64,000 nt of DNA from Methanobrevibacter sp. (GTDB lineage: Archaea > Methanobacteriota > Methanobacteria > Methanobacteriales > Methanobacteriaceae): contig JAFQXD010000016.1 in NCBI GenBank assembly GCA_017407115.1, positions 30,088-94,087 on the forward strand. Direction: 5' to 3'. The position numbers and the translations under genes were made by a program. Under the pieces are notes generated by a model. It worked only from the letters and a program-made list of their open reading frames with translations. It searched no databases and had not been told where the DNA came from. Numbering within the stretch: the stretch's first letter is position 1; the number at the start of each line of letters is the position of its first letter. Positions 1 to 64,000 of this stretch are shown here, piece by piece.

Positions 1-2
1 AA

Positions 3-854
3 ATGAAACTCAGTAGGTTTGAATATGATGATGAAGATGATGATCTTCCAACTTGCTTCTGGTTAGGTGGTGGAAAAACATCCGAGTTTTATGAAATTCC
101 TTATTGGGTGCCGGCAGTTAATAGTATTAGTGCAAAAGTTGCTTTAGATGAATTAAACGCTAAAAAGATTAATGAAGGTAACTTAATGAGTGGGATTTTA
201 GTCATTAGACGTCCTCCAGCAATTGATGGTGAAAAAGAAGAAACTAAAAAAGATTTAGAAGCTCAAATGGCTGATGCTGGAACAGGAATTTTGACTTTAG
301 ATTTGGAAAGTTTCAATACTGAAATTCCATTAGAAGTTCAATATGTACCAATTTCAGAGCAAAACTATTCCTATTTATCTGAATTATCTGATAGGTGTGA
401 TGATGATATTTTAGCTTGTTTCAGTATTCCGAAAGTGCGTTTAATGATTGATGATGTTACAGAATCAATGAATTCCAATAAATCTAATACAATTTATGAG
501 ATTTACACCAAAAGTTTAGAAAATGAGCAGTTACCATTTGAAATTGAAATCAACAAATTCAACATGAAATATTTTGAGTATCCTGGAACTGTTAATATTG
601 AAACTCCAATTTTTTCTGATAAAAAAGATGTTGAAATCAATACTATTCTTACATTGTTTAATAATGGTTTAATTACACTTGGTGAAGCTATTAAAGCAAT
701 TAGTGTGTATTATCCTGCATTGCAATTAGAATATAATGATACAAATCCTTTGTTTAATGAAAGATATTATAATGGTAGAATTTTAGGTATGGCTGAAGCG
801 TCTGATAAAGATATGAGTCAATTAAATGGTGTGATGGCATGGCTTCAATCTTAA
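3..854 (+). CDS. Portal protein, C-terminal part (gene truncated by the window edge)
   Basis: This is the first ORF of a portal-MuF-protease/scaffold-capsid series. The frame is open to nt 3, and it overlaps the next gene by 16 nt. The call rests mainly on position. Confidence 0.5.
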   Translation: MKLSRFEYDDEDDDLPTCFWLGGGKTSEFYEIPYWVPAVNSISAKVALDELNAKKINEGNLMSGILVIRRPPAIDGEKEETKKDLEAQMADAGTGILTLDLESFNTEIPLEVQYVPISEQNYSYLSELSDRCDDDILACFSIPKVRLMIDDVTESMNSNKSNTIYEIYTKSLENEQLPFEIEINKFNMKYFEYPGTVNIETPIFSDKKDVEINTILTLFNNGLITLGEAIKAISVYYPALQLEYNDTNPLFNERYYNGRILGMAEASDKDMSQLNGVMAWLQS

Positions 855-1678
855 ATAATAAATATTGGATTAATAAATCATTGATTGAGAAAAAAGAAAA
901 CCAAAGAGCCGCTTATAAAATCCAGATTTATAATAATAATGTAATTGACAAATATATTGAAGATTTTACCAATGATGAAACAATACTACGACCATTACAA
1001 GCAACTTTATATTCTGATTTATGGATTTTAAATAAACCACATGTTAATAAGCAATATCAAAGAATTCTCAACTCCAAATACACTAGTGATAAAGCATTGT
1101 TTGGGATGTTGGTTAAAAATAAAGCAGATTCACGTTTATCAACTGTTGTTGAAGCAGAACTTGAAAGAATTAATAAGAATTTAGATTATACAGAACAGGT
1201 TCTAAAGAACCATGAAATAAATCTAAAAGAATATCAAAAAATAGCTAAGCGTGAAAGTGCAATTGCAAACCGTAAAAATATCATCGAACGTAGTGTAAAA
1301 GACCTGGATTTTGTTAGGAGTCAATTTGGAGTAAATATCCAAAGTAATGTCTTCAGTTACAGGGATTTGGAAAATACTGCTGAAGCATTAAACCGTCAAA
1401 CCCAAATGGCAGCAGGTTGGGAAGAATATGATGCAATAAATCAAGAAGCAAGAGAAAAAGGCCTTCCAGATGTTTACACAGAAAAAGAGTGGATTTGGAC
1501 TGGTGAAGGTAGGACTACAAGACATGAATCCAATAATGGTCAAATTGTAGGTTTCTATGAAACATTCACTATTGTAAATGATGCTAATGGAGATGTTGAT
1601 GAATTATTGTATCCATGTGACCCAAATGGTAGTTTTAGTAATGCGGGTATTTGTTATTGTCAACTAAGAGCATTCTAA
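839..1678 (+). CDS. Head morphogenesis protein (SPP1 gp7 / Mu F-like)
   Basis: It lies directly after the portal. The C-terminus (TRHESNNGQIV...YPCDPNGSFSNAGICYCQL) resembles the conserved end of MuF-type domains. Confidence 0.5.
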   Translation: MASILNNKYWINKSLIEKKENQRAAYKIQIYNNNVIDKYIEDFTNDETILRPLQATLYSDLWILNKPHVNKQYQRILNSKYTSDKALFGMLVKNKADSRLSTVVEAELERINKNLDYTEQVLKNHEINLKEYQKIAKRESAIANRKNIIERSVKDLDFVRSQFGVNIQSNVFSYRDLENTAEALNRQTQMAAGWEEYDAINQEAREKGLPDVYTEKEWIWTGEGRTTRHESNNGQIVGFYETFTIVNDANGDVDELLYPCDPNGSFSNAGICYCQLRAF

Positions 1679-1777
1679 AATAATATTTTTTTATAATTCA
1701 TAACATAGCTTAATTTCTTTTTATTTTTTCTAGTTTGAGTCTAGAGGCTATGATTTTAATTTTAAATAGAATTTAAT

Positions 1778-2794
1778 GTGAGGTTATTCAAATTGAACGA
1801 AGCAACTTATATTACTGGAGTTGTGATCGCCAATGGTGTTCCAGATAGTGATGGAGATTGTCTAGATAAAAAAGACATTAAAAAAATCTTCACAAAATAT
1901 CTTGACCGCGCTACTGATGTGATGCACACCAGGATTAAAAATGAAGGTGTTGAAGTTCTTGCTAATTGGATTACTGAAACTGATACACAAGTAAATGGTA
2001 AAATTGTTCCTGCTGGTTCTTGGATGGCCACATTTGCAGTAACAAATGAAGAATTACTATCTTCAATACGTGAAGGAAGTATTTCAGGTTTAAGTCTTGG
2101 TTCAGTTTCAGAAGATGCAATGACTAAGAAATATTGGTTTATTAATAAATCAATTCACTATCAAGACTTAGATGACATGGAAGAAGTAATACCATTGTTT
2201 ATTAGTTTTGTAGATAAAGGTGCTAACCAATATGGCCTGGAAATAATGGATTATAATGTTTACATTAATAAAAATGATAAAACTGGTGATAAGATGACAA
2301 ACGAAGAAGAAATTGTAACTAATGAAGAACCTATGATTCCAATATCTGCACTTGATAAGCTTCGTGAGTTTTTCAGCTTTACAAAAGCTGATGTTGAAGT
2401 TGAAGAAAAAACTCCTGAAGTTAATAAACAAGAAACTGATGTTGAAGAACCTGTCAATGATGATATATCCAATAAGGAATTGTTAGAAAAATTGCCTGCT
2501 GCTTTAGCAGAATCTGTTAAAGATGCAATCAGTGAAGCAATCTCTAATGCTAGTGCTGATGAGGATATTGATAAAAGTGAGAAAAATGATGAAGAAGAAA
2601 AAGATGAGGATTCTGATGAAGAAAAAGATGAAGAAAATGTAGATGAATCCAAAAAAGATGAAAAAGAAAAAGAAGATGTTGAAATTAATAAAAGACAAAC
2701 TTCTATGACTGATGTTATAGTTAACGATGCTCCTTCAACTGATTTCTACACTAGAACTAAAAGAGATCATTTGGGAAGGAAAATAAGAAGATAA
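1778..2794 (+). CDS. Prohead protease-like (XkdF-type) N-domain fused to an acidic scaffold-like tail
   Basis: The start is GTG. The N-terminal part (GVPDSDGDCLDKKDI...SISGLSLGS) resembles the PBSX XkdF family. The C-terminal roughly 150 aa form a D/E/K low-complexity run typical of scaffolds. The gene sits immediately upstream of the capsid gene. Confidence 0.5.
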   Translation: MRLFKLNEATYITGVVIANGVPDSDGDCLDKKDIKKIFTKYLDRATDVMHTRIKNEGVEVLANWITETDTQVNGKIVPAGSWMATFAVTNEELLSSIREGSISGLSLGSVSEDAMTKKYWFINKSIHYQDLDDMEEVIPLFISFVDKGANQYGLEIMDYNVYINKNDKTGDKMTNEEEIVTNEEPMIPISALDKLREFFSFTKADVEVEEKTPEVNKQETDVEEPVNDDISNKELLEKLPAALAESVKDAISEAISNASADEDIDKSEKNDEEEKDEDSDEEKDEENVDESKKDEKEKEDVEINKRQTSMTDVIVNDAPSTDFYTRTKRDHLGRKIRR

Positions 2795-2816
2795 ATTTTT
2801 TTTAATTAATCAATTT

Positions 2817-2830
2817 TAACGAGCTGATAA
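2817..2830 (+). promoter_or_regulatory. Leader motif TAACGAGCTGATAA 2 nt before the capsid ATG (copy 1)
   Basis: An identical 14-mer occurs at 21837-21850, just before the endolysin ATG. Confidence 0.5.
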
Positions 2831-2832
2831 AT

Positions 2833-3930
2833 ATGTCTGTAACAATTGTAGATGCAAAAACTATTGAAGATAATTTGCCATTTATACTTAAATGGTCTAA
2901 AAATCCTATTGGAAATGGTGGAGCTATTAATCCAGGTTGGAAACAACAAACTGAAATTGATAGGTTCCTTGAATTAGTAGAAAGTACTCCAAGTATTTTA
3001 AACGATGCTAGATTTATTCAAATGGATGGTATTGAGCATGATGTTAATTATCTCCGTGTAAAAGCAAGATTACAATCCATGAAAAAATTATCTGGTGAAA
3101 ATAAAGGTGCACCACTTCAAAAAGATTATACTACTGCTATTGAAGAAACTGTACCTGAATTTAGTCGTTCTAAACTTGTAGCAGAACCATTCTCAATATT
3201 TACTTACACCAGTAAATTATTCTTAAAAGCAAATATTGAACATGATTATTTCTTAACACATATTGAAGCAATTCTTGCTGAAAGAGCAGGTTATTCTGCT
3301 GAAAATATTGGTATGTATGGTATTAAAAATGAAAATACCACAAGTACTGATGGTGTACACCAAATTGATGGAGTATTCAAACAATTACAAGATATTGCAA
3401 GTAATTATGAAAATAATGTTGCAATTGACCGTAGAGCACCAATGGGTTATTATAAAGACATTGATGCAAGTGGTGATTTAGCAAAACAAATCAAAAGAAT
3501 GATTACTCAATTCACCAAACAAAAAGGTAAAAGGTCAAAAGCAAAAATTTACGTTTCTACTGAACTTGAAGGATTGCTTATTGAACAAGCTGACCAAAGA
3601 CCAACACAAAGAGGTGACAACCTTTACTTTGATGATAATGGTCAATTAACACTTTGGGGAGTTCCTATTGTTCAAGCAGACTTCCTCGACGAACCAGATA
3701 ATGGATTTGAGGAACAAATCTTGATGGCTGACCCAGATAGTATTGTATTCGGTTTCTTAAATGAAATTGAATCTGAAAATGAATATGAACTTTCAGCAAA
3801 AGCATACTTGTCTACTGTAGATGTTTACTTTGATGTATTAATTTTATACAACAAAGATGTTCTTGCAGCTAAAATTACAAATATTCCTTCTGCTGTAGCT
3901 GATGATGAGGGAGATGGTTCTTCTCCCTAA
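2833..3930 (+). CDS. Major capsid protein
   Basis: It is 365 aa and sits after the protease/scaffold gene and before the connector genes. Size and context fit an HK97-fold MCP of PBSX XkdG type. Confidence 0.65.
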   Translation: MSVTIVDAKTIEDNLPFILKWSKNPIGNGGAINPGWKQQTEIDRFLELVESTPSILNDARFIQMDGIEHDVNYLRVKARLQSMKKLSGENKGAPLQKDYTTAIEETVPEFSRSKLVAEPFSIFTYTSKLFLKANIEHDYFLTHIEAILAERAGYSAENIGMYGIKNENTTSTDGVHQIDGVFKQLQDIASNYENNVAIDRRAPMGYYKDIDASGDLAKQIKRMITQFTKQKGKRSKAKIYVSTELEGLLIEQADQRPTQRGDNLYFDDNGQLTLWGVPIVQADFLDEPDNGFEEQILMADPDSIVFGFLNEIESENEYELSAKAYLSTVDVYFDVLILYNKDVLAAKITNIPSAVADDEGDGSSP

Positions 3931-4222
3931 TTCTCAGGTGAATCCTGAAACATCAAATAATGAAAATGAAACAAATGTAACTCCAACCACACGTAATGTT
4001 AATTTTGTAATTAATGATGGTACAGATGCAATTCAAGGAGCAACTGTTACTATTGGAGAAATAACTGGAACTACGGGTAGTGCTGGAGGATGTACTTTAC
4101 AAGGCGTAGCTGATGGTGAAAATTCAGTTACTGTAATTGCTGAAGGTTATACATCTAAAACTGAAACCATTACCGTAAGTGAAAATGACACTACTTTCAC
4201 TATTAGTTTAGTCGAGGAATAA
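3902..4222 (+). CDS. Beta-sandwich (CarboxypepD_reg / Ig-like) domain ORF in the +1 frame of the capsid gene, probably expressed as a frameshift extension
   Basis: VNFVINDGTDAIQGATVTIGEITGTTGSAGGCTLQGVADGENSVTVIAEGYTSKTETITV fits the carboxypeptidase-regulatory-like fold pattern. The ORF overlaps the MCP 3' end, and its in-frame ATGs have no properly spaced SD. Confidence 0.5.
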   Translation: MMREMVLLPNSQVNPETSNNENETNVTPTTRNVNFVINDGTDAIQGATVTIGEITGTTGSAGGCTLQGVADGENSVTVIAEGYTSKTETITVSENDTTFTISLVEE

Positions 4223-4309
4223 TTTCTCAGATAGGATTGAGATTTACTTATTGAATTGTCAATCCTATGATGAATTATTCTAATACTTTTTCTAAAAGTG
4301 GTGGTTTAA

Positions 4310-4696
4310 ATGGATGACGAAGATATTGTTCGTGAAGTGTTATTCAAACTTGATAATTGGATACTGAGTGATGTAGATAATGAAGACAATTTAATTGATT
4401 CTGAGTACAATGACTTGGAGTACAACAAAAAAGTGTCAAGTGAAGAAATCCTAGATTTCTACAAATCTGCAACTGATTACGCCTTATCTTATACTCAACT
4501 ACCTAACTTTGATAATGTTCCAGTTAGTGACACAGCTTTAATATTTTGGACTGCTGGTTTACTTTGGAGGAAATATGATATAAGACCGAATGACCAAATA
4601 GATGAGTCTTACAGTGTTGGTTATGGCGACTCTCTAATAATTCAAGCTAAAGAGATGTTAAAACCTTATAAAAAATACAATTTTAATATTTTCTAA
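4310..4696 (+). CDS. Head-tail connector/adaptor protein (XkdH-like position)
   Basis: It is 128 aa and follows the capsid gene. The assignment is by position only. Confidence 0.35.
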   Translation: MDDEDIVREVLFKLDNWILSDVDNEDNLIDSEYNDLEYNKKVSSEEILDFYKSATDYALSYTQLPNFDNVPVSDTALIFWTAGLLWRKYDIRPNDQIDESYSVGYGDSLIIQAKEMLKPYKKYNFNIF

Positions 4697-4701
4697 TTTT
4701 C

Positions 4702-5232
4702 ATGGTGGTTTTTATGGGTAAATGGGAAGAGTTAGACACTGAAGTTAATGTTGAGCTTGATACAACGGAATTAGATGATTTAATAGATTTGTTAGGTGAT
4801 GAATCTGTTTTCAAACCAGCTGTTGAAATTGCTGAGAGGTATAAAAAAGGTTTAAATGAAGCATCTAAAACTAGTGCACGCACTATTGCTGAGACCAACA
4901 AATCACTTCAAGAATTAGCAATTGCAACAAATTCTACAATGGCAAGTATGAGTCTGTTAAACAGTATTGAGATAACAGAAGAATCTCCAACTGATATTGT
5001 CATTGGAACCAATATTACTCATTTTTATCCATTATGTGTTGAATTAGGTAGGGGAGAAGTACGACCAATAAGAGCAAAGATGTTACATTGGTTTACTTTA
5101 TCTGGAAATGAAATTTTTAGTTTTTATAGCTCTCCTGCTCCTCCAAGACCATTTGTCAAACCGGCCTTTGAAGAGACAAGTAGAAGAGCAGTGGATATTG
5201 TTAAGGTGGCGATATATGATGCTACAAGCTGA
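4702..5232 (+). CDS. HK97 gp10-like head-tail joining protein
   Basis: The C-terminal half (IGTNITHFYPLCVELGRGEV...PPRPFVKPAFEE) resembles the HK97 gp10 family signature. The position fits. Confidence 0.5.
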   Translation: MVVFMGKWEELDTEVNVELDTTELDDLIDLLGDESVFKPAVEIAERYKKGLNEASKTSARTIAETNKSLQELAIATNSTMASMSLLNSIEITEESPTDIVIGTNITHFYPLCVELGRGEVRPIRAKMLHWFTLSGNEIFSFYSSPAPPRPFVKPAFEETSRRAVDIVKVAIYDATS

Positions 5233-5689
5233 TGAAATAATTTTAAATATTTTATTAAAAGCAAAAAGTGAAGGAAACCAACTGTTAAAATATTTTAAAA
5301 TTGGTTATCCATCTAAACAGGTTGTTCAAGAAAGTAATAGTATTTTCATTGGTGCTGTTGACACGGAATCTTCTGTTGAAGGATTTGAGTTTTCAAGTTT
5401 TACAGATCTTGTTGAAGTGTTGATTGTAACCAAAAATAGAAACTATTCTGAATCAATGAAAATCATCAAAACCATTTCTAAAGAAATAACTAGGTTAATT
5501 TATGAGAATTTAGATTTATTTGATAATAAACCAATAGTTAGAAATTTAACGCCTGAATATAATAGGGATTTTGTTTTAACAAGAGGACACATGAGAATCC
5601 AAGTTAAATCAAAACCAGAGTCATTAGTTCCAAGTGATGATGAATACACTTTATGTAATATTTTGTTAGAAAAAATAGAAGAAAGTTGA
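5216..5689 (+). CDS. Neck/tail-completion protein (XkdJ-like position)
   Basis: The track ORF starts at 5108 but overlaps the upstream gene. The ATG at 5216 is preceded by AAGGTGG at 5203-5209. The function is inferred from position. Confidence 0.35.
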   Translation: MMLQADEIILNILLKAKSEGNQLLKYFKIGYPSKQVVQESNSIFIGAVDTESSVEGFEFSSFTDLVEVLIVTKNRNYSESMKIIKTISKEITRLIYENLDLFDNKPIVRNLTPEYNRDFVLTRGHMRIQVKSKPESLVPSDDEYTLCNILLEKIEES

Positions 5690-5695
5690 TTATTT

Positions 5696-5860
5696 ATGTC
5701 AAAATTTGATTTAGAACAAGAATTAATTGAATATAAGTGTCCGGATATGTTTAAAGCAGGTTTGCGAGATTATATTCAATCTAATAAAATTGAGATTAAG
5801 AATAAGAAAGAATTTGAAAAAATTGTTAAAGAATATGCTAATTTAAAAATTGGAGGTTAA
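5696..5860 (+). CDS. Small hypothetical virion-module protein (54 aa)
   Basis: The ORF MSKFDLEQELIEYKCPDMFKAG...ANLKIGG fills the gap between neighbouring genes exactly. It is below the 60-aa cutoff of the ORF track. Confidence 0.4.
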   Translation: MSKFDLEQELIEYKCPDMFKAGLRDYIQSNKIEIKNKKEFEKIVKEYANLKIGG

Positions 5861-5863
5861 ATT

Positions 5864-6895
5864 ATGGGTGTACTACCAAAAGTCCAAGTGTTTAATAAAA
5901 TTAATCCTGTTAAAAGTAAACCTGGATTGGCATCTAAGATTGCAGTAATTGGGGCATTTGAAGAAGATATAACTGACCCTACATTATGCAAAACTCTTGA
6001 TGAAGCATATGAAAACTTAGGTGATGATACAACCTATAAAGGTGTATCTTGTTTAAAACATTTATTCTATGGTGCTTCAAGTGTTTTAGCTGTTAATATC
6101 ACTACTAAGACAGGTTCAGGAGAGAATATTACAATAGATAAAACTTTTACTCCAGCTAAATTAACATCTGCATTGGCTAAAATTAGTGGAGAAGATTATG
6201 ATATGTTATTTATTGCGGAGGTAATACCTACCACTTTAATAAACATTGTCACTGAATTTTTATCCAACCGTTATTTAAACAAATTACCAACTGGATATGT
6301 TTGTTATAGTGATTTTCAACCAGAAAGAGCAGGTGATTTCTGTTATGGATTACTTAATCAAAGATTAAGTGTTAATGATACATTATTATCTGATGTAGAC
6401 AGTGCAGCTTATTATTGTGGGCTTTTAGCAAGTTTGAATGTAGGAAATTCTATGACTATGAAAGTTGTTCCACAAGTAACTGGTGTATCACCTGAATTAT
6501 CTTTCGAAAACAGTGGAAACGGATTAGACTTGTTAGAATCTGGAATTACTACATTCAGATGTCTTGACCGTGGAAATAATCGTTATGTTGTTGTTAATAG
6601 TGAACAGCCAAATGGATTAGATTTATATATTAACCGTACTCGTGATTTTGTTGTAAAAGAAATGAGCCTACATCAATTTTTAGGTGATAGAAACAGGGTA
6701 GCAACTTTAAATGAGATTAAGCAAGAAGTTGACCGTGTCAAAGAAAGATGTGTTAAAACTTTGGATTTGCTTGAAGACATTGAATACACTGTTGAAAAGA
6801 AAAGCACTAGTTGTGTTGATATTAATATTACCAAATTGTTATTTGCTGGTATTATCACTGAAATTGATGTTTATATTACAATTGAGGTGGAATAG
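5864..6895 (+). CDS. Contractile tail sheath protein
   Basis: It is 343 aa and preceded by GGAGG. It lies directly upstream of a 131-aa tube-like ORF, the chaperone and the tape measure, which is the XkdK-XkdM-XkdN-XkdO order. Baseplate W/J genes downstream imply a myovirus tail. Confidence 0.6.
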   Translation: MGVLPKVQVFNKINPVKSKPGLASKIAVIGAFEEDITDPTLCKTLDEAYENLGDDTTYKGVSCLKHLFYGASSVLAVNITTKTGSGENITIDKTFTPAKLTSALAKISGEDYDMLFIAEVIPTTLINIVTEFLSNRYLNKLPTGYVCYSDFQPERAGDFCYGLLNQRLSVNDTLLSDVDSAAYYCGLLASLNVGNSMTMKVVPQVTGVSPELSFENSGNGLDLLESGITTFRCLDRGNNRYVVVNSEQPNGLDLYINRTRDFVVKEMSLHQFLGDRNRVATLNEIKQEVDRVKERCVKTLDLLEDIEYTVEKKSTSCVDINITKLLFAGIITEIDVYITIEVE

Positions 6896-7291
6896 ATGGC
6901 TAATAAGGAAGTTATTATTGATGGAAAAAAGATGTTGTACGGGACCTCTGCAAAGGCAAGTCCTGAAACCAATACAACCAGCACCTCAACTTTTGATGGT
7001 GTAATTACTGAAGGTTTAAATGAAGTTCCATGGTCTATTGAATGTTCAAAGTTAAGATATGAGGGTTTGGCTTCTCATAGGGAAATGTCTGAAACATTAG
7101 AAACAATGTTAAGCGTTCCAAAAATGATTACAATCCGTGAAACCGTCATTACTCCAGAAGAAACTTATACTGTTGTTGATAATTTCTTCAATTGTTTAGT
7201 TGATGGTAATGATTATGAAGTTAAACCGGAAGATAAGACTGTTGAGAATTTGAAATTTAAATCTGCACGTCGTGAGAGAAAATATGAATAA
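6896..7291 (+). CDS. Tail tube protein
   Basis: It is 131 aa, sits between the sheath and the chaperone, and its start abuts the sheath stop. Confidence 0.55.
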   Translation: MANKEVIIDGKKMLYGTSAKASPETNTTSTSTFDGVITEGLNEVPWSIECSKLRYEGLASHREMSETLETMLSVPKMITIRETVITPEETYTVVDNFFNCLVDGNDYEVKPEDKTVENLKFKSARRERKYE

Positions 7292-7348
7292 AACATTTTG
7301 TTTTATTCATTCTTTTTTTTTAAACATTTTTTAAAGGAGATTATTTTT

Positions 7349-7753
7349 ATGTCTTTAGATGAAGAAAAACAAAAGGAAATGGAACATTTAAGTCAAGAAA
7401 CTGAAGTTTATGATTTAGAATCTTTAATTGTTGATGGAGATGAAGCAAAAGTACCAATATCATTCATCTATCCAAATACAAATAAAACTGTTGGTGCAAT
7501 GATTAGACCGGTAAACACTAAAGAATATAATCACGTTTTGAAAAAATCTGAAAGATTTGGTTTACTGTTTTTAGTTGAAATGTTGAAAATTGCATTATAC
7601 AAAATGGACGGAACAAAATTCCCTGAAGAGTCTATTGGCAAATTACCGGCTGGTGTATGTGCTGAAATAGTTGAAAAAATCAATGACATTTCAGGTATAA
7701 AATCAAATGAAGCTGATTTGGACAGACTTAATGAAAACTTGATGGGGTTTTAA
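7349..7753 (+). CDS. Tail assembly chaperone (gpG / XkdN-like)
   Basis: The ATG at 7349 is preceded by AAAGGAGA. The protein is acidic, 134 aa, and lies immediately upstream of the tape measure. Confidence 0.6.
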   Translation: MSLDEEKQKEMEHLSQETEVYDLESLIVDGDEAKVPISFIYPNTNKTVGAMIRPVNTKEYNHVLKKSERFGLLFLVEMLKIALYKMDGTKFPEESIGKLPAGVCAEIVEKINDISGIKSNEADLDRLNENLMGF

Positions 7754-7926
7754 ATCTTAAAACAGGATCTGGAAGACATATAACAGAATTATGTCTTGCA
7801 GGTTATCAAATCAACAATGGAAACCAAAACAACCTAACCAATTTACAGAAACTTGCAATACTGATTATACGAAATGAAATCTGGAAATTCAAAATTAAAA
7901 ACAAAGCATTTTTAGTGGTGGCTTAG
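7735..7926 (+). CDS. -1 frame extension of the tail chaperone (gpGT-like 'T' part)
   Basis: This frame is open for 63 codons with no ATG or TTG; its only GTGs are 2-3 codons before the stop. It overlaps the last 19 nt of the chaperone and stops 3 nt before the tape-measure ATG. The overlap contains GGGGTTTTAAA. Confidence 0.5.
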   Translation, partial: KLDGVLNLKTGSGRHITELCLAGYQINNGNQNNLTNLQKLAILIIRNEIWKFKIKNKAFLVVA

Positions 7927-7929
7927 ACA

Positions 7930-10416
7930 ATGGCAGATAATGAATTAAACATTAAAATCAACACAGAAGCTGATAAAACAAATGTTGAAGATTTATCGTC
8001 TGCTATTGATAAACTAAAAGAAAATTCTGAAGAAGCATCACAAATTGCAACTTCAGCAATGGAAGATATAACGGATGCTGCTGAAGGTGTTTCTGTAGGA
8101 ATGGAAGATGCAAGTGAAAGTACCGAAGAATTAAATAGCTCTGTTGGAAGTCTTGACAGTTCCAATGTTGATGATGTAACTTCAAGTGTTGAAGAAGAAG
8201 CAAGTGCAACTGAAGATGCATCTGATTCTACTGAAGCTTTAAAGGTTACTATTGACAGTATTGATGCAACTGCAATTGCAGATTTAATTGAACAAATGGG
8301 AAATTATAAAACTTCAACTGATGATGCAAATGACAGTACAATGTCTTTAGTTGACGCTATGACAAGTGGTGCTGTTTCAGCCGGTATTACTGCAACTATA
8401 ATGACTTCAGCTTCAGCGGCTGGAAATTATCAAGACACAATGGTGCGTCTTGGTTATGCTTTAACAGGAACCAGTATGAGTTCTGAGCAAGCTGAACAAA
8501 GATTTGGCAGTATGATTTCAACAATGACTGAAGCAACTGGTAGAGGTGCCGGTTCAGCAAGAGCACATTTAATTAATATGGGTAATGTTGGAATTACAAC
8601 TGAAAAAACTTTAACTGAGAGTTTTAATGGTATTTCCAAAGCTTCTTTTCAAATGGGAAAACCTTTTGATACTTTAGAATCTTCTTTTCAGAAAATGACT
8701 TTGTCTGGTATGGCAAATAACAGGATGTTAGCAAACTTTGGTTTAAGTGCTGATGATTTGGCTAAAGCTATGGGTGTTTCTGCTGATGAAGTTAGTGATG
8801 CTTTTAAACAAATGGATGAAGATGGAAGAGCAATGGCTTTGTCAAATGCTCTTAATATGAAATATGGTGAAGATGTTAATGAAAATTATAAAAACAGTTT
8901 TGAACATTTAACCGAAGAGTTAGACAGGGCAAAGGATTATTTTATACGTGTTGCTGGTGAAGCATTACTTCCAACTTTAATCCCTGCAATTCAAACTGCT
9001 GCTGATACAGTCAACTTTTTTGCAAATACTTTTAGAAGTCTTCCAGGACCAATACAAAGTGTTATCGGTGGTGCTTTTGGTTTAGTTGGAGGATTGACTG
9101 CTGTTGGTTTGGGGGTTAATGCTGTTACAAAATTTGTTGGAAGTGCAATTTCACCATTTAGTAGTTTATGGAAATATTTCACCAATGTTCCAGATGGTCA
9201 GAATTTAACCAAATTTAGAAGTCATATTAATTCATTAAAAAATTCAGCTCAAACAGCTAAAGGGTATATGATTAGTTTTAAAAACACTTTAGTTGGTGTT
9301 GGACGTAGTGCTAAAGAAGCTGGTGTTTGGTTGTTAAATGCTGGTAAAAATGCACTGATAGCGGGTTATAATGCACTTAAATCTGCGGCCATGTGGGTTG
9401 TCGAAAAAGCTCAAAAATTAGCAAGTGCTGTAGCATCTAATGTTGCGGCGGCTGCTCAATGGTTACTAAATATTGCTATGAGTGCAAATCCGATCATGTT
9501 AGTTGTAATTGCAATTGTAGCTTTAATTGCTGTTTTAGGTTATCTTTACTTTAATAATGAACAGGTACGTAATGCTGTTAACAGTTTAGGTCAAGCATTC
9601 ATAAGTGTTGGTCAAATAATCTATACAAGTATTGTTAATGCTGTTGATTGGGTTATAGGTGCTTTGCAAAACTTATGGAATTATATTTTCACTTTAGGTG
9701 GTCTGCTCCCTGCAAATGTTAGTTTAACAGGTAATCAAATTATTGATACTGTATTAAGAGTTTTGATTTTTGTTGCAACACTACCAACTCAATTAGGAAT
9801 TATTTTTATCAATACCATTGCTAAAGTTTTAGGTTTTGGAAATAATTTTGTTCAAAGGATGTATTCTTCTGCTGTTAATTCTGTTTCTCGTTTTATGAGT
9901 CAAATTAGTCAATTACCTGGTAGATTGCAAAGTGAATTAAATAACATGCTGTCTGCTGTTGGAAGGTGGGCGGCCACATTACCTCAAAAATTTTGGGATG
10001 CTGGTGTAAATGCTGTTAAAAATTTCTTGAATGCATTAGGTATTCATTCTCCTGGTTTTATGCAAGTTAAGTTAATTAAAGAGATGGAGGATACTGGTGC
10101 AAGAATTCCAGATGCTAGTGAAGATTTAATTAAAAACGTAGGAATTGTTGGTGATGATGTAATTAAATCATTTGGTAATCCTAGCTTAAATGTTGGATTT
10201 AATGAATTAAAAGACCTTGAAAATAATAGTTTGGATTTTGTTAATAATGGCTTATTTGATGTTCTATCTGTCAGCAAAGACAATGAAACAGGTACAATTG
10301 TAAACCTCACATTAAATGTTGGTACTGTTGATAAAAAAGAGAGAGTTGATGAAATCATTGATGCTGTTCGTGAATACTTCTTATGGGATAATACAACAGC
10401 AGGGAGGACAGTATGA
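7930..10416 (+). CDS. Tail tape measure protein
   Basis: It is 828 aa, with an acidic N-terminus and central Ala/Gly-rich hydrophobic segments. It holds the canonical position after the chaperone. Confidence 0.8.
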   Translation: MADNELNIKINTEADKTNVEDLSSAIDKLKENSEEASQIATSAMEDITDAAEGVSVGMEDASESTEELNSSVGSLDSSNVDDVTSSVEEEASATEDASDSTEALKVTIDSIDATAIADLIEQMGNYKTSTDDANDSTMSLVDAMTSGAVSAGITATIMTSASAAGNYQDTMVRLGYALTGTSMSSEQAEQRFGSMISTMTEATGRGAGSARAHLINMGNVGITTEKTLTESFNGISKASFQMGKPFDTLESSFQKMTLSGMANNRMLANFGLSADDLAKAMGVSADEVSDAFKQMDEDGRAMALSNALNMKYGEDVNENYKNSFEHLTEELDRAKDYFIRVAGEALLPTLIPAIQTAADTVNFFANTFRSLPGPIQSVIGGAFGLVGGLTAVGLGVNAVTKFVGSAISPFSSLWKYFTNVPDGQNLTKFRSHINSLKNSAQTAKGYMISFKNTLVGVGRSAKEAGVWLLNAGKNALIAGYNALKSAAMWVVEKAQKLASAVASNVAAAAQWLLNIAMSANPIMLVVIAIVALIAVLGYLYFNNEQVRNAVNSLGQAFISVGQIIYTSIVNAVDWVIGALQNLWNYIFTLGGLLPANVSLTGNQIIDTVLRVLIFVATLPTQLGIIFINTIAKVLGFGNNFVQRMYSSAVNSVSRFMSQISQLPGRLQSELNNMLSAVGRWAATLPQKFWDAGVNAVKNFLNALGIHSPGFMQVKLIKEMEDTGARIPDASEDLIKNVGIVGDDVIKSFGNPSLNVGFNELKDLENNSLDFVNNGLFDVLSVSKDNETGTIVNLTLNVGTVDKKERVDEIIDAVREYFLWDNTTAGRTV

Positions 10417-11228
10417 GTTTTTTTAGTGTTATCGATGCTAGAGCAATTGGTTCTGGTGCTAAACCTATTAATTTAAAAGTTATTCAAGGGAATGGTGTTG
10501 AAGTTACACCAGATCTTGAGATTACTGTTAATAAATTGAATGCAGGTAACAAATCTTTTTTAAATAACGGTTATGGTGGAATAACATTTAAAATTGATGT
10601 AATAATCCATAAAGATGAAATGATAGTAAATAGCACTTTAGTTATCTCTAATAAGTGGAGCTATGGTTCAGGTAAAGTTATTGATTATTTACATGATTGG
10701 ATGACAACTTTAACCCCCGTTTATGTAGTTACAGATGCTATCGATATTCCAAATGGTAAATATATCATCACTAAAAATAGCAGTAGAAAACAATCTTACC
10801 GTAATTATACTGTCTGGACATTGGAATTTACTGAATTTAAAGGTATTAACATCACCCAATACAAAAATGACAATTCCTATGTTAATAAAGCTAAGAGTAA
10901 TTATGCAAAAGCTAAGGCAAAAGCTCGTAAACAAGCTCAAGCCAAGAAGAACAAAAAAGCAAAAGCAAACAATACTAACAAAAATAAGCTGAAAAAATGC
11001 AAATTAGCTAATCTGAAATATGGTTTAAAAAAGAGTACTTGTGTAAAATACATGCAAGCAGTGTTGTATAAGAAAGGTTACTTGACTAAAAAGCAGATTG
11101 ACGGTTGGTTTGGTCCTGTAACAAAAAACGCACTTAAAAAGTTCCAAAAAAAGTATCAGAAAAAATATAAACTAAAAATCAATGGTAAAGTCGATAATGC
11201 AACTTTAAAAGCATTAATTAATGTTTAA
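10413..11228 (+). CDS. Tail/baseplate protein with a C-terminal PG_binding_1 cell-wall-binding domain (XkdP position)
   Basis: The C-terminus (CVKYMQAVLYKKGYLTKKQIDGWFGPVTKNALKKFQKKYQKKYKLKINGKVDNATLKALI) fits the PG_binding_1 pattern. A Lys/Ala-rich linker precedes it. The start overlaps the TMP stop as ATGA. Confidence 0.7.
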   Translation: MSFFSVIDARAIGSGAKPINLKVIQGNGVEVTPDLEITVNKLNAGNKSFLNNGYGGITFKIDVIIHKDEMIVNSTLVISNKWSYGSGKVIDYLHDWMTTLTPVYVVTDAIDIPNGKYIITKNSSRKQSYRNYTVWTLEFTEFKGINITQYKNDNSYVNKAKSNYAKAKAKARKQAQAKKNKKAKANNTNKNKLKKCKLANLKYGLKKSTCVKYMQAVLYKKGYLTKKQIDGWFGPVTKNALKKFQKKYQKKYKLKINGKVDNATLKALINV

Positions 11229-11242
11229 TAAGGTGGTGGGCA

Positions 11243-13636
11243 ATGGCTGTTAGTAAAATTGTAGAAAAAATACATTATGATGTTAATCTTGTCCAAAACC
11301 AATCTTTTGTTTATGTTGGTAGATTACTCAATGCAAATTCAATGACTCTCAGTAAAGATTTTTGGAAGAACAATTTAAAGATTTATTGGTCAAAATATCA
11401 GATTAAAGAAACTGATATGAGGCAAAAAACAGCTTCTTTCACCAGCCCACATTACTTTGACCTAACTACTGGTTTATATGCTGTTTTAATAACATCACCT
11501 TATCATGAGGATTTTGGAGGCATCATATTATCTGTAGATTATGATAAATCAACTGGATTATATGATTATCAATGCCAAGACTTCAGTAGAAAGTACCAAA
11601 GCAAATTTAACTTAATTACAGTGAATAATACTAATTATGATTTATTAAGATTATTTTTAACTCAATTTGGCGCTAGTAATGGTAAAGGTAGAGTTTCAGC
11701 TAGTAAATTAAGTAAATACAATTATGTTCTCACAGGTTTAAGACCAAAACTTTATTATGATCAAGGAATTTGGGAAAACGGAATTAAGTTTAATCCAATG
11801 ACCAATGTTCAACAAATGGTCTTCCGGGATGTTTCATATATCGAAGCAATCCGTGATATAGTATTTAGTACAGGAGCCTATATTGATGTATATTTCAATA
11901 AATATGGCGTACTTCAAATAGAACCGTTTAGCAAACAAGATTGGTTAAGAAATGGTATTTATTTAACAACACCTGAATTAGCTAGTAGAAAATTCAAATT
12001 TGACACTACTAACATTATTACAGGAGTTATTGTTAATTCTGAAGACCGTTTAAGTTCCGGCAGATATTATTCAAGTACTAAACTTGTTCGATTAGATTTG
12101 GCTGCATTTTTCGGTGATTTAACAACTACTATTGATAATCCAAACAAAACAACTACATCTACAACCTCATCTTCTAAGACAGTTTCTACAAAAAAGTCAA
12201 CTAAAACAAATAAAAAAGAGGGAACTGGAATTACAGTATTCATGAATATTGATAATATTCATTCTAAAACAAAAGACAAAAAATTAATGAATGATATAGC
12301 AGGTTATCTTAAAAAAAGAGGTTATAAAGTTGAAATAGGTGGGGTTGGTCCTGGATATCATTATTCTCAAATAAATCGTGTGAAAAAGAACGGAATTTAC
12401 ATGTGTATCTATGGGGGAGCATGTGCTGGAACATTAAAAGAACATTGGTCCTCTAATCATTACAAAAGTGTTCTTAAAAAGAAAAATGCTAAAATGGTTG
12501 TTGCATTCTTATCACCACCTAGTACAAATATTCACAATTTAAAATGGCTGCCTCGTGCTCATGATGATAATTTCTCACCTAGAAGCTTTAAAGGTGTCAG
12601 TAATCCTGAACAACAACTATTAAATGCTGGAATTGGTGTTGTCATTGGTAAGAATGCAAAAGAAATTGCTACTAAATTCCCTAATTTCAAATCTTCTGCT
12701 AAAAAAACAACTTCAACTAAAAAAACAACAACAAAATCAACTACTCCAATTAACACTAATACTGCTAATTACATTAATAATGAAATGGCAAGTGCTACTA
12801 ATCGTTTAACTGAAAGTATCCGTGATTTATTATCCTTTAAACTAACATTACCATTAGGAAATCCATTACTCAAAAGATTACATACTAACATGTTTTTATA
12901 TACTGAATTACCTAATGATTTTGTCTTAGCAAATTTTTCTACACTTGCAGAAGTGTTAAACTCAACCTATAATCGTTATGTTGGTTATTCATTGAATAGG
13001 TGGTATGTTGAGGGTGTAACAATAACTAATGATGGTTCAAAGTTTGATGCAGAAATAGAGCTTAATCCGTTCCCTAGTAGCATTAAAAAATATCGTGAAA
13101 GTAGAATGAAATTGGAAGATGATTATAAATCAGCTTTACAATCCAATACTAGCAAAACTACAACCACAACTAAAAAATCAACTAAATCAACAAAAAATAG
13201 CACTTTAAAAGGTGGGGAAGGAAAAACAATTGATAATTTAGTTAAAAAGATTATTGGCTCAGAAACAAATGAATTGAAAAAAGCAAAGTTAATTCATGAA
13301 TGGTTGAGAAAAAATGTCAGATATGCTTACTATGAATGTACTAAGTACAATACACCTGAAAAATGTTATAAAAATAGAAGACATTTGAATTGTGCAGATA
13401 CAGCAAGATTAACTGCTAGTATGATGAGAAGTGCTGGATTAAAATGTTATATTGTTCACAGGACTTATAATGGTGGTCACTTCTGGACTATTATTGAAAT
13501 TAAAGGTAAAAAATATGCTAGTGATCAAACTGGTAATGGTTCAGCATTTAATACTGTTTGGGCAAGGTCAGGTAGAGTTAAAGTTTCTAACGGTGGTGCT
13601 TATTCAAGGAAAAATGGTAAAGTTCCTGATTGTTAA
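11243..13636 (+). CDS. Tail hub / baseplate central protein (XkdQ position) with a C-terminal transglutaminase-like cysteine peptidase domain
   Basis: It is 797 aa with three modules separated by Thr/Ser/Lys linkers. The C-terminus (LNCADTARLTASMMRSAGLKCYIVHRTYNGGHFWTIIEIKGKKYASDQT) gives a C717/H746/D761 spacing typical of transglutaminase-core folds. Confidence 0.65.
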   Translation: MAVSKIVEKIHYDVNLVQNQSFVYVGRLLNANSMTLSKDFWKNNLKIYWSKYQIKETDMRQKTASFTSPHYFDLTTGLYAVLITSPYHEDFGGIILSVDYDKSTGLYDYQCQDFSRKYQSKFNLITVNNTNYDLLRLFLTQFGASNGKGRVSASKLSKYNYVLTGLRPKLYYDQGIWENGIKFNPMTNVQQMVFRDVSYIEAIRDIVFSTGAYIDVYFNKYGVLQIEPFSKQDWLRNGIYLTTPELASRKFKFDTTNIITGVIVNSEDRLSSGRYYSSTKLVRLDLAAFFGDLTTTIDNPNKTTTSTTSSSKTVSTKKSTKTNKKEGTGITVFMNIDNIHSKTKDKKLMNDIAGYLKKRGYKVEIGGVGPGYHYSQINRVKKNGIYMCIYGGACAGTLKEHWSSNHYKSVLKKKNAKMVVAFLSPPSTNIHNLKWLPRAHDDNFSPRSFKGVSNPEQQLLNAGIGVVIGKNAKEIATKFPNFKSSAKKTTSTKKTTTKSTTPINTNTANYINNEMASATNRLTESIRDLLSFKLTLPLGNPLLKRLHTNMFLYTELPNDFVLANFSTLAEVLNSTYNRYVGYSLNRWYVEGVTITNDGSKFDAEIELNPFPSSIKKYRESRMKLEDDYKSALQSNTSKTTTTTKKSTKSTKNSTLKGGEGKTIDNLVKKIIGSETNELKKAKLIHEWLRKNVRYAYYECTKYNTPEKCYKNRRHLNCADTARLTASMMRSAGLKCYIVHRTYNGGHFWTIIEIKGKKYASDQTGNGSAFNTVWARSGRVKVSNGGAYSRKNGKVPDC

Positions 13637-13656
13637 TTTAAGGAGGTAAATCAGTT

Positions 13657-14058
13657 ATGGAAGAAATAGTTGAATTAGGAACAGATTTAAATTGCAATTG
13701 GGAATTTAAAGATGGAGATTTACAATTAGTTGAAAATAAAGACAATCTCATACAATCCATTTTAAACAGGTTAAATTGCAATTATGATGGCTTAGATTTG
13801 TTCTATTATGAATATGGCAGTGTAATATCAAGTTTTCTTGGTTGGAAACATGATGATGAAACATTAGAGTTCATACGATTAGAAGTTGAAAGTACATTAG
13901 AACAAGAACCAAGATTAGACAATTTTAATGTTGAAGTGTCCTATAATAAAGTTGGTAAAGTTTTAATTGAATTATATTTCTTATTTAATGATGAAAGTGA
14001 TTTTACATTAAGTTTAGTGTTAGAAAAAGGTGGTGAGATAGTTGCCAGTGGAGAATGA
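13657..14058 (+). CDS. Baseplate wedge protein, gp25/W-like (XkdS-like)
   Basis: AAGGAGG lies upstream. The protein is 133 aa, and ...LEFIRLEVESTLEQEPRLDNFNVEVSY... resembles the GPW/gp25 motif. It lies directly before baseplate J. Confidence 0.55.
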   Translation: MEEIVELGTDLNCNWEFKDGDLQLVENKDNLIQSILNRLNCNYDGLDLFYYEYGSVISSFLGWKHDDETLEFIRLEVESTLEQEPRLDNFNVEVSYNKVGKVLIELYFLFNDESDFTLSLVLEKGGEIVASGE

Positions 14059-15211
14059 AAGTTTTTACAATCTAATTGGAGATGAAATTTCTCGTGAAAG
14101 CATTGTAGAAAAAATGATAGATTACTATAATGAAAAGTTAGAGCTTGGTGAAACTCGTGTAACTGATTTTAATGAAGGTTCAGAAATAAGAAACCTCTTA
14201 GAATCAATTGCTGTTGATTTATATGATTTAATGGAAGATAATTATGAAGCCACAAAAATTGCTTTTATATCAACCGCATATGGAGAATGGTTAGATTTAC
14301 ACGGAGAAAACCCATTAATCAATACTCCACGAGATACAGGTTCAGAAGCTGTTGGACTAGTAACTTTTACTATTCCAGTTGTTAGGGCAATGGATATTAT
14401 AATCCCAGAAGAAACAATACTTGTTTGTGAAGAGAATGATCTAGAATATGTTACTGACTCAGAAGCTGTTATCGTACCTGGAGAAACAAGTGTTGAAGTT
14501 TATTGTACTTGCTTAACTGTTGGAGAAGATGGAAATTGTAGTGCAAACACTATAACAATGATTGATGATGATAATATTGATAGTACAGTTGAAGTAACCA
14601 ATCCTGAAGCTTTTAGTGAAGGTAGTGATTATGAAGAAGATGATGATTACCGTGAAAGGCTTTTAAATGCTATCCGTATTGATAATTTTGGTAGTATTGG
14701 TTATTATCAAGAATTAGGTAATAATGTTGAAGGAGTTCATGATGTGTTATTAGTTGATGATGAAACATATACTCGTAAAATTATTGTTAATGGAGATGCG
14801 AAACCTGTTACAGAAGAAGTTTTAGTGAATGTTTTAAAAGAGTTCACTAGACCAGAAAATATAGTTTTAGGCCATAATTTTATAGTTGACTCTCCAGATT
14901 ATCTTGTTTTAAATTTACAATTGGATTTAATAGTAGAATATGAGTTTGAAGAGGATTTAATTATAAATAGGTTGCATTCATTCTTTGATGGTGGTATAAC
15001 AAGTGATGGTTATGATTTTAGCGGTTGTTTCATTGGCGAAACTTTAAATGAAACTTATCTATATTCCTGTTTGGAAAGTTTAGATGGGATTATAAGAGCT
15101 TCTGCTAGTATAAGTGGTAACCAATCAAATTTGAGTTCGCTCACTGTTAATAGTAATGAAGTAATTAAACTCGGTGATGTATTAATTAACCAAACATTAA
15201 TTGATGAATAA
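14042..15211 (+). CDS. Baseplate J-like protein
   Basis: It is 389 aa with a TTG start. Size, position and the ...YEEDDDYRERLL... region are typical of the baseplate J / XkdT family. Confidence 0.65.
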   Translation: MPVENESFYNLIGDEISRESIVEKMIDYYNEKLELGETRVTDFNEGSEIRNLLESIAVDLYDLMEDNYEATKIAFISTAYGEWLDLHGENPLINTPRDTGSEAVGLVTFTIPVVRAMDIIIPEETILVCEENDLEYVTDSEAVIVPGETSVEVYCTCLTVGEDGNCSANTITMIDDDNIDSTVEVTNPEAFSEGSDYEEDDDYRERLLNAIRIDNFGSIGYYQELGNNVEGVHDVLLVDDETYTRKIIVNGDAKPVTEEVLVNVLKEFTRPENIVLGHNFIVDSPDYLVLNLQLDLIVEYEFEEDLIINRLHSFFDGGITSDGYDFSGCFIGETLNETYLYSCLESLDGIIRASASISGNQSNLSSLTVNSNEVIKLGDVLINQTLIDE

Positions 15212-15689
15212 TGGGGGGATTAATTTGTCTGAATATGGAGAAGAAATTTTAGATAGATTACCTGAAAATTCAAGTTTAAAATCACCTAATAATCCTGCTC
15301 GTAAAGTTATTATGAATACTCTTGGAGTATGGCTAGATAATTTCGAGGATAATTTTGAAAATTTGTTCTTAAATGAAGCAGTAGGGAATTATATTGATTG
15401 TCACGGAAAAGAATATGCAGTTTACCGCAAACTTGATGAAAGCGATGAAGATTATAAAAAAAGAATTATTTATCAAATTTTAGGTCATTTAACTGTTGAT
15501 TATTTGATTAATATTTATAAAGTCGATTTATATGTTAATATACCAAATTATAGTCCAGGTTACAATCAACTAACCAGCGATAATTATTATATCAATGAAG
15601 AGAACGGTTTTATGGCTTCTGCTGATGATATAACAAAAGCTATTTTAAATAAGAAGTTTGTTTTGGGAAGTGGTATTAGATGGCTTTAA
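15204..15689 (+). CDS. Baseplate/tail-fibre attachment protein (XkdU-like position)
   Basis: It is about 160 aa, follows baseplate J, and overlaps that gene's stop. Confidence 0.4.
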   Translation: MNNGGINLSEYGEEILDRLPENSSLKSPNNPARKVIMNTLGVWLDNFEDNFENLFLNEAVGNYIDCHGKEYAVYRKLDESDEDYKKRIIYQILGHLTVDYLINIYKVDLYVNIPNYSPGYNQLTSDNYYINEENGFMASADDITKAILNKKFVLGSGIRWL

Positions 15690-15883
15690 GTCCGTATTTC
15701 ACTGATGATGAGTTAATTAGTCAGTTGAGATTGCAATTTGATTACGATGAAATGTGGGATGTGGATTTTACAACTATATTTCAATCTATTGAAGATATTG
15801 GAGATTTTTTCTGTTTAAATTTCAGAAATCGATGTTTCAATATTGATAAAATAACCGGAATTGTTATTGAGGTGGAACCATGA
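15680..15883 (+). CDS. Small hypothetical tail protein
   Basis: It is 67 aa and translationally coupled at both ends (ATGA overlap with the next gene). Confidence 0.35.
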   Translation: MALSPYFTDDELISQLRLQFDYDEMWDVDFTTIFQSIEDIGDFFCLNFRNRCFNIDKITGIVIEVEP

Positions 15884-17727
15884 GTTTTTTAACTGTAGAA
15901 GATGTTAATTCAACTTTAATAAAATATCGTGATGTTAACATATTCCATATGATAGATACAAGTAATATTAGTCTAGATGAATTTGAAAATATTAAATATG
16001 ATTTCTGTAATATAAATCATAGTATTGACGGTAATAATCACATATTTGAGTTTACAATTGTCAATAGCAATTGGACCGGCGCTTATTATTTTTTAGATGA
16101 AAATAACAATTATCTAAATGTTAATGCTTCATTAGACAATAACGTTTTAACATTAACAACAACTCATGAAAGTGTTAAATTAATTTTATATTGTTGTAGT
16201 CTTGCAGATTCATTTAATTTTGTTCGTTTAACCTGGAGACCAATTTCATTGAGAAGTCTTGTAACATCACCTTTTGAGAGAATAAGTGAAGAAATCCCTG
16301 TTATAAGTTTAAATGGTGCTAGTTTAAATGGAGAATATTATACGATTTGTTCTCATCTTGATTCTGTACAAACTATATCTGAGATAGATGAATATTTTGG
16401 TTTAAATGATGATGAGAGGAATACAATATTGCAATTTGCTAGTCCAAATTCTAACATGAATACTGTTGAATATAATAACAATATTTTTTATTATGATGTT
16501 TTTATACAAAAATCTGTTCCTGAAATTGAGATTAATGATGATTTAACAGTAGGTAAAATTAATCGTGTTGAATTAATTGTGCCTGAGGAGTTTACAAAAA
16601 CAAATAGGTATATTCCAAATAATAAGTTTCCTTATTTGAAGGGTTATGTTTATTATGGTGATGAAACAATTCCTTTGAAATTCGATAGTACTAATAAGAA
16701 ATATTATTTTGAATTAGATTTAAGGGAAAAAACTGATAATAGTCGTGTTAAATTAGAATTAGAAATTTTAGAAACAGATTATATTCAAAATAATGTTTAT
16801 AATTTTAATATTCGTTCTAAATATCTTTCTATTGGTAATGTTTCAGATTTAATTAGAGAAATGGGTGTGAACGGTAGTAAAATCATTGAATTATCAAATG
16901 ATTTTAATTTAGTCAATGATATTACAGTCGCGCATGATATGGTGATTTATGGAAAAGGCCATTCTTTAAATTTAAATGAGCATTCTTTTATTTTAAATGA
17001 TGGATTAACATTAAAAATCAATAATTTATCTTTTAATAATGGAGATAATGCAATAATTCAAAATGAAAATTCTAAATTAGAATTAACAGATTGTGCATTC
17101 TATAATTGTAAATCTAACAATTATAATAATACTGGTTCTTGTATTTTCTGTGATGTAAACCTGGAAAGTTTGTCTGTTGATGATGATTTCACAACTAATT
17201 TATCTAATTGTACTTTTATAAACAATCATTCAGCAATTTTACATGGGGGTCAATTAACCATAGATAATTGCAAGTTTAGAAATACTGATTTAGATGTAGT
17301 TGATATGAACAATCCAGCATTCCTTTATCAAGTAGATGGTGATGCGACAATTACTAACAGTATTTTTGACATCGATTATTCTGATAATGATTTGTGTGCT
17401 AATACTGAAAATATTGGTTTTGCACAAGCTTTATTTATGTGCGGTCAATCAGCTACAATTAATAAAGTAACTCATGCCATTTTACAATCCGATGACAGTT
17501 TACCATTCTTTGAATCACCATATAACAATAAAAGCCATTTATTTGCTAAATATTATTATCCTCAAATTGAAACTTGTGTTTTTGCAAGTCCTGTTCTTAA
17601 TTATGAAGATAAGTCATTTTGTCATGCAGTTAGTGGTGTAGATTGGGTTTTCAAGAATAATATTCAAATTACTCGTGCAGATTGGCAAACAGAGAATAAT
17701 ATTAATAAAATAAATTGGGAGGAATGA
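15880..17727 (+). CDS. Tail fibre/spike protein with right-handed beta-helix repeats (adhesin-like or depolymerase-like)
   Basis: The C-terminal half carries repeated N/C-rich units (LSFNNGDNAIIQNENSKLELTDCAFYNCKSNN...LSNCTFINNHSAILHGGQLTIDNCKFRNT) typical of parallel beta-helix (PbH1) repeats. Confidence 0.5.
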   Translation: MSFLTVEDVNSTLIKYRDVNIFHMIDTSNISLDEFENIKYDFCNINHSIDGNNHIFEFTIVNSNWTGAYYFLDENNNYLNVNASLDNNVLTLTTTHESVKLILYCCSLADSFNFVRLTWRPISLRSLVTSPFERISEEIPVISLNGASLNGEYYTICSHLDSVQTISEIDEYFGLNDDERNTILQFASPNSNMNTVEYNNNIFYYDVFIQKSVPEIEINDDLTVGKINRVELIVPEEFTKTNRYIPNNKFPYLKGYVYYGDETIPLKFDSTNKKYYFELDLREKTDNSRVKLELEILETDYIQNNVYNFNIRSKYLSIGNVSDLIREMGVNGSKIIELSNDFNLVNDITVAHDMVIYGKGHSLNLNEHSFILNDGLTLKINNLSFNNGDNAIIQNENSKLELTDCAFYNCKSNNYNNTGSCIFCDVNLESLSVDDDFTTNLSNCTFINNHSAILHGGQLTIDNCKFRNTDLDVVDMNNPAFLYQVDGDATITNSIFDIDYSDNDLCANTENIGFAQALFMCGQSATINKVTHAILQSDDSLPFFESPYNNKSHLFAKYYYPQIETCVFASPVLNYEDKSFCHAVSGVDWVFKNNIQITRADWQTENNINKINWEE

Positions 17728-19319
17728 TAAAAATGTATTTTTCAAGTATAAACAATGCGGAATTAAAGCAATTTCATAAAGTTGTTCCTTATAATTTTAA
17801 TATTAGTTTAACTGATGCTTTATCATCTGATCTATTTCATATTGAAACTATTATACCAAATACATTATATCGTGTTTTCTTATTGTTTTATTGTGAGAAA
17901 ATAACTTCTAGTAATGATAATGATGTTGTTTTAGAGAATAAGTGTATTATTTGTAATAAAACAGATGAAGAAACATATTTTAATTTTATTTCCAATGATG
18001 AAAATAATATTATTCTTAAACATATAACTGATTATTATTCATTTGGAAATATGTTATCTGATGCTGAATTTAACAGTATTGTTCAATTATTGAGAGTAAA
18101 CAATCCATTTGCAGAAGATATACAAATTAAAAACAGTACTGTAAATGGCAAATATGGAACATATGTTTTTAACCTCAAATCAACTACTATTGTTGACAAT
18201 GGTGTTTTAATCACTAACGAAACATTATCTAGTATTGGTACTGTTAAATTAATTAATCCAACTTTCAAAAATAGTAATTACAAATTAAAATTAACTGTTT
18301 ATAGTTTATCTGATGTTAATGTTTGTGATGAGGCAAATACTGATAATATAGTTGAAACTGATTTAATAATTGATTTAATTCAAGGTTCAGAGGTTAATAT
18401 TCCTTTTAATACATTGGATTTGAATTGTATTGTTGGTTTTAATGCTGTTGTTAATATTACTCATGATTTGCCAGTTATTCAGTATCCTCAGAATATTGTT
18501 TTAACTAGTGATAAATTGAGTTGTATTATTGGAGAGTCAGTTACTTTAACAGCAACATTTGGAGAGGAAGATTCACCTTTAACAGATGAACCAATTACTT
18601 TTAAAAATAATGGTACTGTTTTAGGAACAGCAGTTACAAATTCTAACGGTGTTGCAAATTTTACTTATGCTCCATTAACAAGTGATAATTTGAATATTAC
18701 AGCAACTAACAGAGATGGTAAAATTATCTCAAATAATCTTGAAGTAGAAGTTAATAAAAAACCTACAACTATTTCTTTAAATGTTAATAGTAATAGTGTT
18801 GAATTAGATGATGATTTGATTTTGTCTGGTCATTTGGAGGGTAATGATGGCGCTTTAAGTGATTGTCCTGTTAGTATTGTAATAGGTCATAGAACATTGT
18901 ATTCTACAAGAACTGATGCTAACGGAGATTATTCTATAACAGATACAATTGAAGAATTATTTAGTGTTGATTTAAAAGCTGTTTATGAGGGAGATGCAAT
19001 TAACAGTAATTGTGAAAGTAGTTATGTTAATGTTAAAGGAGTGAAAAAATCAGTAACAGTTGTAAATGCTTATTCTCGTGGTACTGCGCCAGGTTTATTA
19101 AGTGGGAAATTAGTAACGAAAGATGGTACACCATTAGGAAATGTTCCAATCAGTATTCGTTGGGTAGGTTATAATACTGATATTACAACCAATTTAAGAA
19201 CAAATAGTGATGGAACATTCTCTGAAACATGTACTTCTGAATATTACATTGTTAATATGTATTTCAACTATGCTGGAGATGCAACCCACGATAGTTTCAG
19301 CAGGAGATATGGATGGTGA
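17724..19319 (+). CDS. Tail fibre protein with Ig-like repeat domains
   Basis: The ATG at 17724 overlaps the upstream TGA. The repeats ITFKNNGTVLGTAVTNSNGVANFTYAP and LSGHLEGNDGALSDCPVSIVIG...TDANGDYSI resemble bacterial-Ig and adhesin-like repeat units. Confidence 0.5.
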   Translation: MIKMYFSSINNAELKQFHKVVPYNFNISLTDALSSDLFHIETIIPNTLYRVFLLFYCEKITSSNDNDVVLENKCIICNKTDEETYFNFISNDENNIILKHITDYYSFGNMLSDAEFNSIVQLLRVNNPFAEDIQIKNSTVNGKYGTYVFNLKSTTIVDNGVLITNETLSSIGTVKLINPTFKNSNYKLKLTVYSLSDVNVCDEANTDNIVETDLIIDLIQGSEVNIPFNTLDLNCIVGFNAVVNITHDLPVIQYPQNIVLTSDKLSCIIGESVTLTATFGEEDSPLTDEPITFKNNGTVLGTAVTNSNGVANFTYAPLTSDNLNITATNRDGKIISNNLEVEVNKKPTTISLNVNSNSVELDDDLILSGHLEGNDGALSDCPVSIVIGHRTLYSTRTDANGDYSITDTIEELFSVDLKAVYEGDAINSNCESSYVNVKGVKKSVTVVNAYSRGTAPGLLSGKLVTKDGTPLGNVPISIRWVGYNTDITTNLRTNSDGTFSETCTSEYYIVNMYFNYAGDATHDSFSRRYGW

Positions 19320-19325
19320 TGTTAA

Positions 19326-21830
19326 ATGACTAATAGAACATTAACAGATGAAATAATCACTTTAATTCAAAGCGAAGCTAATAACAATCCTGCACCAAAA
19401 CCATGTAAAATAATTGGTAATTATGGTGAAACACCATATTCTGATGTTGAAATTGAGGATTTGGGGAAATTAATTCATAAAAAAACAATAGGTAGTACAA
19501 AAATAGGTTTGGAAGGGATTATTTGTTTTTTGAATGGTAATTTAAGTGATGGTGTTGTTATAACCTATGATGAATCAAGTATTCCTGAAATATTGTCTTT
19601 TTATCAAAAGAATACAATTGATTTGGTATATGCACTTGAAAATTATGGTAAAACTTCAAATAATGAATATTATTTATTTAGAGGTGATTGCTGGACAATT
19701 AACAATAATTTTGAAGCAAGTGCATCCATTACAAGTCGATCTGACAAGGATTTAAAAGTTACTGGAACTTTTCGTACACAAAATGATATTGTAGGATTAT
19801 ATTGGAATTCCAAAGATTTGATAGAACATCCTTATATTAGTTATGGTACTGTTAATGATTATTCTAATGTTATTTTAAGTTTCGATTATGAAATGACTGG
19901 TTGTAAAGACTTTTCAAATGGAACTATAAGTATTACAATTGGAAAAACTGATGGTTCAATATATTATTTAACCATGAACCGTTTTATTGAAAATAATCAT
20001 GTAACTATTGATTTTAGTAATCTTACATTATTAACCGGGAATATTTACATTGATGCAACTGGGGAGGAAATAACTGTTACTGAAACAACACCTCTTGATG
20101 TAACTGATATAGAATACATAATGTTTGTACTTGTTCCTCCTAATTATGTTGAAAACAAAGAACAGTACACCATTATTGATAATCTTGATTTTACATGTGA
20201 AATGTCAAATATTGAAGTTTCCAATGGCAAAATCCGTAATGAATTTATAATATTGGAATCTCATGAATATAGGTTATGTGAGGGTTATGATGATATTTAC
20301 AATTTAAATCCTCGTAGAATTTGTAAGGAAATGAGAAAACTCGGTTATACTGATTGGGTGGATTTATATGTTGGAGCTTCACATTTTTATGAAAAAAGTG
20401 GGATTGTTGGAGATATTATAAATATTGATGAAAATTCATTTAATCATAATCAAACTGAAAAAATGGTTTTAAATCCAAAAATACCTTTAAATAAAGCATT
20501 TATTAGTTGGTTAGATTGTTATTCTCGTGAATTAAAAGAGAATGGTACTGATAAACTCATTATTAGTGTTTCAATGGAAAATTTGCAATGTCCTGCAAGT
20601 TGGAGGCAAAAAACTAGTAGTGGAGATTATGCTTTAACTGGTTGGACACCATCTACATTCTTTTACAGTCCTTGCAACAATGAAGTTGTTGATTACATGG
20701 AATCAGTTAGTGAAAAATGTTTAGATATTGTTGTAGCAAATGGTTTACAACCTATTCTTCAAATGGGTGAGGCTTGGTGGTGGTGGAATGAAAATGACAA
20801 GCCAAATCAGCCGCCTTGTTTCTATGATGATGCGACTAGAAATAAATATTATAATACCTTTGGAGATTACATTCCTGAGTATTCTACATCATCTGAAGTG
20901 TACGATGAAGAAGTTACATCTTGGCTAAATCAACAACTTGTTAATTATAGTGATAAATTAAGAGGGGTTGTTAAAGACTCAAAATATGATAATGGTTTGT
21001 ATATGGCTTTATTTTTCCCACCTAGTGTTACTGATGTTGACAGAGTACCACCTATGATGAGAGAAGTAAACTATTTGAGAAAAGCATATGATCCATTGAA
21101 ATTAGATGTCCTTGAACTTGAAGATTATGATTGGGTTACTGGTGAAAGTAAGCACCATGATGAAGTATACTCTCTAGGAAATGAATTAGGATTTAGTGAA
21201 GATAGATTACATTATTATGGTGGTTTTGTTCAATATCCTGAAGATGCTCCGAAATTTTGGAATTTAATTTCAAAATCAATGGAGACTGCAATAAATAAGA
21301 AATTCAAAGAAGTCTTTGTTTGGGCTGGTTCTCAAGTGAGAAGAGATAGTAAATTCATAGGGCATTATTCTTTTGAGTTAATTCAAAGATTATTGGATTT
21401 AATTCCTGAAGTAAAATCTTATGATGATACAAATCTTAAGTCTAGGATAACTGCTTTAGAAAAGCAATCTTCATCTGTTGATACTGGTTGGGTTGATTTG
21501 AGTTTAACTGGTAATTTTTATAATTTTGATTCAAATAATCGTGTTCAATATCGTAAAGTTGGAAGTGATGTTCAAATCACTGGTCTTCCAGTACTTAATG
21601 CATATCCATCTGCATTAACTGAATTAATCATTGGAACATTACCTGAGGGTTTTAGACCAATCCGTGATGTTTCACATGTTTGTGAGTTAAAAGATGATGA
21701 TAAATTATGGACTTGTACAGTAAAATCTAATGGTGATGTAACATTTAACCGTTTACGTGATAATACAGGATTTGTTGCTGGAACAGCATTTGCAGACGTT
21801 TTAAAATTAAATGTAACATTTCTAATATAA
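19326..21830 (+). CDS. Large tail fibre / receptor-binding protein candidate
   Basis: It is 834 aa and is the last structural ORF before the lysin. A central Trp-rich region (MGEAWWWWNENDKPNQPPCFYDD) may be TIM-barrel-like, and there is a C-terminal beta-rich module. The function is inferred from position. Confidence 0.45.
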   Translation: MTNRTLTDEIITLIQSEANNNPAPKPCKIIGNYGETPYSDVEIEDLGKLIHKKTIGSTKIGLEGIICFLNGNLSDGVVITYDESSIPEILSFYQKNTIDLVYALENYGKTSNNEYYLFRGDCWTINNNFEASASITSRSDKDLKVTGTFRTQNDIVGLYWNSKDLIEHPYISYGTVNDYSNVILSFDYEMTGCKDFSNGTISITIGKTDGSIYYLTMNRFIENNHVTIDFSNLTLLTGNIYIDATGEEITVTETTPLDVTDIEYIMFVLVPPNYVENKEQYTIIDNLDFTCEMSNIEVSNGKIRNEFIILESHEYRLCEGYDDIYNLNPRRICKEMRKLGYTDWVDLYVGASHFYEKSGIVGDIINIDENSFNHNQTEKMVLNPKIPLNKAFISWLDCYSRELKENGTDKLIISVSMENLQCPASWRQKTSSGDYALTGWTPSTFFYSPCNNEVVDYMESVSEKCLDIVVANGLQPILQMGEAWWWWNENDKPNQPPCFYDDATRNKYYNTFGDYIPEYSTSSEVYDEEVTSWLNQQLVNYSDKLRGVVKDSKYDNGLYMALFFPPSVTDVDRVPPMMREVNYLRKAYDPLKLDVLELEDYDWVTGESKHHDEVYSLGNELGFSEDRLHYYGGFVQYPEDAPKFWNLISKSMETAINKKFKEVFVWAGSQVRRDSKFIGHYSFELIQRLLDLIPEVKSYDDTNLKSRITALEKQSSSVDTGWVDLSLTGNFYNFDSNNRVQYRKVGSDVQITGLPVLNAYPSALTELIIGTLPEGFRPIRDVSHVCELKDDDKLWTCTVKSNGDVTFNRLRDNTGFVAGTAFADVLKLNVTFLI

Positions 21831-21836
21831 AATAAA

Positions 21837-21850
21837 TAACGAGCTGATAA
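21837..21850 (+). promoter_or_regulatory. Leader motif TAACGAGCTGATAA 1 nt before the endolysin ATG (copy 2)
   Basis: It is identical to 2817-2830. GAGCTGAT differs by one base from the SD core GAGGTGAT. Confidence 0.5.
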
Positions 21851-21851
21851 T

Positions 21852-22841
21852 ATGATTAAGAAAAATGAAATCAAAAAGATAGCGGATGCTATCAAAAATT
21901 ATGTTGTAAAAAACAAGAAAATACCAACTTCAATTGAAGTTAGTAATGTAAAACATAGTAAAAATGAATGTTTATACATATTAAGTTATGCTATAAACCA
22001 TCTAAATGAAGACATTGAAGTTAAATCAATTAAAAATGCCGGTGAACCGGTCAGCACTATTATTAATGAAAAAATTTATGAATCTGACTATAAAGACCAG
22101 GCCAAAAGATTAACTCAATATCTAAAACAAAATGCTAAAGCACCGAATTACATTAAATCTGTTAAATCTAAGACTTTGATTTCTCCTGATTTAGAGTTAT
22201 TTGCATTTGCAAAAATAATTTCTTATTATTATGCAAATAAAAGGCTGCCTAAATATTGTTCTTATAATTCAAATGATTTGAAAACCACTGTCAAATCTAA
22301 AAAAAATAATTGCAGTAATCCGTATAAATCATCTCCACATCCAACTAAAAGCGGTTGTGATGCAATGGGACAAAATACTGGTTATTATTGTGGAGTTTGT
22401 GCACTGCAACATTCATTGTTTAAATTTGGAATATATGTTTCTCAAAGTCAATTAGCATCTTGGGCCGGAACAACTTCAAGTGGGACTTCTCATCAAGGAA
22501 TTAGAACAGCTGTTGCAATGGTGAATAAAAAATACAATGTAAACATAACTGTTGAAGAGAAAAGTTTCAGTGATTTAGGTTTGGAAGGTCTTGCAAAACT
22601 AATCTGCAAAGATAATGTTGATATTATAACTCATATTTTGTACCGTCTTAAATGGGGGCATTATGAGTCTATTAATGAAATAAATATCAAAACCAAGATG
22701 CTTAAAATCTTAAACTCACTTGGAAACAAATGCTCAGGCAGTTGCTATTGTGGTTATGTTGAAGACAGATCACTAGCTTTGGAAAAACAATACTTCAGCG
22801 GAATTAGTCAAAAATCAATAATTATTTTAACAAAAAATTAG
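21852..22841 (+). CDS. Endolysin: pseudomurein-binding repeats plus a papain-fold cysteine peptidase (Pei-like pseudomurein endoisopeptidase candidate)
   Basis: Three N-terminal repeats end in (K/R)xPxY/S (KNKKIPTSIEV, QNAKAPNYIKS, ANKRLPKYCSY), as in PMBR units of PeiW/PeiP. The C-terminal domain has GYYCGVCALQHSL (C180) and KWGHYESI (H270). Confidence 0.7.
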   Translation: MIKKNEIKKIADAIKNYVVKNKKIPTSIEVSNVKHSKNECLYILSYAINHLNEDIEVKSIKNAGEPVSTIINEKIYESDYKDQAKRLTQYLKQNAKAPNYIKSVKSKTLISPDLELFAFAKIISYYYANKRLPKYCSYNSNDLKTTVKSKKNNCSNPYKSSPHPTKSGCDAMGQNTGYYCGVCALQHSLFKFGIYVSQSQLASWAGTTSSGTSHQGIRTAVAMVNKKYNVNITVEEKSFSDLGLEGLAKLICKDNVDIITHILYRLKWGHYESINEINIKTKMLKILNSLGNKCSGSCYCGYVEDRSLALEKQYFSGISQKSIIILTKN

Positions 22842-22849
22842 GTGATATT

Positions 22850-23038
22850 ATGAATTTAATTTTTAAAAAAATCTACGGGATTTATTTAAATTACCAACAA
22901 AAACAAGTCTCAAAATTATACAAGTCAGAAGGACTAACAAATAATGTCCTGGATAAACAAAGAAAAATTAATGAAAAAAGACACGAACTTGATTTGCCGG
23001 ACAGGTATGAAATGCAATACAAAAGGTTTGTACAATGA
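22850..23038 (+). CDS. Hypothetical small protein
   Basis: It is 62 aa and basic, with no TM segment. GGTGAT SD lies upstream. Confidence 0.4.
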   Translation: MNLIFKKIYGIYLNYQQKQVSKLYKSEGLTNNVLDKQRKINEKRHELDLPDRYEMQYKRFVQ

Positions 23039-23313
23039 ATGTTTTAATTTTAATCCGTGAGCTGGACCAGACAGTATTAGAGCGCCAAATACGAAACGGT
23101 GATGCTCACGGAGATATAATTACTTTCTACAATGAAACAGGTAGCAATTATGACTTGCTTGTTGATGAAGATGAATATCCCAATATCGTCCAGGTGTGTA
23201 TTATTGTAAAAGATTTCAATTATTATGCTTATATTCAACATGGTGAAAATACCAATTTTACTAAGATTAATGTAGATGAAATAGGTGAAATCTCATTATC
23301 TAAGTCAAACTAA
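23035..23313 (+). CDS. Hypothetical small protein
   Basis: It is 92 aa, with an ATGA overlap onto the upstream ORF. No motif was recognised. Confidence 0.4.
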   Translation: MNVLILIRELDQTVLERQIRNGDAHGDIITFYNETGSNYDLLVDEDEYPNIVQVCIIVKDFNYYAYIQHGENTNFTKINVDEIGEISLSKSN

Positions 23314-23430
23314 TTCTCACCATTTCTGTTTTTTTATTTAAAGCTATTATAAGTCCCATATTTAAGAACAGATTTATATACGTTGAAGGTACATCTATTA
23401 ATCAGAAAAGCTTTAAACGAGTTGGTAACT

Positions 23431-23820
23431 ATGAACAGAGTTGAATATTTAATTGAATTAATAAAAAGAGATGTTGAACAGATTAAAATCACTGAAGAAG
23501 ACATCAAAGCAATGGAATTGAAATTAATTGTAGAACTTAAATCTGCTGAAGAAAAATGTGAAATGTATGAGGAAATGTATGAAGATGATGAAGACCTTAT
23601 TATCTCAGCATTTAAAGAATATGAAAACATAAGAGCTCCAATTACACATTTAGAACACCAATCACATGTTTACAAATTATCTCTCATTGATCACTATGAA
23701 GAATTACTAAAAGAGAAAGAAGAGTTTGATGAAGACATCAGCAAATCATTAAGTATTGCAAAATACAATATCTCCAGGCTGGAAGAAGTTGTTGAAATGA
23801 TTAAAGAAGTGTTTAACTAA
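23431..23820 (+). CDS. Hypothetical acidic coiled-coil protein
   Basis: The ATG at 23431 lies inside track ORF 23383..23820. The sequence is glutamate-rich with heptad-like character. No motif was recognised. Confidence 0.4.
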   Translation: MNRVEYLIELIKRDVEQIKITEEDIKAMELKLIVELKSAEEKCEMYEEMYEDDEDLIISAFKEYENIRAPITHLEHQSHVYKLSLIDHYEELLKEKEEFDEDISKSLSIAKYNISRLEEVVEMIKEVFN

Positions 23821-23842
23821 AAAACACTTCTTATTTTTTTAG

Positions 23843-24085
23843 GTGATTTCTGTGTATGGTTTTAATTTCATTATCCGAGATGAAATGAGAATTTCATTAT
23901 TCATTGATAAAAATGACAAATTTTACCATTACTATAATGGTAAATGGGGTTATGATTTGATAATGGATGAAACAGATTTGCTAATTCTCTTTGGTCGGGA
24001 CTATATAATTAATCTTGTTAAATCAATGAGGGTTTATGAAACAGTACAGCTATCTGATTTAGTAAAATTAGTTAGGTTTCAGTGA
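23843..24085 (+). CDS. Hypothetical small protein
   Basis: It is 80 aa with a GTG start (an alternative ATG lies at 23885). No motif was recognised. Confidence 0.3.
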   Translation: MISVYGFNFIIRDEMRISLFIDKNDKFYHYYNGKWGYDLIMDETDLLILFGRDYIINLVKSMRVYETVQLSDLVKLVRFQ

Positions 24086-24213
24086 TTTTTTATCATATCT
24101 CTAAATCGAATTCTTCCAGTTTCAAATTAAATCTTAAGTTTGAATAAATTCTGAAGATATTTTGAATAGTTACTGAAATTCAATTTATATACTGAATTTT
24201 ATAAAATAATATT

Positions 24214-24366
24214 ATGGCTATATTAAGTGTCGAAGTTTTAAAGAAAATTATTGAAAACGTTCCTGAAGATTATACTGTTGAATATGAAAATCAAAAAACT
24301 ACTGCTCCATTAGCTGATAAGGTTGAAATTGATGTCAGTGGTAAAAGAATTATATTGAAAAAGTAA
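24214..24366 (+). CDS. Hypothetical small protein (50 aa)
   Basis: The ORF is MAILSVEVLKKIIENVPEDYTVEYENQKTTAPLADKVEIDVSGKRIILKK. It falls below the track cutoff and is the last ORF before the non-coding junction. Confidence 0.3.
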   Translation: MAILSVEVLKKIIENVPEDYTVEYENQKTTAPLADKVEIDVSGKRIILKK

Positions 24367-24464
24367 ACTCTCATATTTTATGTAATTTAAATCTGCATTT
24401 CAATTATATATGTTATTAGATTACATAAATGTTAATTGGTACTATAGGAAAAAAGGTTCAGAAG

Positions 24465-24501
24465 TGGAGGATTTATTTCCTCCATTATTTTTATTGTTTT
24501 T
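24465..24501 (+). terminator. Hairpin plus T-tract terminator candidate at the provirus end
   Basis: There is a 7-bp stem, TGGAGGA (24465-24471) paired with TCCTCCA (24478-24484), with a 6-nt loop. It is followed by TTATTTTTATTGTTTTTT. Confidence 0.4.
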
Positions 24502-24902
24502 TATCTCGGAAATTTTTGTCATTTTTTTTATGAATTTTCTTATTTTTGTGTAGTTAATTATATTACAGATTACTGATATAGAACATGATATACGGTCATG
24601 ATAATTAAATTATTTTTTAAGAATATGTTGGGAATATTTTTAAATTTTAATGGTGTAAAAAATTAAAATGGTTTAATATTTTGTGGCTGAAATTTAGTTT
24701 ATTAGACTGTTAAATTTGTTCGTTTCTATGATTACGAACATTTATTATTATGAAAAATAAGGTCATATAAGGCGTTTTTTGAAAACAATCTAAAAACAGT
24801 TAGTAATCTTCACACTAGTGACCACCATATCACAACTAATTTTTTTCTTTTTTTCAAAACTATTAAATATTTTAACGAATAACCTTATTTGTAGGTATTA
24901 TT

Positions 24903-25892
24903 ATGAATGGAAAAATAATTTTAGGACTTCCAAAAGGAAGTTTAAACAATGTAAAACGAGGAAATACTTATCAGTTGTTTGTTGATGCAGGTTATGAAGT
25001 TAAAGGATACGAACCTGGCGATGAATCTTATGAAATTGAAATCTTGAATGACAGCGACATCATTGCATTTTTAACCCGTCCGCAATCCACTCCTGTAGAA
25101 CTCAACAGGGGAATGGTTGACATTGCTATTGTAGGTGAAGACTGGATTAAGGAAGAATCAGTTTTGAGAAAATCAAACACCATTAAAATAGGGGATTTGG
25201 ATTATGGAAAGACACGTTTGATAGTTGCTGTTCCTAAAGAAGCACCATATGATAATTTATCCGACTTTTTCAAAGCAAATAAAGACAGAAAAACTCCAAT
25301 ATTATGTTTCACTGAATATCCAAATTTAACCAGGAAATTCATAATGGAAAATGAAGTGTATCAGGAAATATATGGCGATGCAGTACCGTTTGTCCAAGTT
25401 AGAGGTTTGACTGACGGTGATAATGAGATGGTGCAGGTTATCAACTCAGACGGTGCTACTGAAGTTTATATTGCTAAAGGAGCTGACTTTATTGTTGACA
25501 ATACTCAGACAGGAAGCAGCCTCAGAAAAGCAGGTTTAAAGGAAATAGAAACAATATTGCATTCCTCAGCAGGCCTTTATGCAAGCGGAAGCTGCAGTGA
25601 AGAAAAGCTTGAAAAGGCCAAAATGGTTTATGAGCAGTTATTGGGTGCAATTACTGCTAAAAAATACTTCGATGTCAAGTTCAACATTGCAAATTCCAAA
25701 ATCGATGAGGTTTCAAGTTATTTGATTGACAATAAGCTTTGTGCAGATGAACCTACAATCACTCAGGGTTCTGATTTCTCACAAATCAACGTATTGATTC
25801 CTAAAGCAAAATTCCCTGAGATGGTTGATGCGATTAAGGGATTCGATGCAACTTCAATTATTAGAAATGATTTAAAACAGTTGGTTGAATAA
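24903..25892 (+). CDS. hisG: ATP phosphoribosyltransferase, long form (HisG family)
   Basis: The sequence shows [56 protein letters not shown] and [19 protein letters not shown], which match the HisG pattern. A C-terminal regulatory-like domain is also present. Confidence 0.6.
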
Positions 25893-26021
25893 TCATTTCA
25901 CTTTCTATTTTTTTTAAACATTGTTCAATATTGAAAAAATATCTATCATGATAAATCGTTAACATTTATAAAGTATGCCTTACATAAATTAAAATATTAG
26001 TTTATAAAATGGGGATTAAAC

Positions 26022-26924
26022 ATGTTAACATCTGTTCAAAAAGAAATTTTACAAACCTTGATTAATCTATACCAATCTTCAGATGGAAAATCCATTAAAG
26101 GTGAAGATATTGCTGAGGTCATGGCTAGAAATCCGGGAACAATACGTAACCAGATGCAATCATTGAGAAGTTTGGGTTTAGTTAAAGGAGTACCTGGCCC
26201 TAGAGGTGGTTACAAGCCAACAATTGAAGCTTACCACTCTTTAAACATATCAGTTTCTGATGAGGATTCCAAAGTTCCTATTTATAAAAATGACGAGAGA
26301 TTGGATGATGTCTCTGTTGCAAAAATAGAATTCACGAGCGTTCCCCAGCCAAGTGAATGTGAAGCTGCAATTAAAGTTTTGGGAAGCATCAAGGATTTGA
26401 ATTTAGGTGATGTCATTAAAATAGGTCCGACACCTGTAAACAACCTTGGAGTTATGGGTGAAATTGTTGGACGTGATGATATGGATAATATTCTTCTAGT
26501 AAATACCAAAACCATCAGAAGCATCCCAAAACAGACTGTAGGAGATATTGCAAGCCGTAATGTAATATCCTTTAAGATGGATTGCAACATAAAGGATGCA
26601 GCTAAAAAATTAACCTTCAATGAAATTGACGGCGCTCCAGTCATGAAAGATGGAAAAGTTGTTGGTGTATTCACCGTAACAGATCTTGTAAAGGCAATAG
26701 CGCAGGATAATGAGGATAAGACTGTCGGTGAATTGATGTCCACAAATGTTGTTATTGTCAATGAAGATTTAAAAATAGCTAATGCTATTGATGTTATGCT
26801 TAAAAAGTCAATCTCCAGATTAATTATAGCTGATAATGACAATAACCTGTTAGGTATTGTTACAAGAACAGATTTAATTGACAGCATTACCAATCTTAAA
26901 CAATTCCCAATAATTACTAATTAA
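26022..26924 (+). CDS. CBS-domain protein with an N-terminal winged-helix DNA-binding domain
   Basis: The N-terminus has an HTH-like segment (EDIAEVMARNPGTIRNQMQSLRSLGLVKG). The C-terminus has a CBS pair (DGAPVMKDGKVVGVFTVTDLV; SRLIIADNDNNLLGIVTRTDLI). Confidence 0.75.
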   Translation: MLTSVQKEILQTLINLYQSSDGKSIKGEDIAEVMARNPGTIRNQMQSLRSLGLVKGVPGPRGGYKPTIEAYHSLNISVSDEDSKVPIYKNDERLDDVSVAKIEFTSVPQPSECEAAIKVLGSIKDLNLGDVIKIGPTPVNNLGVMGEIVGRDDMDNILLVNTKTIRSIPKQTVGDIASRNVISFKMDCNIKDAAKKLTFNEIDGAPVMKDGKVVGVFTVTDLVKAIAQDNEDKTVGELMSTNVVIVNEDLKIANAIDVMLKKSISRLIIADNDNNLLGIVTRTDLIDSITNLKQFPIITN

Positions 26925-26939
26925 TTTTCAAGTGATTTA

Positions 26940-27863
26940 ATGAAAGTAAACCAAATCAGTGTAGATAAGAATATGTCTGTATCAGATTTATTGAATCAAT
27001 TCGATCAATCTGGTGTTTTAGGAGCAGGAAGAGTGGCTCGCGCATGCAATATATTGGTAGATATGATTCAGGATGAGGATATGAATGTATTTTTAAGTCT
27101 TGGAGGTCCTTTAATCCCTGGGGGGATGAGAAATATAGTAACTAATATGATAAATGAAGGGCATGTAAATTTAATTGTTTCAAGTGGGGCCAATATCACT
27201 CATGATTTGGTTGAAGCATTTGGTGGTTCTCATTATCGACATGAAGGAAAGGATGATGAAGAATTGAATGAAGAAGGAATAGGTAGAATTGCAGACATTA
27301 ATGTGGGATCTGATGATTTTACAATCTTTGAAAGTGAAATAACTAAAATATTCGAAAAGATATCCGAAAAGAAAAAGGTTATTTCAATTCAGGAATTGCT
27401 TCATGAGATTGGCCTTTTAGTTGAAGATGAAAACTCATTTGTAGCTACTGCTGCTAGAAATAATGTGCCAATATTTGCACCGGGGTTAATTGACTCTATG
27501 ATGGGTCTTCAGTTGTGGATATTTTCACAGGACCATGACCTTACGGTAAGTGCTGCGGGGGACATGCCATTACTGTCTGATATTGTATTCGGTTCCAAGA
27601 AAGTTGGGGCAATACTTTTGGGTGGAGGCCTTACAAAACATTATACCTTAGCTTCTAATGTTATTACTGGAGGTCTTGATGCTGCTATTCAAATTACGAT
27701 GGACAGGCCTGAGGCAGGCAGTTTAGGTGGAGCTCCTCTCGAAGAGGCAAAATCATGGGCAAAAGCAAGATGCGGCTCTAGTTTGGCTAGTGTTGTCGGT
27801 GATGTTACGGTTATATTTCCATTGATTTATGCTGCAGCCCTAGATAAAATCAGTTGTGATTAA
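26940..27863 (+). CDS. dys: Deoxyhypusine synthase
   Basis: It is 307 aa. GAGRVARACNIL, LSLGGPLIPGGMRN, SSGANITHD and GGGLTKHY fit the archaeal DHS pattern. Confidence 0.8.
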   Translation: MKVNQISVDKNMSVSDLLNQFDQSGVLGAGRVARACNILVDMIQDEDMNVFLSLGGPLIPGGMRNIVTNMINEGHVNLIVSSGANITHDLVEAFGGSHYRHEGKDDEELNEEGIGRIADINVGSDDFTIFESEITKIFEKISEKKKVISIQELLHEIGLLVEDENSFVATAARNNVPIFAPGLIDSMMGLQLWIFSQDHDLTVSAAGDMPLLSDIVFGSKKVGAILLGGGLTKHYTLASNVITGGLDAAIQITMDRPEAGSLGGAPLEEAKSWAKARCGSSLASVVGDVTVIFPLIYAAALDKISCD

Positions 27864-28391
27864 ATGAGTTATATAATTTTAGCCTTATTATTTATTTTAT
27901 CTGGATTTTTCATGAAATTTTCAGATGATTTGTTCGATGTTAATGATAATTTAGCTTTTGCAAGTGTTTTTGGTGTTTTTTGTGGGATTGCATCTGCGCT
28001 GGCTTCAGTTTATAGTTTTGAAGCAGCTTATATTTTTTTAGCTATTTTAATTGGAAATTTAATTGCTCTTAAAGTTGATGGGATGCACCATATAATTACA
28101 TTAATAATTTTCATAGTTATCTTGCTTGTTGGAGGAATTCCTGACTTAAGTTTGGTAGTTTTATTGATATGTATTTTAGCAGCATTGTCTGATGAAATAG
28201 GTCATGAACTAATCTCAAAAGTTACTCAAAATAAGTTTTTAAATCTGTTTTTTGAATATAGATTTGTGATGAAAATAGTGATATTATTGCTTGCGGTTTG
28301 CGGCGTATTTGATTTTTGGATATTCTTGTGTTTTATTTTGTTTGAAATATCCTATGAAACTGCAGGAATTTTGTTTGAAAGTTTCAATTAA
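27864..28391 (+). CDS. Integral membrane protein, unknown function
   Basis: It is 175 aa with about 5 hydrophobic helices. Its start abuts the dys stop. Confidence 0.5.
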   Translation: MSYIILALLFILSGFFMKFSDDLFDVNDNLAFASVFGVFCGIASALASVYSFEAAYIFLAILIGNLIALKVDGMHHIITLIIFIVILLVGGIPDLSLVVLLICILAALSDEIGHELISKVTQNKFLNLFFEYRFVMKIVILLLAVCGVFDFWIFLCFILFEISYETAGILFESFN

Positions 28392-28405
28392 AAAAAAGAA
28401 GTTAA

Positions 28406-28429
28406 AAAAGGAATATGAAAATTCCTTTT
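28406..28429. terminator. Bidirectional hairpin between convergent genes
   Basis: There is a 9-bp stem, AAAAGGAAT paired with ATTCCTTTT, with a 6-nt loop, flanked by A- and T-runs. Confidence 0.45.
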
Positions 28430-28439
28430 ATTTTTTTGT

Positions 28440-28688
28440 TTAGTCGTCTCCAACTTCGATACCCATTTTACCAGCGATTCTAGCAACGAGTACGGTAATA
28501 ACGACTGCAACAATAGTTACAACAATAGCATATATGAATAAACTAGGAATTGCATCTCCGGAACCGATAAAGGACTCGATTAATTTTTGGATTGCATCAT
28601 TCCATGCTGAACCTGCAACGAACGCAAATGCAGTGGTGATTAATGCTAAAATTGTTTCCATAATCATTTTTGTTACTTCGTTTGCCAT
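28440..28688 (-). CDS. Small membrane protein (DUF5654-like)
   Basis: The start MANEV... is preceded by GGGGTGA. There are two TM helices, and AGSAWNDAIQKLIESF is reminiscent of the DUF5654 family. Confidence 0.5.
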   Translation of the reverse strand: MANEVTKMIMETILALITTAFAFVAGSAWNDAIQKLIESFIGSGDAIPSLFIYAIVVTIVAVVITVLVARIAGKMGIEVGDD

Positions 28689-28773
28689 ATTTTCACCCCA
28701 TTTTTTTAATTGTTTGTTCATAGATTATAAGAACAATATTATTTTTATTTCTTTTAATTAAAATAGTTTAGCT

Positions 28774-29421
28774 TTATTTCAAGGATTCGATTAATTTCTC
28801 ACAAGCTTCTTTGGGATTGTCTGATTCATAAATACTTCTTCCCACAATGATGGCATTTGAATATTGCAATGTTTTTTTACCGTCTCCACCTTGCTTTCCA
28901 ACGCCCGGAGAGATGATGTATGCGTCTTTTCCAACAATCCGGCGTATATCTGAAAGCCTGTCAAGTCTTGTTGCAGGTGCGACATAATTTGTAATTCCCA
29001 TCTCAACTCCCATCTTGGCTATTGCGTCTGCATTTTTTTGAAGAAACATTTTGGCTCCGGGATGTGACATTTCGGTTAAGAGGAACAGTTCTTTTTCGTA
29101 TCTGTTTGCCACATCAAGGCATGCCTGCACGCTGTCTGATCCGACAAAACCATGGCATATGATTGCATCTGCCCCTGCCTTGAATGTTTCATCGCATATT
29201 TTGGAGTTGGTTGCATCTATGTCTGCCACCTTAAAGTCGCATATCACCTGAAAACCGAATTTGTCTTTTAATTTGTTGATTATTTCAAGGCCTTCAGCAA
29301 GTGCTAATGGGTATCCTATTTTTATTGTGTCAATATATTCTTTGATTGAATCGCAAATTTGAATGGCTTCATTTTCGTTTCCCACATCAAGTGCTAAAAT
29401 CAGGTTATTTTTTATGTTCAT
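28774..29421 (-). CDS. pyrF: Orotidine 5'-phosphate decarboxylase
   Basis: The sequence shows LILALDV, IKIGYPL, ICDFKVADIDATN and PGVGKQGGD. Confidence 0.85.
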   Translation of the reverse strand: MNIKNNLILALDVGNENEAIQICDSIKEYIDTIKIGYPLALAEGLEIINKLKDKFGFQVICDFKVADIDATNSKICDETFKAGADAIICHGFVGSDSVQACLDVANRYEKELFLLTEMSHPGAKMFLQKNADAIAKMGVEMGITNYVAPATRLDRLSDIRRIVGKDAYIISPGVGKQGGDGKKTLQYSNAIIVGRSIYESDNPKEACEKLIESLK

Positions 29422-29620
29422 GTTATCCTCTTTGTTTGTTATTCTATTAAAATTATTAGGTTGTCCTAAATTTAGTTCATGGTATTACTAATAATATTTA
29501 TATATAATAAGGTATATAATAAGATTATCAATAAAACTTTAATAATATTTAATTGTAATTTAAATTTTTATTGAGTAATATATCAAATTGTATTGATAGG
29601 TTATTTGGAGGAAATTATTT

Positions 29621-30298
29621 ATGCATATTATGGAAGGGTTCTTACCACCATTTTGGTGTGCTGTTTGGTATGTAATAGCAATCATTGTTGTGGCATACGG
29701 GCTCTATGAAATTAAAAAGGTAGTAGATGAAACACCTGAATCCAAAGCTTTACTTGCTGTAAGTGGAGCATTCATGTTCGTTATTTCATCTTTGAAATTA
29801 CCTTCTGTAACCGGAAGTTGTTCTCACCCAACAGGTAACGGATTAGGTGCAGCACTATTTGGACCTGCTGTTACTGGTGTTTTAGCAACAATTGTATTAA
29901 TTTTCCAAGCAATCTTACTTGCTCACGGAGGATTAACTACTTTAGGTGCAAACTGTGTATCTATGGGTATTGTAGGACCATTTGTCGGATGGATTGTATA
30001 CAAACTATTAACTAAAGCTGGAGTTCCATCTAAAATTAATATTTTCTTAATTGCTTTCATTGCAGATATCGTAACTTACATCGTAACTGCAATCCAATTA
30101 GGTTTAGCATTCCCTGAACCTACCACTATGGCAGCAATTACAAAATTCTTCTTAATCTTCGCTCCAACTCAATTACCATTAGCTATCGCTGAAGGTTTAT
30201 TAACCGTAATTATTTGGAACGGATTAATGAGTTACAAACCTAAATTATTAAACAAATTAGGTGCAATTTCAGACAGTGAATTATCTAAAGGTGAATAG
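29621..30298 (+). CDS. cbiM: ECF transporter substrate component CbiM (cobalt or nickel)
   Basis: The N-terminus is MHIMEGFLP, and SCSHPTGNGLGA is present. The protein is multi-TM and is followed by N, Q and O genes. Confidence 0.85.
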   Translation: MHIMEGFLPPFWCAVWYVIAIIVVAYGLYEIKKVVDETPESKALLAVSGAFMFVISSLKLPSVTGSCSHPTGNGLGAALFGPAVTGVLATIVLIFQAILLAHGGLTTLGANCVSMGIVGPFVGWIVYKLLTKAGVPSKINIFLIAFIADIVTYIVTAIQLGLAFPEPTTMAAITKFFLIFAPTQLPLAIAEGLLTVIIWNGLMSYKPKLLNKLGAISDSELSKGE

Positions 30299-30299
30299 A

Positions 30300-30584
30300 A
30301 TGAAATATGAAAATATTATTTTAGCAATTATTGTAATTGCAATTTTAGTCATTCCTTTAGCAATGTATTCAGGTCTCGGTGAAGACGAAGGATACTTCGG
30401 AGGATCTGACGATCAAGGATCTGATGGTGTTTCAGAAACTGGATATGAACCTTGGTTTAATTCATTTTGGGAACCACCAAGTGGTGAAATAGAAAGTTTA
30501 TTATTCGCTGTCCAGGCAGCTATTGGAGCAATCATTATTGGTTACTTCTTCGGTTACTGGAGAGGACAAGGTAAAGAAGAATAA
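30300..30584 (+). CDS. cbiN: Cobalt/nickel transport protein CbiN
   Basis: It is 94 aa with two TM helices. The ATG at 30300 follows the cbiM stop. The longer track ORF from 30261 overlaps cbiM. Confidence 0.7.
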   Translation: MKYENIILAIIVIAILVIPLAMYSGLGEDEGYFGGSDDQGSDGVSETGYEPWFNSFWEPPSGEIESLLFAVQAAIGAIIIGYFFGYWRGQGKEE

Positions 30585-30629
30585 TTTTATTATTCTTTTT
30601 TCTTTTTTTTTAAAATAGAGGTTGTTTAA

Positions 30630-31322
30630 TTGAAATTTGATATTGATTATATTGCACATAACAACAGGTTATCTGATTTTAATATGTATGTAAAAGTAAT
30701 CGTTTCAATTGGTTTGATGGTTGCTACTTTAATTTTGGATAATTTAACACTTGATATAATTGTGTTTGTTTTAATGGCTATATTGGTATTGGGTGTAGCT
30801 AGAATCTCTTTTAAATCATATCTTAAGTTTCTAACAATTCCGATTGTATTTGCAGTAATTACATGTTTATTTTTATTGTTTTTCTTTGGACATGGTCCAT
30901 TGATTTATGATACTGGATTTTGGGGAATAGGTATAACTCAATCTTCTCTTGATTTGGCAGTTACAACATTCTGTCGTTGTTTTGCATGTTTTTCATGTTT
31001 AGGATTTTTAACATTAACAACACCAATTGCAGACATTCTTCAGTGTTTACATATGATAAAAGTTCCAGTAATTTTCATAGATATTGCTCTTTTGATGTAT
31101 AATACTATATTTATATTCTTAGACCAATTGTCTACAATGAGGAATGCTCAAGAAACAAGATTAGGTTATGTTGGGTCTAAAAGTACATACAAATCATTAG
31201 GTATGCTATTCAGTAATTTATTTTTCAGATCATTAGATAAATCCGAAACTTTACAATGTTCTTTAGATTCAAGATGTTATCAAGGCTATTTGCCGGTTTA
31301 TAAACCAAAAAGGGGGAAATAA
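30630..31322 (+). CDS. cbiQ: ECF transporter transmembrane component CbiQ
   Basis: It has a TTG start and is a 230-aa polytopic protein between cbiN and the ATPase. The ...ARISFK...RNAQETR motif region is present. Confidence 0.7.
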   Translation: MKFDIDYIAHNNRLSDFNMYVKVIVSIGLMVATLILDNLTLDIIVFVLMAILVLGVARISFKSYLKFLTIPIVFAVITCLFLLFFFGHGPLIYDTGFWGIGITQSSLDLAVTTFCRCFACFSCLGFLTLTTPIADILQCLHMIKVPVIFIDIALLMYNTIFIFLDQLSTMRNAQETRLGYVGSKSTYKSLGMLFSNLFFRSLDKSETLQCSLDSRCYQGYLPVYKPKRGK

Positions 31323-31325
31323 ATA

Positions 31326-32162
31326 ATGTTAAAAGCAGAAAATATTTCTTATTCATATGATGATGGTACACAAGCTTTGAAAAATGTCAATTTAAATGTT
31401 GAAAAAGGAGAAATGGTTTCTCTTCTTGGGAAAAATGGTGCAGGCAAATCTACATTATTTTTACATTTCAATGGAATTTACAAGGCGGACAACGGTAAAA
31501 TTATCATAGATGGTGAGGAATTAAAGCACGATAAAAAAAGTTTAGTGCATTTTAGACAAAAAATTGGAATTGTTTTTCAAAATCCTGATGATCAACTTTT
31601 CGCACCAACTGTAGAAGAGGATGTTGCTTTTGGACCTTTAAATTTGGGGTTATCTCAAGAAGAAACACAAAAAAGAGTCACTGAAGCTCTCGAAAGAGTT
31701 GACATGGCAGGTTTTGAAAGGAAAGCTCCGCATCATTTAAGTGGAGGTCAGAAAAAAAGAGTTGCTATAGCAGGAATATTGGCTATGCAACCTGAAATAA
31801 TGGTTCTTGATGAACCGACATCTGGTCTTGACCCAAAAGGTGCGTCAGATATTTTGAAACTTCTATATGAGTTAAATGATGAAGGCATGACTATTATTAT
31901 TTCAACACACGATGTTGATTTGGTGCCGATTTACTCAAGTAAAGTGTATGTAATTAGTTCTGGGGAAATTATTAAAAGTGGAACTCCAAAAGAAGTATTT
32001 GGTGATATTGACTTAATTAGAAATGCTAATTTAAGACTTCCACGTGTTGCACATTTATTCGAAATCTTGGATAAAAGAGACGGTTTCGGATTGAATGGTG
32101 AATATCCGTTAACAATTTCTGAAGCCAGAGCTTTGGCTAATGAACTACACAATTCTAAATAA
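31326..32162 (+). CDS. cbiO: ECF transporter ATPase CbiO
   Basis: It has Walker A (GKNGAGKST), the signature LSGGQKKRVAIA, and Walker B (MVLDEPTSGLD). Confidence 0.85.
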   Translation: MLKAENISYSYDDGTQALKNVNLNVEKGEMVSLLGKNGAGKSTLFLHFNGIYKADNGKIIIDGEELKHDKKSLVHFRQKIGIVFQNPDDQLFAPTVEEDVAFGPLNLGLSQEETQKRVTEALERVDMAGFERKAPHHLSGGQKKRVAIAGILAMQPEIMVLDEPTSGLDPKGASDILKLLYELNDEGMTIIISTHDVDLVPIYSSKVYVISSGEIIKSGTPKEVFGDIDLIRNANLRLPRVAHLFEILDKRDGFGLNGEYPLTISEARALANELHNSK

Positions 32163-32297
32163 AAATATTTTTTTTTAAATCAGAAAATTTTCATAATTTT
32201 AAATCCCAAAGTATTACTCACAGTAATAATTCATAATACTTTCTTATTTTTCAACTAAACTTTTATATTTTAACAAACATACTTTTTCATAAGGTGA

Positions 32298-32762
<465 letters not shown>

Positions 32763-32774
32763 AAAAGGTGTAAA

Positions 32775-33479
32775 ATGGAATACGAAATAACCGCAGAAGA
32801 CAAGAATGAAACATATGTTGTTCTTCCCGCATATAATGAAGCAACAAGAATCCAACCTGTAATCGAGGCCATTGCAGAGAAAGGATATAATATGGTCATT
32901 GTCAATGACGGATCATTAGACAATACCTTGGATGTTATACTGGAATCCAAAAGGAAATATCCAAACAGGATTCATGTTTATTCATTGCTTATAAATCGTG
33001 GTGTGGGCATTGCAACACAAACAGGCTTTGATGCTGTTTTGAAATACAATCCAAAGTATATCGTAAGTATGGATTCAGACGGACAGCACTCTGCTGATGA
33101 TTTGGATAATGTAATAAAGCCTTTGGTTACCGGTGAAGCTGAAGCGGTTATAGGTGTAAGGCCTCTTAAAGACATGCCTTTCACTCGTAATTTTGCAAAT
33201 TCCATCATGAATCTTTTAACAAGAATATTCTATAGAGTAGATGTAAGTGATTCCCAGACAGGTTTTAGAGCCATAACCAAGGGAGCATTAAACAAAATCA
33301 GCATTAATGCCACAGGGTATCTGATTTCTTCAGAATTCATACGTGAAATTAATGATAATAATATTCCTTTTGCAGAAGTTCCAATCGAAACAATTTACAC
33401 TCCTGAAACTCAAGCAAAAGGAACAAACGTTACTGTTGCAATTAAAATATTGCTTCAAATGATTAAACATCAATTTTAA
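32775..33479 (+). CDS. Family 2 glycosyltransferase (dolichyl-phosphate sugar transferase-like)
   Basis: The sequence shows VVLPAYNEA, VIVNDGSLDNT and MDSDGQH, the last carrying the DxD motif. Confidence 0.8.
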   Translation: MEYEITAEDKNETYVVLPAYNEATRIQPVIEAIAEKGYNMVIVNDGSLDNTLDVILESKRKYPNRIHVYSLLINRGVGIATQTGFDAVLKYNPKYIVSMDSDGQHSADDLDNVIKPLVTGEAEAVIGVRPLKDMPFTRNFANSIMNLLTRIFYRVDVSDSQTGFRAITKGALNKISINATGYLISSEFIREINDNNIPFAEVPIETIYTPETQAKGTNVTVAIKILLQMIKHQF

Positions 33480-33490
33480 ATGGTGATAAT

Positions 33491-33838
33491 ATGTTGTTAT
33501 ATTCTTTAATATTTCCGATTATTTCTTTAATAGCTATTGTGGGAATTGTATTAAGATACATGAAAAGAAAAAATTCCTTCACTACAGTCATTTTATGGTC
33601 AATATTTTGGATTTTCGTCAGTGTATTTGCACTTTTCCCAAATCTAAGTACTTCATTTGCAAGCGCTTTTGGTATAACTCGTGGTTTGGATTTTGTAATT
33701 ATTTTAGTATTTATCATATTGTTCTACATTGCTTTAAAACTATACTTCATTGTTGATAAGATGCAAAATGACCTAAATAAGATTGTTAAAGAGGTTGCAA
33801 TTCAAAATGAAATCACTCTTGATGATGAAGAGGAATAA
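33491..33838 (+). CDS. Small membrane protein (DUF2304-like) partnered with GT2
   Basis: It is 115 aa with 3-4 TM helices and lies immediately downstream of the GT2 gene. Confidence 0.5.
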   Translation: MLLYSLIFPIISLIAIVGIVLRYMKRKNSFTTVILWSIFWIFVSVFALFPNLSTSFASAFGITRGLDFVIILVFIILFYIALKLYFIVDKMQNDLNKIVKEVAIQNEITLDDEEE

Positions 33839-33843
33839 TTATC

Positions 33844-34515
33844 ATGTTGTATTTTAGAGGATGCACTGCACGAGAAAAGCAGACAGGCATTGGCGAAGCG
33901 ACAGAACGACTTCTTGAGATTGCAGGAGTTGATTTCCACACGTTGGATGATGAAAAATGTTGTGGGTCTGTTTTGCTTAGAACTGGTTTTATTGATGAGG
34001 CCAAAGAGCAGATAGAAAATAATACTGAAATTCTTAAAGGCGAAAAAATCATCACTTCCTGTGCAGGATGTTATAAGACATTGAAGGATGATTATGAAGG
34101 TTTGGATGTTATTCACATTTCACAACTTTTAGATGAATTAATCAAAGAAGGGAAAATTAGATTATCCAAAAAGGATTTGGATGTTACATATCATGATTCA
34201 TGTCATTTGGGCCGTCACTGCAATGTTTTTGATGAGCCTAGAGATGTCATTAAATCAGTAGCTAATCTTGTTGAAATGGAAAATATCCGTGAAAACAGTT
34301 TGTGCTGCGGTGCTGGTGGTGGTGTCAAATCTGCTTATCCTGAAATTGCAAACCAGATGGCATCTTCAAGGATTGCACAGGCAAAGGAAACAGGTTGTAA
34401 TATATTAATCACTCCATGTCCGTTCTGTAAGCTTAATTTGGAAAATGACGATTTGGAAGTTTTGGATTTGACTGAATTTTTAATGAAATATGGTGAGATA
34501 GATGAAACCCAGTGA
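33844..34515 (+). CDS. Cysteine-rich (CCG) domain Fe-S oxidoreductase subunit, LutA/HdrB-like
   Basis: Two CCG-type motifs are present (KCCGS...SCAGCY and LCCGAGGG...PCPFC). Confidence 0.7.
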   Translation: MLYFRGCTAREKQTGIGEATERLLEIAGVDFHTLDDEKCCGSVLLRTGFIDEAKEQIENNTEILKGEKIITSCAGCYKTLKDDYEGLDVIHISQLLDELIKEGKIRLSKKDLDVTYHDSCHLGRHCNVFDEPRDVIKSVANLVEMENIRENSLCCGAGGGVKSAYPEIANQMASSRIAQAKETGCNILITPCPFCKLNLENDDLEVLDLTEFLMKYGEIDETQ

Positions 34516-35704
34516 ACTTGAAACAATGAGAAAATCATTCAGCACTGTTAAAAAGCGGTCAAATGCAATCAAGGAATCACCATCCACAAAAAGATTAATA
34601 GATAGAGTTCGTGAAATTAAAAAATACTCAATTGAAAACAATGAAGATCTGTTTAAACAGACGTTGGAATCATTCAAACGCAATGACATTGATTTTAAAA
34701 TTGCCGCTTCAGCGCAGGACGCTTTGGATATTATCGATGAACTTCTTGATGAGTATGGCTGCACTACTATAGCTAAAGCAAAATCAAATACATTGGGTGA
34801 AATCAATCTTAAAAACCACTTGAAGGATTCAGACATTGACGTTGTTGAAACAGATTTGGGAGATAGGATTTTACAGCTTAAAAAAACTGACAATAAGCCG
34901 GTTCATCCAACAGGTCCCGCTTCTCATTTGAATATTTCCAAGATTACAGACATTGTCAACGAGTCTTTGGATGTGAATGTTCATCCCGAAGCTCGCGAAA
35001 TTATGGAGACTGTCAGAAGTGATGTGCTAAAACGCCTTGAAAGTGCCAATGTAGGTATAAGTGGAGCCAATGCAATAGCGTCCGAAGAAGGGTCCCTTGT
35101 AATGGTGCACAATGAGGGCAATATTTCAATAGTTTCACTGAAAGATTTGCATATAATTGTAGCTGGAATTGATAAAATTGTACCTTCTCTGGAAGACGCA
35201 ATCTCTGTTGTAAAGCTTGAAACCATTTTTGCAACAGGAAACTATGTCACATCATACATGAATGTGATTTCAGGACCGTCAAAAACAGCAGATATAGAAA
35301 AAAAGCTGTTGAAGAATATGTATGGTGCCGAAAAAGTTGTAGTGATACTTTTAGACAATGGAAGAAGCGAAGCAACACCTGAATGTCTGTATTGCATAGG
35401 TTGCGGAAACTGCGTAGTCCACTGTCCGGTATACAATGCAGTTGGAAACGAATTCGGATTCAACAATTATCTTGGCGGACGTGGCGTTGCAATGTCAAAA
35501 TTCATTGAAGATGACGAGACCTGCTACAACTCAGGACTTTACATGTGTACCTTATGCGGATTATGTACCCTTAATTGTCCGGTGTCCATTCCGACAAATG
35601 AAATTATTGAAAACATGAGAAAACTGTCAACCGATGTTGGATTTTATCCGAAAGCACATGGCATCATTAAAGATAATGTTTCAAATAACAATTCACCTTA
35701 TTAA
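34502..35704 (+). CDS. LUD-domain / 2x[4Fe-4S] protein, LutB-like
   Basis: It has a central LUD-like region plus [12 protein letters not shown] and [12 protein letters not shown] ferredoxin motifs. It overlaps the upstream CCG gene. Confidence 0.7.
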
Positions 35705-35805
35705 TCTATTTTTTTTTTAAATTTTTTTCATATACCAATAATATTATAAATAATAAAGAAGTAATATTATTATATTATAAAATTATATTTTATTGGAGGA
35801 AATAC

Positions 35806-36519
35806 ATGCTTCTATTAATAAGTCCTATAAATCGTGAAGAAGCTCTTGAATCTATTGAAGGTGGAGCAGACATTGTTGATGTTAAAAATCCTAAAGAAGG
35901 TTCTTTAGGTGCTAATTTCCCATGGGTTATCAAAGAAATCAGGGAATTAACTCCTGAAGACAAGCTTGTCAGTGCTACTTTAGGTGATGTGCCTTACAAA
36001 CCAGGTACAGTCTCTCTTGCGGCAATGGGAGCACACGTTTCAGGAGCGGATTACATTAAAGTTGGGTTATATGGAACAAAAGACCATGATGAAGCTGTTG
36101 AAGTCATGGAAAATGTTGTAAAAACTGTAAAAGATGTTAGTGAAGATACAATTATTGTGGCTGCAGGTTATGCTGATGCTCACCGCGTAGGTGCAGTTGG
36201 ACCTATGGAAATTCCAAAAATAGCTAAAGATGCTGGATGCGATTTGGCAATGCTTGATACTGCAGTTAAAGACGGTCACACATTATTCGACTATTTAGAT
36301 ATTGATCAATTAAAAGAGTTTGTAGATGAAGCTCACAGCTATGATTTATTGACTGCACTTGCAGGATCCGTTAAAAAAGACCAATTGAAACCGTTGCATG
36401 ACATCGGCTGTGATGTTGTCGGTATCAGGGGAGCTGCATGTGTAGGTGGTGACAGAAACACTGGTAAAATACACCACACTGCAGTAGCTGAGCTTAAAGA
36501 ATTATTAGATTCATTTTAA
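35806..36519 (+). CDS. mfnB: (5-formylfuran-3-yl)methyl phosphate synthase (methanofuran biosynthesis)
   Basis: [51 protein letters not shown] and [17 protein letters not shown] closely resemble MJ1099 as recalled. Confidence 0.9.
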
Positions 36520-36532
36520 TCAGGTGTAAATT

Positions 36533-38017
36533 ATGTCATATTCAAAAAAAGTTCAAGAAGCAAGAATGTCTTTCACATTTGACGATTTTCTTTTGACTCC
36601 TAATGCAAGCTATGTGGAACCTAAAGACATTGATACAAAAATCGAATTGGGCAAAGGAATTAAATTGAATATTCCTGTTTTAAGTGCTGCAATGGATACT
36701 GTAACTGAATCCGATCTTGCAATCGCTATGGCACAACAAGGTGGTGTAGGAGTACTTCACAGAAACATGTCACTTGAAAGGCAAGTTGAAGAAGTCAAAA
36801 AAGTAAAGAATGCTGAAGATTTAACAATCCGTGATGTCATAACTATCTCCCCGGAGTCCACTGTTACTGAAGCCTTATCAGTAATGCGTGATGAGCTTAT
36901 TAGTGGTTTGCCGGTTGTTGATGGTGATAAAATCATGGGAATTATCTCAAAAAGGGACATCAGACCTGTTTTAAAATCAGAACCAAATACTCCAATTAAA
37001 GACATAATGACTTCTGATGTAGTCACAGTTGAAGAAGGAGTTTCTTCTGAAGAAGCATTGAATGTTGCTTATGAAAACAAAGTTGAAAGACTCCCTGTTG
37101 TTCATGATGACAAATTAGTGGGAATAATTACCATTAAAGATATTTTAAATCAAAATCAATATCCGAATGCTGCACGTGACAAGGACGGTAACTTTTTGGT
37201 TGCTGCAGCATGCGGTCCATTCGATTTGGAAAGGGCAATGGCACTTGATGAGGCCGGTGCTGATATCATTTCAATTGACTGTGCTCATGCACATAATATG
37301 AATGTAGTTAAATTCACTGAAACCATTAAAGATAATATTGATGCTGAACTATGTGTAGGTAATATCGCTACTGCTGAAGCCGCTGAAGATTTAATATCAA
37401 TGGGAGTTGATGCACTTAAAGTGGGTATCGGTCCGGGTTCAATGTGTACTACCCGTATTGTGGCAGGTGTAGGAGTACCTCAACTTACCGCTATTTCAGA
37501 TGTTGCTGATGCAGCAGCAGACTCAGGAGTTCCTGTGATTGCTGATGGTGGTATCAGATACTCCGGTGATGTTGCTAAAGCTATCGGCGCAGGTGCTGAT
37601 GCAGTAATGCTTGGAAACTTACTTGCAGCATCCCTTGAAGCCCCAGGGGACATTGTTGTAATGAACGGTAAACAATACAAAAAATACCGTGGAATGGGAT
37701 CAATGGGTGCAATGACCAGTGAATTTGATGGTGGTTCAGACAGATACTTCCAAAGTAACAAAAGTAAAATGAACCATACCAAATATGTTCCTGAAGGAAT
37801 TGAAGGTGCTGTACCATACAGAGGAACAATTGCTGAAATATTATTCCAATTAGTCGGCGGTTTAAAATCATCCATGGGTTACTGTGGTGCAAAAGACATC
37901 GCTGCAATGAAGGAAAAAGCAAACTTTGTTAGAATTACAAGTAGTGGTATCAAGGAATCCCACCCTCATGACTTGTTAATTACTAATGAAAGTCCTAATT
38001 ATCCAACTCTCGAATAG
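36533..38017 (+). CDS. guaB: IMP dehydrogenase
   Basis: It has an inserted CBS pair, the catalytic loop [11 protein letters not shown], and the motifs GGIRYSGD and YRGMGS. Confidence 0.95.
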
Positions 38018-38282
38018 TTGGATATCATTTCATTTTTGTTTTGATGGGAATCTGATAAAATATACGATTTGTAGGGGGAAGTATTTTCTCATCAAAATTA
38101 TTTATATTTTACACAATAACTTGTGTTTTTTATTAATTTAACTAATTTTAAGAAAACATTTAAATATAAGTAAATACTATATTATCATATTAGATAATTT
38201 TATGATTATTTTTAGATAATCTATGTAAATTCAAGAAATTTACATCTTTAATTAAATTTTATTTATTACGGAGAGAATATAA

Positions 38283-38552
38283 ATGGCAAGAACTAAAAAA
38301 GTAGGTATCACAGGTAGGTTCGGTGCAAGATACGGAAGAAAAGCAAAAAGATCTGTTAAAATCATTGAAGAAAACATGAAAAAGAATCATGTTTGTCCTA
38401 AATGTGATAGACCTTATGTAAAAAGACAAGCTGCTGGAATTTGGAAATGCAGAAAATGTGGTGCAGTATTCACCGGAGGAGCTTACGTTCCACAAACTCC
38501 TATGGCAAAATCTGCAGCACGCAGTATCAGAGACATTAAAGTGGAGGAATAG
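38283..38552 (+). CDS. rpl37ae: Ribosomal protein L37Ae (eL43)
   Basis: GRFGARYG is present, along with the CPKC...CRKC zinc ribbon. Confidence 0.95.
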
Positions 38553-38555
38553 GCG

Positions 38556-38687
38556 TTGTATAGATGTCCACGTTGTGGAGCAGAAGTAGACCATAAGAGC
38601 TACATGGAAAATAAATGTCCTAAATGCAGATATAGGATTTTATTTAAAAATGTTCCAGAAACTACTAGAATCATAAAAGCAAGATAA
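38556..38687 (+). CDS. rpoP: DNA-directed RNA polymerase subunit P (Rpo12)
   Basis: It is a 43-aa ORF with a TTG start 3 nt after the rpl37ae stop: (M)YRCPRCGAEVDHKSYMENKCPKCRYRILFKNVPETTRIIKAR. It has a CxxC...CxxC zinc ribbon and is absent from the ORF track. Confidence 0.75.
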   Translation: MYRCPRCGAEVDHKSYMENKCPKCRYRILFKNVPETTRIIKAR

Positions 38688-38728
38688 TTTCTTTGCTTTT
38701 ACCATATTTTTTACTATTTTTGATTTAA

Positions 38729-39217
38729 ATGTTAATTTCAACTTCTAGAAAACCTTCTCAAAAAACTAGAAAGTTTTGTAAAACTTTAGCACGCACTACA
38801 GGTTCAACCTCTGTTAACAGGGGTAAAATGAACATGCGTGAACTTCTCCTGAAAGCTCTGGAAGTCGATGAAGTTAATTTAGCTATTGTTAATGAAATTA
38901 AAGGAAATCCAAGTAAAATAACCTTCTATTCAAATAAAGGTGAGGTTTTACTTGTCCTTCTCATCAGCGTATCCATGACAAATAATGAGAAGCTTAACAT
39001 AGCTCCATCCCAATTGAAAATAGTTTCAGGTTTTGAAGAGCTTAATGTCTTAAGTGACATTCTAGATATGGATATAGTAGAAAGGGCAGAAGACAATTTC
39101 ATTGTTATTTCTCAACACAAGGATTTAGTAGCTAAGATTAATTTTGTCAATAAATTCGGAGAAAAGCTAGACTTCCAAATCAACGTCAAAAAGATTTTAG
39201 AGGCAGCGCATGATTGA
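38729..39217 (+). CDS. Brix-domain ribosome biogenesis protein
   Basis: The N-terminus is MLISTSRKPSQKTRKFCKTLA, the size is about 160 aa, and it occupies the conserved archaeal neighbourhood. Confidence 0.65.
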   Translation: MLISTSRKPSQKTRKFCKTLARTTGSTSVNRGKMNMRELLLKALEVDEVNLAIVNEIKGNPSKITFYSNKGEVLLVLLISVSMTNNEKLNIAPSQLKIVSGFEELNVLSDILDMDIVERAEDNFIVISQHKDLVAKINFVNKFGEKLDFQINVKKILEAAHD

Positions 39218-39476
39218 TGAAACCCCTCTTGAATCCGTCAAAAGCAGCATAACCGTTGAATTTGAAAGTGACGAGCAGGCAAAAATAATTTATGATGCAA
39301 TCATTTTAGAGTTTGAAACCGCTCCGGATTTCCGCTCATCAATGACAATTGGGCTTGACGGGTCCAATATTTTAATCGATATCGATGCAGAGGATTCCAC
39401 TTCATTTAGGGCTTCTGTAAACTCAGCTATTAAATGGATCAAATTGGCATTAGAAATAAATAAATTAACAAACTAA
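39210..39476 (+). CDS. pcc1: KEOPS complex subunit Pcc1
   Basis: It is 88 aa. ITVEFESDEQAKIIYDAI...SFRASVNSAIKWIKLA fits the Pcc1/CTAG pattern. Confidence 0.6.
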   Translation: MIDETPLESVKSSITVEFESDEQAKIIYDAIILEFETAPDFRSSMTIGLDGSNILIDIDAEDSTSFRASVNSAIKWIKLALEINKLTN

Positions 39477-39500
39477 CAAAATAATTAAATAGGTGATATT

Positions 39501-39848
39501 ATGGAGATTCCTGAAAACATTCAAAATCAGTTAAATCAGTTTCAACAGTTACAACAACAAGCTCAAGCTGTAACCATGCAGGTTCAAAATGTTGAAATTC
39601 AAATTCAAGAAACTGAAAAAGCTTTAGAAGAACTCAAAAAAACCGATGAAAATACTGAAGTATTCAAACAAGCTGGAACTTTACTTATTAAAGTTGAATA
39701 TGCAGATGCATTAGCAGAAATGGAAGACAAATTGGAAACTCTTCAATTAAGAAAACAAACCATGTCCCGTCAGGAAGAAAGGGTCATGAAAAAACTTGAA
39801 GAAATGCAAAATACTATTCAATCTGCTATGCAAGGTATGGGCCAATAG
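39501..39848 (+). CDS. pfdB: Prefoldin subunit beta
   Basis: It is a 115-aa coiled coil. QNQLNQFQQLQQQAQ...VFKQAGTLLIKV is the typical beta-hairpin core. Confidence 0.8.
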   Translation: MEIPENIQNQLNQFQQLQQQAQAVTMQVQNVEIQIQETEKALEELKKTDENTEVFKQAGTLLIKVEYADALAEMEDKLETLQLRKQTMSRQEERVMKKLEEMQNTIQSAMQGMGQ

Positions 39849-39882
39849 GCTTAATACTTTCATTTCTTTTTTTTAGATTAAC

Positions 39883-40167
39883 ATGTCCAAACTTAAAAAA
39901 TTATCTCAAGAGGATTTGTCCACTATTTCTGATGACTTTGGTGAAATCCTTGAACGTGAAGTTTCAAAAAACATTTCAACAAAGGAAATTGAAGATTTGG
40001 ATTTGGATATCATTATCAATTATGAAAATGATCAATTGGACGTTGATGTTGATGTTGGAGTTTTATTTGATGAATTGTCTGAAATCAACCAAGACCAAAT
40101 TATGAAATCCATTGATGAAGCTTATTTGAAGTTTGATTCCTATATCGATGAGAATTTTAGGGATTAA
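39883..40167 (+). CDS. Small acidic protein (DUF3194-like), unknown function
   Basis: It is 94 aa and lies downstream of pfdB, as in other Methanobacteria. The recollection is weak. Confidence 0.35.
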   Translation: MSKLKKLSQEDLSTISDDFGEILEREVSKNISTKEIEDLDLDIIINYENDQLDVDVDVGVLFDELSEINQDQIMKSIDEAYLKFDSYIDENFRD

Positions 40168-40223
40168 TTATTTTTTTTAAATTTGATATTAATACTTTTT
40201 TTATATTTTTTATTATATTAAGT

Positions 40224-40247
40224 AATACTTTTTTATAAAAAAGTATT
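40224..40247. repeat. Perfect 24-bp palindrome AATACTTTTTTATAAAAAAGTATT
   Basis: Read directly: every position from 40224 to 40235 pairs with 40247 down to 40236. The half-site AATACTTTTTT also occurs at about 40192. Confidence 0.8.
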
Positions 40248-40324
40248 TATACTACAACTTTACAATATTATTATTGTGCAAGAATAAATTTTGTCATGCC
40301 ATATATTGAAATTAATTCACAAAA

Positions 40325-40412
40325 AGTTTGAAGTAACTCAATAGCTTAGCAATAGAATACTCAAAAAATATTAAATTCATCTTTCAATTTCCCTCAATTG
40401 TTACTTCAAACT
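40325..40412. repeat. 13-bp perfect inverted repeat pair enclosing 62 nt
   Basis: The arms are AGTTTGAAGTAAC (40325-40337) and GTTACTTCAAACT (40400-40412). Confidence 0.7.
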
Positions 40413-40794
40413 GAATTTTTTCAATCAGACTTTATCAAGCAAATTTTATTAATTTTTAATGTTAAAAATTACACAAAAATTTGGTGTTTTACAATTTTTA
40501 GTTTTTCACATATTTTTGTTTATCATTTTGTTTTAATTTTGAATTATAGTTTAATTTGTTGTTAATTTTCTAAAAATTATATATTCAAGTATACTTTAAT
40601 TTTTCTAAAATAGAGTAACATTTATATACTATGTAGCTATAATTAATAAGTAGAGGTTCATAACATATTGTTATTAATCTAAATTGATCATTATTTTTAT
40701 ATACTCGAGGGGGGCTAAAAACACATTAGCTTTCCTCACCTCCTTGTATTTTTTTAGAAATATTTTTTTATAGTTGTATGCCCTATCTATTATT

Positions 40795-41481
40795 ATGATT
40801 AAAAAAATTCCAGTCATTGATTTAAAACAGCATCAGGCCGTAAGCGGCAAATCTGGTATGAGGGATACATACACACCTTTAAAAACTGTTTTTGCACCTT
40901 CTTCAAGTCCTGTTGAAATAGCGCAGGGTTTAAAATTGAACGGTGCAGATGAAATGTATATTGCCGATTTGGATTTGATAGAATCCCAAGGCCACAACAT
41001 CGATGACATCAAGATGGTCAATACCATTCTTCCGGTAATGTTTGACGGTGGTGTTAAAAACCTTGAAGGATTTGAATTTTTCCTCAATTATGCATATAAA
41101 ATCATCGTTCCAACCGAAACCCTTGAAAGCATTGATGAGATAAGGAAAATATTTGAAAAGTATCCCAAAGAAAGGATTGTCGTAAGTGTCGATGTAAAAA
41201 ATGACGAACTGCTTGCAAAACACCTTGACTTGAACCTGTCTGAGTTCAAAGAAATCTTAAAGGAACTTGATCCAAACGAAATTATCCTTCTGGACATTAC
41301 AGGTGTCGGTACAGAAAAGGGATATAATGAAAAACTGCTTGATGAGTTTTCAGAACTTAAGGATAAACTTATTATTGCCGGCGGGTTGAATAAACATTCC
41401 CTTGGTGAGCTGGAATCACTGGGAATAAAAAAGGTATTGATAGGCACAAGCCTGCATTCCGGTGAAGTCAAGCTTATATGA
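40795..41481 (+). CDS. HisA/HisF-family TIM-barrel protein
   Basis: IPVIDLKQHQAVSG, ADEMYIADLDLIE and the C-terminal IIAGGL...KKVLIGTSL match the phosphate-binding pattern of the family. The ATG at 40795 was preferred over the track's TTG at 40774. Confidence 0.65.
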   Translation: MIKKIPVIDLKQHQAVSGKSGMRDTYTPLKTVFAPSSSPVEIAQGLKLNGADEMYIADLDLIESQGHNIDDIKMVNTILPVMFDGGVKNLEGFEFFLNYAYKIIVPTETLESIDEIRKIFEKYPKERIVVSVDVKNDELLAKHLDLNLSEFKEILKELDPNEIILLDITGVGTEKGYNEKLLDEFSELKDKLIIAGGLNKHSLGELESLGIKKVLIGTSLHSGEVKLI

Positions 41482-41520
41482 TGAATCTTTCAAATTTATT
41501 TATTTTAACAGGGTGATGAA

Positions 41521-42105
41521 ATGGATAAGAATAAAATCATTATTGTAGTTTTAATAGTGATTATTGCAGCTTTGTTGGTTGGAATAGTTTCCGTGATGCC
41601 GAATATGGCAAAACAAGATACAAATTTAACATTCAAAGGCAAATCCACCTTATCTGAAGGGGATTTACTTAAAATAAAATTAACTGATTTAAATGGAACT
41701 GCATTGGCAAATCAAACAGTAAACATTACCATAACTGATAAGAACAATGTTAAATATTATTTTTCAGTTGAAACCAATGGAAATGGAACTGGAAAACTAG
41801 AATTGAATCTTGAGCCTGGAAAATATAAGGTAACTGTTAGTTATGGTGGAAATAATAATTACAATCCATCCAACGCAACTAAAAATATTACTATTGAAGA
41901 AGAAGTTGCAGAAGCGGGTCCTGTTCAAAATCAAGCAAGCAGCAATACTCATACGATAATGGGTGAAGACGGATATTATTATACTGTTGATGATAATGGA
42001 AATATTTTGGAAACATTGGGTCCGAGCCAGAGATATTATCCTAATAATCCGAATAGTGTTAATTATCCGAATGCAGAACCTGGCAATAGGTATATTAATA
42101 AATGA
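41521..42105 (+). CDS. Membrane-anchored Ig-like domain protein (adhesin-like)
   Basis: It has an N-terminal TM helix followed by LKIKLTDLNGTALANQTVNITITD...NGNGTGKLELNLEPGKYKVTVSYGGNNNYNPSNATKNITI. Confidence 0.6.
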   Translation: MDKNKIIIVVLIVIIAALLVGIVSVMPNMAKQDTNLTFKGKSTLSEGDLLKIKLTDLNGTALANQTVNITITDKNNVKYYFSVETNGNGTGKLELNLEPGKYKVTVSYGGNNNYNPSNATKNITIEEEVAEAGPVQNQASSNTHTIMGEDGYYYTVDDNGNILETLGPSQRYYPNNPNSVNYPNAEPGNRYINK

Positions 42106-42137
42106 GACTAATATCTAATTATTTTTTTTAAAATTGG

Positions 42138-42155
42138 GTGCAGATTCATCTGCAC
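42138..42155 (+). terminator. Hairpin after the adhesin-like gene
   Basis: There is a 7-bp stem, GTGCAGA paired with TCTGCAC, with loop TTCA, followed by a T-rich tract. Confidence 0.4.
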
Positions 42156-42301
42156 TTTCTATTTTTCTTTAACTTAACTAAATCATTTAATAATTGCACA
42201 TGTTCGTTAGGTTGAAAGTGGTGTTAATTGTTGAAAAATGCTGAATTATAAATTAAAAGAATATAATTTAAAATTTAAAATAGAAAAATTTTCATAAAAT
42301 C

Positions 42302-42481
42302 CTAGACTAAAACGCTTAGAACCACATAAGGGAAAACACATGCAATAACAAATAATGCAATGCCTAAACCTAATTTAGGTTTGTTTTCATCTAAAGCTCC
42401 AGAAATTATAAACAATATTGCGAAAAATCCTAAAATTACCGGAATAATATGAGAAAATATAGTTGTTCCAATCATTGCCAT
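42302..42481 (-). CDS. Small two-TM membrane protein (59 aa)
   Basis: The ORF is MAMIGTTIFSHIIPVILGFFAILFIISGALDENKPKLGLGIALFVIACVFPYVVLSVLV. It is one residue below the track cutoff. Confidence 0.45.
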   Translation of the reverse strand: MAMIGTTIFSHIIPVILGFFAILFIISGALDENKPKLGLGIALFVIACVFPYVVLSVLV

Positions 42482-42590
42482 TTTTAATCACTACTATAAT
42501 TTACTTTTTTTAATTATATAAATATAACTTTAATTTTTCTTGTTGTTGGGTTAAATAACCTATTTATAGTCAGAAAATATAGTTATAGCT

Positions 42591-43439
42591 ATGAGAATTG
42601 ACATTCATCATCATCACAAAAAAGCGGGTCAAAACCTGGCATTTGTCTTTTTCGTGAATCTGACATTCAACATAATTGTAATTGTCGGAGGTTTGGCAAC
42701 TAACAGTATGGCAATACTTGCAGATTGCATACATGACCTGTCGGACACCATTTCAATTGCCTTTGCATGGGCATTGGAACATGTGGCCCAAAGGGATTCA
42801 ACTGAAAACTATTCATATGGATATCAGAGATTTTCAATTCTTGGAGCAATAATAATTTCTATTTTTGTTATCATGATGGCATTCGTAATACTTCAGGAGG
42901 CAATTCCTAGATTATTTGCACCTGAAAGCGTTGACGCAGAGGGAATGCTTGTTGTCGCTATTGTTGGAATAATATTTAAATTGATTTCAGTCCATAGGCT
43001 TCATGAAGGTGAAACATTCAATGAAAAGGCAATTCTGATTCATCAGCTTGGCGATATTTTTGAGTGGGTGGCCATTTTAGTCTTAAGTGTGGTTTTGATG
43101 TTTTGGGATGGCGCACCATATCTTGATCCTTTTGTATCAATCGGTATTGCATTATGGCTGATTTTTAATTTGGCAAGAAATCTGTACAAATCCCTTGAGG
43201 TCATGCTTCAAAAAACGCCAAATCATTTTGATGTTGGCGAATTCAAATCATCTGTCACATCAATTGAGGGAGTAAATGCCATTGATGATTTTCATGTATG
43301 GTCACTTGACGGAATTGATTCCGTTCTGACTTTGAAAGTCTCTATTGATGAGTGGAACAATCAGGAAAATATCAAAAAAGAGATTTATAATATTGCTTCC
43401 AAATATCATATTGTAGATATTACAATTGAATTTGACTGA
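42591..43439 (+). CDS. Cation diffusion facilitator family metal efflux transporter
   Basis: It has a His-rich N-terminus, six TM helices with ADCIHDLSD and HQLGD motifs, and a C-terminal cytoplasmic domain. Confidence 0.8.
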   Translation: MRIDIHHHHKKAGQNLAFVFFVNLTFNIIVIVGGLATNSMAILADCIHDLSDTISIAFAWALEHVAQRDSTENYSYGYQRFSILGAIIISIFVIMMAFVILQEAIPRLFAPESVDAEGMLVVAIVGIIFKLISVHRLHEGETFNEKAILIHQLGDIFEWVAILVLSVVLMFWDGAPYLDPFVSIGIALWLIFNLARNLYKSLEVMLQKTPNHFDVGEFKSSVTSIEGVNAIDDFHVWSLDGIDSVLTLKVSIDEWNNQENIKKEIYNIASKYHIVDITIEFD

Positions 43440-43457
43440 AAAGGTAGGAAGTTTGAC

Positions 43458-44279
43458 ATGACTTTAGTTGTTATTGGGCCTGTTACAAAAGATCTGGTTG
43501 TTATTGAGGATAAAAAATCCCACAAGGTAGGTGGGGCAACCTATTTTCAAAGTTTTGTCTTTGAAGAGTTTTACAGTGATTACTTGGCTATTGTAAACTG
43601 TTCTGATGAGAGCCTAATCAATGATTTTCCGGATTTGGATAAAGTTGAAGTGATATTGAAAGATGGCACTCATTTTTTTATCAATAATTATCCAGATAAA
43701 AATGATTTGGATAAAAGAGATCAGTTAAGTAATTTTGCCAAAATTCCGATTTATCCTGATGATTTAAAGGGCGTGCTTCCGGATGAAATTGACGGTTTTG
43801 TATTAAATCCATTGAACCGTTTTGATTTTCCCCTTGAGACAGTCGAATATCTGAAAAGTTTTGGTGTTCCGCTGTTCATCTCCATCCAGGGATTTTTAAG
43901 AGTTCCTGACATTAAAGTAAATGAAAATTACACCATAAAATTAGATGACTTTGATGAACTCGATGCAATTTTAAATGGTGTTTCTTTAATATTTTTGGAT
44001 GAGGCAGAAGCAAACATCATTGGTTTGGACTATGATGTAGATGAGATTGTCATAACTGATGGAAGTAAAGGGTCTAGAATTGTCTCAGACGATGAGACAA
44101 GAATCGATGCAGTCCGGTGTGACAATGTTGTTGATACTACAGGATGCGGTGATACGTATATGGCATCTTACATTTCTCAAAAACTATTGTCAAAACCATC
44201 TGAAATTGCCGGAAACTTTGCTTCATTGATTGCCAGTGAAAAAATCAAAAATTTCGGTCCTTACAATTCAAACAAATAG
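43458..44279 (+). CDS. PfkB-family carbohydrate/nucleoside kinase
   Basis: The C-terminal signature is VVDTTGCGDTYMASYI. Confidence 0.7.
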   Translation: MTLVVIGPVTKDLVVIEDKKSHKVGGATYFQSFVFEEFYSDYLAIVNCSDESLINDFPDLDKVEVILKDGTHFFINNYPDKNDLDKRDQLSNFAKIPIYPDDLKGVLPDEIDGFVLNPLNRFDFPLETVEYLKSFGVPLFISIQGFLRVPDIKVNENYTIKLDDFDELDAILNGVSLIFLDEAEANIIGLDYDVDEIVITDGSKGSRIVSDDETRIDAVRCDNVVDTTGCGDTYMASYISQKLLSKPSEIAGNFASLIASEKIKNFGPYNSNK

Positions 44280-44430
44280 TCATTTTTAAGAAGTTGTTAA
44301 AAATTCTATTTTTGGATTATTATTTTTAATTTTCAATGGTTTTTAGTTATATTCAGTAAACTTTATTAATTAATATTATAATAATTAAATATGTATTTTG
44401 AATTTTTTTTAAACACTACAAAGGGTCATC

Positions 44431-47400
44431 ATGTTAAACAAATCATCAAATATAATCGAAAAGGAATTTAAAAATTTACGTAGGGAGTTATTAGACTTAA
44501 CTTTAAGAAACCAGCTTCTTAACTTTAAATCCAGAGCTAAAACCATTACTATAGTAAATCAGTCTCCCATAAACCTTTTCCAAACTTTAGTTCTGCAAAA
44601 CAGTAAGATGTATTTTGTAGCTAATAAAAAAGACAAAAAGGAAGACAAATCATCGGTATGGGATCATATACCATTTGATTTTTCAAAGTTTTCAGAAGGA
44701 GATAGGAAATTAGCTACCGATTTGACCCCAAAGGAACTTCAAAAAAGATTATATTACATTAACAACCAAGCAAAGACAATGCTTCAGGAACAGGGTTACA
44801 ATATCCTATACCTTGCCGTTGGATTTCTGGAATGGAAAGACAAATCAAAACCAAGGCAGAAAAACAAGGCGCCTCTGGTTTTAATTCCGGTTGCAATGGA
44901 GCGGAAAAAGGTTGGGGAATCATTCAACCTCGAATGGACTGGAGAGGATATTCAGACTAACATTTCTCTTAAAGCCAAACTGTTGGAAGCAGGTATAGAG
45001 CTTCCGGATTTCGAATTCAAACGATATGGTGAAGTCATAGACCATTATATCGCAAGCGTCAGGCGTGCTGTGTCACGTATGGATGGATGGGAAGTAAACA
45101 CAGATGTGGCCTTAGGATTTTTCAGTTTCACCAAATTTGTAATGTATAATGATTTGAATCCTGAAGCATGGGCGGACAATGTGGATTTAACCAAAAATGA
45201 ACTTATTCAAGCTATTTTCAATCCTGCCAAAAACGATCAGGAAGCATTCAGGGAAGAGGATATTGACTCCCAGCTTGAATATCGAACCATGTATCAGGTT
45301 TTGGATGCCGATTCATCACAGATTGCAGCAATTCAGGACGTTAAGGCAGGAAGGAACCTTGTGGTGGAAGGTCCACCCGGAACCGGTAAGTCACAAACAA
45401 TCGTAAATTTAATAGCAGAGCTATTGGCTGAAGGAAAATCAGTTCTTTTCGTATCAGAAAAGATGGCTGCTTTGGATGTTGTAAAGGACAGGCTTACAGG
45501 AGTGGGTCTTGGCAAATTTGTTTTGGAATTGCATTCACACAAAACCAGAAGGAAAAAATTCCTCAAAGACCTTCAAAAGGCAACCAATGTAAGGGCTCAG
45601 GAACCATTGAACATTGACCAGACCATTCGCAAACTGGAGACATTGCGCCGTCAGCTTGATGATTATTCTCAAATTATTCACAAACCTGTTTTTGCTGTAA
45701 ATCTATCAGCATTTCAGCTGTACGGTATGAAAGAAGCTGCCGATGATCATTTTGCACGTAAAGGAACTCTTATGCCATTGGTCAGGTTTGAAAATCCAGA
45801 AGAGGTCACCTTGAAGGACCTCGATGACATGAAAATTGCCTTGGAAAATCTTGCGGAATTGTATCAGACCATTTCAAAAGAGAATCCTTGGAGCAAATGT
45901 GCTCCAAAAAGTTTGCTTCCGGCTGATTTAAGGGAAATTGAAATGCTTATCAACGACTGCCTTTTAAGTCTGGACAATTTTTTAGTTGAACGTGGAAGAG
46001 TCTATGACATTTATGGAATAAAACAGCCTGATACTCTCAACGAATTTGAGAATTCACTTTCAGCATTTGAAATTATCAAGTCCCAAAACACAGAACTGAT
46101 TGATGGAAGCATCATAAGGTCAGGCGCATGGAACAACAACAATGATGATGCATTCCTATTGATTAGGGAACTTGAAAAATACCAGAAATACGCTCCAGCC
46201 CTTGATAAGTTCAATCAGTCCATATACCAGGCAGATATTGATCGCTTAATTGCGCAGCTTCATCAGATTTCAAATAAGAGATTCCGTTTATTCAACAATA
46301 CTCAGCACATTGAGCTTGTCGAGAGATATTATGCAGTGCCGGTTTCAGGAAGTGCAGATGATATCATCCGTGAGCTTAAACAGGCAAAGGCAATAATCAA
46401 AATCAGAAAAAATCTTGAAGCCAATGATGCATTGGGCCGCAAGTATTACGGAGGATACTGGCATTTGAATGCAGACCCTAATGATTTGAAGGCAATTGCC
46501 CGTTGGATGCACGAATTCACTGCACTTGTTCGTGATGGAACCTTTTCACAAAATACAATTGATTTGATGAGCAAGGACTTATTTGACATCAAACCCGAAA
46601 GGGACCTTGCGGAGTATATCGATGCAGGTGAAGAGTTTGTAAGGGTATTGTCAAGACTGAGAGACAAGCTGAACCCTAGAAGCAAACTGATATTTAAAAG
46701 AGAAACAGGAGACGTGCCATTTGAAGCATGGAAAGAACAGCTGTATACTTGGAGAGGACAGCTATCAAGCCTTCACTTATGGTCACAATACCTGAATACT
46801 AAAAATGCACTCAGAACTTCAAATGCTAAAATGTTCGTCGATTCAATCGAAAAGAGAAACATCAACAAGTATGATATTGAGGCATTGGTTGAGGGAAACT
46901 TTGCAGATTCACTTTTAAACATATTATTTGTAGAAAATCAGGAACTTGCCACATTCGTCGGCGAACTTCATGAAAACAGAATCCGTGAATTCAAGGATTT
47001 GGATAAAAAGATTCTTGTATTGAACAGAAAAAGAATTTTCCATAAGCTGAACAACAACATTCCAAAAATCTTTGGAGGAACTGAAAATCCGCAGGCAAAA
47101 ATACTTGCCGGAGAATTTACAAGAAAAAGCGGACACATGCCTGTCAGAAAGCTATTGGAAAGGGCAGGAGGTATGATAAAACAGATTAAACCTTGTTTCA
47201 TGATGTCTCCATTGTCCATTGCGCAATACTTGGATCCAACAAATGAAGAGCTTCAATTTGATGTTGTTATTTTCGACGAAGCAAGTCAGGTTAAACCTGA
47301 AGATGCACTGGGAGCATTCATGAGAGGAAAAACTGCAGTTGTAATGGGAGATACTCAACAATTGCCACCTACTTCATTTTTCGACCAGATGTCTGATGCA

Positions 47401-50400
47401 GACAGTGATGAAGAGGAGGCAACCTCACTTGATATGGAAAGTATCCTTCATTTATGTAAACTGTCATTCCCTGTTAAAATGCTTAAATGGCACTACAGGT
47501 CACGCCACGAATCACTGATTACAGTATCAAACAGAGAGTTTTATGACAATGACTTATTGGTATATCCTTCCCCGTCACACAACGACCCTGAACTCGGTTT
47601 GAAATTCCACTATAATCCGAACACTGCATATCACAGGGGAGCATCATCTGCAAACCCTCTTGAAGCGGAGGATGTTGTCGAAGAGATTTTCAACCACTTT
47701 GAAAAATATGGCGATACAAAAAGTTTAGGTGTCGGAACATTTTCAGTTGCTCAAAAAAATGCAATCCTGGAAGCTTTGGAAGTAAAACGTAAGGAAAGGC
47801 CTGAATTTGAACCTCTATTTTCAGACAACAAGGAAGAACGTTTCTTCGTCAAAAACCTTGAAACAATTCAGGGGGATGAAAGGGATGTCATTCTCATCAG
47901 TGTAGGTTACGGATATGACCAGGACGGAAAGATGTCATTAAACTTCGGTCCTTTAAACCAAGACGGTGGGGAAAGACGTTTGAATGTATTGATTACACGT
48001 GCAAGAGAAAAATGTGTAGTATTTTCCAACTTTAAAGCTTATGATATGAAATTAACCGCAAACCCACCATATGGTGTCAAATCCCTTAAAGAATTCCTTG
48101 AATATGCGGAAAACTTGACACTTGGAAATCCTCAGGGAGATGAATACTCAAAAGAACCGTTTGAAGATGCAATTGCCAGCTTTTTGGAGGAAAACGGCTA
48201 TACTGTAGACAGACAAATTGGATGTGCAGGATTTAGGGTTGATTTGGCAATTGTCGATGATGAAAATCCTGGAAAATATATCCTGGGAATCACAACCGAT
48301 GGAAAAATGTATTCTTCAAGCAAAGTAGCCCGTGATAGGGACAGGCTCCGTGAACAGGTATTGACTGGTCTTGGATGGAAACTATATCATTTATGGTCTA
48401 CAGACTGGTATAGAAACAGAGACCTGGGACGTAAAAAACTCCTTGAAAACGTTGAAAAATCAATTAAAAAAGCAAGAGAGGAAGAAAAACGCAGATCTGA
48501 AGAAGAGAAAAAATTGGCTGAGAAAAGAAGATTGGAAGCCGAGAAAAAAATGGAAGAATTGCGTTTGGCACGTGAAAAAGAAGAAAAAGAGCGTGCAGAA
48601 AAAGAGGCTGAAGTCAATTCTGAAGATATTGGACCAAGTGACTTTGTGGAAGTTGAAAAAGTCGATGATGGAGATGTTTTAGAAAAACCTATTGACGTCT
48701 CAGAAATAAATCCAGAAGAATTCTTCGGAGATGATGCAAAAGCTGATTCCAAAGACACTCCTGCTGATAGTAAAAGCGATTCTCAAGAAACTCCTTCAGA
48801 GTTTGTTGTTGCCAGTGAAGATGATGATAAGGTAGTTTATGAGGAAACTCCTTCAGAGTTTATTGTAGACAGTGAAGAAGATGAGGAAACTCCTTTAGAA
48901 TTCAGTGACGATAATTTAGATGATAATGCTTCTGGTGAGGAAGTTCCTTCAGACTCCTTGAAAGAGGATGACGAAAAATCTGATTTGGATGATGTGCCGC
49001 AGGACGATGTGGAACCTAGTGAAAATATCGAAGATATTCCAGCTGACGATGATTCAAAAGATGAAGTGATTGCCGATAATCAATCAGATGAAACTTCAAA
49101 CGAGGATATGGAAGTCTGGGAAACCGATGAAGAACCGGACAATCAGGATGATGACAAGGAAGTTTGGGAATCTGATGAGGGTGTTTCACCTGAAGACAAT
49201 GCCGAAGTCTGGGAAGATGAAACTGATTACACAGATGATGAATCCGATAATAAATCATTTAAGGAAAAGGTAAAATCATTCTTTAAACATGAGGGAGATG
49301 AGACTTCATCTAAAAATTCATTATTCTCATCACTTAAATTTGAAAAGGATTTGGGTGAAAATTCAGATTTGGAAGATGAAATACAAAATGATGTATCAGA
49401 ATCCCTAAACAAAAATATTGATGATGATAAGGTTGATTTGGGTTCTGATGATGATTACATTTATGTTGACCACAGCAATGATGAAGTAATTGAAGATATT
49501 GAGGAGCCGACCGCTCCTAATATTGAGGATTACGTTGCAAAAGATGATACTGATTATTCAATCGATGAGGAACCTATAGATGAAATCCAGCCTGATGATG
49601 AGGTTAAAAAAGACAATATCAAAAAACCTGTCTTCAGTGACAGGATAAACATAAAATCCGATGAAGATTACCAAGAGGAAAATATTGATTTTGATTCCAG
49701 AAATGTCGATGACGAACCTGCAATGCAAGATAATTCAGATTCTGAAATTGTTAATGACGAGGATAAGGTTGATTTGGGTTCTGATGATGATTACATTTAT
49801 GTTGACCACACTAATGATGAGATGTCTGAGGAAACTCAAAATCCTCAGGAAGACTCTGAAGATGATGATTTCGAAAATAAACCTCAGGAATTCAAGGTAC
49901 AAAACCAGTCCAAAAGATCCAACTTCGTAAAATCAATCATTTCAGAAGTAGTCAGCGGTGAATCCAGATTGGACCCTGATGAAATAGAAGTGGTTCGAGG
50001 CGAAATTATTGAAGAGGATATTCCTGAATCCAAACCTGCTCCTAACGATGAAAATGTTGTCGAAGCGGAAATTGTAAATGGAGATTCTTTCGATGAAGAG
50101 ATTTTAGAAAAGCCAACTCCGAAACATGATTATTTTGAAGACGATGAGGAACTCAACATTTTTACTGATGAACTGCCTGACTTGAGTCATGATGAATATG
50201 AAGAAATTCATGAAGAAGCAACCGAGGTCATTAACAAGGCCATGAGTGAATTCATGAACGATGTATTTGAAAATGATGATTTGGATATTGAAGAGGACAG
50301 TTCCTTTGAAGAATCAATTCAGGATAGATATGTTGACGAAGAGATAATTGATGATGCCTCTGGTGAAATTAATATTGATGATGAGATTGATGATTCTGGA

Positions 50401-51549
50401 GATATTAATATTGCTGATGAGAAACCTGCTGAAGATATAATTGAAGATGACAATACCGGTGAAGAAACCTCTGAAGAGGTTGTATACTTTAAAGGAGCCA
50501 CTGACGTTACCAATCCTTTAAGAAAGAACAATGTTTACTACAGTGAGAATAAAAACAAATCTTTAAGAGATTCAATTAAAGGAATTAAAAAGGATATGCA
50601 GTACATCAACAAGTCTCTAAATGAAATTGAAAATCCAACTCAAATTGATTATGTTTCTGTTGTAGACAGGACAGAGGAATATGACCCTAATGACTACTTG
50701 TCAAGACCAAGTGATGACGATTCTGATAGGATTATTCAAATGGAAGAGGAATTGACATTTGCCGAAAAAGAAGAGCAAAGAATAGAAAATGAACTTGCTG
50801 AAGATTCATTTGAAAGTGAAATCCTTCAAGATGATGATGTTATCATAACAGTTAATGAACTTCATATGCGTGAAGAGCTTAAAGATCAGGCTCTGGAAAA
50901 CATTATCCAAACAGCAAATGAAGATTATAAGGAAATTGAAAAGGAAAGGTTCCAGAATGCCAACAAACTGAAAGCATTTGATGACCAGAAACTTCCAGGC
51001 AAAAGGAAACTGGAAGATGAAATAATTGATTATGTTCAGGCTACAGATATTGGTCTGACTCCTCAAAATGATTTGTATGCCCAACCAATTCCAAAGGTTG
51101 CTCAGTCTGTAAAGAATATCGTTGATATTGAAGGCCCTATCCATGTCAAGGAAATAACCTCAAGAATTAAGGAAAGCTGCAATATCAAAAGGGCAGGATC
51201 AAATCTGAAAAAGACTGTTAAACTAGCTGTTGATGAGGCTGAAAAATCAGGATACATTATTAAAATTGGAGATTTCCTATATGATGCTTCAAATAATAAT
51301 GTGGTAATAAGGAAAAGAAACAAGCCTAATATAGAATTGATTTCTGATGAGGAGATTGCAAAAAGCATAGAACTTGTTCTCATTCACAAGCAAAATGTTT
51401 CAACAGGTCAAATCGCAAAAGAGGCTTCACGCAATTTCGGATTCAAATCCACCTCCAAAAAGACTGCTTCCAGAATAAATGGTGTTTTGGATTTGATGAT
51501 TGCAAACAATCGTGTTAAAATAGTCAATGATTATGTGGAATTGAATTAG
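44431..51549 (+). CDS. Giant DUF4011 / SF1 (Upf1-like) helicase / Vsr-like PD-(D/E)xK nuclease / polyacidic linker / DUF3320 protein
   Basis: It has Walker A (EGPPGTGKSQT, nt ~45371), motif II (VIFDEASQV, ~47272), QLPPT, KWHYRSRHESL, IQGDERDV and LNVLITRAREK. The nuclease-like part is FRVDLAIVD...ITTDGKMY...GWKLYHLWSTDW (~48154-48420). The C-terminal 175 aa are DUF3320-like. Confidence 0.8.
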   Translation: MLNKSSNIIEKEFKNLRRELLDLTLRNQLLNFKSRAKTITIVNQSPINLFQTLVLQNSKMYFVANKKDKKEDKSSVWDHIPFDFSKFSEGDRKLATDLTPKELQKRLYYINNQAKTMLQEQGYNILYLAVGFLEWKDKSKPRQKNKAPLVLIPVAMERKKVGESFNLEWTGEDIQTNISLKAKLLEAGIELPDFEFKRYGEVIDHYIASVRRAVSRMDGWEVNTDVALGFFSFTKFVMYNDLNPEAWADNVDLTKNELIQAIFNPAKNDQEAFREEDIDSQLEYRTMYQVLDADSSQIAAIQDVKAGRNLVVEGPPGTGKSQTIVNLIAELLAEGKSVLFVSEKMAALDVVKDRLTGVGLGKFVLELHSHKTRRKKFLKDLQKATNVRAQEPLNIDQTIRKLETLRRQLDDYSQIIHKPVFAVNLSAFQLYGMKEAADDHFARKGTLMPLVRFENPEEVTLKDLDDMKIALENLAELYQTISKENPWSKCAPKSLLPADLREIEMLINDCLLSLDNFLVERGRVYDIYGIKQPDTLNEFENSLSAFEIIKSQNTELIDGSIIRSGAWNNNNDDAFLLIRELEKYQKYAPALDKFNQSIYQADIDRLIAQLHQISNKRFRLFNNTQHIELVERYYAVPVSGSADDIIRELKQAKAIIKIRKNLEANDALGRKYYGGYWHLNADPNDLKAIARWMHEFTALVRDGTFSQNTIDLMSKDLFDIKPERDLAEYIDAGEEFVRVLSRLRDKLNPRSKLIFKRETGDVPFEAWKEQLYTWRGQLSSLHLWSQYLNTKNALRTSNAKMFVDSIEKRNINKYDIEALVEGNFADSLLNILFVENQELATFVGELHENRIREFKDLDKKILVLNRKRIFHKLNNNIPKIFGGTENPQAKILAGEFTRKSGHMPVRKLLERAGGMIKQIKPCFMMSPLSIAQYLDPTNEELQFDVVIFDEASQVKPEDALGAFMRGKTAVVMGDTQQLPPTSFFDQMSDADSDEEEATSLDMESILHLCKLSFPVKMLKWHYRSRHESLITVSNREFYDNDLLVYPSPSHNDPELGLKFHYNPNTAYHRGASSANPLEAEDVVEEIFNHFEKYGDTKSLGVGTFSVAQKNAILEALEVKRKERPEFEPLFSDNKEERFFVKNLETIQGDERDVILISVGYGYDQDGKMSLNFGPLNQDGGERRLNVLITRAREKCVVFSNFKAYDMKLTANPPYGVKSLKEFLEYAENLTLGNPQGDEYSKEPFEDAIASFLEENGYTVDRQIGCAGFRVDLAIVDDENPGKYILGITTDGKMYSSSKVARDRDRLREQVLTGLGWKLYHLWSTDWYRNRDLGRKKLLENVEKSIKKAREEEKRRSEEEKKLAEKRRLEAEKKMEELRLAREKEEKERAEKEAEVNSEDIGPSDFVEVEKVDDGDVLEKPIDVSEINPEEFFGDDAKADSKDTPADSKSDSQETPSEFVVASEDDDKVVYEETPSEFIVDSEEDEETPLEFSDDNLDDNASGEEVPSDSLKEDDEKSDLDDVPQDDVEPSENIEDIPADDDSKDEVIADNQSDETSNEDMEVWETDEEPDNQDDDKEVWESDEGVSPEDNAEVWEDETDYTDDESDNKSFKEKVKSFFKHEGDETSSKNSLFSSLKFEKDLGENSDLEDEIQNDVSESLNKNIDDDKVDLGSDDDYIYVDHSNDEVIEDIEEPTAPNIEDYVAKDDTDYSIDEEPIDEIQPDDEVKKDNIKKPVFSDRINIKSDEDYQEENIDFDSRNVDDEPAMQDNSDSEIVNDEDKVDLGSDDDYIYVDHTNDEMSEETQNPQEDSEDDDFENKPQEFKVQNQSKRSNFVKSIISEVVSGESRLDPDEIEVVRGEIIEEDIPESKPAPNDENVVEAEIVNGDSFDEEILEKPTPKHDYFEDDEELNIFTDELPDLSHDEYEEIHEEATEVINKAMSEFMNDVFENDDLDIEEDSSFEESIQDRYVDEEIIDDASGEINIDDEIDDSGDINIADEKPAEDIIEDDNTGEETSEEVVYFKGATDVTNPLRKNNVYYSENKNKSLRDSIKGIKKDMQYINKSLNEIENPTQIDYVSVVDRTEEYDPNDYLSRPSDDDSDRIIQMEEELTFAEKEEQRIENELAEDSFESEILQDDDVIITVNELHMREELKDQALENIIQTANEDYKEIEKERFQNANKLKAFDDQKLPGKRKLEDEIIDYVQATDIGLTPQNDLYAQPIPKVAQSVKNIVDIEGPIHVKEITSRIKESCNIKRAGSNLKKTVKLAVDEAEKSGYIIKIGDFLYDASNNNVVIRKRNKPNIELISDEEIAKSIELVLIHKQNVSTGQIAKEASRNFGFKSTSKKTASRINGVLDLMIANNRVKIVNDYVELN
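49426..49484 (+). repeat. Direct repeat copy 1 inside the acidic region (encodes DKVDLGSDDDYIYVDHSNDE)
   Basis: A 49-nt stretch is identical to 49762-49810, and the 59-nt stretch differs by 2 mismatches. Confidence 0.85.
49762..49820 (+). repeat. Direct repeat copy 2 (encodes DKVDLGSDDDYIYVDHTNDE)
   Basis: It lies 336 nt (112 codons) downstream of copy 1, in the same frame. Confidence 0.85.
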
Positions 51550-51558
51550 GTGAGATTT

Positions 51559-53310
51559 ATGTCAACAAAGGTTAAATCTCCTGATAATCTGCCAAATAAG
51601 CCTGGCGTATATATTATGCGTGATGCATCAGACACCATAATCTATATAGGAAAGGCCAAAAATCTTGTAAAAAGGGTTAAATCTTATTTTCGAGAAAAGC
51701 TTGACAGGCCAAAAACCCAAATTTTGATGAGCCATTTCGACAGTCTGGAATATATTGTAACCAATTCCGAAAAGGAAGCTCTTATTTTAGAGGCTACACT
51801 GATTAAAAAGCATCGCCCAAGATATAACGTTCAGCTAAAGGACGATAAAAGATATCCTTATGTAAAGATAACAGATGAGAAGTTTCCACGTCTTCTGATT
51901 ACAAGAAACGTTACCAAGAACGGTATTTATTACGGTCCTTTTACCGATGTGGGATCAGTTAAGCAGACTGTTAAATTTTTAAAATCATTATTTAAAATCA
52001 GGACATGCCGCAATATGGATGGGCCATGCCTTAACTCTCAAATTGATTTGTGCTATGCTCCATGTGATGGAAAAATCACTGAAAAGGAATATTCCGAGAT
52101 AATAAATAAGATTGATTTGTTTTTCCAGGGTAAATATTCCGCTATTGTAAGGAATCTTAAAGATGAAATGATGCAGGCAGCCGAAAATGAGGAATATGAA
52201 AAGGCGGCAGTCATAAGAGACCAGATTGCATCAATAGAAGAAATCATGGAAAAACAGTTTGTAGACCTGGTTGATGATGATTTGGATCAGGATGTAATAG
52301 CCATTGCTCCGGGAGATGATGAGGTCGTTGTCATTATAATGCCTATTAGAAACGGTAAGATTGTGGGCCGTGATGACTTTTTGATGAGCGCCTCCCAGTA
52401 TGATTCATCATCCGAAATCATGTTTGCTTTTATCCAGCAGTACTACGGATACAATCGCCATGTTCCAAAACAGATTCTTTTGGATGAGGACATTGACGAA
52501 AAGCAATTGCTTGAAGAATGGCTGAGCGATTTGAGAGGAAATAAGGTTAGCATCAAGGTTCCTCAAAAGGGCGTCAAATTACGTTTGGTTAAAATGGCCC
52601 GTAAAAATGCTGAAATCATCAAACATCAAAAGAAAAAGATGGAGTCTGCATTGATTGAACTTAAGAAATACCTGAAGCTTGAAAGATTGCCTCATGTCAT
52701 TGAAGGGTATGACATAAGTAACATTTCAGGCAAATTTGCTGTGGGTTCAAAAGTATCGTTTAAGGACGGAAAACCTAACAAAAAGAAGTATAAACATTTC
52801 AGAATGGAAACTCCGGGACCAAACGATTTTGCCATGATGGAGGAATTGCTGACTCGCAGATTGAAAATGGTGGACAGAGACCCCGAACCTGACCTGATAG
52901 TAATTGATGGAGGTAAGGGACAGCTTGGTATGGCATGTGGCGTATTGGAGAAATTGAATCTCACTCATATTCCAATCATCGGGCTTGCAAAGGAATTTGA
53001 AGAGATATTTATTCCAAATTCGTCTCGCCCTATTATAATTCCAAAAAACAATCAGGCACTGCATTTGCTTCAGCAGGTGAGGGATGAATCACATCGCTTT
53101 GCTATAACTTATCATAGAAAACTTCGCAGTAAGGATATATCAGCCTCTTCGCTTGATGATATTGCTGGAATCGGTAAAAAACGAAAGATAAATCTTTTAA
53201 AAGAATTTAAAACAATTGATAATATTAAAAATGCTTCTGTAGAGGAATTAGCTAAAATAGAGGGTATGAATCAAAAAACGGCTGAAAATGTCTATAATTA
53301 TTATCACTAA
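51559..53310 (+). CDS. uvrC: Excinuclease ABC subunit C
   Basis: It has a GIY-YIG N-terminus (PGVYIMRD...IIYIGKAKNL), the UvrB-interaction region (YEKAAVIRDQI), an endonuclease domain and a C-terminal HhH. The SD AGGTGA overlaps the helicase stop. Confidence 0.95.
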   Translation: MSTKVKSPDNLPNKPGVYIMRDASDTIIYIGKAKNLVKRVKSYFREKLDRPKTQILMSHFDSLEYIVTNSEKEALILEATLIKKHRPRYNVQLKDDKRYPYVKITDEKFPRLLITRNVTKNGIYYGPFTDVGSVKQTVKFLKSLFKIRTCRNMDGPCLNSQIDLCYAPCDGKITEKEYSEIINKIDLFFQGKYSAIVRNLKDEMMQAAENEEYEKAAVIRDQIASIEEIMEKQFVDLVDDDLDQDVIAIAPGDDEVVVIIMPIRNGKIVGRDDFLMSASQYDSSSEIMFAFIQQYYGYNRHVPKQILLDEDIDEKQLLEEWLSDLRGNKVSIKVPQKGVKLRLVKMARKNAEIIKHQKKKMESALIELKKYLKLERLPHVIEGYDISNISGKFAVGSKVSFKDGKPNKKKYKHFRMETPGPNDFAMMEELLTRRLKMVDRDPEPDLIVIDGGKGQLGMACGVLEKLNLTHIPIIGLAKEFEEIFIPNSSRPIIIPKNNQALHLLQQVRDESHRFAITYHRKLRSKDISASSLDDIAGIGKKRKINLLKEFKTIDNIKNASVEELAKIEGMNQKTAENVYNYYH

Positions 53311-53410
53311 TCCCTTATCAATTTTTAGAAAAAAATACTAATTTTCCATTAACTTTAAATATAAGAATTTTAAAAAGTTTTTATAAAGAATATAAAAGGA
53401 ATTAAAATTT

Positions 53411-53947
53411 ATGGTTAGATGTCCAAGATGTGGATATGAGAACGCAACCTCATCCACGTATTGTGATAACTGTGGCTACATTCTTTCCACTCAAACTCAA
53501 AACCCAAGTAATTCAAAAAGAAAAAAAGGCTGGAATGTGGGCATAGCTAAAAAGATTGTAATCGTTATGGGTATAATCGTTATCGCATTATTATTGTTTT
53601 CTTTTGTTTATAATAATTCCCAACCTTCTCATAATGATACTTTAAATGTATTTTACGATGATGGAAGTAACCATCAATCTTCTACTTATCCATTCAAAGT
53701 TGTAATCAAATACGACGGTAATTGGTATGCCAAAATGGGAAATCCGGATTACCTTGTAGAAAGATCAAGTTCAGGCACAAAAACATACTCACTGGATTGC
53801 GCTGCCTGGGATGATGTTCAAATCGAAGCTCAAAAATACGGCGGTTCAGGTCAGCTTCAAATTCAACTTTTAAGAAATGGTAAGGTTGTAGCTGAAAACT
53901 CAACTACAGATGGTTCTGATAGTGTTTCATTATATTTTGACAGTTAG
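53411..53947 (+). CDS. Zinc-ribbon membrane protein, unknown function
   Basis: It has an N-terminal CPRCGYEN...CDNCGY motif, one TM helix and an extracytoplasmic beta-rich domain. Confidence 0.55.
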   Translation: MVRCPRCGYENATSSTYCDNCGYILSTQTQNPSNSKRKKGWNVGIAKKIVIVMGIIVIALLLFSFVYNNSQPSHNDTLNVFYDDGSNHQSSTYPFKVVIKYDGNWYAKMGNPDYLVERSSSGTKTYSLDCAAWDDVQIEAQKYGGSGQLQIQLLRNGKVVAENSTTDGSDSVSLYFDS

Positions 53948-54249
53948 ATTTCACTGACTGCCTTTTCCAATAACTCTATTAGCTCTTCTGTTTTGTAGAG
54001 TCTGATTTCTTGCTCATCGTTATCCTTAAATATTTTGATAAATTCAATCATGTCATTGCATAACTGGTCATATTGAATATTTAGGGTGTTGAAGTTAGAC
54101 AGTAGTGCAAATGCTCTTTCCTGGTCTAATTTAGGATTGTCGTTAAGGATTCTTTCCATATTAGCGAAATGTGTTTCAATCATTATTTTTTGTTCTTTTA
54201 AAACATTTAGATATTCTTGGATTTTATTGTCACTAGCCATTTTTATCAC
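53944..54249 (-). CDS. Hypothetical helical protein
   Basis: It is a 101-aa coiled-coil-like protein. Its stop overlaps the convergent gene's stop (TTAG). Confidence 0.45.
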   Translation of the reverse strand: MIKMASDNKIQEYLNVLKEQKIMIETHFANMERILNDNPKLDQERAFALLSNFNTLNIQYDQLCNDMIEFIKIFKDNDEQEIRLYKTEELIELLEKAVSEI

Positions 54250-54324
54250 TTGTTTTTTAATATGTCAATATAAAATATAAATAGTTTCATGAATAATATT
54301 GTATTATTAAAAGGGGCATTAAGA

Positions 54325-56031
54325 ATGATAAAAGTTGAAAATGTAAGTAAAGACTATGAATTGGATGATGGAACTAAGGTCACAGCACTTAAGGATGTCA
54401 GTTTTGAAGTTAAGGAAGGAGAAATCTTAGGAATCATGGGAAAAAGCGGTTCCGGTAAAACTACACTTTTAAGGGCTTTAAGAGGAGTCGAACATATCGA
54501 CAGCGGCAGTATAACTGTTGGTGATGTTACCGTTAAAGCAGGACAATCCCAATTTTATTACAATAATCTTAAAAAGGAAACTGCAATTCATCTTCAAAGG
54601 TCTTTTGGATTATGGCCTGATACAGTACGTGAAAACGTATTGAGAAAATTGTATGCGAGAAACTATTTCGATGAAAGTGACACTAATTTTGAAACTGCCG
54701 AAAGTGAATTCGGTGATGAGGCAGATGAACTTCTGGAATTGGTTTCCTTAACTCATAAAAAAGACCACTATGCATCAGTCTTAAGTGGCGGTGAAAAACA
54801 AAGGCTTATTATGGCCCGTCAACTTGCAAAACAACCTAAAGCTTTACTTCTTGATGAACCTGCCACTATGGCATGCCCTAAAACCAAACAGGAAATATTG
54901 GATGCCGTTAAAAAAATCAATGAAGAATTGAATATTACTGTTATTATTATATCTCACCTGCCCGATGTCCAAAAATACCTTGCAGACAGAGTGATATTAC
55001 TTGAAGACGGAGAAATCACCGATGAAGGAACTCCCGAAGAAATCTGTGACAAGTTCATGGCAGATATGGCACCTATTGTTGATATTCAAAATATCTCCAC
55101 TGATGAAGATGTCATTGAAGCTAAAGACCTTAAAAAACGTTTCTATCTGTTGACAGGTGGTGAAGTTCTTGAAATGGAAGATATAAACTTCAAGGTTCAA
55201 AAAGAAAATATTTTAAGCATCATCGGTCCAAGTGGTGCAGGTAAAACAGTCCTTTTAAGGATGTTGGGAGGACTTGAAGAGCCTGATGACGGGGATGTGT
55301 TGTATTATGTCGATGACGAATGGAGAGATATTGAAATTCCTGGAATCAGCCGTATGAAAATACGCTCCAAATTGGGTTTTATGCATCAGGAGTTTTCACT
55401 TGTCCACTATTCAACCGTTTTAAGCCAGCTTGCTACAAGATTGGGGTATAAAAACCAGGACATTGTTAAGGATGCACAGGAAAGGGCAAGAAAAATAGGC
55501 ATTGGTGAGGAATTGTTGGACTCATTTTATCTTTTAACTGATTTGCCTGAAACCGAGGCAAAACATCGTTTGGAACAAATTGGGCTTGATGCTGAAATTC
55601 TCAATGATTTGTTCCCAAGGTTCCCTGAAACTGCAACCAGAGAAGCTGTAGCAGATATTTTTGAAAACCTTGATTTGGATTTGGACATATTGCCTAGAAA
55701 ATCTTATGAATTGTCTGGCGGTCAGCAGGTCCGTGTAATGCTTGCGTTAATCTTAGTTTCAAGACCTAAATTCCTGCTTTTAGATGAACCTTTCGGTGAT
55801 CTCGACCCGGTTACTTTAAGGGATGTTACCAATTCTCTTAAAAAGATTTCCAAAGAATATGGAATTACCATTGTAATGATTTCACATAATACTGACTTCA
55901 TCAAGGAATTAAGCAACAGGGCACTGTTTATGGATGACGGCAAAATCATTGATGACAGCGAAAACATCGATGAAATTGTCGATAATTTCATTGATTTCTG
56001 CCATGCGGATTATCTGAAGGGTGGTTGCTAG
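54325..56031 (+). CDS. Tandem ABC ATPase, methyl-coenzyme M reductase component A2 (AtwA)-like
   Basis: It has two ATP-binding cassettes (GKSGSGKTT / LSGGEKQR / LLLDEP and GPSGAGKTV / LSGGQQVR / LLLDEP) and no TM domain. Size and organisation fit the A2 family. Confidence 0.55.
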   Translation: MIKVENVSKDYELDDGTKVTALKDVSFEVKEGEILGIMGKSGSGKTTLLRALRGVEHIDSGSITVGDVTVKAGQSQFYYNNLKKETAIHLQRSFGLWPDTVRENVLRKLYARNYFDESDTNFETAESEFGDEADELLELVSLTHKKDHYASVLSGGEKQRLIMARQLAKQPKALLLDEPATMACPKTKQEILDAVKKINEELNITVIIISHLPDVQKYLADRVILLEDGEITDEGTPEEICDKFMADMAPIVDIQNISTDEDVIEAKDLKKRFYLLTGGEVLEMEDINFKVQKENILSIIGPSGAGKTVLLRMLGGLEEPDDGDVLYYVDDEWRDIEIPGISRMKIRSKLGFMHQEFSLVHYSTVLSQLATRLGYKNQDIVKDAQERARKIGIGEELLDSFYLLTDLPETEAKHRLEQIGLDAEILNDLFPRFPETATREAVADIFENLDLDLDILPRKSYELSGGQQVRVMLALILVSRPKFLLLDEPFGDLDPVTLRDVTNSLKKISKEYGITIVMISHNTDFIKELSNRALFMDDGKIIDDSENIDEIVDNFIDFCHADYLKGGC

Positions 56032-56456
56032 TGTTTGATGTGATAATGGTTCCTGTGGACGGTTCAGAATATGGATATAAGGCCGCAGAGGTGGCAATTG
56101 AAATTGCAGAGAAATTTTCATCTAAGATAGCTGCAGTCCATGTCCTTGAGGAATTTTCATTTAACAGCTATGACAGTGAGGAAGATTCAGGTGATGACAT
56201 TCTATCAAGGATTACCCGAAAGGCCAATGAAGTTGGTGTTGAGGTAACTGAACATCTGCTCACTGCAGACCCGTTGAGGGACATGAAATTCATTGTTGAT
56301 CAAACCCGTGCAGATTTGGTTGTAATTCATGCGCACGGCTCCAACAATAATAGATTTGTTTCATTTGAAGAGAATAATGTTTCTGATACTCAGATTGGTT
56401 CAGTTTCCGAAAGGCTCTTGAGGACCTCTGAAGTTCCGGTATTATTAATCAAATGA
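56031..56456 (+). CDS. Universal stress protein family
   Basis: The motifs are IMVPVDGSEYG and the C-terminal GSVSERLLRTSEVPVLLI. The GTG start overlaps the upstream stop. Confidence 0.75.
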   Translation: MFDVIMVPVDGSEYGYKAAEVAIEIAEKFSSKIAAVHVLEEFSFNSYDSEEDSGDDILSRITRKANEVGVEVTEHLLTADPLRDMKFIVDQTRADLVVIHAHGSNNNRFVSFEENNVSDTQIGSVSERLLRTSEVPVLLIK

Positions 56457-56575
56457 TACTAAAAAACTTTTTTTTATCTTTTTTTGCCCCTAAAATTACT
56501 ATTTTTTCCTAAATGTTTAAATATTATAAAAAACTTAGTATTTATAACATAAACTGTTGATATAAGGAGATATTT

Positions 56576-56743
56576 ATGATTGTTAAAGATTGGTGCTCAT
56601 TCTGTGGAGAATGTGCAGGAGTTTGTCCAAGAAATTTAATCCAAGTAAGAGAATACTCATTAGTATTCAATGATGATGACTGTAAAGATTGTGATACATG
56701 CATTAAAGCATGTCCAATTGATGCTTTAGAAAAAGAGGAATGA
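56576..56743 (+). CDS. Small 2x[4Fe-4S]-type ferredoxin (55 aa)
   Basis: The ORF is MIVKDWCSFCGECAGVCPRNL...DDDCKDCDTCIKACPIDALEKEE. AAGGAGA lies 7 nt upstream. The ORF is not in the track and lies 4 nt upstream of the GGR gene. Confidence 0.75.
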   Translation: MIVKDWCSFCGECAGVCPRNLIQVREYSLVFNDDDCKDCDTCIKACPIDALEKEE

Positions 56744-56747
56744 TTAT

Positions 56748-57926
56748 ATGATTGAAACTGATGTAATAGTAGTTGGTTCTGGACCTGCAGGTTCCAGTGC
56801 AGCAAAACATGCTGCTTTAGGTGGAGCAAGAGTAATTTTGATGGATAAAAAGTCCGAAATCGGATCACCGAAAAGATGTGCAGAAGGAGTTTCAATTCAA
56901 GGCCTTGAAAAATTGGGAATTGAACCATCTCCTCGTTGGATTACCAAAAAGATTGAAGGAGTAAGAATCCAGACACCTGACGGAACCGATATCTGGCTAA
57001 CAGAAGATCAGGTAAAAATCCCTGAAGCAGGTTACATTCTTGAAAGAAAAGTGTTCGATAAGCACATGGCAATGGATGCTGCAAGAGCAGGTGCTGAAAT
57101 CAAAATCAAAACTTTGGTAACAGGCATTGATAAGATTGAAAACGGATACATCGTTGAAACCGAGTCCATGGGTAAAAAGCAAGACTACAAATGTAAAATA
57201 TTGATAGCAGCAGACGGTCCTGAAGGCCACGTCGCAAGATGGGCAGGATTAAGGCCTGCAGCAAAACCTAAAGAAATGGAATCAGGCGTACAATACGAAA
57301 TGTGTAATGTGGAATTTGAAAAACCTGGAGTAATTGAATTTTACTTAGGTTCCTGCGCACCGGGCGGTTATGTATGGATTTTCCCTAAAGGGGACGACAT
57401 TGCAAATGTAGGTTTAGCTGTTCTTCCTCACAAAGCAGAAAAAACCGCAAAAGAATACCTGGACGATTTTGTTGCAAAATCACCTTACTTGAAAAATGCG
57501 CAAGCCGTTGAATTGAATGTAGGTGGAGATCCTGTAGGTGGAATGACCAAAAAATTATATGATGACAATATCATGGTTGTTGGAGATGCAGCCGGCCAAG
57601 TTAACCCGTTGACTGGTGGAGGAATCATTTCAGGTATGACTGGTGGAATGTGTGCTGGTCAAGTGGCTGCACAGGCTATCAAAGAGGACTGTTCCAAAAA
57701 ATTCTTAAAATTATATGACAAAATGGCTCATGAAGAATTGGACCATGAAATCAAAAGATACAAAAAAGTACAGGAATACTTGCTTACATTATCTGATGAA
57801 GAATTGGATGAACTTGGTCATGCATTTGAAGGGGAAAGCTTTGATAAAATTTCAACCACTGAAATCGTTAAGAAATTAATTAAGATATCTCCAAAAGCTT
57901 TACTCAAATTAGGTAAGTTCGTATAG
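56748..57926 (+). CDS. Digeranylgeranylglycerophospholipid (geranylgeranyl) reductase
   Basis: It has the FAD motif DVIVVGSGPAGSSAA, KRCAEGVS, and VVGDAAGQVNPLTGGGI. Confidence 0.85.
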   Translation: MIETDVIVVGSGPAGSSAAKHAALGGARVILMDKKSEIGSPKRCAEGVSIQGLEKLGIEPSPRWITKKIEGVRIQTPDGTDIWLTEDQVKIPEAGYILERKVFDKHMAMDAARAGAEIKIKTLVTGIDKIENGYIVETESMGKKQDYKCKILIAADGPEGHVARWAGLRPAAKPKEMESGVQYEMCNVEFEKPGVIEFYLGSCAPGGYVWIFPKGDDIANVGLAVLPHKAEKTAKEYLDDFVAKSPYLKNAQAVELNVGGDPVGGMTKKLYDDNIMVVGDAAGQVNPLTGGGIISGMTGGMCAGQVAAQAIKEDCSKKFLKLYDKMAHEELDHEIKRYKKVQEYLLTLSDEELDELGHAFEGESFDKISTTEIVKKLIKISPKALLKLGKFV

Positions 57927-58904
57927 GTGTTGAAATTGATTTTGGTTACTGGTGGAGCAGGTTATATAGGCTCTCATACAAACAAGGCACTGCATGCCGC
58001 AGGATATGACACAGTAGTCGTCGACAATCTCTGCAAAGGTTATGAAAACTTTGTAAAATGGGGATTTTTTGAGGATTGCGACTTCGGTAGCGGTGATTTA
58101 AGGGAAGTCTTTAAAAACTATGACATCGATGGAGTTATTCATTTCGCTGCATTTTCATCAGTAGCGGAATCAGTAGAAATGCCTCAAAAATACTTTAAAA
58201 ACAACTATAAAAACACTTTAAACCTCTTGAAAATCATGAGGGAATTTGGTGTTGATAAATTTATTCTATCATCAACCGCTGCAGTATACGGAAATCCTTC
58301 AAAGATTCCAATTACAGAAGATACAGAATTAAAGCCAATCAATCCTTATGGACACTCCAAATTCATCACTGAAAAGGCACTTGAAAGGGAAGCCGAAAAA
58401 GGTGATTTCAATTATGTATCTTTAAGATACTTTAATGCGGCAGGTTGTGATTTTGATTGTGAGATCGGGGAATTGCATGACCCTGAAACTCACTTGATTC
58501 CTTTAGTGTTGGATGCGGCTATAGGAAAAAGGGACAGCATATCTATTTTTGGTGACGATTACGATACTCCTGACGGAACTTGCATTCGCGATTATATCCA
58601 CGTAAATGACCTTGCGGATGCACATATCAAGGCATACGAATACTTATGCAATGAAAAGGAATCAAATATCTTCAACCTTGGAAACGGTGAAGGATATTCC
58701 GTTCGTGAAGTAATCGACATGTGCAAAAAGGTTACAGGTCGTGATTTTGAAGTCAAGATAGATGAGCGCCGTGAAGGAGATCCTGCCATCCTGATTGCTG
58801 ATTCAACCAAAATTCATGAAAAGCTGGGTTGGACTCCTCAATACGATTTGGAGCAAATTGTAGAGTCAGCCTGGAAATGGCATGAAAAAATGAATGTAAT
58901 CTAG
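57927..58904 (+). CDS. galE: UDP-glucose 4-epimerase
   Basis: The motifs are VTGGAGYIGSH, the catalytic YGHSK, and DGTCIRDYIHVNDLA. Confidence 0.9.
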   Translation: MLKLILVTGGAGYIGSHTNKALHAAGYDTVVVDNLCKGYENFVKWGFFEDCDFGSGDLREVFKNYDIDGVIHFAAFSSVAESVEMPQKYFKNNYKNTLNLLKIMREFGVDKFILSSTAAVYGNPSKIPITEDTELKPINPYGHSKFITEKALEREAEKGDFNYVSLRYFNAAGCDFDCEIGELHDPETHLIPLVLDAAIGKRDSISIFGDDYDTPDGTCIRDYIHVNDLADAHIKAYEYLCNEKESNIFNLGNGEGYSVREVIDMCKKVTGRDFEVKIDERREGDPAILIADSTKIHEKLGWTPQYDLEQIVESAWKWHEKMNVI

Positions 58905-58913
58905 GTAATTTTC

Positions 58914-59807
58914 ATGGAAAATGATAACCACGAATCAAAAATTGACGTTCGTATAATTGTTCAGGGATTGGATGTTGCCCAGCTGGTTTCAAAAGCTGTA
59001 AACAACATTCAGCTAGAGAGGGATTATAACATTATTGTTTCTTCAATCATTCCAACCACTGAACTGAATATTGTCAAAAAGGTAGCCAGTGGTGCTGATA
59101 TATTATTGATTGGAGGATATGGTCATGATGAAACATACAATATCCTATTCAATGAACTGAAGACCGATTTTAACCATATAGGATTATTTGATTATAACAA
59201 CATCATCATTGAAGATGAGTCAATAGATTTCAGATTGGCTGAAAAGGAAATTCTGAATTCAATAATAAAGTCAACATTGTCTTATTCTTTAAACCTAATC
59301 AATATCCATACTTTGGAAAACAAACTGATGAAGGTAACTCATAACTATAACAATTTGCTTGATGATTACAATAAGCTAATTAAGGAAAGCGAAGTCTTAT
59401 CTCAGCAGAATAAGGAATTGATTGAGGATATCGATGAGATAAAATCTGATTTTTCTGCTTTCAAACTGCGCTATGAGGATATCTATTCCAAAGACATCCT
59501 TGAAATATTCAATCTCGAAGACCTCTGGCAGGAAACATTCAGGCAGGAATTGGTCGATGAGGACAGGATTGTCATCGCCACAAACAAGTTCAAGCCGGAA
59601 AACATCATCGTTGGTCAAAATTATATTGCAGCTGAATCAAAATCTAAGGCCGTCGAATGGTTAAATATTGTTAGAACTGCACTAATATTCGTAGATGACA
59701 ATTCTGAAGATTTAATAAAGGAATTAAATACTAAAAAAGAAGAAAAAATCCCTGAGGTCAGGGAAGATTACGATATTCCCAACACTTTTGAAAACTTTTG
59801 GGATTAA
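58914..59807 (+). CDS. Hypothetical protein: alpha/beta N-domain, coiled coil, acidic tail ending DYDIPNTFENFWD
   Basis: It is 297 aa. No family was recognised. Confidence 0.5.
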   Translation: MENDNHESKIDVRIIVQGLDVAQLVSKAVNNIQLERDYNIIVSSIIPTTELNIVKKVASGADILLIGGYGHDETYNILFNELKTDFNHIGLFDYNNIIIEDESIDFRLAEKEILNSIIKSTLSYSLNLINIHTLENKLMKVTHNYNNLLDDYNKLIKESEVLSQQNKELIEDIDEIKSDFSAFKLRYEDIYSKDILEIFNLEDLWQETFRQELVDEDRIVIATNKFKPENIIVGQNYIAAESKSKAVEWLNIVRTALIFVDDNSEDLIKELNTKKEEKIPEVREDYDIPNTFENFWD

Positions 59808-59828
59808 TGCTGGAAATGTTTAAGAAAG

Positions 59829-60314
59829 TTATTGGGTGACTTTCCATTCCAGATACTTATAATACAATTCAGGATCTTTAGATTTTAAGTCATTGAAAAA
59901 TTCTTTTTGTTTTTCGTCATCAAATTTGGATATGACCTCTTCAATGGCGAGAAACGGAGATAATCGAACTGTTTTATTATTTCTTTCCTCCATTCTGCTT
60001 TTAATCAAATCACAAAGTTCCTTTAAATACTCCAAATGTGTGAAATAAACAATTTCAGGTTTGGGTCCACGTTCAAAATACTTTTTTGGTATTTTATTGG
60101 CTTCAAAGTCATGCATGAAATCTATAATCCTATCTCTTTCTTGCAATATTTTTTTTAAACTATCATCTTCGAATTCTTTCCTGTAATCTTTAGGATTCAA
60201 CATCATACTTTCGCCTCTAAAAAACATTTCATTATCTATGTTGCATGTTATTTTTTTAATAATATTTAAAATGTTATTATCTTGGAAGTGATTTAATATA
60301 AATATTTTTGACAA
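59829..60314 (-). CDS. Hypothetical protein (the start may be an internal ATG at 60206)
   Basis: It is 161 aa at most. No family was recognised. It is convergent with the previous gene. Confidence 0.4.
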   Translation of the reverse strand: MSKIFILNHFQDNNILNIIKKITCNIDNEMFFRGESMMLNPKDYRKEFEDDSLKKILQERDRIIDFMHDFEANKIPKKYFERGPKPEIVYFTHLEYLKELCDLIKSRMEERNNKTVRLSPFLAIEEVISKFDDEKQKEFFNDLKSKDPELYYKYLEWKVTQ

Positions 60315-60399
60315 TTTTCGGTATTGGTTTTCAAAACATTATTATTTTATACTAGTTTTAAGATAATTATAATTATACTATTTTATAGGGAGTTTATAA

Positions 60400-61821
60400 A
60401 TGCAAAGTGAGATGGAAGATAAGTGTGGTATTGTTGGAATTCATTGCTGTGATGAATCTAAAAATGTCGCATCTTTTGTTTATTATTGTTTGTATGCTTT
60501 ACAGCACAGAGGTCAAGAATCAGCAGGAATTGCTGCTTTTAATCCAATCAATGGTTTAAATTGCTACTGCGGAATGGGTTTAATAACTGAGGTATTCAAG
60601 GAATATGATATCCAGAATCTGCCCGGAAGCAAAGCAATAGGCCATGTAAGATATTCAACCACAGGCCAGTCAAAATTGATTAATTCACAACCTTTCGTAA
60701 CTGATTTTGGTGATGGATTCATTGCTATGGCACATAATGGGGATATCGTCAACTCCGAAGAGTTGAAAAAGGAACTCATCGATGAAGGATTTTATTTCAA
60801 GTCCGATTGCGATTCTGAAGTGATTTGTTATATGCTTAAAAAAGAGCATTATGACAAGGATAAGAATGTTTTGGAGGCTATTGAAGCCGTATGTAAAAAA
60901 CTTGTAGGATCATATGCATTGACTATCCTTGTTGATGGTGAACTGTATGGTGTTAGAGATCCTATGGGAATAAAACCACTGGCCATTGCAAAAAGAGGTG
61001 ATGAATTTATTTTGGCTTCAGAAACCGTTGCTTTTGATGTGATTAATGCTGAATATATTAGGGATATTGTGCCTGGTGAAGTTGTTTACTTTAAAAACGA
61101 TGAAATTAACTCCCACATGTTGGAAAGCGCTGGAAAATGCAAGCTTTCACACTGCATGTTTGAATATGTATACTTTGCAAGACCTGACAGTACAATTGAT
61201 GGCATTAACGTTTATGAAACCAGAATGAATATCGGAAAACAGTTGCATGAACTTTATCCTATTGATGCGGATGTTGTTATTCCGGTTCCGGACTCATCAA
61301 TTCCTGCAGCTATAGGATATTCAAGAGCTTCCGGAATACCATATGGTGAAGGTTTAATCAAAAATAGATATGTTGGAAGAACATTCATCATGCCTACCCA
61401 GGAAGAAAGGGAACTTGCAGTAAGGCTTAAGTTGAATCCGATTAAAGAGGCCATTAAAGGCAAAAAGATTATTCTAATCGACGACAGTATAGTAAGGGGA
61501 ACCACTTCAAAGCAGTTGCTTGATCTTGTAAAAGAAGCGGAACCTGCAGAAATTCACTTTTTGGTAGGATGTCCTCCTGTTATTGCTCCATGTTATTATG
61601 GTGTGGCTATGGCGACCAAAAAGGAATTGATTGCTGCCAATTATTCTGTTGAAGAAATCCAAAAACAGCTTGACATAGACTCTTTAGGATACATTACACT
61701 TCCTGCTCTGGTCAAAGCTATCGGAATGGATAAGGAAGACTTATGTTTAGGCTGTGTAAATGAAGAGTACCCGACAGAAATTCCTGAAGGACTGGAAGCT
61801 GAAACTTACTATAAACCTTAG
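60400..61821 (+). CDS. purF: Amidophosphoribosyltransferase
   Basis: It has the Ntn motif CGIVG, then HRGQESAG, GHVRYST and the PRPP loop ILIDDSIVRGTT. Confidence 0.95.
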   Translation: MQSEMEDKCGIVGIHCCDESKNVASFVYYCLYALQHRGQESAGIAAFNPINGLNCYCGMGLITEVFKEYDIQNLPGSKAIGHVRYSTTGQSKLINSQPFVTDFGDGFIAMAHNGDIVNSEELKKELIDEGFYFKSDCDSEVICYMLKKEHYDKDKNVLEAIEAVCKKLVGSYALTILVDGELYGVRDPMGIKPLAIAKRGDEFILASETVAFDVINAEYIRDIVPGEVVYFKNDEINSHMLESAGKCKLSHCMFEYVYFARPDSTIDGINVYETRMNIGKQLHELYPIDADVVIPVPDSSIPAAIGYSRASGIPYGEGLIKNRYVGRTFIMPTQEERELAVRLKLNPIKEAIKGKKIILIDDSIVRGTTSKQLLDLVKEAEPAEIHFLVGCPPVIAPCYYGVAMATKKELIAANYSVEEIQKQLDIDSLGYITLPALVKAIGMDKEDLCLGCVNEEYPTEIPEGLEAETYYKP

Positions 61822-61827
61822 ATATTT

Positions 61828-63075
61828 ATGGTTGAACTATTAGCTCCTGCGGGAAATTTCATATCTCTGCGCGCCGTTTTGGAAAATGGTGCGGATGCGG
61901 TTTACTTTGGACTTGATGATTATAACATGAGGGCCAATGCAAAAAACTTTTCTTTGGATGATTTAAGCCAAGTTTCTGAAATTGCCGGTGAATATGGAGC
62001 TAAAACCTATTTATGCACCAATATCATTTTAGATGAAAAGAGAGCGAATGAACTGGAAAGTAATCTGGAAGCTATTTCATCATCAGATATTGATGGACTT
62101 ATTTTATCCGACATAGGTCTGATTGAAGATACAGTATCGCATGGCCTTGAAGCCCATATAAGCGTTCAGGAAAATGTGACTAATTCCTTTACTTTAAAGA
62201 CTCTTAAAAAGCTTGGTGCTAAAAGAGCTATTTTATCCAGAGAACTGTCTTTAAGACAGATTACTGAAATTACCAAAAAATCACCTATTGAAACAGAAAT
62301 ATTCATTCATGGTGCAATCTGCATGGCGATTTCAGGCAGGTGCTTTTTAAGCTATGGATTATATGGAAGAAGCGCAAACTGCGGTGACTGCTTGCAGCCT
62401 TGCCGTAAAAACTGGACATTGACATATGAGGAAGGTGAAGACAATGTCATCAACTTCTCGGATGTTGAAGATGAGTCTTTTATCGTAACTGGAAGTGATG
62501 ATGGAAGCTATAGGACCAACTTCTTTTCTCCGAAGGATATGTGCATGATTGAATATATTCCGGAGCTGATTAAAAGCGGTGTTGCATCATTTAAAATTGA
62601 AGGAAGGGCTAGAAGTCCAGATTATGGTGCTATGGTAACTGGAATTTATCGTGAAGCTATTGATGGCTATCAAGAGGACCCTCTAAATTACAGGGTTAAG
62701 GATGAATGGATGGATGAGCTGACAAGCGTATTCAACCGTGGTTTTGATACAAACTTTTACTTTAATACTCCATTTGAGATAAGTGAAGATAATCAATCAA
62801 AATATATTAAAAAGGACATTGGACAGGTTGTAAACTACTACAATAAAGTAGGTGCCGCCGAGCTGAGAATCTGGGATGATTTAAAGATAGGAGATAAGAT
62901 CATCATTCAGGGCCAGACTACAGGTTCAATCACACATACTATTGATTCCATGCAGATTGAAGGAAAATCTGTTGAAAATGTTGAAAAAAATACAAATGTG
63001 GCTATTTTAATACCAATAAAGGTTAGAAAAAACGATTTCGTTTATAAATTAGTTGAGAGGGATTCTAATGATTAA
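61828..63075 (+). CDS. Peptidase U32 family protein
   Basis: The motifs are ELLAPAGN, GADAVYFG, E.FIHGA.C...SGRC.LS and SFKIEGR. Confidence 0.85.
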   Translation: MVELLAPAGNFISLRAVLENGADAVYFGLDDYNMRANAKNFSLDDLSQVSEIAGEYGAKTYLCTNIILDEKRANELESNLEAISSSDIDGLILSDIGLIEDTVSHGLEAHISVQENVTNSFTLKTLKKLGAKRAILSRELSLRQITEITKKSPIETEIFIHGAICMAISGRCFLSYGLYGRSANCGDCLQPCRKNWTLTYEEGEDNVINFSDVEDESFIVTGSDDGSYRTNFFSPKDMCMIEYIPELIKSGVASFKIEGRARSPDYGAMVTGIYREAIDGYQEDPLNYRVKDEWMDELTSVFNRGFDTNFYFNTPFEISEDNQSKYIKKDIGQVVNYYNKVGAAELRIWDDLKIGDKIIIQGQTTGSITHTIDSMQIEGKSVENVEKNTNVAILIPIKVRKNDFVYKLVERDSND

Positions 63076-63862
63076 AAAAATTGCTATCTATGGAAAAGGA
63101 GGAATAGGAAAGAGTACTACAGTGGCTAATCTGTCTGCTGTATGGGGTAGTGATGATTTAAACTGTCTTGTTATTGGATGTGATCCGAAAGCGGACACAA
63201 CACGTACATTATACGGTTCAAGAATTCCTACAGTTGTCCACACATTGAAGGAAAACAGGACACCTGAAAAAGAAGATCTGGTTTTTACAGGTTTTAAAGG
63301 CATTCAATGTGTTGAAAGTGGAGGTCCCGAACCGGGTGTAGGATGTGCCGGAAGAGGTGTCATTGTCGCAATGAAAAGACTTGAAAAGCTTGATATCTTC
63401 AATGACGATTTGGATGTTGTCGTATATGACGTATTGGGTGATGTTGTTTGCGGTGGTTTTTCAGTTCCTTTGCGTGAAAAATATGCCGATGAGGTGTTGA
63501 TTGTAACTTCAGGTGAATACATGTCACTTTATGCGGCAAACAATATTGTTCGTGGAGTCAAAAAGCTTAAGGGAAACTTGAGCGGTATCGTATGCAACTG
63601 CAGAAATGTTGACAATGAAGAGCAAATTGTCAATGACTTTGCAAAAAAGATAGGAACACATGTAGTTGGAACAATTCATAGAAGTAATTTGATACAGGAT
63701 GCTGAATTAGATGCAAAAACCGTTGTAGAAAAATACCCTGAAAGTGATGAAGCACAAGAATACCGTGACCTTGCTTCAAGTATTATGGCTAATGAAAATG
63801 TGTCAACTCCGGAACCTATGAGTGATGAGGAATTTGAAGAATTTTTCAAATCATATCTGTAA
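63068..63862 (+). CDS. cfbC: NifH-like ATPase, probable Ni-sirohydrochlorin a,c-diamide reductive cyclase component CfbC (F430 synthesis)
   Basis: The motifs are YGKGGIGKST, GCDPKADTT, and CAGRG...DVLGDVVCGGF, which carries the cluster cysteines. The methanogen context supports the call. Confidence 0.7.
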   Translation: MIKKIAIYGKGGIGKSTTVANLSAVWGSDDLNCLVIGCDPKADTTRTLYGSRIPTVVHTLKENRTPEKEDLVFTGFKGIQCVESGGPEPGVGCAGRGVIVAMKRLEKLDIFNDDLDVVVYDVLGDVVCGGFSVPLREKYADEVLIVTSGEYMSLYAANNIVRGVKKLKGNLSGIVCNCRNVDNEEQIVNDFAKKIGTHVVGTIHRSNLIQDAELDAKTVVEKYPESDEAQEYRDLASSIMANENVSTPEPMSDEEFEEFFKSYL

Positions 63863-63864
63863 AA

Positions 63865-64000
63865 ATGTTTTTTTCAACTGATTATGATTCCCCACTTGGA
63901 GACATGCTGATAGTAAGTGATGGCGAATCGATTTGTGGGGTCTGGTTTTATGGCCAGAAACATTTCCCTTTATTTGAAAATTTTATCCAAAATGATGGAT
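63865..64000 (+). CDS. Methylated-DNA-protein-cysteine methyltransferase-like, N-terminal fragment (runs off the window)
   Basis: MFFSTDYDSPLGDMLIVSDGESICGVWFYGQKHF resembles the N-terminal domain of Ogt/MGMT-family proteins. Confidence 0.45.
   Translation, partial: MFFSTDYDSPLGDMLIVSDGESICGVWFYGQKHFPLFENFIQNDG

What the first reader, a model, noticed from the sequence alone, without database searches (positions are those of the whole stretch)
3902..4222. Candidate +1 programmed frameshift at CCC-UAA fusing the capsid protein to a beta-sandwich decoration domain
The MCP ORF ends ...TCT TCT CCC TAA, with CCC at 3925-3927 and TAA at 3928-3930. The +1 frame is open across this point and continues for 97 more codons (CCT AAT TCT CAG GTG ... 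= P-NSQVNPETSNNENETN...). These codons encode a carboxypeptidase-regulatory/Ig-like beta-sandwich. A peptidyl-tRNA-Pro on CCC can re-pair perfectly on CCU one base downstream while the slow stop codon sits in the A site. This is the same logic as the CCC-UGA +1 shifts described for Listeria phage PSA structural genes. The three in-frame ATGs of the downstream ORF (3902, 3905, 3914) have no correctly spaced Shine-Dalgarno, whereas neighbouring virion genes have strong ones (GGAGG, AAGGAGG, GGTGGTGG). Ig-like domains appended to capsid proteins by frameshifting are known in bacteriophages. I am not aware of a demonstrated case in an archaeal virus. In a gut methanogen, such a domain could mediate glycan or mucus adherence.
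Basis: partly seen in the sequence, partly recalled or inferred. Interest (0 to 1): 0.65.

Follow-up and report, generated by a model that had tools for sequence, protein, structure and literature searches.

The report
Capsid gene +1 frameshift adds surface domain
A provirus in a gut or rumen methanogen very probably makes a second, longer capsid protein when ribosomes slip one base forward at a rare CCC codon next to the stop, which attaches a small surface domain; phages are known to do this, but it is little documented in archaeal viruses.

Summary
The HK97-fold major capsid gene (2833-3930) ends UCU CCC UAA. The +1 frame is open for 97 more codons (3929-4222) and encodes a disordered linker plus a transthyretin/carboxypeptidase-regulatory-like beta-sandwich.

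Comparative data strongly support a programmed +1 frameshift:
- In 59 of 62 related loci the +1 frame, never the -1 frame, continues for 77-178 codons into the same domain.
- Each of the 41 unique junctions contains exactly one zero-frame CCC. It is usually the only CCC in the gene and is followed by a stop or by A.
- The windows in which a shift could occur share only that codon.
- Three lineages have no ATG, GTG or TTG in the overlap.
- Four lineages carry the same domain fused in frame. One of them has a capsid body about 96% identical to a CCC-stop relative.
- A 5-bp hairpin lies 6 nt after the CCC (3934-3948). It has covarying homologues in some relatives but not in all.

No protein evidence exists. 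The closest precedents are the CCC +1 shifts of Listeria phages PSA, A118 and A500, and a predicted -1 shift that adds an Ig-like domain to the capsid protein of Methanobrevibacter MSTV1-like viruses (2024). I rate it a well-supported new member of a known kind, of moderate interest.

The parts
2833..3930 (+). Major capsid protein gene, zero frame (365 aa, 41.0 kDa short form), HK97 fold
   Evidence: ORF. phrog_1623 E 6e-25. Foldseek hits to P2/P4 gpN, DT57C, phi29 gp8 and Bxb1 capsid proteins, best E 9e-11. 113 homologue clusters.
3922..3931 (+). Proposed +1 shift site UCU CCC UAA U. Peptidyl-tRNA(Pro) on CCC (3925-3927) re-pairs on CCU (3926-3928) while UAA (3928-3930) occupies the A site.
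   Evidence: Sequence. There is exactly one zero-frame CCC in each of 41 unique junction contexts. It is the only CCC codon in most of these genes. CCC is 3.5% of Pro codons in the window.
3896..3898 (+). Last stop (TAG) in the +1 frame. This is the 5' limit of the interval in which a shift can occur (3899-3930).
   Evidence: In relatives this limit lies 2 to 164 nt 5' of the CCC.
3929..4222 (+). +1-frame extension: 97 codons plus stop. It gives a 462-aa, 51.0 kDa trans-frame product with junction ...GDGSSP|NSQVNPE...
   Evidence: The homologous extension is present in 59 of 62 related loci.
3898..3988 (+). Acidic, disordered linker. It comprises the capsid tail DDEGDGSSP plus the first 20 residues of the extension.
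   Evidence: pLDDT below 50 for residues 356-382 of the fusion model, and low pLDDT for residues 1-20 of the domain model.
3989..4219 (+). Transthyretin-like / carboxypeptidase-regulatory-like (PEGA) 7-strand beta-sandwich domain with the conserved TTGSxGGC motif
   Evidence: Pfam PF08308 and PF13620. pLDDT about 96. Foldseek matches the carboxypeptidase D transthyretin-like domain 5aq0, the SusC NTE domain and CnaB domains.
3934..3948 (+). Small hairpin UCAGG-UGAAU-CCUGA (5 bp, -5.3 kcal/mol) starting 6 nt 3' of CCC. It is a candidate 3' stimulator. It overlaps an anti-SD-complementary tract, AGGUGA.
   Evidence: Homologous hairpins with compensatory changes occur in some relatives. Null frequency is 1% (compact definition) to 11% (broad definition). 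It is absent from most CCC-stop relatives, so its status is uncertain.
3907..3913 (+). Purine tract GAGGGAG upstream of the site. It is SD-like, and it lies directly against ATG 3914.
   Evidence: SD-like tracts lie within 0-6 nt 5' of the CCC in 41% of contexts, against 2.5% in the null. They may simply be a by-product of the D/E/G codons of the linker.

Best explanation
The capsid gene of this Methanobrevibacter provirus is decoded in two ways.
- Most ribosomes terminate at UAA (3928-3930) and make the 365-aa HK97-fold capsid protein.
- A fraction shift +1 while peptidyl-tRNA(Pro) sits on the rare codon CCC (3925-3927). The tRNA re-pairs on CCU (3926-3928), U3928 is skipped as a first codon base, and decoding resumes at AAU (3929).
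- The result is a 462-aa protein: the capsid body, then a disordered acidic linker of about 30 residues, then a transthyretin-like beta-sandwich.

The shift is probably favoured by three things: the rarity of CCC, slow termination after a C-terminal proline with a stop in the A site, and possibly the small hairpin 6 nt downstream. Long and short forms would co-assemble, so the virion displays the beta-sandwich on flexible tethers on its surface. The domain's likely role is adhesion to glycans or other surfaces in the gut or rumen.

Shown here: the sequence anatomy, the folds, and the family-wide conservation.
Inferred: that shifting occurs at all, its efficiency, what stimulates it, co-assembly, and the function of the domain.
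For: 1. In 59 of 62 related loci, with capsid identity down to 40%, the +1 frame continues 77-178 codons past the capsid stop into the same G-x-GGC beta-sandwich. The -1 frame never continues more than 38 codons.
2. There are 41 unique junction contexts, falling in 13 of 17 clusters at 80% identity. Each has exactly one zero-frame CCC in the overlap. In L053 the +1 frame opens only 2 nt 5' of the CCC. In the window's group the zero-frame stop directly follows the CCC. So CCC is the only codon that all the permissive intervals share.
3. The junction CCC is usually the only CCC in the gene: 59 of 68 CCC codons among 861 Pro codons are at the junction. The in-frame fusions L063 and L064, and L054, which has no extension, have no CCC at all.
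4. The base after CCC is always U (of a stop) or A. All 108 short capsid protein clusters have Pro within the last 7 residues, followed by I, S, N, K, T or the end.
5. L030, L038 and L053 have no ATG, GTG or TTG in the overlap or in the 10 codons after the stop. The +1-frame peptide upstream of the CCC is unconserved junk.
6. In-frame fusions of the same capsid protein and domain occur in four lineages: L003, L063/P0016, L064/P0017 and L065/P0022. L003's capsid body is about 96% identical to that of CCC-stop locus L032, and its domain is nearly identical to the window's.
5. Candidate starts in the window lack a usable SD.
6. A hairpin lies 6 nt after the CCC. Homologous hairpins 5-8 nt after the CCC in other lineages pair in 95.6% of cells, with compensatory changes in 3 of 6 pairs. 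Slid controls pair in 32-61% of cells.
7. The sequence is identical in four independent assemblies.
8. Precedent: +1 shifts at CCC_UGA and ACA_CCC_UCC in low-GC Listeria phages, where CCC is 5% of Pro codons (PMC5009743).
Against: - There is no protein, ribosome-profiling or reporter evidence, so the product and its abundance are unmeasured.
- The window itself does have three in-frame ATGs in the overlap. GAGGGAG lies next to ATG 3914, so some independent initiation cannot be excluded.
- Short +1 overlaps with real starts occur elsewhere in this same genome (4702-5232 with the next gene).
- The hairpin is weak. I defined it after seeing it, and it is lost in most CCC-stop relatives, where UGAGG gives a G.G mismatch. 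The 120-nt downstream region as a whole folds no better than shuffles (z = -0.33).
- The host's tRNA(Pro) set is unknown. No tRNA genes were found in the window or in the loci, apart from one tRNA-Thr.
- Many loci are closely related, so the counts are not independent. About 12-17 lineages are represented.
Confidence: 0.85

Rival explanations
1. The downstream ORF is a separate small gene. It would be translated from ATG 3914, 3902 or 3905 by coupling with capsid-gene translation. It would give a free 11-kDa decoration protein that binds the capsid non-covalently, with no frameshift.
For: Three in-frame ATGs lie 14-26 nt before the capsid stop. GAGGGAG lies just 5' of ATG 3914. Gene callers in public databases call these ORFs as separate proteins of 78-165 aa. 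Another gene pair in the window overlaps in the +1 frame with a real start.
Against: - There is no conserved start. L030, L038 and L053 have none, and several others have only a TTG directly after the upstream +1-frame stop.
- The SD spacing is 0 nt for ATG 3914, and ATG 3902 and 3905 have no SD.
- The arrangement is always +1 and always has a single CCC, which a start-coupled gene would not require.
- Four lineages have in-frame fusions.
- The product would be a beta-sandwich with a 20-30-residue disordered N-terminal linker and no evident capsid-binding module.
Confidence: 0.07
2. Both routes operate. A +1 frameshift makes the fusion, and some internal initiation in the overlap also makes free domain.
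For: This combines the ATGs in the window with the family-wide frameshift signature.
Against: Free domain cannot be produced in the lineages that lack a start, so it is not a conserved requirement. No SD is at a usable distance.
Confidence: 0.1
3. The split is an artefact or a decaying gene. An assembly or sequencing indel, or a recent frameshift mutation, would have broken an originally in-frame capsid-domain fusion.
For: In-frame fusions exist in relatives.
Against: The sequence is identical in four independent assemblies at 9-85x depth. The same +1 arrangement with the same CCC is kept across capsid proteins down to 40% identity, and the downstream frame stays intact and conserved.
Confidence: 0.01
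4. The downstream frame is reached by a different recoding event. Candidates are a -2 shift, a hop, transcriptional slippage, or a shift at another codon in 3899-3927, rather than P-site slippage on CCC.
For: Sequence alone cannot separate P-site slippage on CCC from out-of-frame binding of Pro-tRNA to CCU when CCC is a hungry A-site codon. Both give the same protein.
Against: The overlap has no homopolymer long enough for polymerase slippage and no -2 or -1 slippery motif. The permissive intervals of all loci share only the CCC.
Confidence: 0.03

Closest known systems
Programmed +1 frameshifts of Listeria phages PSA, A118 and A500. The tail gene tsh shifts at CCC_UGA. The PSA capsid gene cps shifts at ACA_CCC_UCC with a 3' pseudoknot (Zimmer 2003 and Dorscht 2009, as summarised in PMC5009743).
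   Same: A low-GC host in which CCC is a rare Pro codon (5% there, 3.5% here). The +1 slip occurs on CCC at the 3' end of a virion structural gene and gives a C-terminally extended second product. Both versions exist in this family too: CCC-stop, and CCC-sense codon with a downstream structure.
   Different: The host here is an archaeon, with archaeal ribosomes, aRF1 and a different tRNA(Pro) set. The stop is UAA, UGA or UAG. The downstream structure is at most a 5-7 bp hairpin, not a demonstrated pseudoknot. There is no protein evidence here, whereas the PSA products were shown by proteomics. There is no sequence homology.
Predicted -1 frameshift in the capsid gene of Methanobrevibacter smithii virus MSTV1 and related 'Usuviridae' (PMC11375127)
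   Same: A tailed virus of Methanobrevibacter from animal or human guts. An HK97-fold capsid protein gains a C-terminal Ig-like or beta-sandwich domain by recoding. One relative there (vir272) has a direct in-frame fusion, as four lineages do here. Both cases are in silico predictions.
   Different: The shift there is reported as -1 at A AAG GAA. Here the -1 frame closes after 3 codons, that motif is absent from the overlap, and only +1 works. My scan of species-representative genomes returned no M. smithii locus. The phage collection has no relative above about 25% identity. I could not test whether the two capsid proteins are homologous.
-1 frameshift extensions of capsid proteins in T3/T7 (gene 10A/10B) and Lactobacillus phage A2 (PMC5009743)
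   Same: A minor, longer capsid species is made by recoding at the 3' end of the gene. In T3 and A2 the extension is Ig-like.
   Different: The direction is -1, on heptanucleotide sites, and the hosts are bacteria.
Capsid proteins with a built-in C-terminal Ig-like domain, such as phi29 gp8
   Same: The fusion model aligns over about 485-506 columns with phi29 gp8, including its extra domain. The in-frame relatives L003, L063, L064 and L065 have the same architecture.
   Different: There is no recoding, so every subunit carries the domain. The phi29 domain is of the BIG2 type, whereas this one is transthyretin-like/PEGA.
Incidental or regulatory +1 shifting at CCC_UGA (E. coli pheL) and at CUU_UGA with an upstream SD (prfB)
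   Same: A P-site tRNA slips +1 next to a stop. The C-terminal proline or the stop context slows termination. Many relatives have an SD-like tract a few nt 5' of the site.
   Different: Those are cellular genes, and the shift is regulatory or incidental rather than a way to make a structural fusion. The role of the SD-like tracts here is untested.
Likely +1 frameshift in the tail assembly chaperone of haloarchaeal myovirus HSTV-2 (PMC5009743)
   Same: A predicted +1 recoding event in an archaeal tailed virus.
   Different: It involves a different gene (the G/GT chaperone), a different host phylum and a different site.

Membership tests
Programmed +1 ribosomal frameshift at CCC_N (PSA/A118/A500 type) | Two overlapping ORFs, with the downstream one in the +1 frame and lacking its own conserved initiation signal | tested here: met
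   The extension is in the +1 frame in 59 of 62 loci. Three lineages have no start codon. The window's ATGs lack a usable SD.
Programmed +1 ribosomal frameshift at CCC_N (PSA/A118/A500 type) | A shift-prone P-site codon whose tRNA can re-pair one base downstream (CCC_U to CCU) | tested here: met
   UCU CCC UAA U. CCC is invariant and the next base is always U or A.
Programmed +1 ribosomal frameshift at CCC_N (PSA/A118/A500 type) | A slowly decoded A site (stop or rare codon) next to the shift codon | tested here: met
   UAA follows the CCC in the window. This is not general for the family: many relatives have CCC followed by common sense codons such as AUU, AAU or AGC.
Programmed +1 ribosomal frameshift at CCC_N (PSA/A118/A500 type) | The shift site is conserved among homologues beyond what coding needs explain | tested here: met
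   There is one CCC per junction. It is otherwise nearly absent from these genes, and it is absent from the in-frame fusions L063 and L064.
Programmed +1 ribosomal frameshift at CCC_N (PSA/A118/A500 type) | A 3' stimulatory RNA structure at a fixed short distance (needed for the PSA cps type, not for the CCC_UGA type) | tested here: inconclusive
   The hairpin at 3934-3948 is 6 nt from the CCC. A subset of relatives shows covariation. Most CCC-stop relatives lack a stable hairpin, and the null frequency is 1-11%.
Programmed +1 ribosomal frameshift at CCC_N (PSA/A118/A500 type) | A trans-frame protein detected, with its junction peptide | not testable with these tools
   No proteomic or ribosome-profiling data were available.
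HK97-fold capsid protein carrying a C-terminal Ig-like or beta-sandwich display domain | The upstream ORF has the HK97 fold and sits in a head-gene module | tested here: met
   for the fold. for the neighbours: portal, head-morphogenesis protein and XkdF protease.
HK97-fold capsid protein carrying a C-terminal Ig-like or beta-sandwich display domain | The extension folds as an autonomous beta-sandwich joined by a flexible linker | tested here: met
HK97-fold capsid protein carrying a C-terminal Ig-like or beta-sandwich display domain | The same two modules occur as one polypeptide in relatives | tested here: met
   P0016, P0017, P0022 and L003.
MSTV1-like ('Usuviridae') capsid -1 frameshift | The extension lies in the -1 frame and is reached at the slippery A AAG GAA | tested here: not met
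   The -1 frame closes 3 codons after the stop. The motif is absent from 3899-3930.
MSTV1-like ('Usuviridae') capsid -1 frameshift | Capsid protein and genome homologous to MSTV1 | not tested
The scan of species-representative genomes returned no M. smithii locus, which suggests the relationship is not close.
Stand-alone capsid decoration protein gene | Its own conserved start codon and RBS, with the reading frame independent of the capsid gene | tested here: not met

The most novel reading that the evidence does not exclude
CCC_N may be a dedicated, family-wide +1 recoding signal in archaeal translation, and the first conserved one in methanogens. On this reading CCC has been purged from the rest of the capsid gene. 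Shifting would be tuned by interchangeable 3' elements: an adjacent stop, a covarying hairpin 5-8 nt downstream, or an anti-SD-complementary GAGGUGAAUCC tract that might hold a second small subunit as a roadblock. Lineages would move freely between three states: frameshifted, in-frame, and possibly reversed (L065, where a +1 slip gives the short form). That would set how densely the capsid is decorated.
Probability: 0.2. Interest if true: 0.75.

Novelty: new member of a known kind. Interest (0 to 1): 0.55.

Why it matters
If confirmed, this would be a clean, evolutionarily validated +1 frameshift site for studying recoding on archaeal ribosomes. Relevant questions include tRNA(Pro) slippage, the roles of m1G37/Trm5 and aIF5A, and termination by aRF1 after proline. 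Almost no natural +1 cases are established in archaea.

It also corrects annotation. Public databases hold over a hundred clusters of small 'carboxypeptidase regulatory-like domain proteins'. Those whose locus I inspected lie in the +1 frame of a capsid gene, so most are probably capsid C-termini rather than separate genes.

Finally, a large family of rumen and gut Methanobrevibacter viruses would display a tethered beta-sandwich on their heads. That bears on how archaeal viruses persist in gut environments and on methanogen ecology in ruminants.

Tried and rejected
- tRNA search for a host or viral tRNA(Pro): none in the window. The 40 related loci held only one tRNA-Thr. The decoding tRNA therefore remains unknown.
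- Phage collection (INPHARED): only Bacillus, Clostridium and Vibrio phage capsid proteins at about 25% identity, so no annotated close relative exists.
- Cluster look-up: no informative names.
- MSTV1 paper: no supplementary files held, so I could not compare sequences.
- Large downstream RNA structure: the 120-nt fold has z = -0.33, so I rejected it. Only the small local hairpin stands out.
- Universal hairpin: rejected. Most CCC-stop relatives have no stable hairpin, and other lineages have different ones, such as GGUAAC...GUUACC 13-15 nt downstream, or none.
- Independent downstream start served by the conserved GAGGUGAAUCC: rejected. No ATG, GTG or TTG in the right frame follows it.
- Second PSA-like +1 site in a tail gene of the window: none found. 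The other overlaps have ordinary starts or lie in the -1 frame.
- Assembly error: rejected.
One family scan had wrong coordinates.
Full report
**What is in the sequence.**
The ORF at 2833..3930 (365 aa) ends GGT TCT TCT CCC TAA, with CCC at 3925-3927 and TAA at 3928-3930. The +1 frame is closed by TAG at 3896-3898. It then stays open to the stop at 4220-4222. A shift at CCC would continue as CCU AAU UCU CAG GUG..., giving P-NSQVNPETSNNENETN..., for 97 codons. The -1 frame closes three codons after the stop. All coordinates and sequences in the finding are correct.

At 33% G+C, an unselected frame would stay open for 97 codons with a probability of about 6e-4. That figure is my own arithmetic.

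The same sequence, without any indel, is present in contigs assembled from four separate metagenome runs at 9-85x depth. The split is therefore not an assembly error.

**What the two ORFs encode.**
The upstream ORF is the major capsid protein.
- It matches phrog_1623, 'virion structural protein', at E 6e-25.
- It follows an XkdF-type prohead protease/scaffold gene (PF14550), a head-morphogenesis gene and the end of a portal gene.
- An AlphaFold model matches HK97-fold capsid proteins: P2/P4 gpN (7jw1, E 9e-11), DT57C, phi29 gp8, Bxb1 and others.

The downstream ORF is a small beta-sandwich.
- It matches PEGA (PF08308, E 5e-7, above the curated cut-off) and CarboxypepD_reg (PF13620, E 1e-6).
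- Modelled alone, it is a seven-strand beta-sandwich with pLDDT about 96, preceded by about 20 disordered residues.
- Its nearest solved structures are the transthyretin-like domain of carboxypeptidase D (5aq0), the N-terminal extension domain of a SusC transporter, an archaeal S-layer protein and CnaB pilin domains.
- In a model of the hypothetical 462-aa fusion, residues 356-382 are disordered and the C-terminal domain is confidently folded.

The virion genes occupy the first 23 kb or so of the window. Host genes follow: HisG, IMPDH, UvrC, a geranylgeranyl reductase and PurF. Close relatives lie in Methanobrevibacter genomes assembled from goat, reindeer and roe deer. This is a provirus of a gut or rumen methanogen.

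**The test against relatives.**
I searched with the hypothetical fusion as the query.
- Of 113 capsid homologue clusters, 108 are short (343-384 aa). Three are long (442, 444 and 527 aa), cover 98-100% of the query and carry the PEGA/CarboxypepD_reg domain in frame.
- I then fetched DNA for 62 related loci from genome, viral and metagenome collections, plus the three fused genes.
- In 59 of the 62 loci the +1 frame is open across the capsid stop for 77-178 codons and encodes the same domain with the G-x-GGC motif. The -1 frame never runs more than 38 codons.
- The other three loci are two in-frame fusions (L003, L060) and one gene with no extension (L054).

**Pinning the shift site.**
The 59 loci give 41 unique junction sequences. 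They fall in 13 of the 17 capsid clusters at 80% identity, and capsid identity ranges down to 40%.
- Each junction has exactly one zero-frame CCC inside the overlap.
- In the window's group the stop (UAA, UGA or UAG) follows the CCC directly.
- In the other group the CCC is followed by A, and the stop comes 1-5 codons later. Examples are CCC AUC UAA, CCC AGC GGG UCA GGA GAC UAA and CCC AGU GAA UGA.
- The upstream limit of the open +1 frame ranges from 164 nt down to only 2 nt 5' of the CCC (L053).
- If the family shares one site, that site can only be the CCC.

In most of these genes the junction CCC is the only CCC codon in the whole gene: 59 of 68 CCC codons, among 861 proline codons.
- The in-frame fusions L063 and L064 have CCU at the equivalent proline and no CCC anywhere.
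- L054, which has no extension, has none either.
- All 108 short capsid clusters have a proline within the last seven residues. It is followed by I, S, N, K, T or the end, all of which are compatible with A as the next base.

In the window CCC is 3.5% of proline codons, and the capsid gene is the only one of 57 genes that ends CCC-stop.

**The separate-gene alternative.**
On the window alone this rival is viable.
- ATGs lie 26, 23 and 14 nt before the stop.
- Another gene pair in the same genome overlaps in the +1 frame with a real start.

The evidence against it is as follows.
- The candidate starts are poorly served. Duplex energy with the anti-SD is -3.1 kcal/mol for ATG 3902 and 3905. It is -6.7 for ATG 3914 but with no spacer. 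Many virion genes score -10 to -13. The anti-SD sequence I used is from general knowledge of archaeal 16S rRNA.
- L030, L038 and L053 have no ATG, GTG or TTG anywhere in the overlap or in the next ten codons.
- The +1-frame peptide upstream of the CCC is unconserved and of very variable length.
- Four lineages carry the domain as part of the capsid polypeptide.
- L003 is the most telling. Its capsid body is about 96% identical to that of the CCC-stop locus L032. Its domain is almost the same as the window's (...TPTTRNINFVINDGTDAIQGATVTIGEITGTTGSQGGC...). Yet it is read in one frame through a longer linker with no CCC.
- A free domain with a disordered N-terminal tail has no obvious way to attach to a capsid.

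**Possible stimulators.**
Three features could favour the shift. The first two rest on established bacterial and eukaryotic recoding work (PMC5009743). They are inferred for archaea.
1. CCC is rare.
2. A stop codon sits in the A site after a C-terminal proline, which is known to terminate slowly.
3. A 5-bp hairpin, UCAGG-UGAAU-CCUGA (3934-3948, -5.3 kcal/mol), begins 6 nt after the CCC.

On the hairpin:
- In several other lineages a hairpin sits 5-8 nt after the CCC, wherever the zero-frame stop falls. In L012 the stop is the loop.
- The stems differ by compensatory changes: CAGGA/UCCUG, CAGAG/CUCUG, CGGAG/CUCCG and CAGAC/GUCUG.
- On an alignment of 13 such elements, 95.6% of cells pair and 3 of 6 pairs change on both sides. 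Slid controls pair in 32-61% of cells.

The hairpin evidence has clear limits.
- I chose that subset because hairpins were visible in it.
- Most CCC-stop relatives read UGAGG, which gives a G.G mismatch and no stable hairpin.
- Other lineages have different hairpins or none.
- A hairpin this good occurs at 1% (compact definition) to 11% (broad definition) of random positions in the window.
- The wider 120-nt region folds no better than shuffles.

I therefore treat the hairpin as a candidate stimulator only.

The UGAGG variant makes a near-perfect complement to the anti-SD (GAGGUGAAUCC, -15.4 kcal/mol). SD-like tracts also lie 0-6 nt upstream of the CCC in 41% of contexts, against 2.5% in the null. 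These could be by-products of the Asp/Glu/Gly-rich linker codons, or they could be functional. This is unexplained.

**Comparison with what is known.**
The logic matches the +1 shifts of Listeria phages PSA, A118 and A500. Their tail gene shifts at CCC_UGA. The PSA capsid gene shifts at ACA_CCC_UCC with a pseudoknot. The host is low in G+C, and CCC is 5% of its proline codons. Both variants have counterparts in this family. Extensions of capsid proteins by -1 shifting are known in T3/T7 and in Lactobacillus phage A2, and Ig-like domains are often added this way.

For archaeal viruses there are two precedents.
- A 2024 paper predicted, in silico, a -1 shift at A AAG GAA that adds an Ig-like domain to the capsid protein of Methanobrevibacter smithii virus MSTV1 and its relatives. 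One relative carries a direct fusion (PMC11375127).
- A likely +1 shift was noted in the tail chaperone of haloarchaeal virus HSTV-2.

The present case fails the MSTV1 test on frame and motif. I could not test whether the capsid proteins are related. My scan of species-representative genomes returned no M. smithii locus.

I found no paper describing a CCC +1 site in methanogen viruses. That library is incomplete.

**Verdict.**
The frameshift interpretation is strongly supported by comparative genomics, at about 0.85. It is unproven at the protein level. It is a new member of a known kind: a recoding-appended display domain on a capsid protein, through a CCC +1 site. Its distinctive points are that the host is an archaeon and that the signal is conserved across a large virus family. 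The proposed adhesion role of the domain is plausible, and the MSTV1 authors suggested the same, but it is untested.

Noticed in passing
window 7298-7930: The gene in the tail-assembly-chaperone position (7298 or 7349..7753) ends AUG GGG UUU UAA. Its -1 frame stays open for 57 more codons and closes just before the tape-measure gene starts at 7930. This looks like the classic G/GT -1 frameshift, probably on G_GGG_UUU_U. If so, the virus would use both -1 and +1 recoding.
   Followed up: partly
L065:1501-3084 and L060 (in-frame fusion P0022): This fused capsid gene keeps UCU CCC AUA GGG at the junction, and there the +1 frame reads CCA UAG. A +1 slip would therefore give the short form ending ...SSP, which would be a reversed arrangement. 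It is a single lineage and could be chance.
   Followed up: partly
window 3931-3948 and the equivalent positions in L001, L002, L004, L006-L008, L024, L032, L033, L061: A conserved tract, U GAG GUG AAU CCU GAA, lies at a fixed 7 nt after the CCC. It uses the rare codons GAG (19% of Glu) and GTG (9% of Val). It is almost fully complementary to the 16S anti-SD and creates a second zero-frame stop (UGA). No start codon follows it. I have no explanation for it.
   Followed up: partly
L001, L004, L016, L017, L020, L023 (+1 extensions): The extensions are modular. Most have one beta-sandwich (84-108 codons). L001 and L004 have two in tandem (172-178 codons). The L016 group has a different first domain followed by the PEGA-like one (163-165 codons).
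   Followed up: no
L003 (contig JAFRCC010000006.1): This contig is filed under a 'Clostridia bacterium' genome bin. It nevertheless carries a capsid gene about 96% identical to one from Methanobrevibacter-virus contigs. It is probably mis-binned.
   Followed up: no
window 19326-21827 and 5864-6895: One 834-aa protein matches the 'non-contractile tail sheath protein' families PF23845 and PF23844 (E 1e-67). Another gene weakly matches tail sheath (phrog_279). The tail of this archaeal virus may therefore be unusual.
   Followed up: no
window 11243-13636: A virion-module protein of 797 aa has a C-terminal transglutaminase-like core domain (PF01841, E 1e-11). It may be a tail-associated cell-wall (pseudomurein) hydrolase.
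   Followed up: no
P0115 (265 aa) and the protein hits: The same beta-sandwich also ends an unrelated 265-aa protein with tandem 'WNYL' repeats, so the domain moves between proteins. More than 100 database clusters of 78-165 aa, one of them named 'carboxypeptidase regulatory-like domain-containing protein', look like mis-called capsid C-termini.
   Followed up: partly
P0114 (415 aa, from a 2-kb contig): A protein with response-regulator and Spo0A_C domains matches the capsid protein at 50% identity over 47% of the query. It is probably a chimeric assembly or a gene-calling error.
   Followed up: no

Follow-up and report, generated by a model that had tools for sequence, protein, structure and literature searches.

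A baseplate hub of a Methanobrevibacter provirus carries a tethered transglutaminase-like domain, a candidate enzyme for crossing the pseudomurein wall at infection

Fusions of a hub with an enzyme, in phages and in machines related to them, include the Tal proteins of lactococcal phages, the T4 gp5 lysozyme and VgrG3 of V. cholerae. Members of the transglutaminase-like superfamily are, besides peptidases, transamidases, PNGase and proteases that cleave adhesins, such as LapG. The Pei enzymes, the only ones known to cut the archaeal pseudomurein wall, are characterised in Peptidase_C71 by hydrolysis of its epsilon(Ala)-Lys isopeptide bond under reducing conditions. The pseudomurein endoisopeptidases PeiW and PeiP carry a transglutaminase-like Cys-His-Asp triad (PMC2989375), so that the first-pass annotation of the locus described here, which had pointed to this triad, agrees with the literature. 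Synthetic substrates of the Glu-gamma-Ala-epsilon-Lys type have been used for both enzymes (PMC4592898). A review published in 2024 on how archaeal viruses enter and leave their hosts mentions pseudomurein enzymes only for egress (PMC10791045). Related domains are also found on the host side: Group III adhesin-like proteins of Methanobrevibacter and Methanosphaera consist of Ig-like domains, pseudomurein-binding repeats (PMBR) and a C-terminal transglutaminase-like domain (PMC11532034), and host transglutaminase-like proteins bearing PMBR were proposed to act as pseudomurein cross-linkers, not hydrolases (supporting text of PMC2812497).

The window, i.e., the whole 64,000-nucleotide stretch of Methanobrevibacter DNA analysed, contains a provirus with a gene for a 797-aa protein, whose modules and relevant neighbours are as follows.

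7930-10416, plus strand: tape measure protein (PHROG tape-measure families)
10413-11228, plus strand: 271-aa baseplate protein occupying the XkdP/LysM slot, with C-terminal PG_binding_1 at aa ~211-268 (PF01471, E 1.6e-12)
11243-13636, plus strand: gene for the predicted 797-aa baseplate hub fused to a transglutaminase-like domain (ORF confirmed)
11291-12151, plus strand: predicted hub N-terminal domains, aa 17-303, with a gp27/Mu gp44/VgrG-like fold (AF2, Foldseek)
12152-12217, plus strand: disordered Thr/Ser/Lys-rich linker, aa 304-325 (pLDDT <50)
12218-12694, plus strand: inserted alpha/beta domain, aa 326-484 (AF2, pLDDT ~85-90)
12695-12763, plus strand: disordered Thr/Ser/Lys-rich linker, aa 485-507, the break point of split genes (pLDDT <50)
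12764-13150, plus strand: predicted C-terminal hub domain, aa 508-636 (Foldseek, BLAST)
13151-13219, plus strand: low-complexity Thr/Ser/Lys-rich tether, aa 637-659 (pLDDT <50 for aa 637-650)
13220-13633, plus strand: transglutaminase-like cysteine-peptidase domain, aa 660-797 (Pfam, AF2, Foldseek, profiles)
13391-13393, plus strand: codon of the predicted nucleophile C717, motif LNCAD (conservation, alignment)
13478-13480, plus strand: codon of H746, motif GHFW (conservation, alignment)
13523-13525, plus strand: codon of D761, motif YASD (conservation, alignment)
13657-14058, plus strand: gp25-like baseplate wedge protein (PHROG 975 and 261; Pfam GPW_gp25 below threshold)
14042-15211, plus strand: Baseplate J-like protein (PF04865, E 1e-27; PHROG 6, E 4.8e-50)
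21852-22841, plus strand: PeiR-type endolysin with three pseudomurein-binding repeats and Peptidase_C39 (Pfam)

The identification of the 797-aa protein as a tail hub, proposed in the first-pass annotation, is supported by gene order and predicted fold. Its gene is located between those of the tape measure and LysM-slot proteins and the gp25-like and J-like wedge genes, in the order tape measure, PG_binding_1 protein, hub, gp25-like, Baseplate_J, and this tape measure-to-wedge arrangement is repeated in loci L003, L006 and L007. Residues 17-303 were modelled by AF2 with pLDDT mostly >90, and a Foldseek search against the PDB matched the hub to the eCIS protein 7aef_q (1.3e-9) and to 3d37 (3e-9) with a probability of 1.00. 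Further matches were the phi812 hub (9euf_E), Mu gp44 (1wru), VgrG, the pyocin R2 hub, T4 gp27 and the NF5 tail-associated lysin (9m7n), and the target-normalised TM-scores against 3d37, 1wru and 3cdd were 0.57-0.63. The N-terminal 636 aa are predicted to adopt a gp27/Mu gp44-type hub fold. Foldseek alignments to hubs of about 325 aa stretch over about 620 query columns, and the hub fold is probably formed by aa 17-303 together with aa 508-636, the latter segment completing it in the model, with the alpha/beta insertion interrupting it. Searches of Pfam, PHROGs and NCBIfam yielded no sequence family for the protein beyond the C-terminal transglutaminase-like matches, and its 343 homologues at E<=1e-5 are all unnamed or listed as “hypothetical protein.” Overall, the protein is a four-module mosaic, a point absent from the first-pass annotation. 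That annotation had placed the domain at the tip of the injection machinery; its placement on the hub is supported, and a position at the tip would be a possibility only. The linker is disordered over about 20 residues, and no spike gene was identified.

The C-terminal sequence was confirmed in the ORF at 11243-13636, with the codons of C717, H746 and D761 starting at nt 13391, 13478 and 13523, respectively. Residues 665-755 match the Pfam family Transglut_core (PF01841) with E 1.3e-11 for the whole protein (45.1 bits) and E 1.1e-12 for the isolated domain (48.6 bits), the gathering cut-off being 23, and DUF553, also a transglutaminase-like domain, matches the 797-aa protein with E 7.7e-8. These two matches indicate that the Cys-His-Asp motif is no chance pattern. 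The structure check suggested with the first reading, performed with AF2 and Foldseek, returned a confident transglutaminase-like cysteine-protease fold (pLDDT 94.6) with a papain-like alpha+beta core in the model; the family to which the domain belongs is a catalytic one. The structural matches of the domain comprise 3isr (4e-6), 3kd4, CPR-C4, LapG (4u65), TglA and TgpA, as well as PeiP and PeiW at about 1e-3. The closest of them are “putative” proteases, which counts against the pseudomurein reading. Querying PDB sequences with the single domain sequence gave no meaningful match, and success came with the profile only; in a word-indexed protein search, the isolated domain retrieved nothing but fragments of its own family.

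When a profile of the domain was run against all PDB sequences (hmmsearch), PeiP ranked first (9.3e-6), followed by 3isr (1.4e-5) and PeiW (1.9e-5). C717 aligns with the cysteine of the NCTD motif of PeiP and PeiW and H746 with their GHY, hhalign of the domain against a Pei profile gave a probability of 94.6% (E 6.9e-8), and tblastn matched the annotated Pei of virus PhiF1. Judged by these alignments, the hub domain is demonstrably homologous to the catalytic core of PeiP and PeiW. Membership in Peptidase_C71 was rejected, as there was no match to PF12386 even at E<=10 (cut-off 22 bits; PeiP itself scores 318 bits). No match to PMBR (PF09373) was found by Pfam in the 797-aa protein. The failure to match Peptidase_C71, the missing repeats and the breadth of the superfamily, with its transamidases, PNGase and LapG-type enzymes, were all counted against a pseudomurein-cutting role, as was, against hydrolysis, the cross-linker proposal for host transglutaminase-like proteins (PMC2812497). 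Among the 66 nearest relatives of non-viral type, 38 contain PMBR repeats and 22 also match Peptidase_C71. The presence of these repeats in the closest cellular relatives, together with the Pei homology, suggests a link of the domain to pseudomurein.

The triad is near-universal in the long homologues and invariant in more diverse sets at about 25% identity, as was required by the reading of the module as an enzyme. C717 is present in all 59 long homologues, in two sets of diverse sequences (19 and 22) and in 66 distant relatives. H746 is kept in 57 of the 59 long homologues, the other two having a variant domain with a shifted His, and D761 likewise in 57/59; both are invariant in the 19 and 22 diverse sequences and the 66 distant relatives. 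With the protein of an unrelated virus and the 66 distant relatives included, the sole invariant columns at about 25% identity are C717, H746, D761 and N716. In the profile alignment each of the three triad residues falls in register with its counterpart (Cys, His, Asp) in 3isr. At the level of sequence, such an invariant triad with its preceding Asn is the signature of retained catalysis.

The computable parts of the first reading, namely the hub, the catalytic family, the conserved triad, the Pei homology and the distinctness from the endolysin, are therefore supported, and the hub-tethered domain is a strong candidate for a pseudomurein-cutting tool used to cross the wall at infection. The 797-aa protein is, in the explanation that we consider probable, the central baseplate hub of a myovirus-type Methanobrevibacter provirus, with a tethered transglutaminase-like peptidase that opens the pseudomurein wall at entry. 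Because hubs of the gp27/Mu gp44 class are trimers, about three copies of the domain would be located at the baseplate centre. The Cys717-His746-Asp761 peptidase domain would be retained in the virion and carried at the baseplate by a flexible tether of about 20 residues. After docking of the virion, and possibly contraction of the sheath, the thiol enzyme would act locally on the pseudomurein sacculus and hydrolyse its peptide or isopeptide cross-links, and this local cut would leave a hole for the tail tube. The neighbouring 271-aa PG_binding_1 protein, a candidate wall-binding partner judging from its domain, may keep the baseplate on the wall; its gene is located directly upstream of the hub in loci L003, L006, L007 and L008. 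The strictly anoxic gut or rumen niche could keep the catalytic thiol reduced, and the unrelated PeiR-type endolysin would lyse the host when the cycle ends.

The domain could instead be a protease directed at proteins. It might clip host adhesin-like proteins and so free the way, much as LapG acts on adhesins, or it might process proteins of the virion, for instance the tape measure or hub, in assembly or ejection. Its top structural matches are indeed generic transglutaminase-like cysteine proteases, including LapG and CPR-C4, and adhesin-like proteins cover Methanobrevibacter surfaces (PMC2812497, PMC11532034). However, sequence profiles rank PeiP and PeiW above LapG-type enzymes, and the nearest relatives are linked to pseudomurein-binding repeats. 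An internal role in assembly is further disfavoured by the exchange of modules: identity is uncoupled between them, a hub of 90% identity occurring with a transglutaminase-like domain of 67% and a hub of 49% with a domain of 80%. By these values the transglutaminase-like module recombines independently of the hub, and such decoupling is the pattern expected of host-facing modules. Protein-directed proteolysis is thus unlikely, although it is the best placed of the alternatives. The module was found in many Methanobrevibacter proviruses, those of M. smithii included. A contig search with the single 797-aa protein gave one match, in a MAG labelled Clostridia, which is attributed to mis-binning because the host genes in the window cluster with Methanobrevibacter; the possibility that the window comes from a bacterium was also weighed and dismissed. 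In the phage collection, megablast detected no match to the provirus. The Drs3 “prominin” (tape measure) was considered as a further case on the basis of a BFVD structural match, but was rejected because Pfam detected no transglutaminase-like domain in it.

Alternatively, the enzyme could be an auxiliary lysin that acts from within at egress alongside the PeiR-type endolysin, in which case it would be joined to a structural protein only incidentally. The separate lysis gene pointed out in the first-pass annotation is real (21852-22841, 8.2 kb downstream of the hub gene), comparison of its product with the hub domain revealed no similarity, and peptidases from two families might each attack a different bond of the same wall. 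The genomic contexts of the module speak against this role. In all four informative contexts (4/4) the transglutaminase-like module is either fused to the hub or encoded by the next gene (~295 aa). Many relatives have the hub split into two genes, which the first-pass annotation did not mention: short hub homologues stop at query aa 479-486, while aa 508-636 form the N-terminal half of a separate protein of ~295 aa. BLAST with aa 500-645 matches the N-termini of many transglutaminase-domain proteins of 290-310 aa, and loci L003, L006 and L007 confirm the hub end and the transglutaminase domain as a separate gene. The domain is therefore part of the hub ORF here and fused to the last hub domain in the split forms, so that in every relative examined it is fused to, or encoded beside, a structural hub domain. 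The corresponding domain of virus vir080 likewise lies inside the baseplate module, and the hub protein is devoid of PMBR repeats. A function at egress is accordingly rather improbable, somewhat more so than action on proteins.

Transglutaminases have this fold and this triad, and transglutaminase-catalysed cross-linking of pseudomurein has been proposed (PMC2812497, supporting text), so the domain might be a transamidase that attaches the tail covalently to the pseudomurein stem peptides, through their Lys or Glu side chains, and thereby makes adsorption irreversible, or that cross-links virion proteins. The sequence-closest characterised relatives, PeiP and PeiW, are nevertheless hydrolases, which makes a transamidase quite improbable. 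To our knowledge, tail anchoring of this type has no precedent. In a bolder variant, to which we give an equally small chance, the domain would not just cut: acyl transfer on the stem peptides would staple the baseplate covalently to the wall as an enzymatic form of irreversible adsorption, and the insertion would provide a second, new wall-modifying activity, resulting in a two-enzyme hub that has no bacterial counterpart. The insertion (aa 326-484) shuffles independently of the hub and has conserved D337, H373 and a RAHDDNFSP motif; its structural matches by Foldseek are weak and Rossmann/flavodoxin-like only, and no family was found for it by Pfam, NCBIfam, PDB profile search or tblastn against phages. 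A non-catalytic module for binding or receptor recognition that retains a protease-like fold, which the mosaic exchange resembling that of receptor-binding proteins could suggest, is the least likely possibility, given that nothing but the Cys, its preceding Asn, the His and the Asp is kept throughout at about 25% identity.

The module is a concrete, widespread and testable candidate for the means by which tailed viruses of archaea get across a pseudomurein wall when they infect. The first reading had regarded virion-borne pseudomurein hydrolases as uncharacterised, and in the literature searched no description was found, although one may exist; likewise, no description of the hub-domain protein was found in the accessible literature, where an earlier mention is possible. 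M. smithii is the main methanogen of the human gut, and PeiW, PeiP and PeiR are already employed for uses of the type of methane mitigation, DNA delivery and FISH. Enzymes acting from outside are the kind wanted to lyse or permeabilise rumen and gut methanogens, and the naturally diverse, swapped subtypes are a panel of candidate specificities that is already at hand.

PeiP of virus psiM2 and PeiW of psiM100 (structures 8z4f and 8jx4) share with the hub a homologous thiol catalytic domain and are, like it, encoded by viruses of pseudomurein-walled methanogens. In contrast to these soluble endolysins, which belong to Peptidase_C71 and have N-terminal PMBR repeats, the hub domain belongs to Transglut_core, lacks the repeats, is fused to a structural hub and differs in His-to-Asp spacing; the endolysin that this virus encodes represents yet a third type, PeiR/C39. 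Group III adhesin-like proteins are the nearest cellular relatives and also carry the domain at the C terminus, but, as surface proteins of the host, they are anchored in the membrane and have binding repeats, whereas the viral form has a baseplate hub instead.

The same domain, with invariant N-C...H...D, is present in vir080_00051 of Caudoviricetes sp. vir080 (BK063677), a human-gut Methanobacteriales virus. Its gene is located between the tape measure and baseplate genes, as is that of the hub, while the carrier is a different 355-aa protein, unrelated to the hub and annotated as “hypothetical protein.” vir080 is a different Methanobacteriales myovirus.

Bacteriophage tail-associated lysins and related hubs, such as the lysin of NF5 (9m7n) and the hub of phi812 (9euf_E), share the gp27-type hub with an attached catalytic domain that degrades (here, would degrade) the wall, the location of the gene straight after the tape measure and a separate egress endolysin. 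The protein described here differs by its archaeal host, presumed pseudomurein substrate and additional domain inserted in the hub, by a disordered tether in place of a beta-helical spike, and by a predicted enzyme of the transglutaminase-like type where the phage counterparts have lysozyme, M23, CHAP or NlpC/P60 domains. By analogy, the hub-domain protein would be the archaeal counterpart of these tail-associated lysins.

By gene content and order, bases 1 to ~23,800 of the window represent the late region of a provirus of the myovirus type. Cellular genes (HisG, IMPDH, PurF and others) are found from 24.9 kb on, and since they belong to 90%-identity clusters with the name Methanobrevibacter sp., the wall of the host is composed of pseudomurein. 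The late genes are arranged in the following order.

Late-region genes of the provirus (window coordinates)
first in order: XkdF-type protease
5864–6895: sheath (weak match)
7930–10416: tape measure
10413–11228: 271-aa protein with a C-terminal PG_binding_1 domain, in the XkdP/LysM slot of PBSX-like tails
11243–13636, + strand: hub-transglutaminase protein, 797 aa
13657–14058: gp25-like protein
14042–15211: Baseplate_J
3′ of Baseplate_J: fibre-like proteins with Ig-like domains
between the fibre-like genes and the endolysin: TIM-barrel protein
21852–22841: PeiR-type endolysin with three pseudomurein-binding repeats and Peptidase_C39

No spike gene was found between the hub and gp25-like genes. 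The PG_binding_1 domain is of the bacterial type (E 1.6e-12), though the host wall is pseudomurein rather than murein; its gene is kept directly upstream of the hub in four related loci (L003, L006, L007 and L008), and the protein may bind pseudomurein. In this virus with a contractile-type baseplate, the 834-aa product of 19326–21830, encoded just 5′ of the endolysin, matches the N-terminal and TIM-barrel domains of the "non-contractile tail sheath protein" (E 1e-67). TIM barrels are frequently glycosidases. Among the host genes, 44431–51549 codes for a 2372-aa protein with DUF4011, superfamily-1 helicase (AAA_11/AAA_12), MTES_1575 restriction-endonuclease-like and DUF3320 domains. This protein, whose gene is followed by UvrC, is possibly a helicase-nuclease for defence or repair.

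Residues 1–650 of the 797-aa protein matched no sequence family in Pfam, PHROG or NCBIfam. Its AlphaFold2 model (mean pLDDT 81.5, 40 homologues as input) comprises three folded blocks, aa 17–303, 326–484 and 508–636, with Thr/Ser/Lys-rich separators (aa 304–325, 485–507 and 637–650; pLDDT <50). Foldseek comparison with the PDB returned central baseplate hubs with probability 1.00, including those of Algoriphagus eCIS (7aef_q, 1.3e-9), a Neisseria prophage tail protein (3d37, 3e-9), S. aureus phi812 (9euf_E), Anabaena CIS, diffocin, VgrG, the PVC spike, Mu gp44 (1wru), pyocin R2, T4 gp27 and the phage NF5 tail-associated lysin (9m7n). Because hubs of ~325 aa align over ~620 query columns (target-normalised TM-score 0.57–0.63), the hub fold in the model is probably split into aa 17–303 and 508–636, with aa 326–484 inserted. 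Both fold and gene position identify the protein as a gp27/gp44-class hub; the first-pass annotation had named it a tail hub. The alpha/beta insertion (window 12218–12694) gave weak, Rossmann/flavodoxin-like Foldseek matches and none in Pfam, NCBIfam, PDB sequences or phages. It carries conserved D337, G367xG369, H373 and a "RAHDDNFSP" motif, and may form a second module that faces the host or acts as an enzyme.

The first-pass annotation also placed a transglutaminase-core module with a Cys-His-Asp triad at the C terminus, and its sequence and residue positions proved exact: C717 (nt 13391), H746 (nt 13478) and D761 (nt 13523). Transglut_core (PF01841) matches aa 665–755 of the whole protein with 45.1 bits (gathering score 23; E 1.3e-11, or 1.1e-12 for the C-terminal domain scanned on its own), and the transglutaminase-like DUF553 matches aa 663–763 (E 7.7e-8). 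The feature is therefore real and far beyond chance. In the model of aa 649–797 (pLDDT 94.6, pTM 0.91, 22 sequences as input) the top PDB folds are transglutaminase-like cysteine proteases: 3isr (4e-6), 3kd4, CPR-C4 (7ob6, 7pjo), LapG (4u65) and TglA, together with the pseudomurein endoisopeptidases PeiP (8z4f, 8e-4) and PeiW (8jx4, 1.3e-3). Among predicted viral structures, PeiP of psiM2 was matched at 2e-4. Profile evidence for kinship with the Pei enzymes is sharper than these structural matches. A search of all 177,635 distinct PDB sequences with the hub-domain HMM ranked PeiP first (9.3e-6), 3isr second (1.4e-5) and PeiW third (1.9e-5); LNCAD aligns with INCTD and GHFW with GHYF or GHYL of PeiP and PeiW, while the alignment with 3isr includes the Asp too. 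Comparison of profiles with Peptidase_C71 gave 94.6% probability (E 6.9e-8, 74 columns), and tblastn found ORF48, annotated as Pei-like, in Methanobacterium virus PhiF1 (2e-4). Score, triad and fold thus make the domain a member of the transglutaminase-like superfamily.

The first-pass annotation had read this domain as a wall-piercing isopeptidase for infection, and local hydrolysis of pseudomurein cross-links by a tethered hub peptidase is indeed the probable function. Retained in the virion, the hub would display thiol peptidase domains at the baseplate centre, near the tail tip, in a copy number expected from the trimeric state of its class. At infection these would cut peptide or isopeptide cross-links locally, while the PG_binding_1 protein may anchor the baseplate on the wall. 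The anoxic niche would suit a thiol enzyme exposed on the particle; PeiW and PeiP require reducing conditions (PMC2989375).

A protease acting on surface adhesins or on proteins of the virion, to which the broader cysteine-protease fold matches would also correspond, is an unlikely alternative beside the Pei kinship. An auxiliary role in egress has still lower probability. Endolysins of transglutaminase-like type exist, since the "pseudomurein-binding repeat protein" of Methanobacterium virus Drs3 (L005, 33520–34422) combines these repeats with Transglut_core, Peptidase_C71 being below threshold; the provirus, as the first-pass annotation observed, has a separate lysis gene, whose C39 product shows no similarity to the hub domain. 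Egress would be left to this endolysin. A weak structural match of the Drs3 tape measure ("prominin", 23909–28120) to the hub domain was unconfirmed by Pfam and rejected. Improbable, too, is a transamidase cross-linking the tail to the wall, even with pseudomurein cross-linking itself proposed to be transglutaminase-catalysed (PMC2812497).

That the domain is a non-catalytic binder is hardly credible given its triad, with Cys present in 59/59 full-length homologues and His and Asp each in 57/59. P0046 and P0047, which depart from this, have a variant, weakly Transglut_core-like domain with shifted residues. Across 19 aligned sequences with 23–31% identity to the query, one from an unrelated virus, no column is invariant except N716, C717, H746 and D761. 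A second alignment agreed, and the triad is likewise invariant in 66 more distant relatives. This looks like the pattern of retained catalysis. The proposed hydrolysis of the wall by the hub passes every computational test proposed in the first-pass annotation, namely structure or profile placement in a catalytic family and triad conservation, and the comparative evidence adds strength.

When 1.84 billion representative proteins were searched exhaustively with an HMM, 11,066 relatives reached E<=1e-3 and 731 reached E<=1e-10, the domain being C-terminal in nearly all matches listed. Four groups can be distinguished among the best 150: fusions to the hub, as in the window protein; many 290–310-aa proteins consisting of the aa 508–636 hub domain and the transglutaminase-like domain; 340–430-aa proteins like vir080_00051; and cellular proteins. 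Among 66 proteins of the last group, Transglut_core is matched in 64, pseudomurein-binding repeats occur in 38, Peptidase_C71 is matched as well in 22, and Ig-like domains are present in many; Methanobrevibacter and Methanosphaera proteins of this kind have been described as group III adhesin-like proteins (PMC11532034). Many relatives have the gene broken at the second linker into ~490-aa and ~295-aa genes; the ~490-aa hubs end at query residue ~480 because the 290–310-aa proteins supply the remaining hub domain and the enzyme. The genes of Methanobrevibacter sp. GCA_045611865.1 (L003) and of two metagenome contigs (L006, L007) are arranged as tape measure, PG_binding_1 protein, short hub, 290–303-aa transglutaminase-domain protein, gp25-like, Baseplate_J, so the window gene is the fused version of two adjacent genes. 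P0175 (1284 aa) is a still larger fusion, extended at the N terminus by ~500 residues that comprise an MG4 macroglobulin-like domain among others. The enzyme is present in every context examined. In the human-gut Methanobacteriales virus vir080 (BK063677) it ends a different, 355-aa "hypothetical protein" encoded between the tape measure and baseplate genes. Four IMG/VR viral contigs encode close relatives, as does M. smithii (WP_404809081.1, "hypothetical protein", cluster of 134 sequences). The sole match among GTDB species-representative genomes, an 85%-identical hub, lies on a 64-kb contig (JAFRCC010000006.1, 36121–46466) of a goat-ileum MAG labelled "Clostridia bacterium"; as the cellular genes in the window cluster with those of Methanobrevibacter sp., the contig probably derives from Methanobrevibacter and was mis-binned.

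Comparison with P0002–P0117 revealed decoupled per-domain identities. Hubs 80–90% identical to that of the window carry enzyme domains of just 62–67% (P0007, P0023–P0031), and hubs of 47–54% carry domains of 72–82% (P0038, P0040, P0050, P0051, P0053), for example 90% with 67% and 49% with 80%. The insertion behaves likewise (81% in P0042, hub 46%). The modules between the Thr/Ser/Lys-rich linkers therefore recombine independently, which is typical for host-facing tail parts.

Pei enzymes have been treated solely as endolysins in studies of MSTV1 (PMC11375127), the human-gut archaeal virome (PMC9800368), PeiR and viral lytic proteins (PMC12596118), and in a 2024 entry/egress review (PMC10791045). 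The hub-borne enzyme is apparently undescribed so far. No virion-associated pseudomurein hydrolase and no transglutaminase-like or Pei-like domain on a methanogen-virus tail protein was found in the literature searched, although the compendium of Medvedeva et al. 2023, in which vir080 was reportedly deposited, could mention one. The hub-enzyme module is widespread in gut and rumen methanogen viruses and allows direct tests of the still open question of how pseudomurein is crossed at entry.

The protein resembles both the tail-associated lysins and the hub-enzyme fusions of bacteriophages and contractile systems, such as the Tal proteins of lactococcal phages, T4 gp5 and VgrG3, and the NF5 lysin and phi812 hub are among its structural matches. 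Its enzyme shares homology with Peptidase_C71 yet lies outside that family, the PF12386 model giving no match and pseudomurein-binding repeats being absent. In concept, the hub-borne enzyme would be the counterpart, expected in archaea, of a familiar phage device.

Follow-up and report, generated by a model that had tools for sequence, protein, structure and literature searches.

The window analysed here, a 64,000-nt stretch of DNA from a rumen methanogen of the genus Methanobrevibacter, carries a long gene whose product is, as judged from its sequence and structure model, an intact multidomain DNA enzyme of predicted activity. We see about an even chance that it is a vertically inherited DNA helicase–nuclease that was recruited to, or retained for, UvrC-linked genome maintenance. 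DNA repair is somewhat more likely than classical defence to be the job of this gene, because the gene keeps a conserved chromosomal position directly upstream of uvrC. PADLOC-type pipelines would score it as immunity in almost all rumen Methanobrevibacter genomes; should it be a repair factor instead, censuses of the archaeal and rumen 'defensome' overcount the DUF4011/PDC-S37-type family. To our knowledge, the way in which excision repair is completed in archaea with a borrowed bacterial UvrABC is poorly known, and a helicase–nuclease in a two-gene unit with uvrC provides a concrete and testable candidate for this completion.

Domain architecture and the acidic linker

Only one long ORF was found over 44431..51549 on the forward strand. 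The identical 2372-aa protein occurs on 10 public contigs, and homologs at 63–97% identity were found in at least 80 species-level Methanobacteriaceae genomes (201 hits); therefore, the helicase–nuclease ORF is no chance reading frame. An earlier note on this DNA had described an uninterrupted 7.1 kb ORF with a set of helicase and nuclease motifs, and the ORF is real and all of the motifs are present, those of the helicase at aa 314 (GPPGTGKS), 949 (DEASQ), 977 (QLPPT), 1022 (YRSRHESL), 1147 (QGDERD) and 1186 (VLITRAREK), and those of the nuclease region at aa 1268 (FRVDLAIVD), 1287 (ITTDGKMY) and 1321 (LWSTDW). The module order that it had read from the letters, DUF4011, Upf1-like helicase, Vsr-like nuclease and DUF3320, was confirmed with all four modules above the Pfam gathering scores, the HMMs recovered being DUF4011, AAA_11, AAA_12, MTES_1575 and DUF3320. 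The protein is organized as follows.

44431..51549 (+): helicase–nuclease ORF, 2372 aa, ATG start, stop codon included, complete
44485..44982 (+): DUF4011 domain, aa 19–184 (Pfam PF13195, E 6e-46)
45298..45615 (+): helicase RecA-like domain 1, first part, with the Walker A motif GPPGTGKSQT at aa 314–323
45616..47190 (+): all-helical insertion inside helicase domain 1, ~525 aa, aa 396–920
47191..48030 (+): remainder of helicase domain 1 and domain 2, aa 921–1200 (Pfam, motifs and invariant columns)
48160..48450 (+): Vsr-like / MTES_1575 (DUF559-like) nuclease, aa 1244–1340 (Pfam E 1.9e-30)
48418..48621 (+): long K/E-rich single helix leaving the nuclease domain, aa 1330–1397 (composition and model)
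48637..50550 (+): acidic disordered linker with short degenerate repeats, aa ~1403–2040, ~640 residues
50563..50982 (+): moderately conserved helical segment before the winged helices, aa 2045–2184 (helices in the model)
51028..51546 (+): C-terminal tandem winged-helix module, aa 2200–2372

The DUF4011 domain forms part of an N-terminal alpha/beta module (aa ~1–250, model pLDDT about 80–88), and its family-invariant residues include G122, L126, P148 and P153. In the helicase, which Pfam matched with AAA_11 at aa 294–357 and AAA_12 at aa 1008–1200, the SF1 ATPase motifs are intact and the family-invariant residues are kept. Foldseek placed this fold among the Upf1-like helicases with a probability of 1.00 to Senataxin/Sen1, Upf1, IGHMBP2 and Dna2, and the sequence matches agree. 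Membership of family SF1B suggests that the motor would translocate 5′ to 3′ on single-stranded nucleic acid. The helical insertion, modelled by AlphaFold with pLDDT mostly 80–95, is the least conserved portion of the enzymatic core in a MAFFT alignment of 61 family sequences, and Foldseek with the whole models returned no separate match for it or for DUF4011.

The nuclease keeps the family-conserved residues D1271, D1290, R1301, R1303, D1304, R1305, W1322, S1323, D1325 and W1326, and its model adopts an alpha-beta-beta-beta-alpha-beta fold that matched 3r3p (TMt 0.71) and 3hrl (TMt 0.69) in Foldseek, with profile matches to the RAP domain and 3hrl. At the C-terminus, the segment of aa 2045–2184 shows a conservation of 0.5–0.8 across 45 Methanobrevibacter-type homologs and leads into the winged-helix module, which consists of two H-H-H-beta-beta units (pLDDT 92–98) with Foldseek matches to SelB WH2-4 and AlkX/YcaQ. 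The DUF3320 match (aa 2214–2260, E 6e-12) falls inside this module, and DUF3320 has been equated with a wHTH (PMC3710099). A search of the 2372-aa protein for a PIP-box-like motif (Q..[LIVM]..[FYW][FYW]) was negative.

The unusual length of this copy, which the earlier note had attributed to an acidic insertion, indeed comes from the ~640-residue linker, as this is absent in typical relatives of 1,550–1,620 aa. Aspartate and glutamate make up 25–46% of each 100-aa block over aa 1401–2200, the net charge of the linker is −209, disorder is predicted over aa ~1403–2040 (pLDDT 31–43), and a Pfam search of the linker gave no match. Between species its length and sequence vary and its negative charge is kept (−42 to −263); its dN is 0.25–0.45 vs 0.02–0.07 for the core, and the identity of the C-terminal region is 45–85%. 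The acidic tether is probably an intramolecular DNA mimic that would shield the nuclease and the DNA-binding domains until the enzyme is engaged, and a charge-conserved, sequence-variable tether of 350–1,000 residues would be an unusually large example of such a possible DNA-mimic autoinhibitor.

The uvrC unit and its conservation

The helicase gene and uvrC lie side by side in the same orientation, uvrC starting 9 nt after the helicase stop, with the following elements around them.

44280..44430 (+): AT-rich 151-nt intergenic region upstream of the helicase gene, presumed from its sequence to be the promoter of the helicase–uvrC unit
51550..51555 (+): GGTGAG Shine-Dalgarno-like site for uvrC, directly after the helicase TAG stop
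51559..53310 (+): uvrC, 583 aa, with GIY-YIG, UVR, UvrC RNase H-like and HhH domains (Pfam)

An AAGGGT ribosome-binding site is present in the intergenic region, along with TATA-like tracts such as TTAAATAT, which lies some 40 nt before the ATG. The helicase–uvrC spacing is 5–27 nt in all relatives that share at least 70% identity and are complete and free of assembly gaps, and this tight spacing suggests that the two genes are co-transcribed. Within the 3′-end of the helicase gene, some 40 nt ahead of uvrC, there is a TATA-like TTAAAATA, so that uvrC could have a promoter of its own. Among the 52 loci with enough flank, 37 carry uvrC downstream of the helicase gene, and the pair is kept in L055, L075 and M. 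wolinii L084 despite both outer flanks differing, with an 880-nt gap between the two genes in the M. wolinii locus. No uvrC was found within 5.8–8.2 kb after the helicase stop in the M. olleyae-like, M. acididurans, Methanorudis, Methanobinarius and Methanosarcina loci; that several Methanobrevibacter lineages (M. olleyae-like, M. acididurans) hold the gene without an adjoining uvrC is counted against the repair reading. A 582-aa GIY-YIG protein encoded upstream of the helicase in L063 was considered as a divergent UvrC and rejected, since only the GIY-YIG motif aligns.

The genes upstream encode IMPDH, L37ae, Pcc1, prefoldin, HisA, a cation-efflux protein and PfkB, and those downstream UvrC, a Zn-ribbon protein, an ABC ATPase, Usp, geranylgeranyl reductase and PurF. 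PADLOC models run against these neighbours gave no defence match besides generic ABC-ATPase hits. The gene is outside any defence island and is flanked by housekeeping genes in Methanobrevibacter. Elsewhere in the window, ~21 kb away, lies a provirus-like module.

The ~1,400-residue core evolves with a dN of 0.02–0.07, compared with 0.035–0.056 for UvrC, and this dN is below that of HisA, the cation-efflux protein, PfkB and the ABC ATPase; as dS is saturated between species (>1 or not computable), these comparisons rest on dN and amino-acid identity. The identities of the helicase core and UvrC move in step (92/92, 81/84, 72/72 and 94/95%). The nearest named relatives are from methanogens only, and identity declines from 63–97% in Methanobrevibacter to 58% in Methanobacteriaceae, 50% in Methanothermobacter and 45% in Methanobacterium, the Methanosarcina homolog being 44% identical. 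This drop of similarity with taxonomic distance within Methanobacteriales indicates vertical inheritance. Thus, in Methanobrevibacter this is a vertically inherited, syntenic chromosomal gene in a tight two-gene unit with uvrC. The defence role for which the earlier note had proposed the protein as a candidate is, by that note's own standard, largely contradicted within the Methanobrevibacter lineage, as the gene is syntenic with housekeeping flanks and its core is constrained like UvrC, and of its 'defence or repair' the conserved uvrC coupling, which it had overlooked, favours the repair half.

In Methanothermobacter and Methanorudis the homolog is adjoined by MrfA-like (DEAD+MZB) and RNase_H_2 genes, and in Methanobacterium by an XPD/DinG-like helicase gene. 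A BrxL gene and an SNase-family gene are also near the Methanothermobacter copy, which is counted against the repair reading. More distant homologs adjoin a type III restriction-modification pair on an unassigned metagenome contig and DUF262 genes on a mobilizable Vibrio plasmid, and a near-full-length homolog is present on 46 plasmid records; these restriction-gene and plasmid contexts likewise weigh against repair. The repair neighbours in methanogens and the restriction neighbours in more distant relatives make the family a natural system in which to study the interconversion of repair and immunity enzymes.

Repair, immunity and other readings

In the Methanobrevibacter lineage, the enzyme would serve chiefly to maintain the genome and would be coupled to excision repair that depends on UvrC. 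In this scheme, DUF4011 and the winged helices would provide DNA binding. A nick, gap or flap, for example one left by UvrC, would offer the SF1B motor single-stranded DNA on which to load and travel in the 5′ to 3′ direction, and the strand that is displaced or aberrant would then be cleaved by the Vsr-like nuclease. The net role would be post-incision strand removal or back-up processing, analogous to the job of bacterial UvrD, and, as a secondary effect, viral DNA could be restricted by this activity on aberrant DNA. The architecture with its intact catalytic residues, the uvrC coupling, the housekeeping flanks, the UvrC-like constraint, the vertical pattern and the repair neighbours in sister genera support this repair reading, for which the DUF4011 homolog carried by all isolates of P. 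aeruginosa is a precedent of a core gene of this kind (PMC10250203). Against the repair reading is counted that the named functions within the family are anti-phage only (Hhe and ProA, by their NCBIfam names).

A serious rival, somewhat less likely than repair, is that the protein is a single-gene antiviral system of the Hhe/ProA/PDC-S37 type and has become a fixture of the Methanobrevibacter chromosome. On this view, the helicase would act as a sensor of the aberrant DNA metabolism of infection, the nuclease as the effector that destroys the DNA of the virus, the host or both, and the adjacency of uvrC would reflect historical accident or shared regulation. The strong homology to PDC-S37 and Hhe of PADLOC and to ProA and Hhe of NCBIfam argues for such a system, but the scores fell below both curated equivalog cut-offs and PDC-S37 is itself a candidate. 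Relatives in restriction-gene or plasmid contexts, BrxL near the Methanothermobacter copy, and the virus pressure evident from the provirus-like module in the same window are consistent with it, whereas the locus is no defence or mobile island and the neighbours lack defence matches. Core status would be tolerable for an antiviral gene, as core defence genes are not unheard of. Also in favour of this reading, T7 genes of DNA metabolism trigger Hhe in E. coli, and expression of the candidate Bas63 trigger gene g40 is toxic in Hhe cells only (PMC11482910). Three types of DNA-repair genes, however, adjoin the gene across Methanobacteriales. Immune genes usually evolve fast, whereas here the position is kept over many species and the core is as slow as UvrC.

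The two roles might also be served by one activity, that of a genome-integrity sensor and processor of aberrant ends, nicks and flaps that repairs DNA in uninfected cells and restricts it during infection, although we consider this improbable. Conceptually it would resemble Hachiman, which is reported to be a helicase–nuclease that senses DNA damage (PMC10925250). Such a dual role would reconcile the repair-gene adjacency in methanogens with the restriction and plasmid contexts of more distant relatives, and would accord with Hhe being triggered by the DNA-metabolism functions of phages and not by a single protein (PMC11482910); it is, however, purely inferential and hard to tell from the repair and antiviral readings. 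An RNA helicase–nuclease acting in RNA surveillance is highly unlikely. Upf1-like enzymes often act on RNA, and the top structural matches, Senataxin/Sen1, Upf1 and IGHMBP2, are RNA-acting, but the DNA enzyme Dna2 is also among these matches, the fused nuclease is of the DNA-acting Vsr/DUF559/homing-endonuclease type, and the partner gene is uvrC.

Returning to UvrC-linked repair, a bolder form of it would be that Methanobacteriales domesticated an antiviral-family helicase–nuclease as a dedicated UvrABC partner for strand removal at the UvrD step, with the giant acidic DNA-mimic tether being autoinhibitory, and that, more broadly, much of the PDC-S37/DUF4011-DUF3320 group is a genome-integrity repair family and no defence system; as a whole, this is a speculation that we regard as rather unlikely.

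Relation to known systems

The protein belongs to the large DUF4011/DUF3320 helicase–nuclease family, in which PDC-S37 and ProA are the closest models. In PADLOC, PDC-S37 was the top model with 1655.2 bits (E 0) vs 695 bits for Hhe (PDLC02194), and its match is collinear, from query aa 8–1395 to positions 5–1382 of the 1550 in the profile, plus a second stretch. In NCBIfam, ProA (NF058533) was the top match with 1330.5 bits, below its 1500-bit cut-off, and Hhe (NF042953) reached 921.9 bits, below its 2000-bit cut-off. As it fails both of these curated equivalog thresholds, the protein is best filed under the candidate family PDC-S37. A literature search found nothing on ProA as an anti-phage protein or on PDC-S37, and neither PDC-S37 nor Hhe appeared in the text of the supplementary tables of a survey of archaeal defence.

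The 145 PDCs are candidates, predicted from a homolog that lies within a BREX, DISARM or type I restriction-modification locus (PADLOC source preprint). Typical relatives of 1,550–1,620 aa share the domain order of the present protein, which differs by the additional acidic, disordered stretch inserted between its nuclease and its winged-helix module. The association with defence loci that underlies PDC-S37 was seen only for some more distant relatives, whereas the neighbours here are housekeeping and repair genes. The ProA alignment runs from query aa 10–1408 to profile positions 357–1759 of 1903, so nothing in the present protein corresponds to the N-terminal extension of ProA, the first ~356 positions of the profile. 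Hhe, described by NCBIfam as a 'DUF4011 domain-containing anti-phage protein', is reportedly the anti-phage system of Gao et al. 2020. Both proteins combine DUF4011, an SF1 helicase and a Vsr-like nuclease on a single polypeptide, but the Hhe match is fragmented and the genomic context differs. Of the Hhe-like label given in the earlier note, the homology and architecture therefore stand, and Hhe as the closest model does not, PDC-S37 and ProA scoring higher; on sequence comparison, Hhe is a distant sister and no ortholog of the present protein.

Dna2 likewise has an SF1B motor fused to a PD-(D/E)xK-type nuclease that acts on DNA, and the motor fold and motifs match; the present nuclease, however, is C-terminal and of the Vsr/DUF559 type, whereas that of Dna2 is of the RecB type. 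Relative to the Upf1-like helicases and Dna2, the present protein adds the large helical insertion, DUF4011 and the tandem winged helices, and homology to these enzymes was not detected outside the motor. UvrD is an SF1A helicase of 3′ to 5′ polarity and has no nuclease, and its Foldseek match was insignificant (probability 0.18); given its class and polarity, the present enzyme cannot be a like-for-like substitute for it. The likeness is that both are helicases with a genetic link to the UvrC step; in bacterial UvrABC excision repair, UvrD removes the incised strand once UvrC has cut (PMC7690668), and it is in this sense that the helicase–nuclease may be a functional analog of UvrD.

Domain organisation and predicted fold

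The helicase gene was called as one ORF at 44431-51549 (+), with an ATG start and 2372 codons, in surroundings of 35-40% GC, a composition at which stop codons are frequent. The single long ORF with four modules that the earlier note had read was borne out by the ORF call and by Pfam, each module scoring above its gathering threshold, and the motifs quoted there all lay at the expected sites (GPPGTGKS 314, DEASQ 949, QLPPT 977, YRSRHESL 1022, QGDERD 1147, VLITRAREK 1186, FRVDLAIVD 1268, ITTDGKMY 1287 and LWSTDW 1321). Its attribution of the extra length to an acidic insertion also held, the insertion aligning at a short linker of typical collinear relatives of 1,550-1,620 aa. The same protein, 100% identical and with the same neighbours, was found on 10 public contigs, and close relatives by name were Methanobrevibacter, including M. 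gottschalkii, M. thaueri, M. millerae and strain YE315.

Pfam modules of the helicase protein
aa 19-184, DUF4011 (E 6e-46)
aa 294-357 and 1008-1200, AAA_11 and AAA_12 (above gathering threshold)
aa 1244-1340, MTES_1575 (E 1.9e-30)
aa 2214-2260, DUF3320 (E 6e-12)

AlphaFold, run from an alignment, modelled aa 1-1200 with confidence (pLDDT 82.8, pTM 0.65) and placed an N-terminal alpha/beta module with DUF4011 before two RecA-like domains, the RecA-like part being split by an all-helical insertion (aa 396-920). Foldseek identified the motor as Upf1-like SF1B, with probability 1.00 to Senataxin/Sen1, Upf1, IGHMBP2, Aquarius, Dna2 and ZNFX1; PDB sequence searches concurred, and returned no solved structure of any family member. 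In a second model (aa 1201-2372), the compact alpha-beta-beta-beta-alpha-beta nuclease domain resembled, by Foldseek, the Vsr-like catalytic domain of the homing endonuclease I-Bth0305I (3r3p, TMt 0.71) and a DUF559-type protein (3hrl, TMt 0.69). It was followed by a K/E-rich helix of 68 residues, ~640 residues predicted to be disordered (pLDDT 31-43), a helical segment, and two C-terminal winged-helix units (pLDDT 92-98) similar to SelB WH2-4 and AlkX/YcaQ. These tandem winged helices correspond to the 'wHTH overlapping DUF3320' recorded by Anantharaman et al. (PMC3710099). In one protein the models bring together an SF1B motor, a nuclease of Vsr-type fold, a disordered acidic tether and tandem winged helices. 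Because the query kept all 210 positions conserved at ≥90% in an alignment with 60 diverse relatives, the helicase-nuclease is predicted to be catalytically competent; these positions include Walker A, Walker B and the arginine fingers, nuclease residues D1271, D1290, R1301, R1303, D1304, R1305, W1322, S1323, D1325 and W1326, and C-terminal residues E2234, P2236, R2245, R2294, R2296 and E2308.

The acidic linker

Asp and Glu made up 25-46% of each 100-aa block of the acidic region, which had no Pfam match and only short, degenerate repeats. A 69-nt direct repeat (49416-49484 and 49752-49820, 2 copies at 93% identity), encoding DKVDLGSDDDYIYVDH, was one of the few islands of this region conserved across species, and degenerate tandem units of 42-57 nt at 48765-48976 encoded EETPSEF(V/I)V. 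Among 45 complete Methanobrevibacter-type homologs, the linker ranged from 349 to 1018 aa and its net charge from -42 to -263 (-209 in the query), whereas its sequence was poorly kept (identity 0.1-0.3, many indels), with dN of 0.25-0.45 vs 0.02-0.07 for the core. A linker that keeps its charge but not its sequence bears the hallmark of a functional disordered region. Many metagenome-assembled contigs ended in this repeat-containing region (L003, L004, L007, L009, L012, L013, L015, L016, L019-L021, L023, L025 and others) or had N-runs there (L024, L029, L052), which accounts for many database entries named 'DUF4011 domain-containing protein, partial' of about 1,480-1,900 aa.

Neighbourhood and inheritance of the Hel-UvrC pair

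The genes upstream of the helicase gene encode IMPDH, ribosomal protein L37ae, Pcc1, prefoldin beta, DUF3194, a HisA-like protein, a pilin/Ig-like protein, a cation-efflux protein and a PfkB kinase; those downstream encode UvrC, a Zn-ribbon protein, a double-ABC ATPase, Usp, ferredoxin, geranylgeranyl reductase, an epimerase and PurF. Among ten neighbours there was no PADLOC match save generic ABC-ATPase similarity, and the window held no tRNA gene.

Genes directly downstream of the helicase gene
51559-53310 (+), uvrC, 583 aa
53411-53947 (+), small Zn-ribbon protein
54289-56031 (+), double-ABC ATPase, 580 aa, 74-92% identity across the species compared

The ABC ATPase gave moderate matches to the PADLOC ABC-ATPase models mad3, mad8 and AriA, which probably reflect generic ABC similarity and not defence. 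The helicase TAG stop (51547-51549) is directly followed by GGTGAG and the uvrC ATG at 51559, and the sole sizeable upstream intergenic region, 151 nt, AT-rich and with TATA-like tracts, lies just before the helicase gene. From this layout the two genes likely form one transcription unit; a TATA-like TTAAAATA within the helicase 3' end could drive uvrC on its own. At the left of the window (1-23000, +), a provirus-like tail and lysis module was observed, with GC of 0.26-0.31 over most of its length vs 0.35-0.39 further right. Host genes resume at HisG (24903), and the helicase gene lies ~21 kb and roughly 20 housekeeping genes from the module.

Genes of the provirus-like module
11243-13636 (+), transglutaminase-like protein
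14042-15211 (+), Baseplate_J
17715-19319 (+), Ig-like protein
19326-21830 (+), non-contractile tail sheath protein
21852-22841 (+), pseudomurein-binding-repeat protein, probably a lysin

With one genome scanned per species, relatives turned up in 201 genomes; the 80 best all belonged to Methanobrevibacter or close Methanobacteriaceae, with 63-97% identity across aa 1-1400. In every complete gap-free relative at least 70% identical, uvrC started 5-27 nt past the helicase stop, three seeming exceptions being assembly gaps (N-runs) in the acidic region; uvrC lay downstream in 37 of the 52 loci having at least 2.5 kb of downstream sequence. The pair was kept despite changed outer flanks on both sides, as in adhesin-Hel-UvrC (DSM 116169, locus L055), M42 peptidase-Hel-UvrC (L075, a relative's locus) and the same order with an 880-nt gap (M. 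wolinii). FrhB-M42-Hel was kept in the M. olleyae-like clade, M. acididurans and others (63-68%), where the 5.8-8.2 kb past the helicase stop contained no uvrC. The simplest history is an ancestral M42-Hel-UvrC order broken later on either side. In an M. olleyae-like genome, a 582-aa protein two genes upstream of the helicase gene (L063 6679-8427, +) has the length of UvrC and an N-terminal GIY-YIG as its sole domain; it was ruled out as UvrC, as only the GIY-YIG motif aligns. The Zn-ribbon gene followed uvrC in all loci with the pair, down to 33% identity (for example L055 17964-18494 and L075 10151-10681), so that the conserved unit may be Hel-UvrC-Zn-ribbon; M. acididurans also has a Zn-ribbon gene two genes past the helicase gene, though uvrC is absent there (L079 18442-19260). 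Two contigs labelled 'Bacteroidaceae bacterium' (L043, CAVDAS010000015.1; L062, CAVCAD010000011.1) carry helicases 81-82% identical, L043 with the Methanobrevibacter synteny PfkB-Hel-UvrC-Zn-ribbon-ABC-GGR; both are almost certainly mis-binned archaeal contigs.

Compared with five species, with dS saturated and dN/dS values therefore only rough, dN was 0.02-0.07 for the first 1,400 residues vs 0.035-0.056 for UvrC; HisA, the cation-efflux protein, PfkB and the ABC ATPase evolved faster. Helicase and UvrC identities ran nearly one to one (92/92, 81/84, 72/72 and 94/95%). The nearest named relatives outside the genus were all methanogens, and similarity dropped with taxonomic distance in Methanobacteriales (Methanobacteriaceae 58%; Methanothermobacter 50%, 1595 aa; Methanobacterium 45%, 1729 aa), followed by a Methanosarcina homolog (44%); Methanomethylovorans also has one. 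Such a pattern is expected of a housekeeping-type gene passed on vertically and not of a fast-moving immune gene.

Repair, defence and known systems

The domain order is established, the catalytic residues are intact, and the linkage to uvrC is tight and conserved. From family knowledge, the enzyme would translocate 5' to 3' on single-stranded DNA and its Vsr-like domain would nick or cleave. Loading at nicks, gaps or flaps, UvrC-made ones included, it would unwind 5' to 3' and then cut the displaced or aberrant strand, and the acidic tether, a putative DNA mimic or autoinhibitor, would keep the nuclease and the DNA-binding domains in check until engagement. The outcome would be excision or crosslink repair in a lineage with UvrABC borrowed from bacteria; the post-incision step is normally UvrD's job (PMC7690668). 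We prefer this repair model, at roughly even confidence. Across Methanobacteriales, three different kinds of DNA-repair gene adjoin the helicase gene, a recurrence unlikely to be due to chance: besides uvrC, the gene directly upstream in Methanobacterium encodes an XPD/DinG-like helicase (L089 6143-7879), and in Methanothermobacter and Methanorudis that position is taken by genes for an MrfA-like helicase (DEAD+MZB) and an RNase_H_2 exonuclease (L083 3780-7186; L076 4276-9498).

The main rival, a fixed antiviral enzyme, is a substantial possibility that we hold more doubtful. BrxL and an SNase-family gene are also part of the Methanothermobacter locus. In more distant relatives the setting is different: a metagenome contig of no assigned taxon has a homolog of 42% identity after a type III restriction-modification pair, and on a mobilizable Vibrio plasmid DUF262 (GmrSD-like) genes and a relaxase surround another. 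Near-full-length homologs occurred in 46 plasmid records and hardly ever in phage genomes, and haloarchaeal plasmids also carry a homolog; in Methanosarcina sp. MTP4, housekeeping genes surround the gene. In P. aeruginosa, a DUF4011 gene belongs to the core genome, occurring in every isolate, and has been used to mark the fixed border of a defence hotspot (PMC10250203). The earlier note had itself named, as grounds against defence, a core and syntenic gene with housekeeping-type conservation and no defence island, and in this lineage the gene largely fits that description. E. coli Hhe, a single-gene anti-phage system, is triggered by several T7 DNA-metabolism genes, and a candidate Bas63 trigger gene (g40) was toxic on expression only in Hhe cells (PMC11482910). 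Such behaviour also fits an enzyme acting on abnormal DNA intermediates, which makes a dual 'genome-integrity' role conceivable, if improbable.

The earlier reading of an Hhe-like defence-or-repair machine was thus supported in part: the Hhe architecture is present, and the protein fell short of both curated equivalog cut-offs (NCBIfam 'Hhe_antiphage' 922 bits, cut-off 2000; 'anti-phage protein ProA' 1330.5 bits, cut-off 1500, the match starting at profile position 357 of 1903), the protein being of PDC-S37/ProA type instead. Given these shortfalls and the PADLOC scores (PDC-S37 1655 bits, collinear at profile positions 5-1382 of 1550; Hhe 695 bits), PDC-S37 is its most fitting assignment. The family, with 8,975 representatives at 50% clustering (E < 1e-30), is very large, and a literature search found no description of ProA or PDC-S37. 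New here are the conserved uvrC coupling, the repair genes as recurrent neighbours in Methanobacteriales, and the giant disordered insertion with conserved charge. Among known systems, the MrfA-like and RNase_H_2 genes of Methanothermobacter and Methanorudis are the same combination as the MrfAB repair pair. The PDC set comprises 145 candidate systems, proposed because a homolog was found inside a BREX, DISARM or type I restriction-modification locus (bioRxiv 10.1101/2024.01.29.577857); PDC-S37 is one of these putative defence systems.
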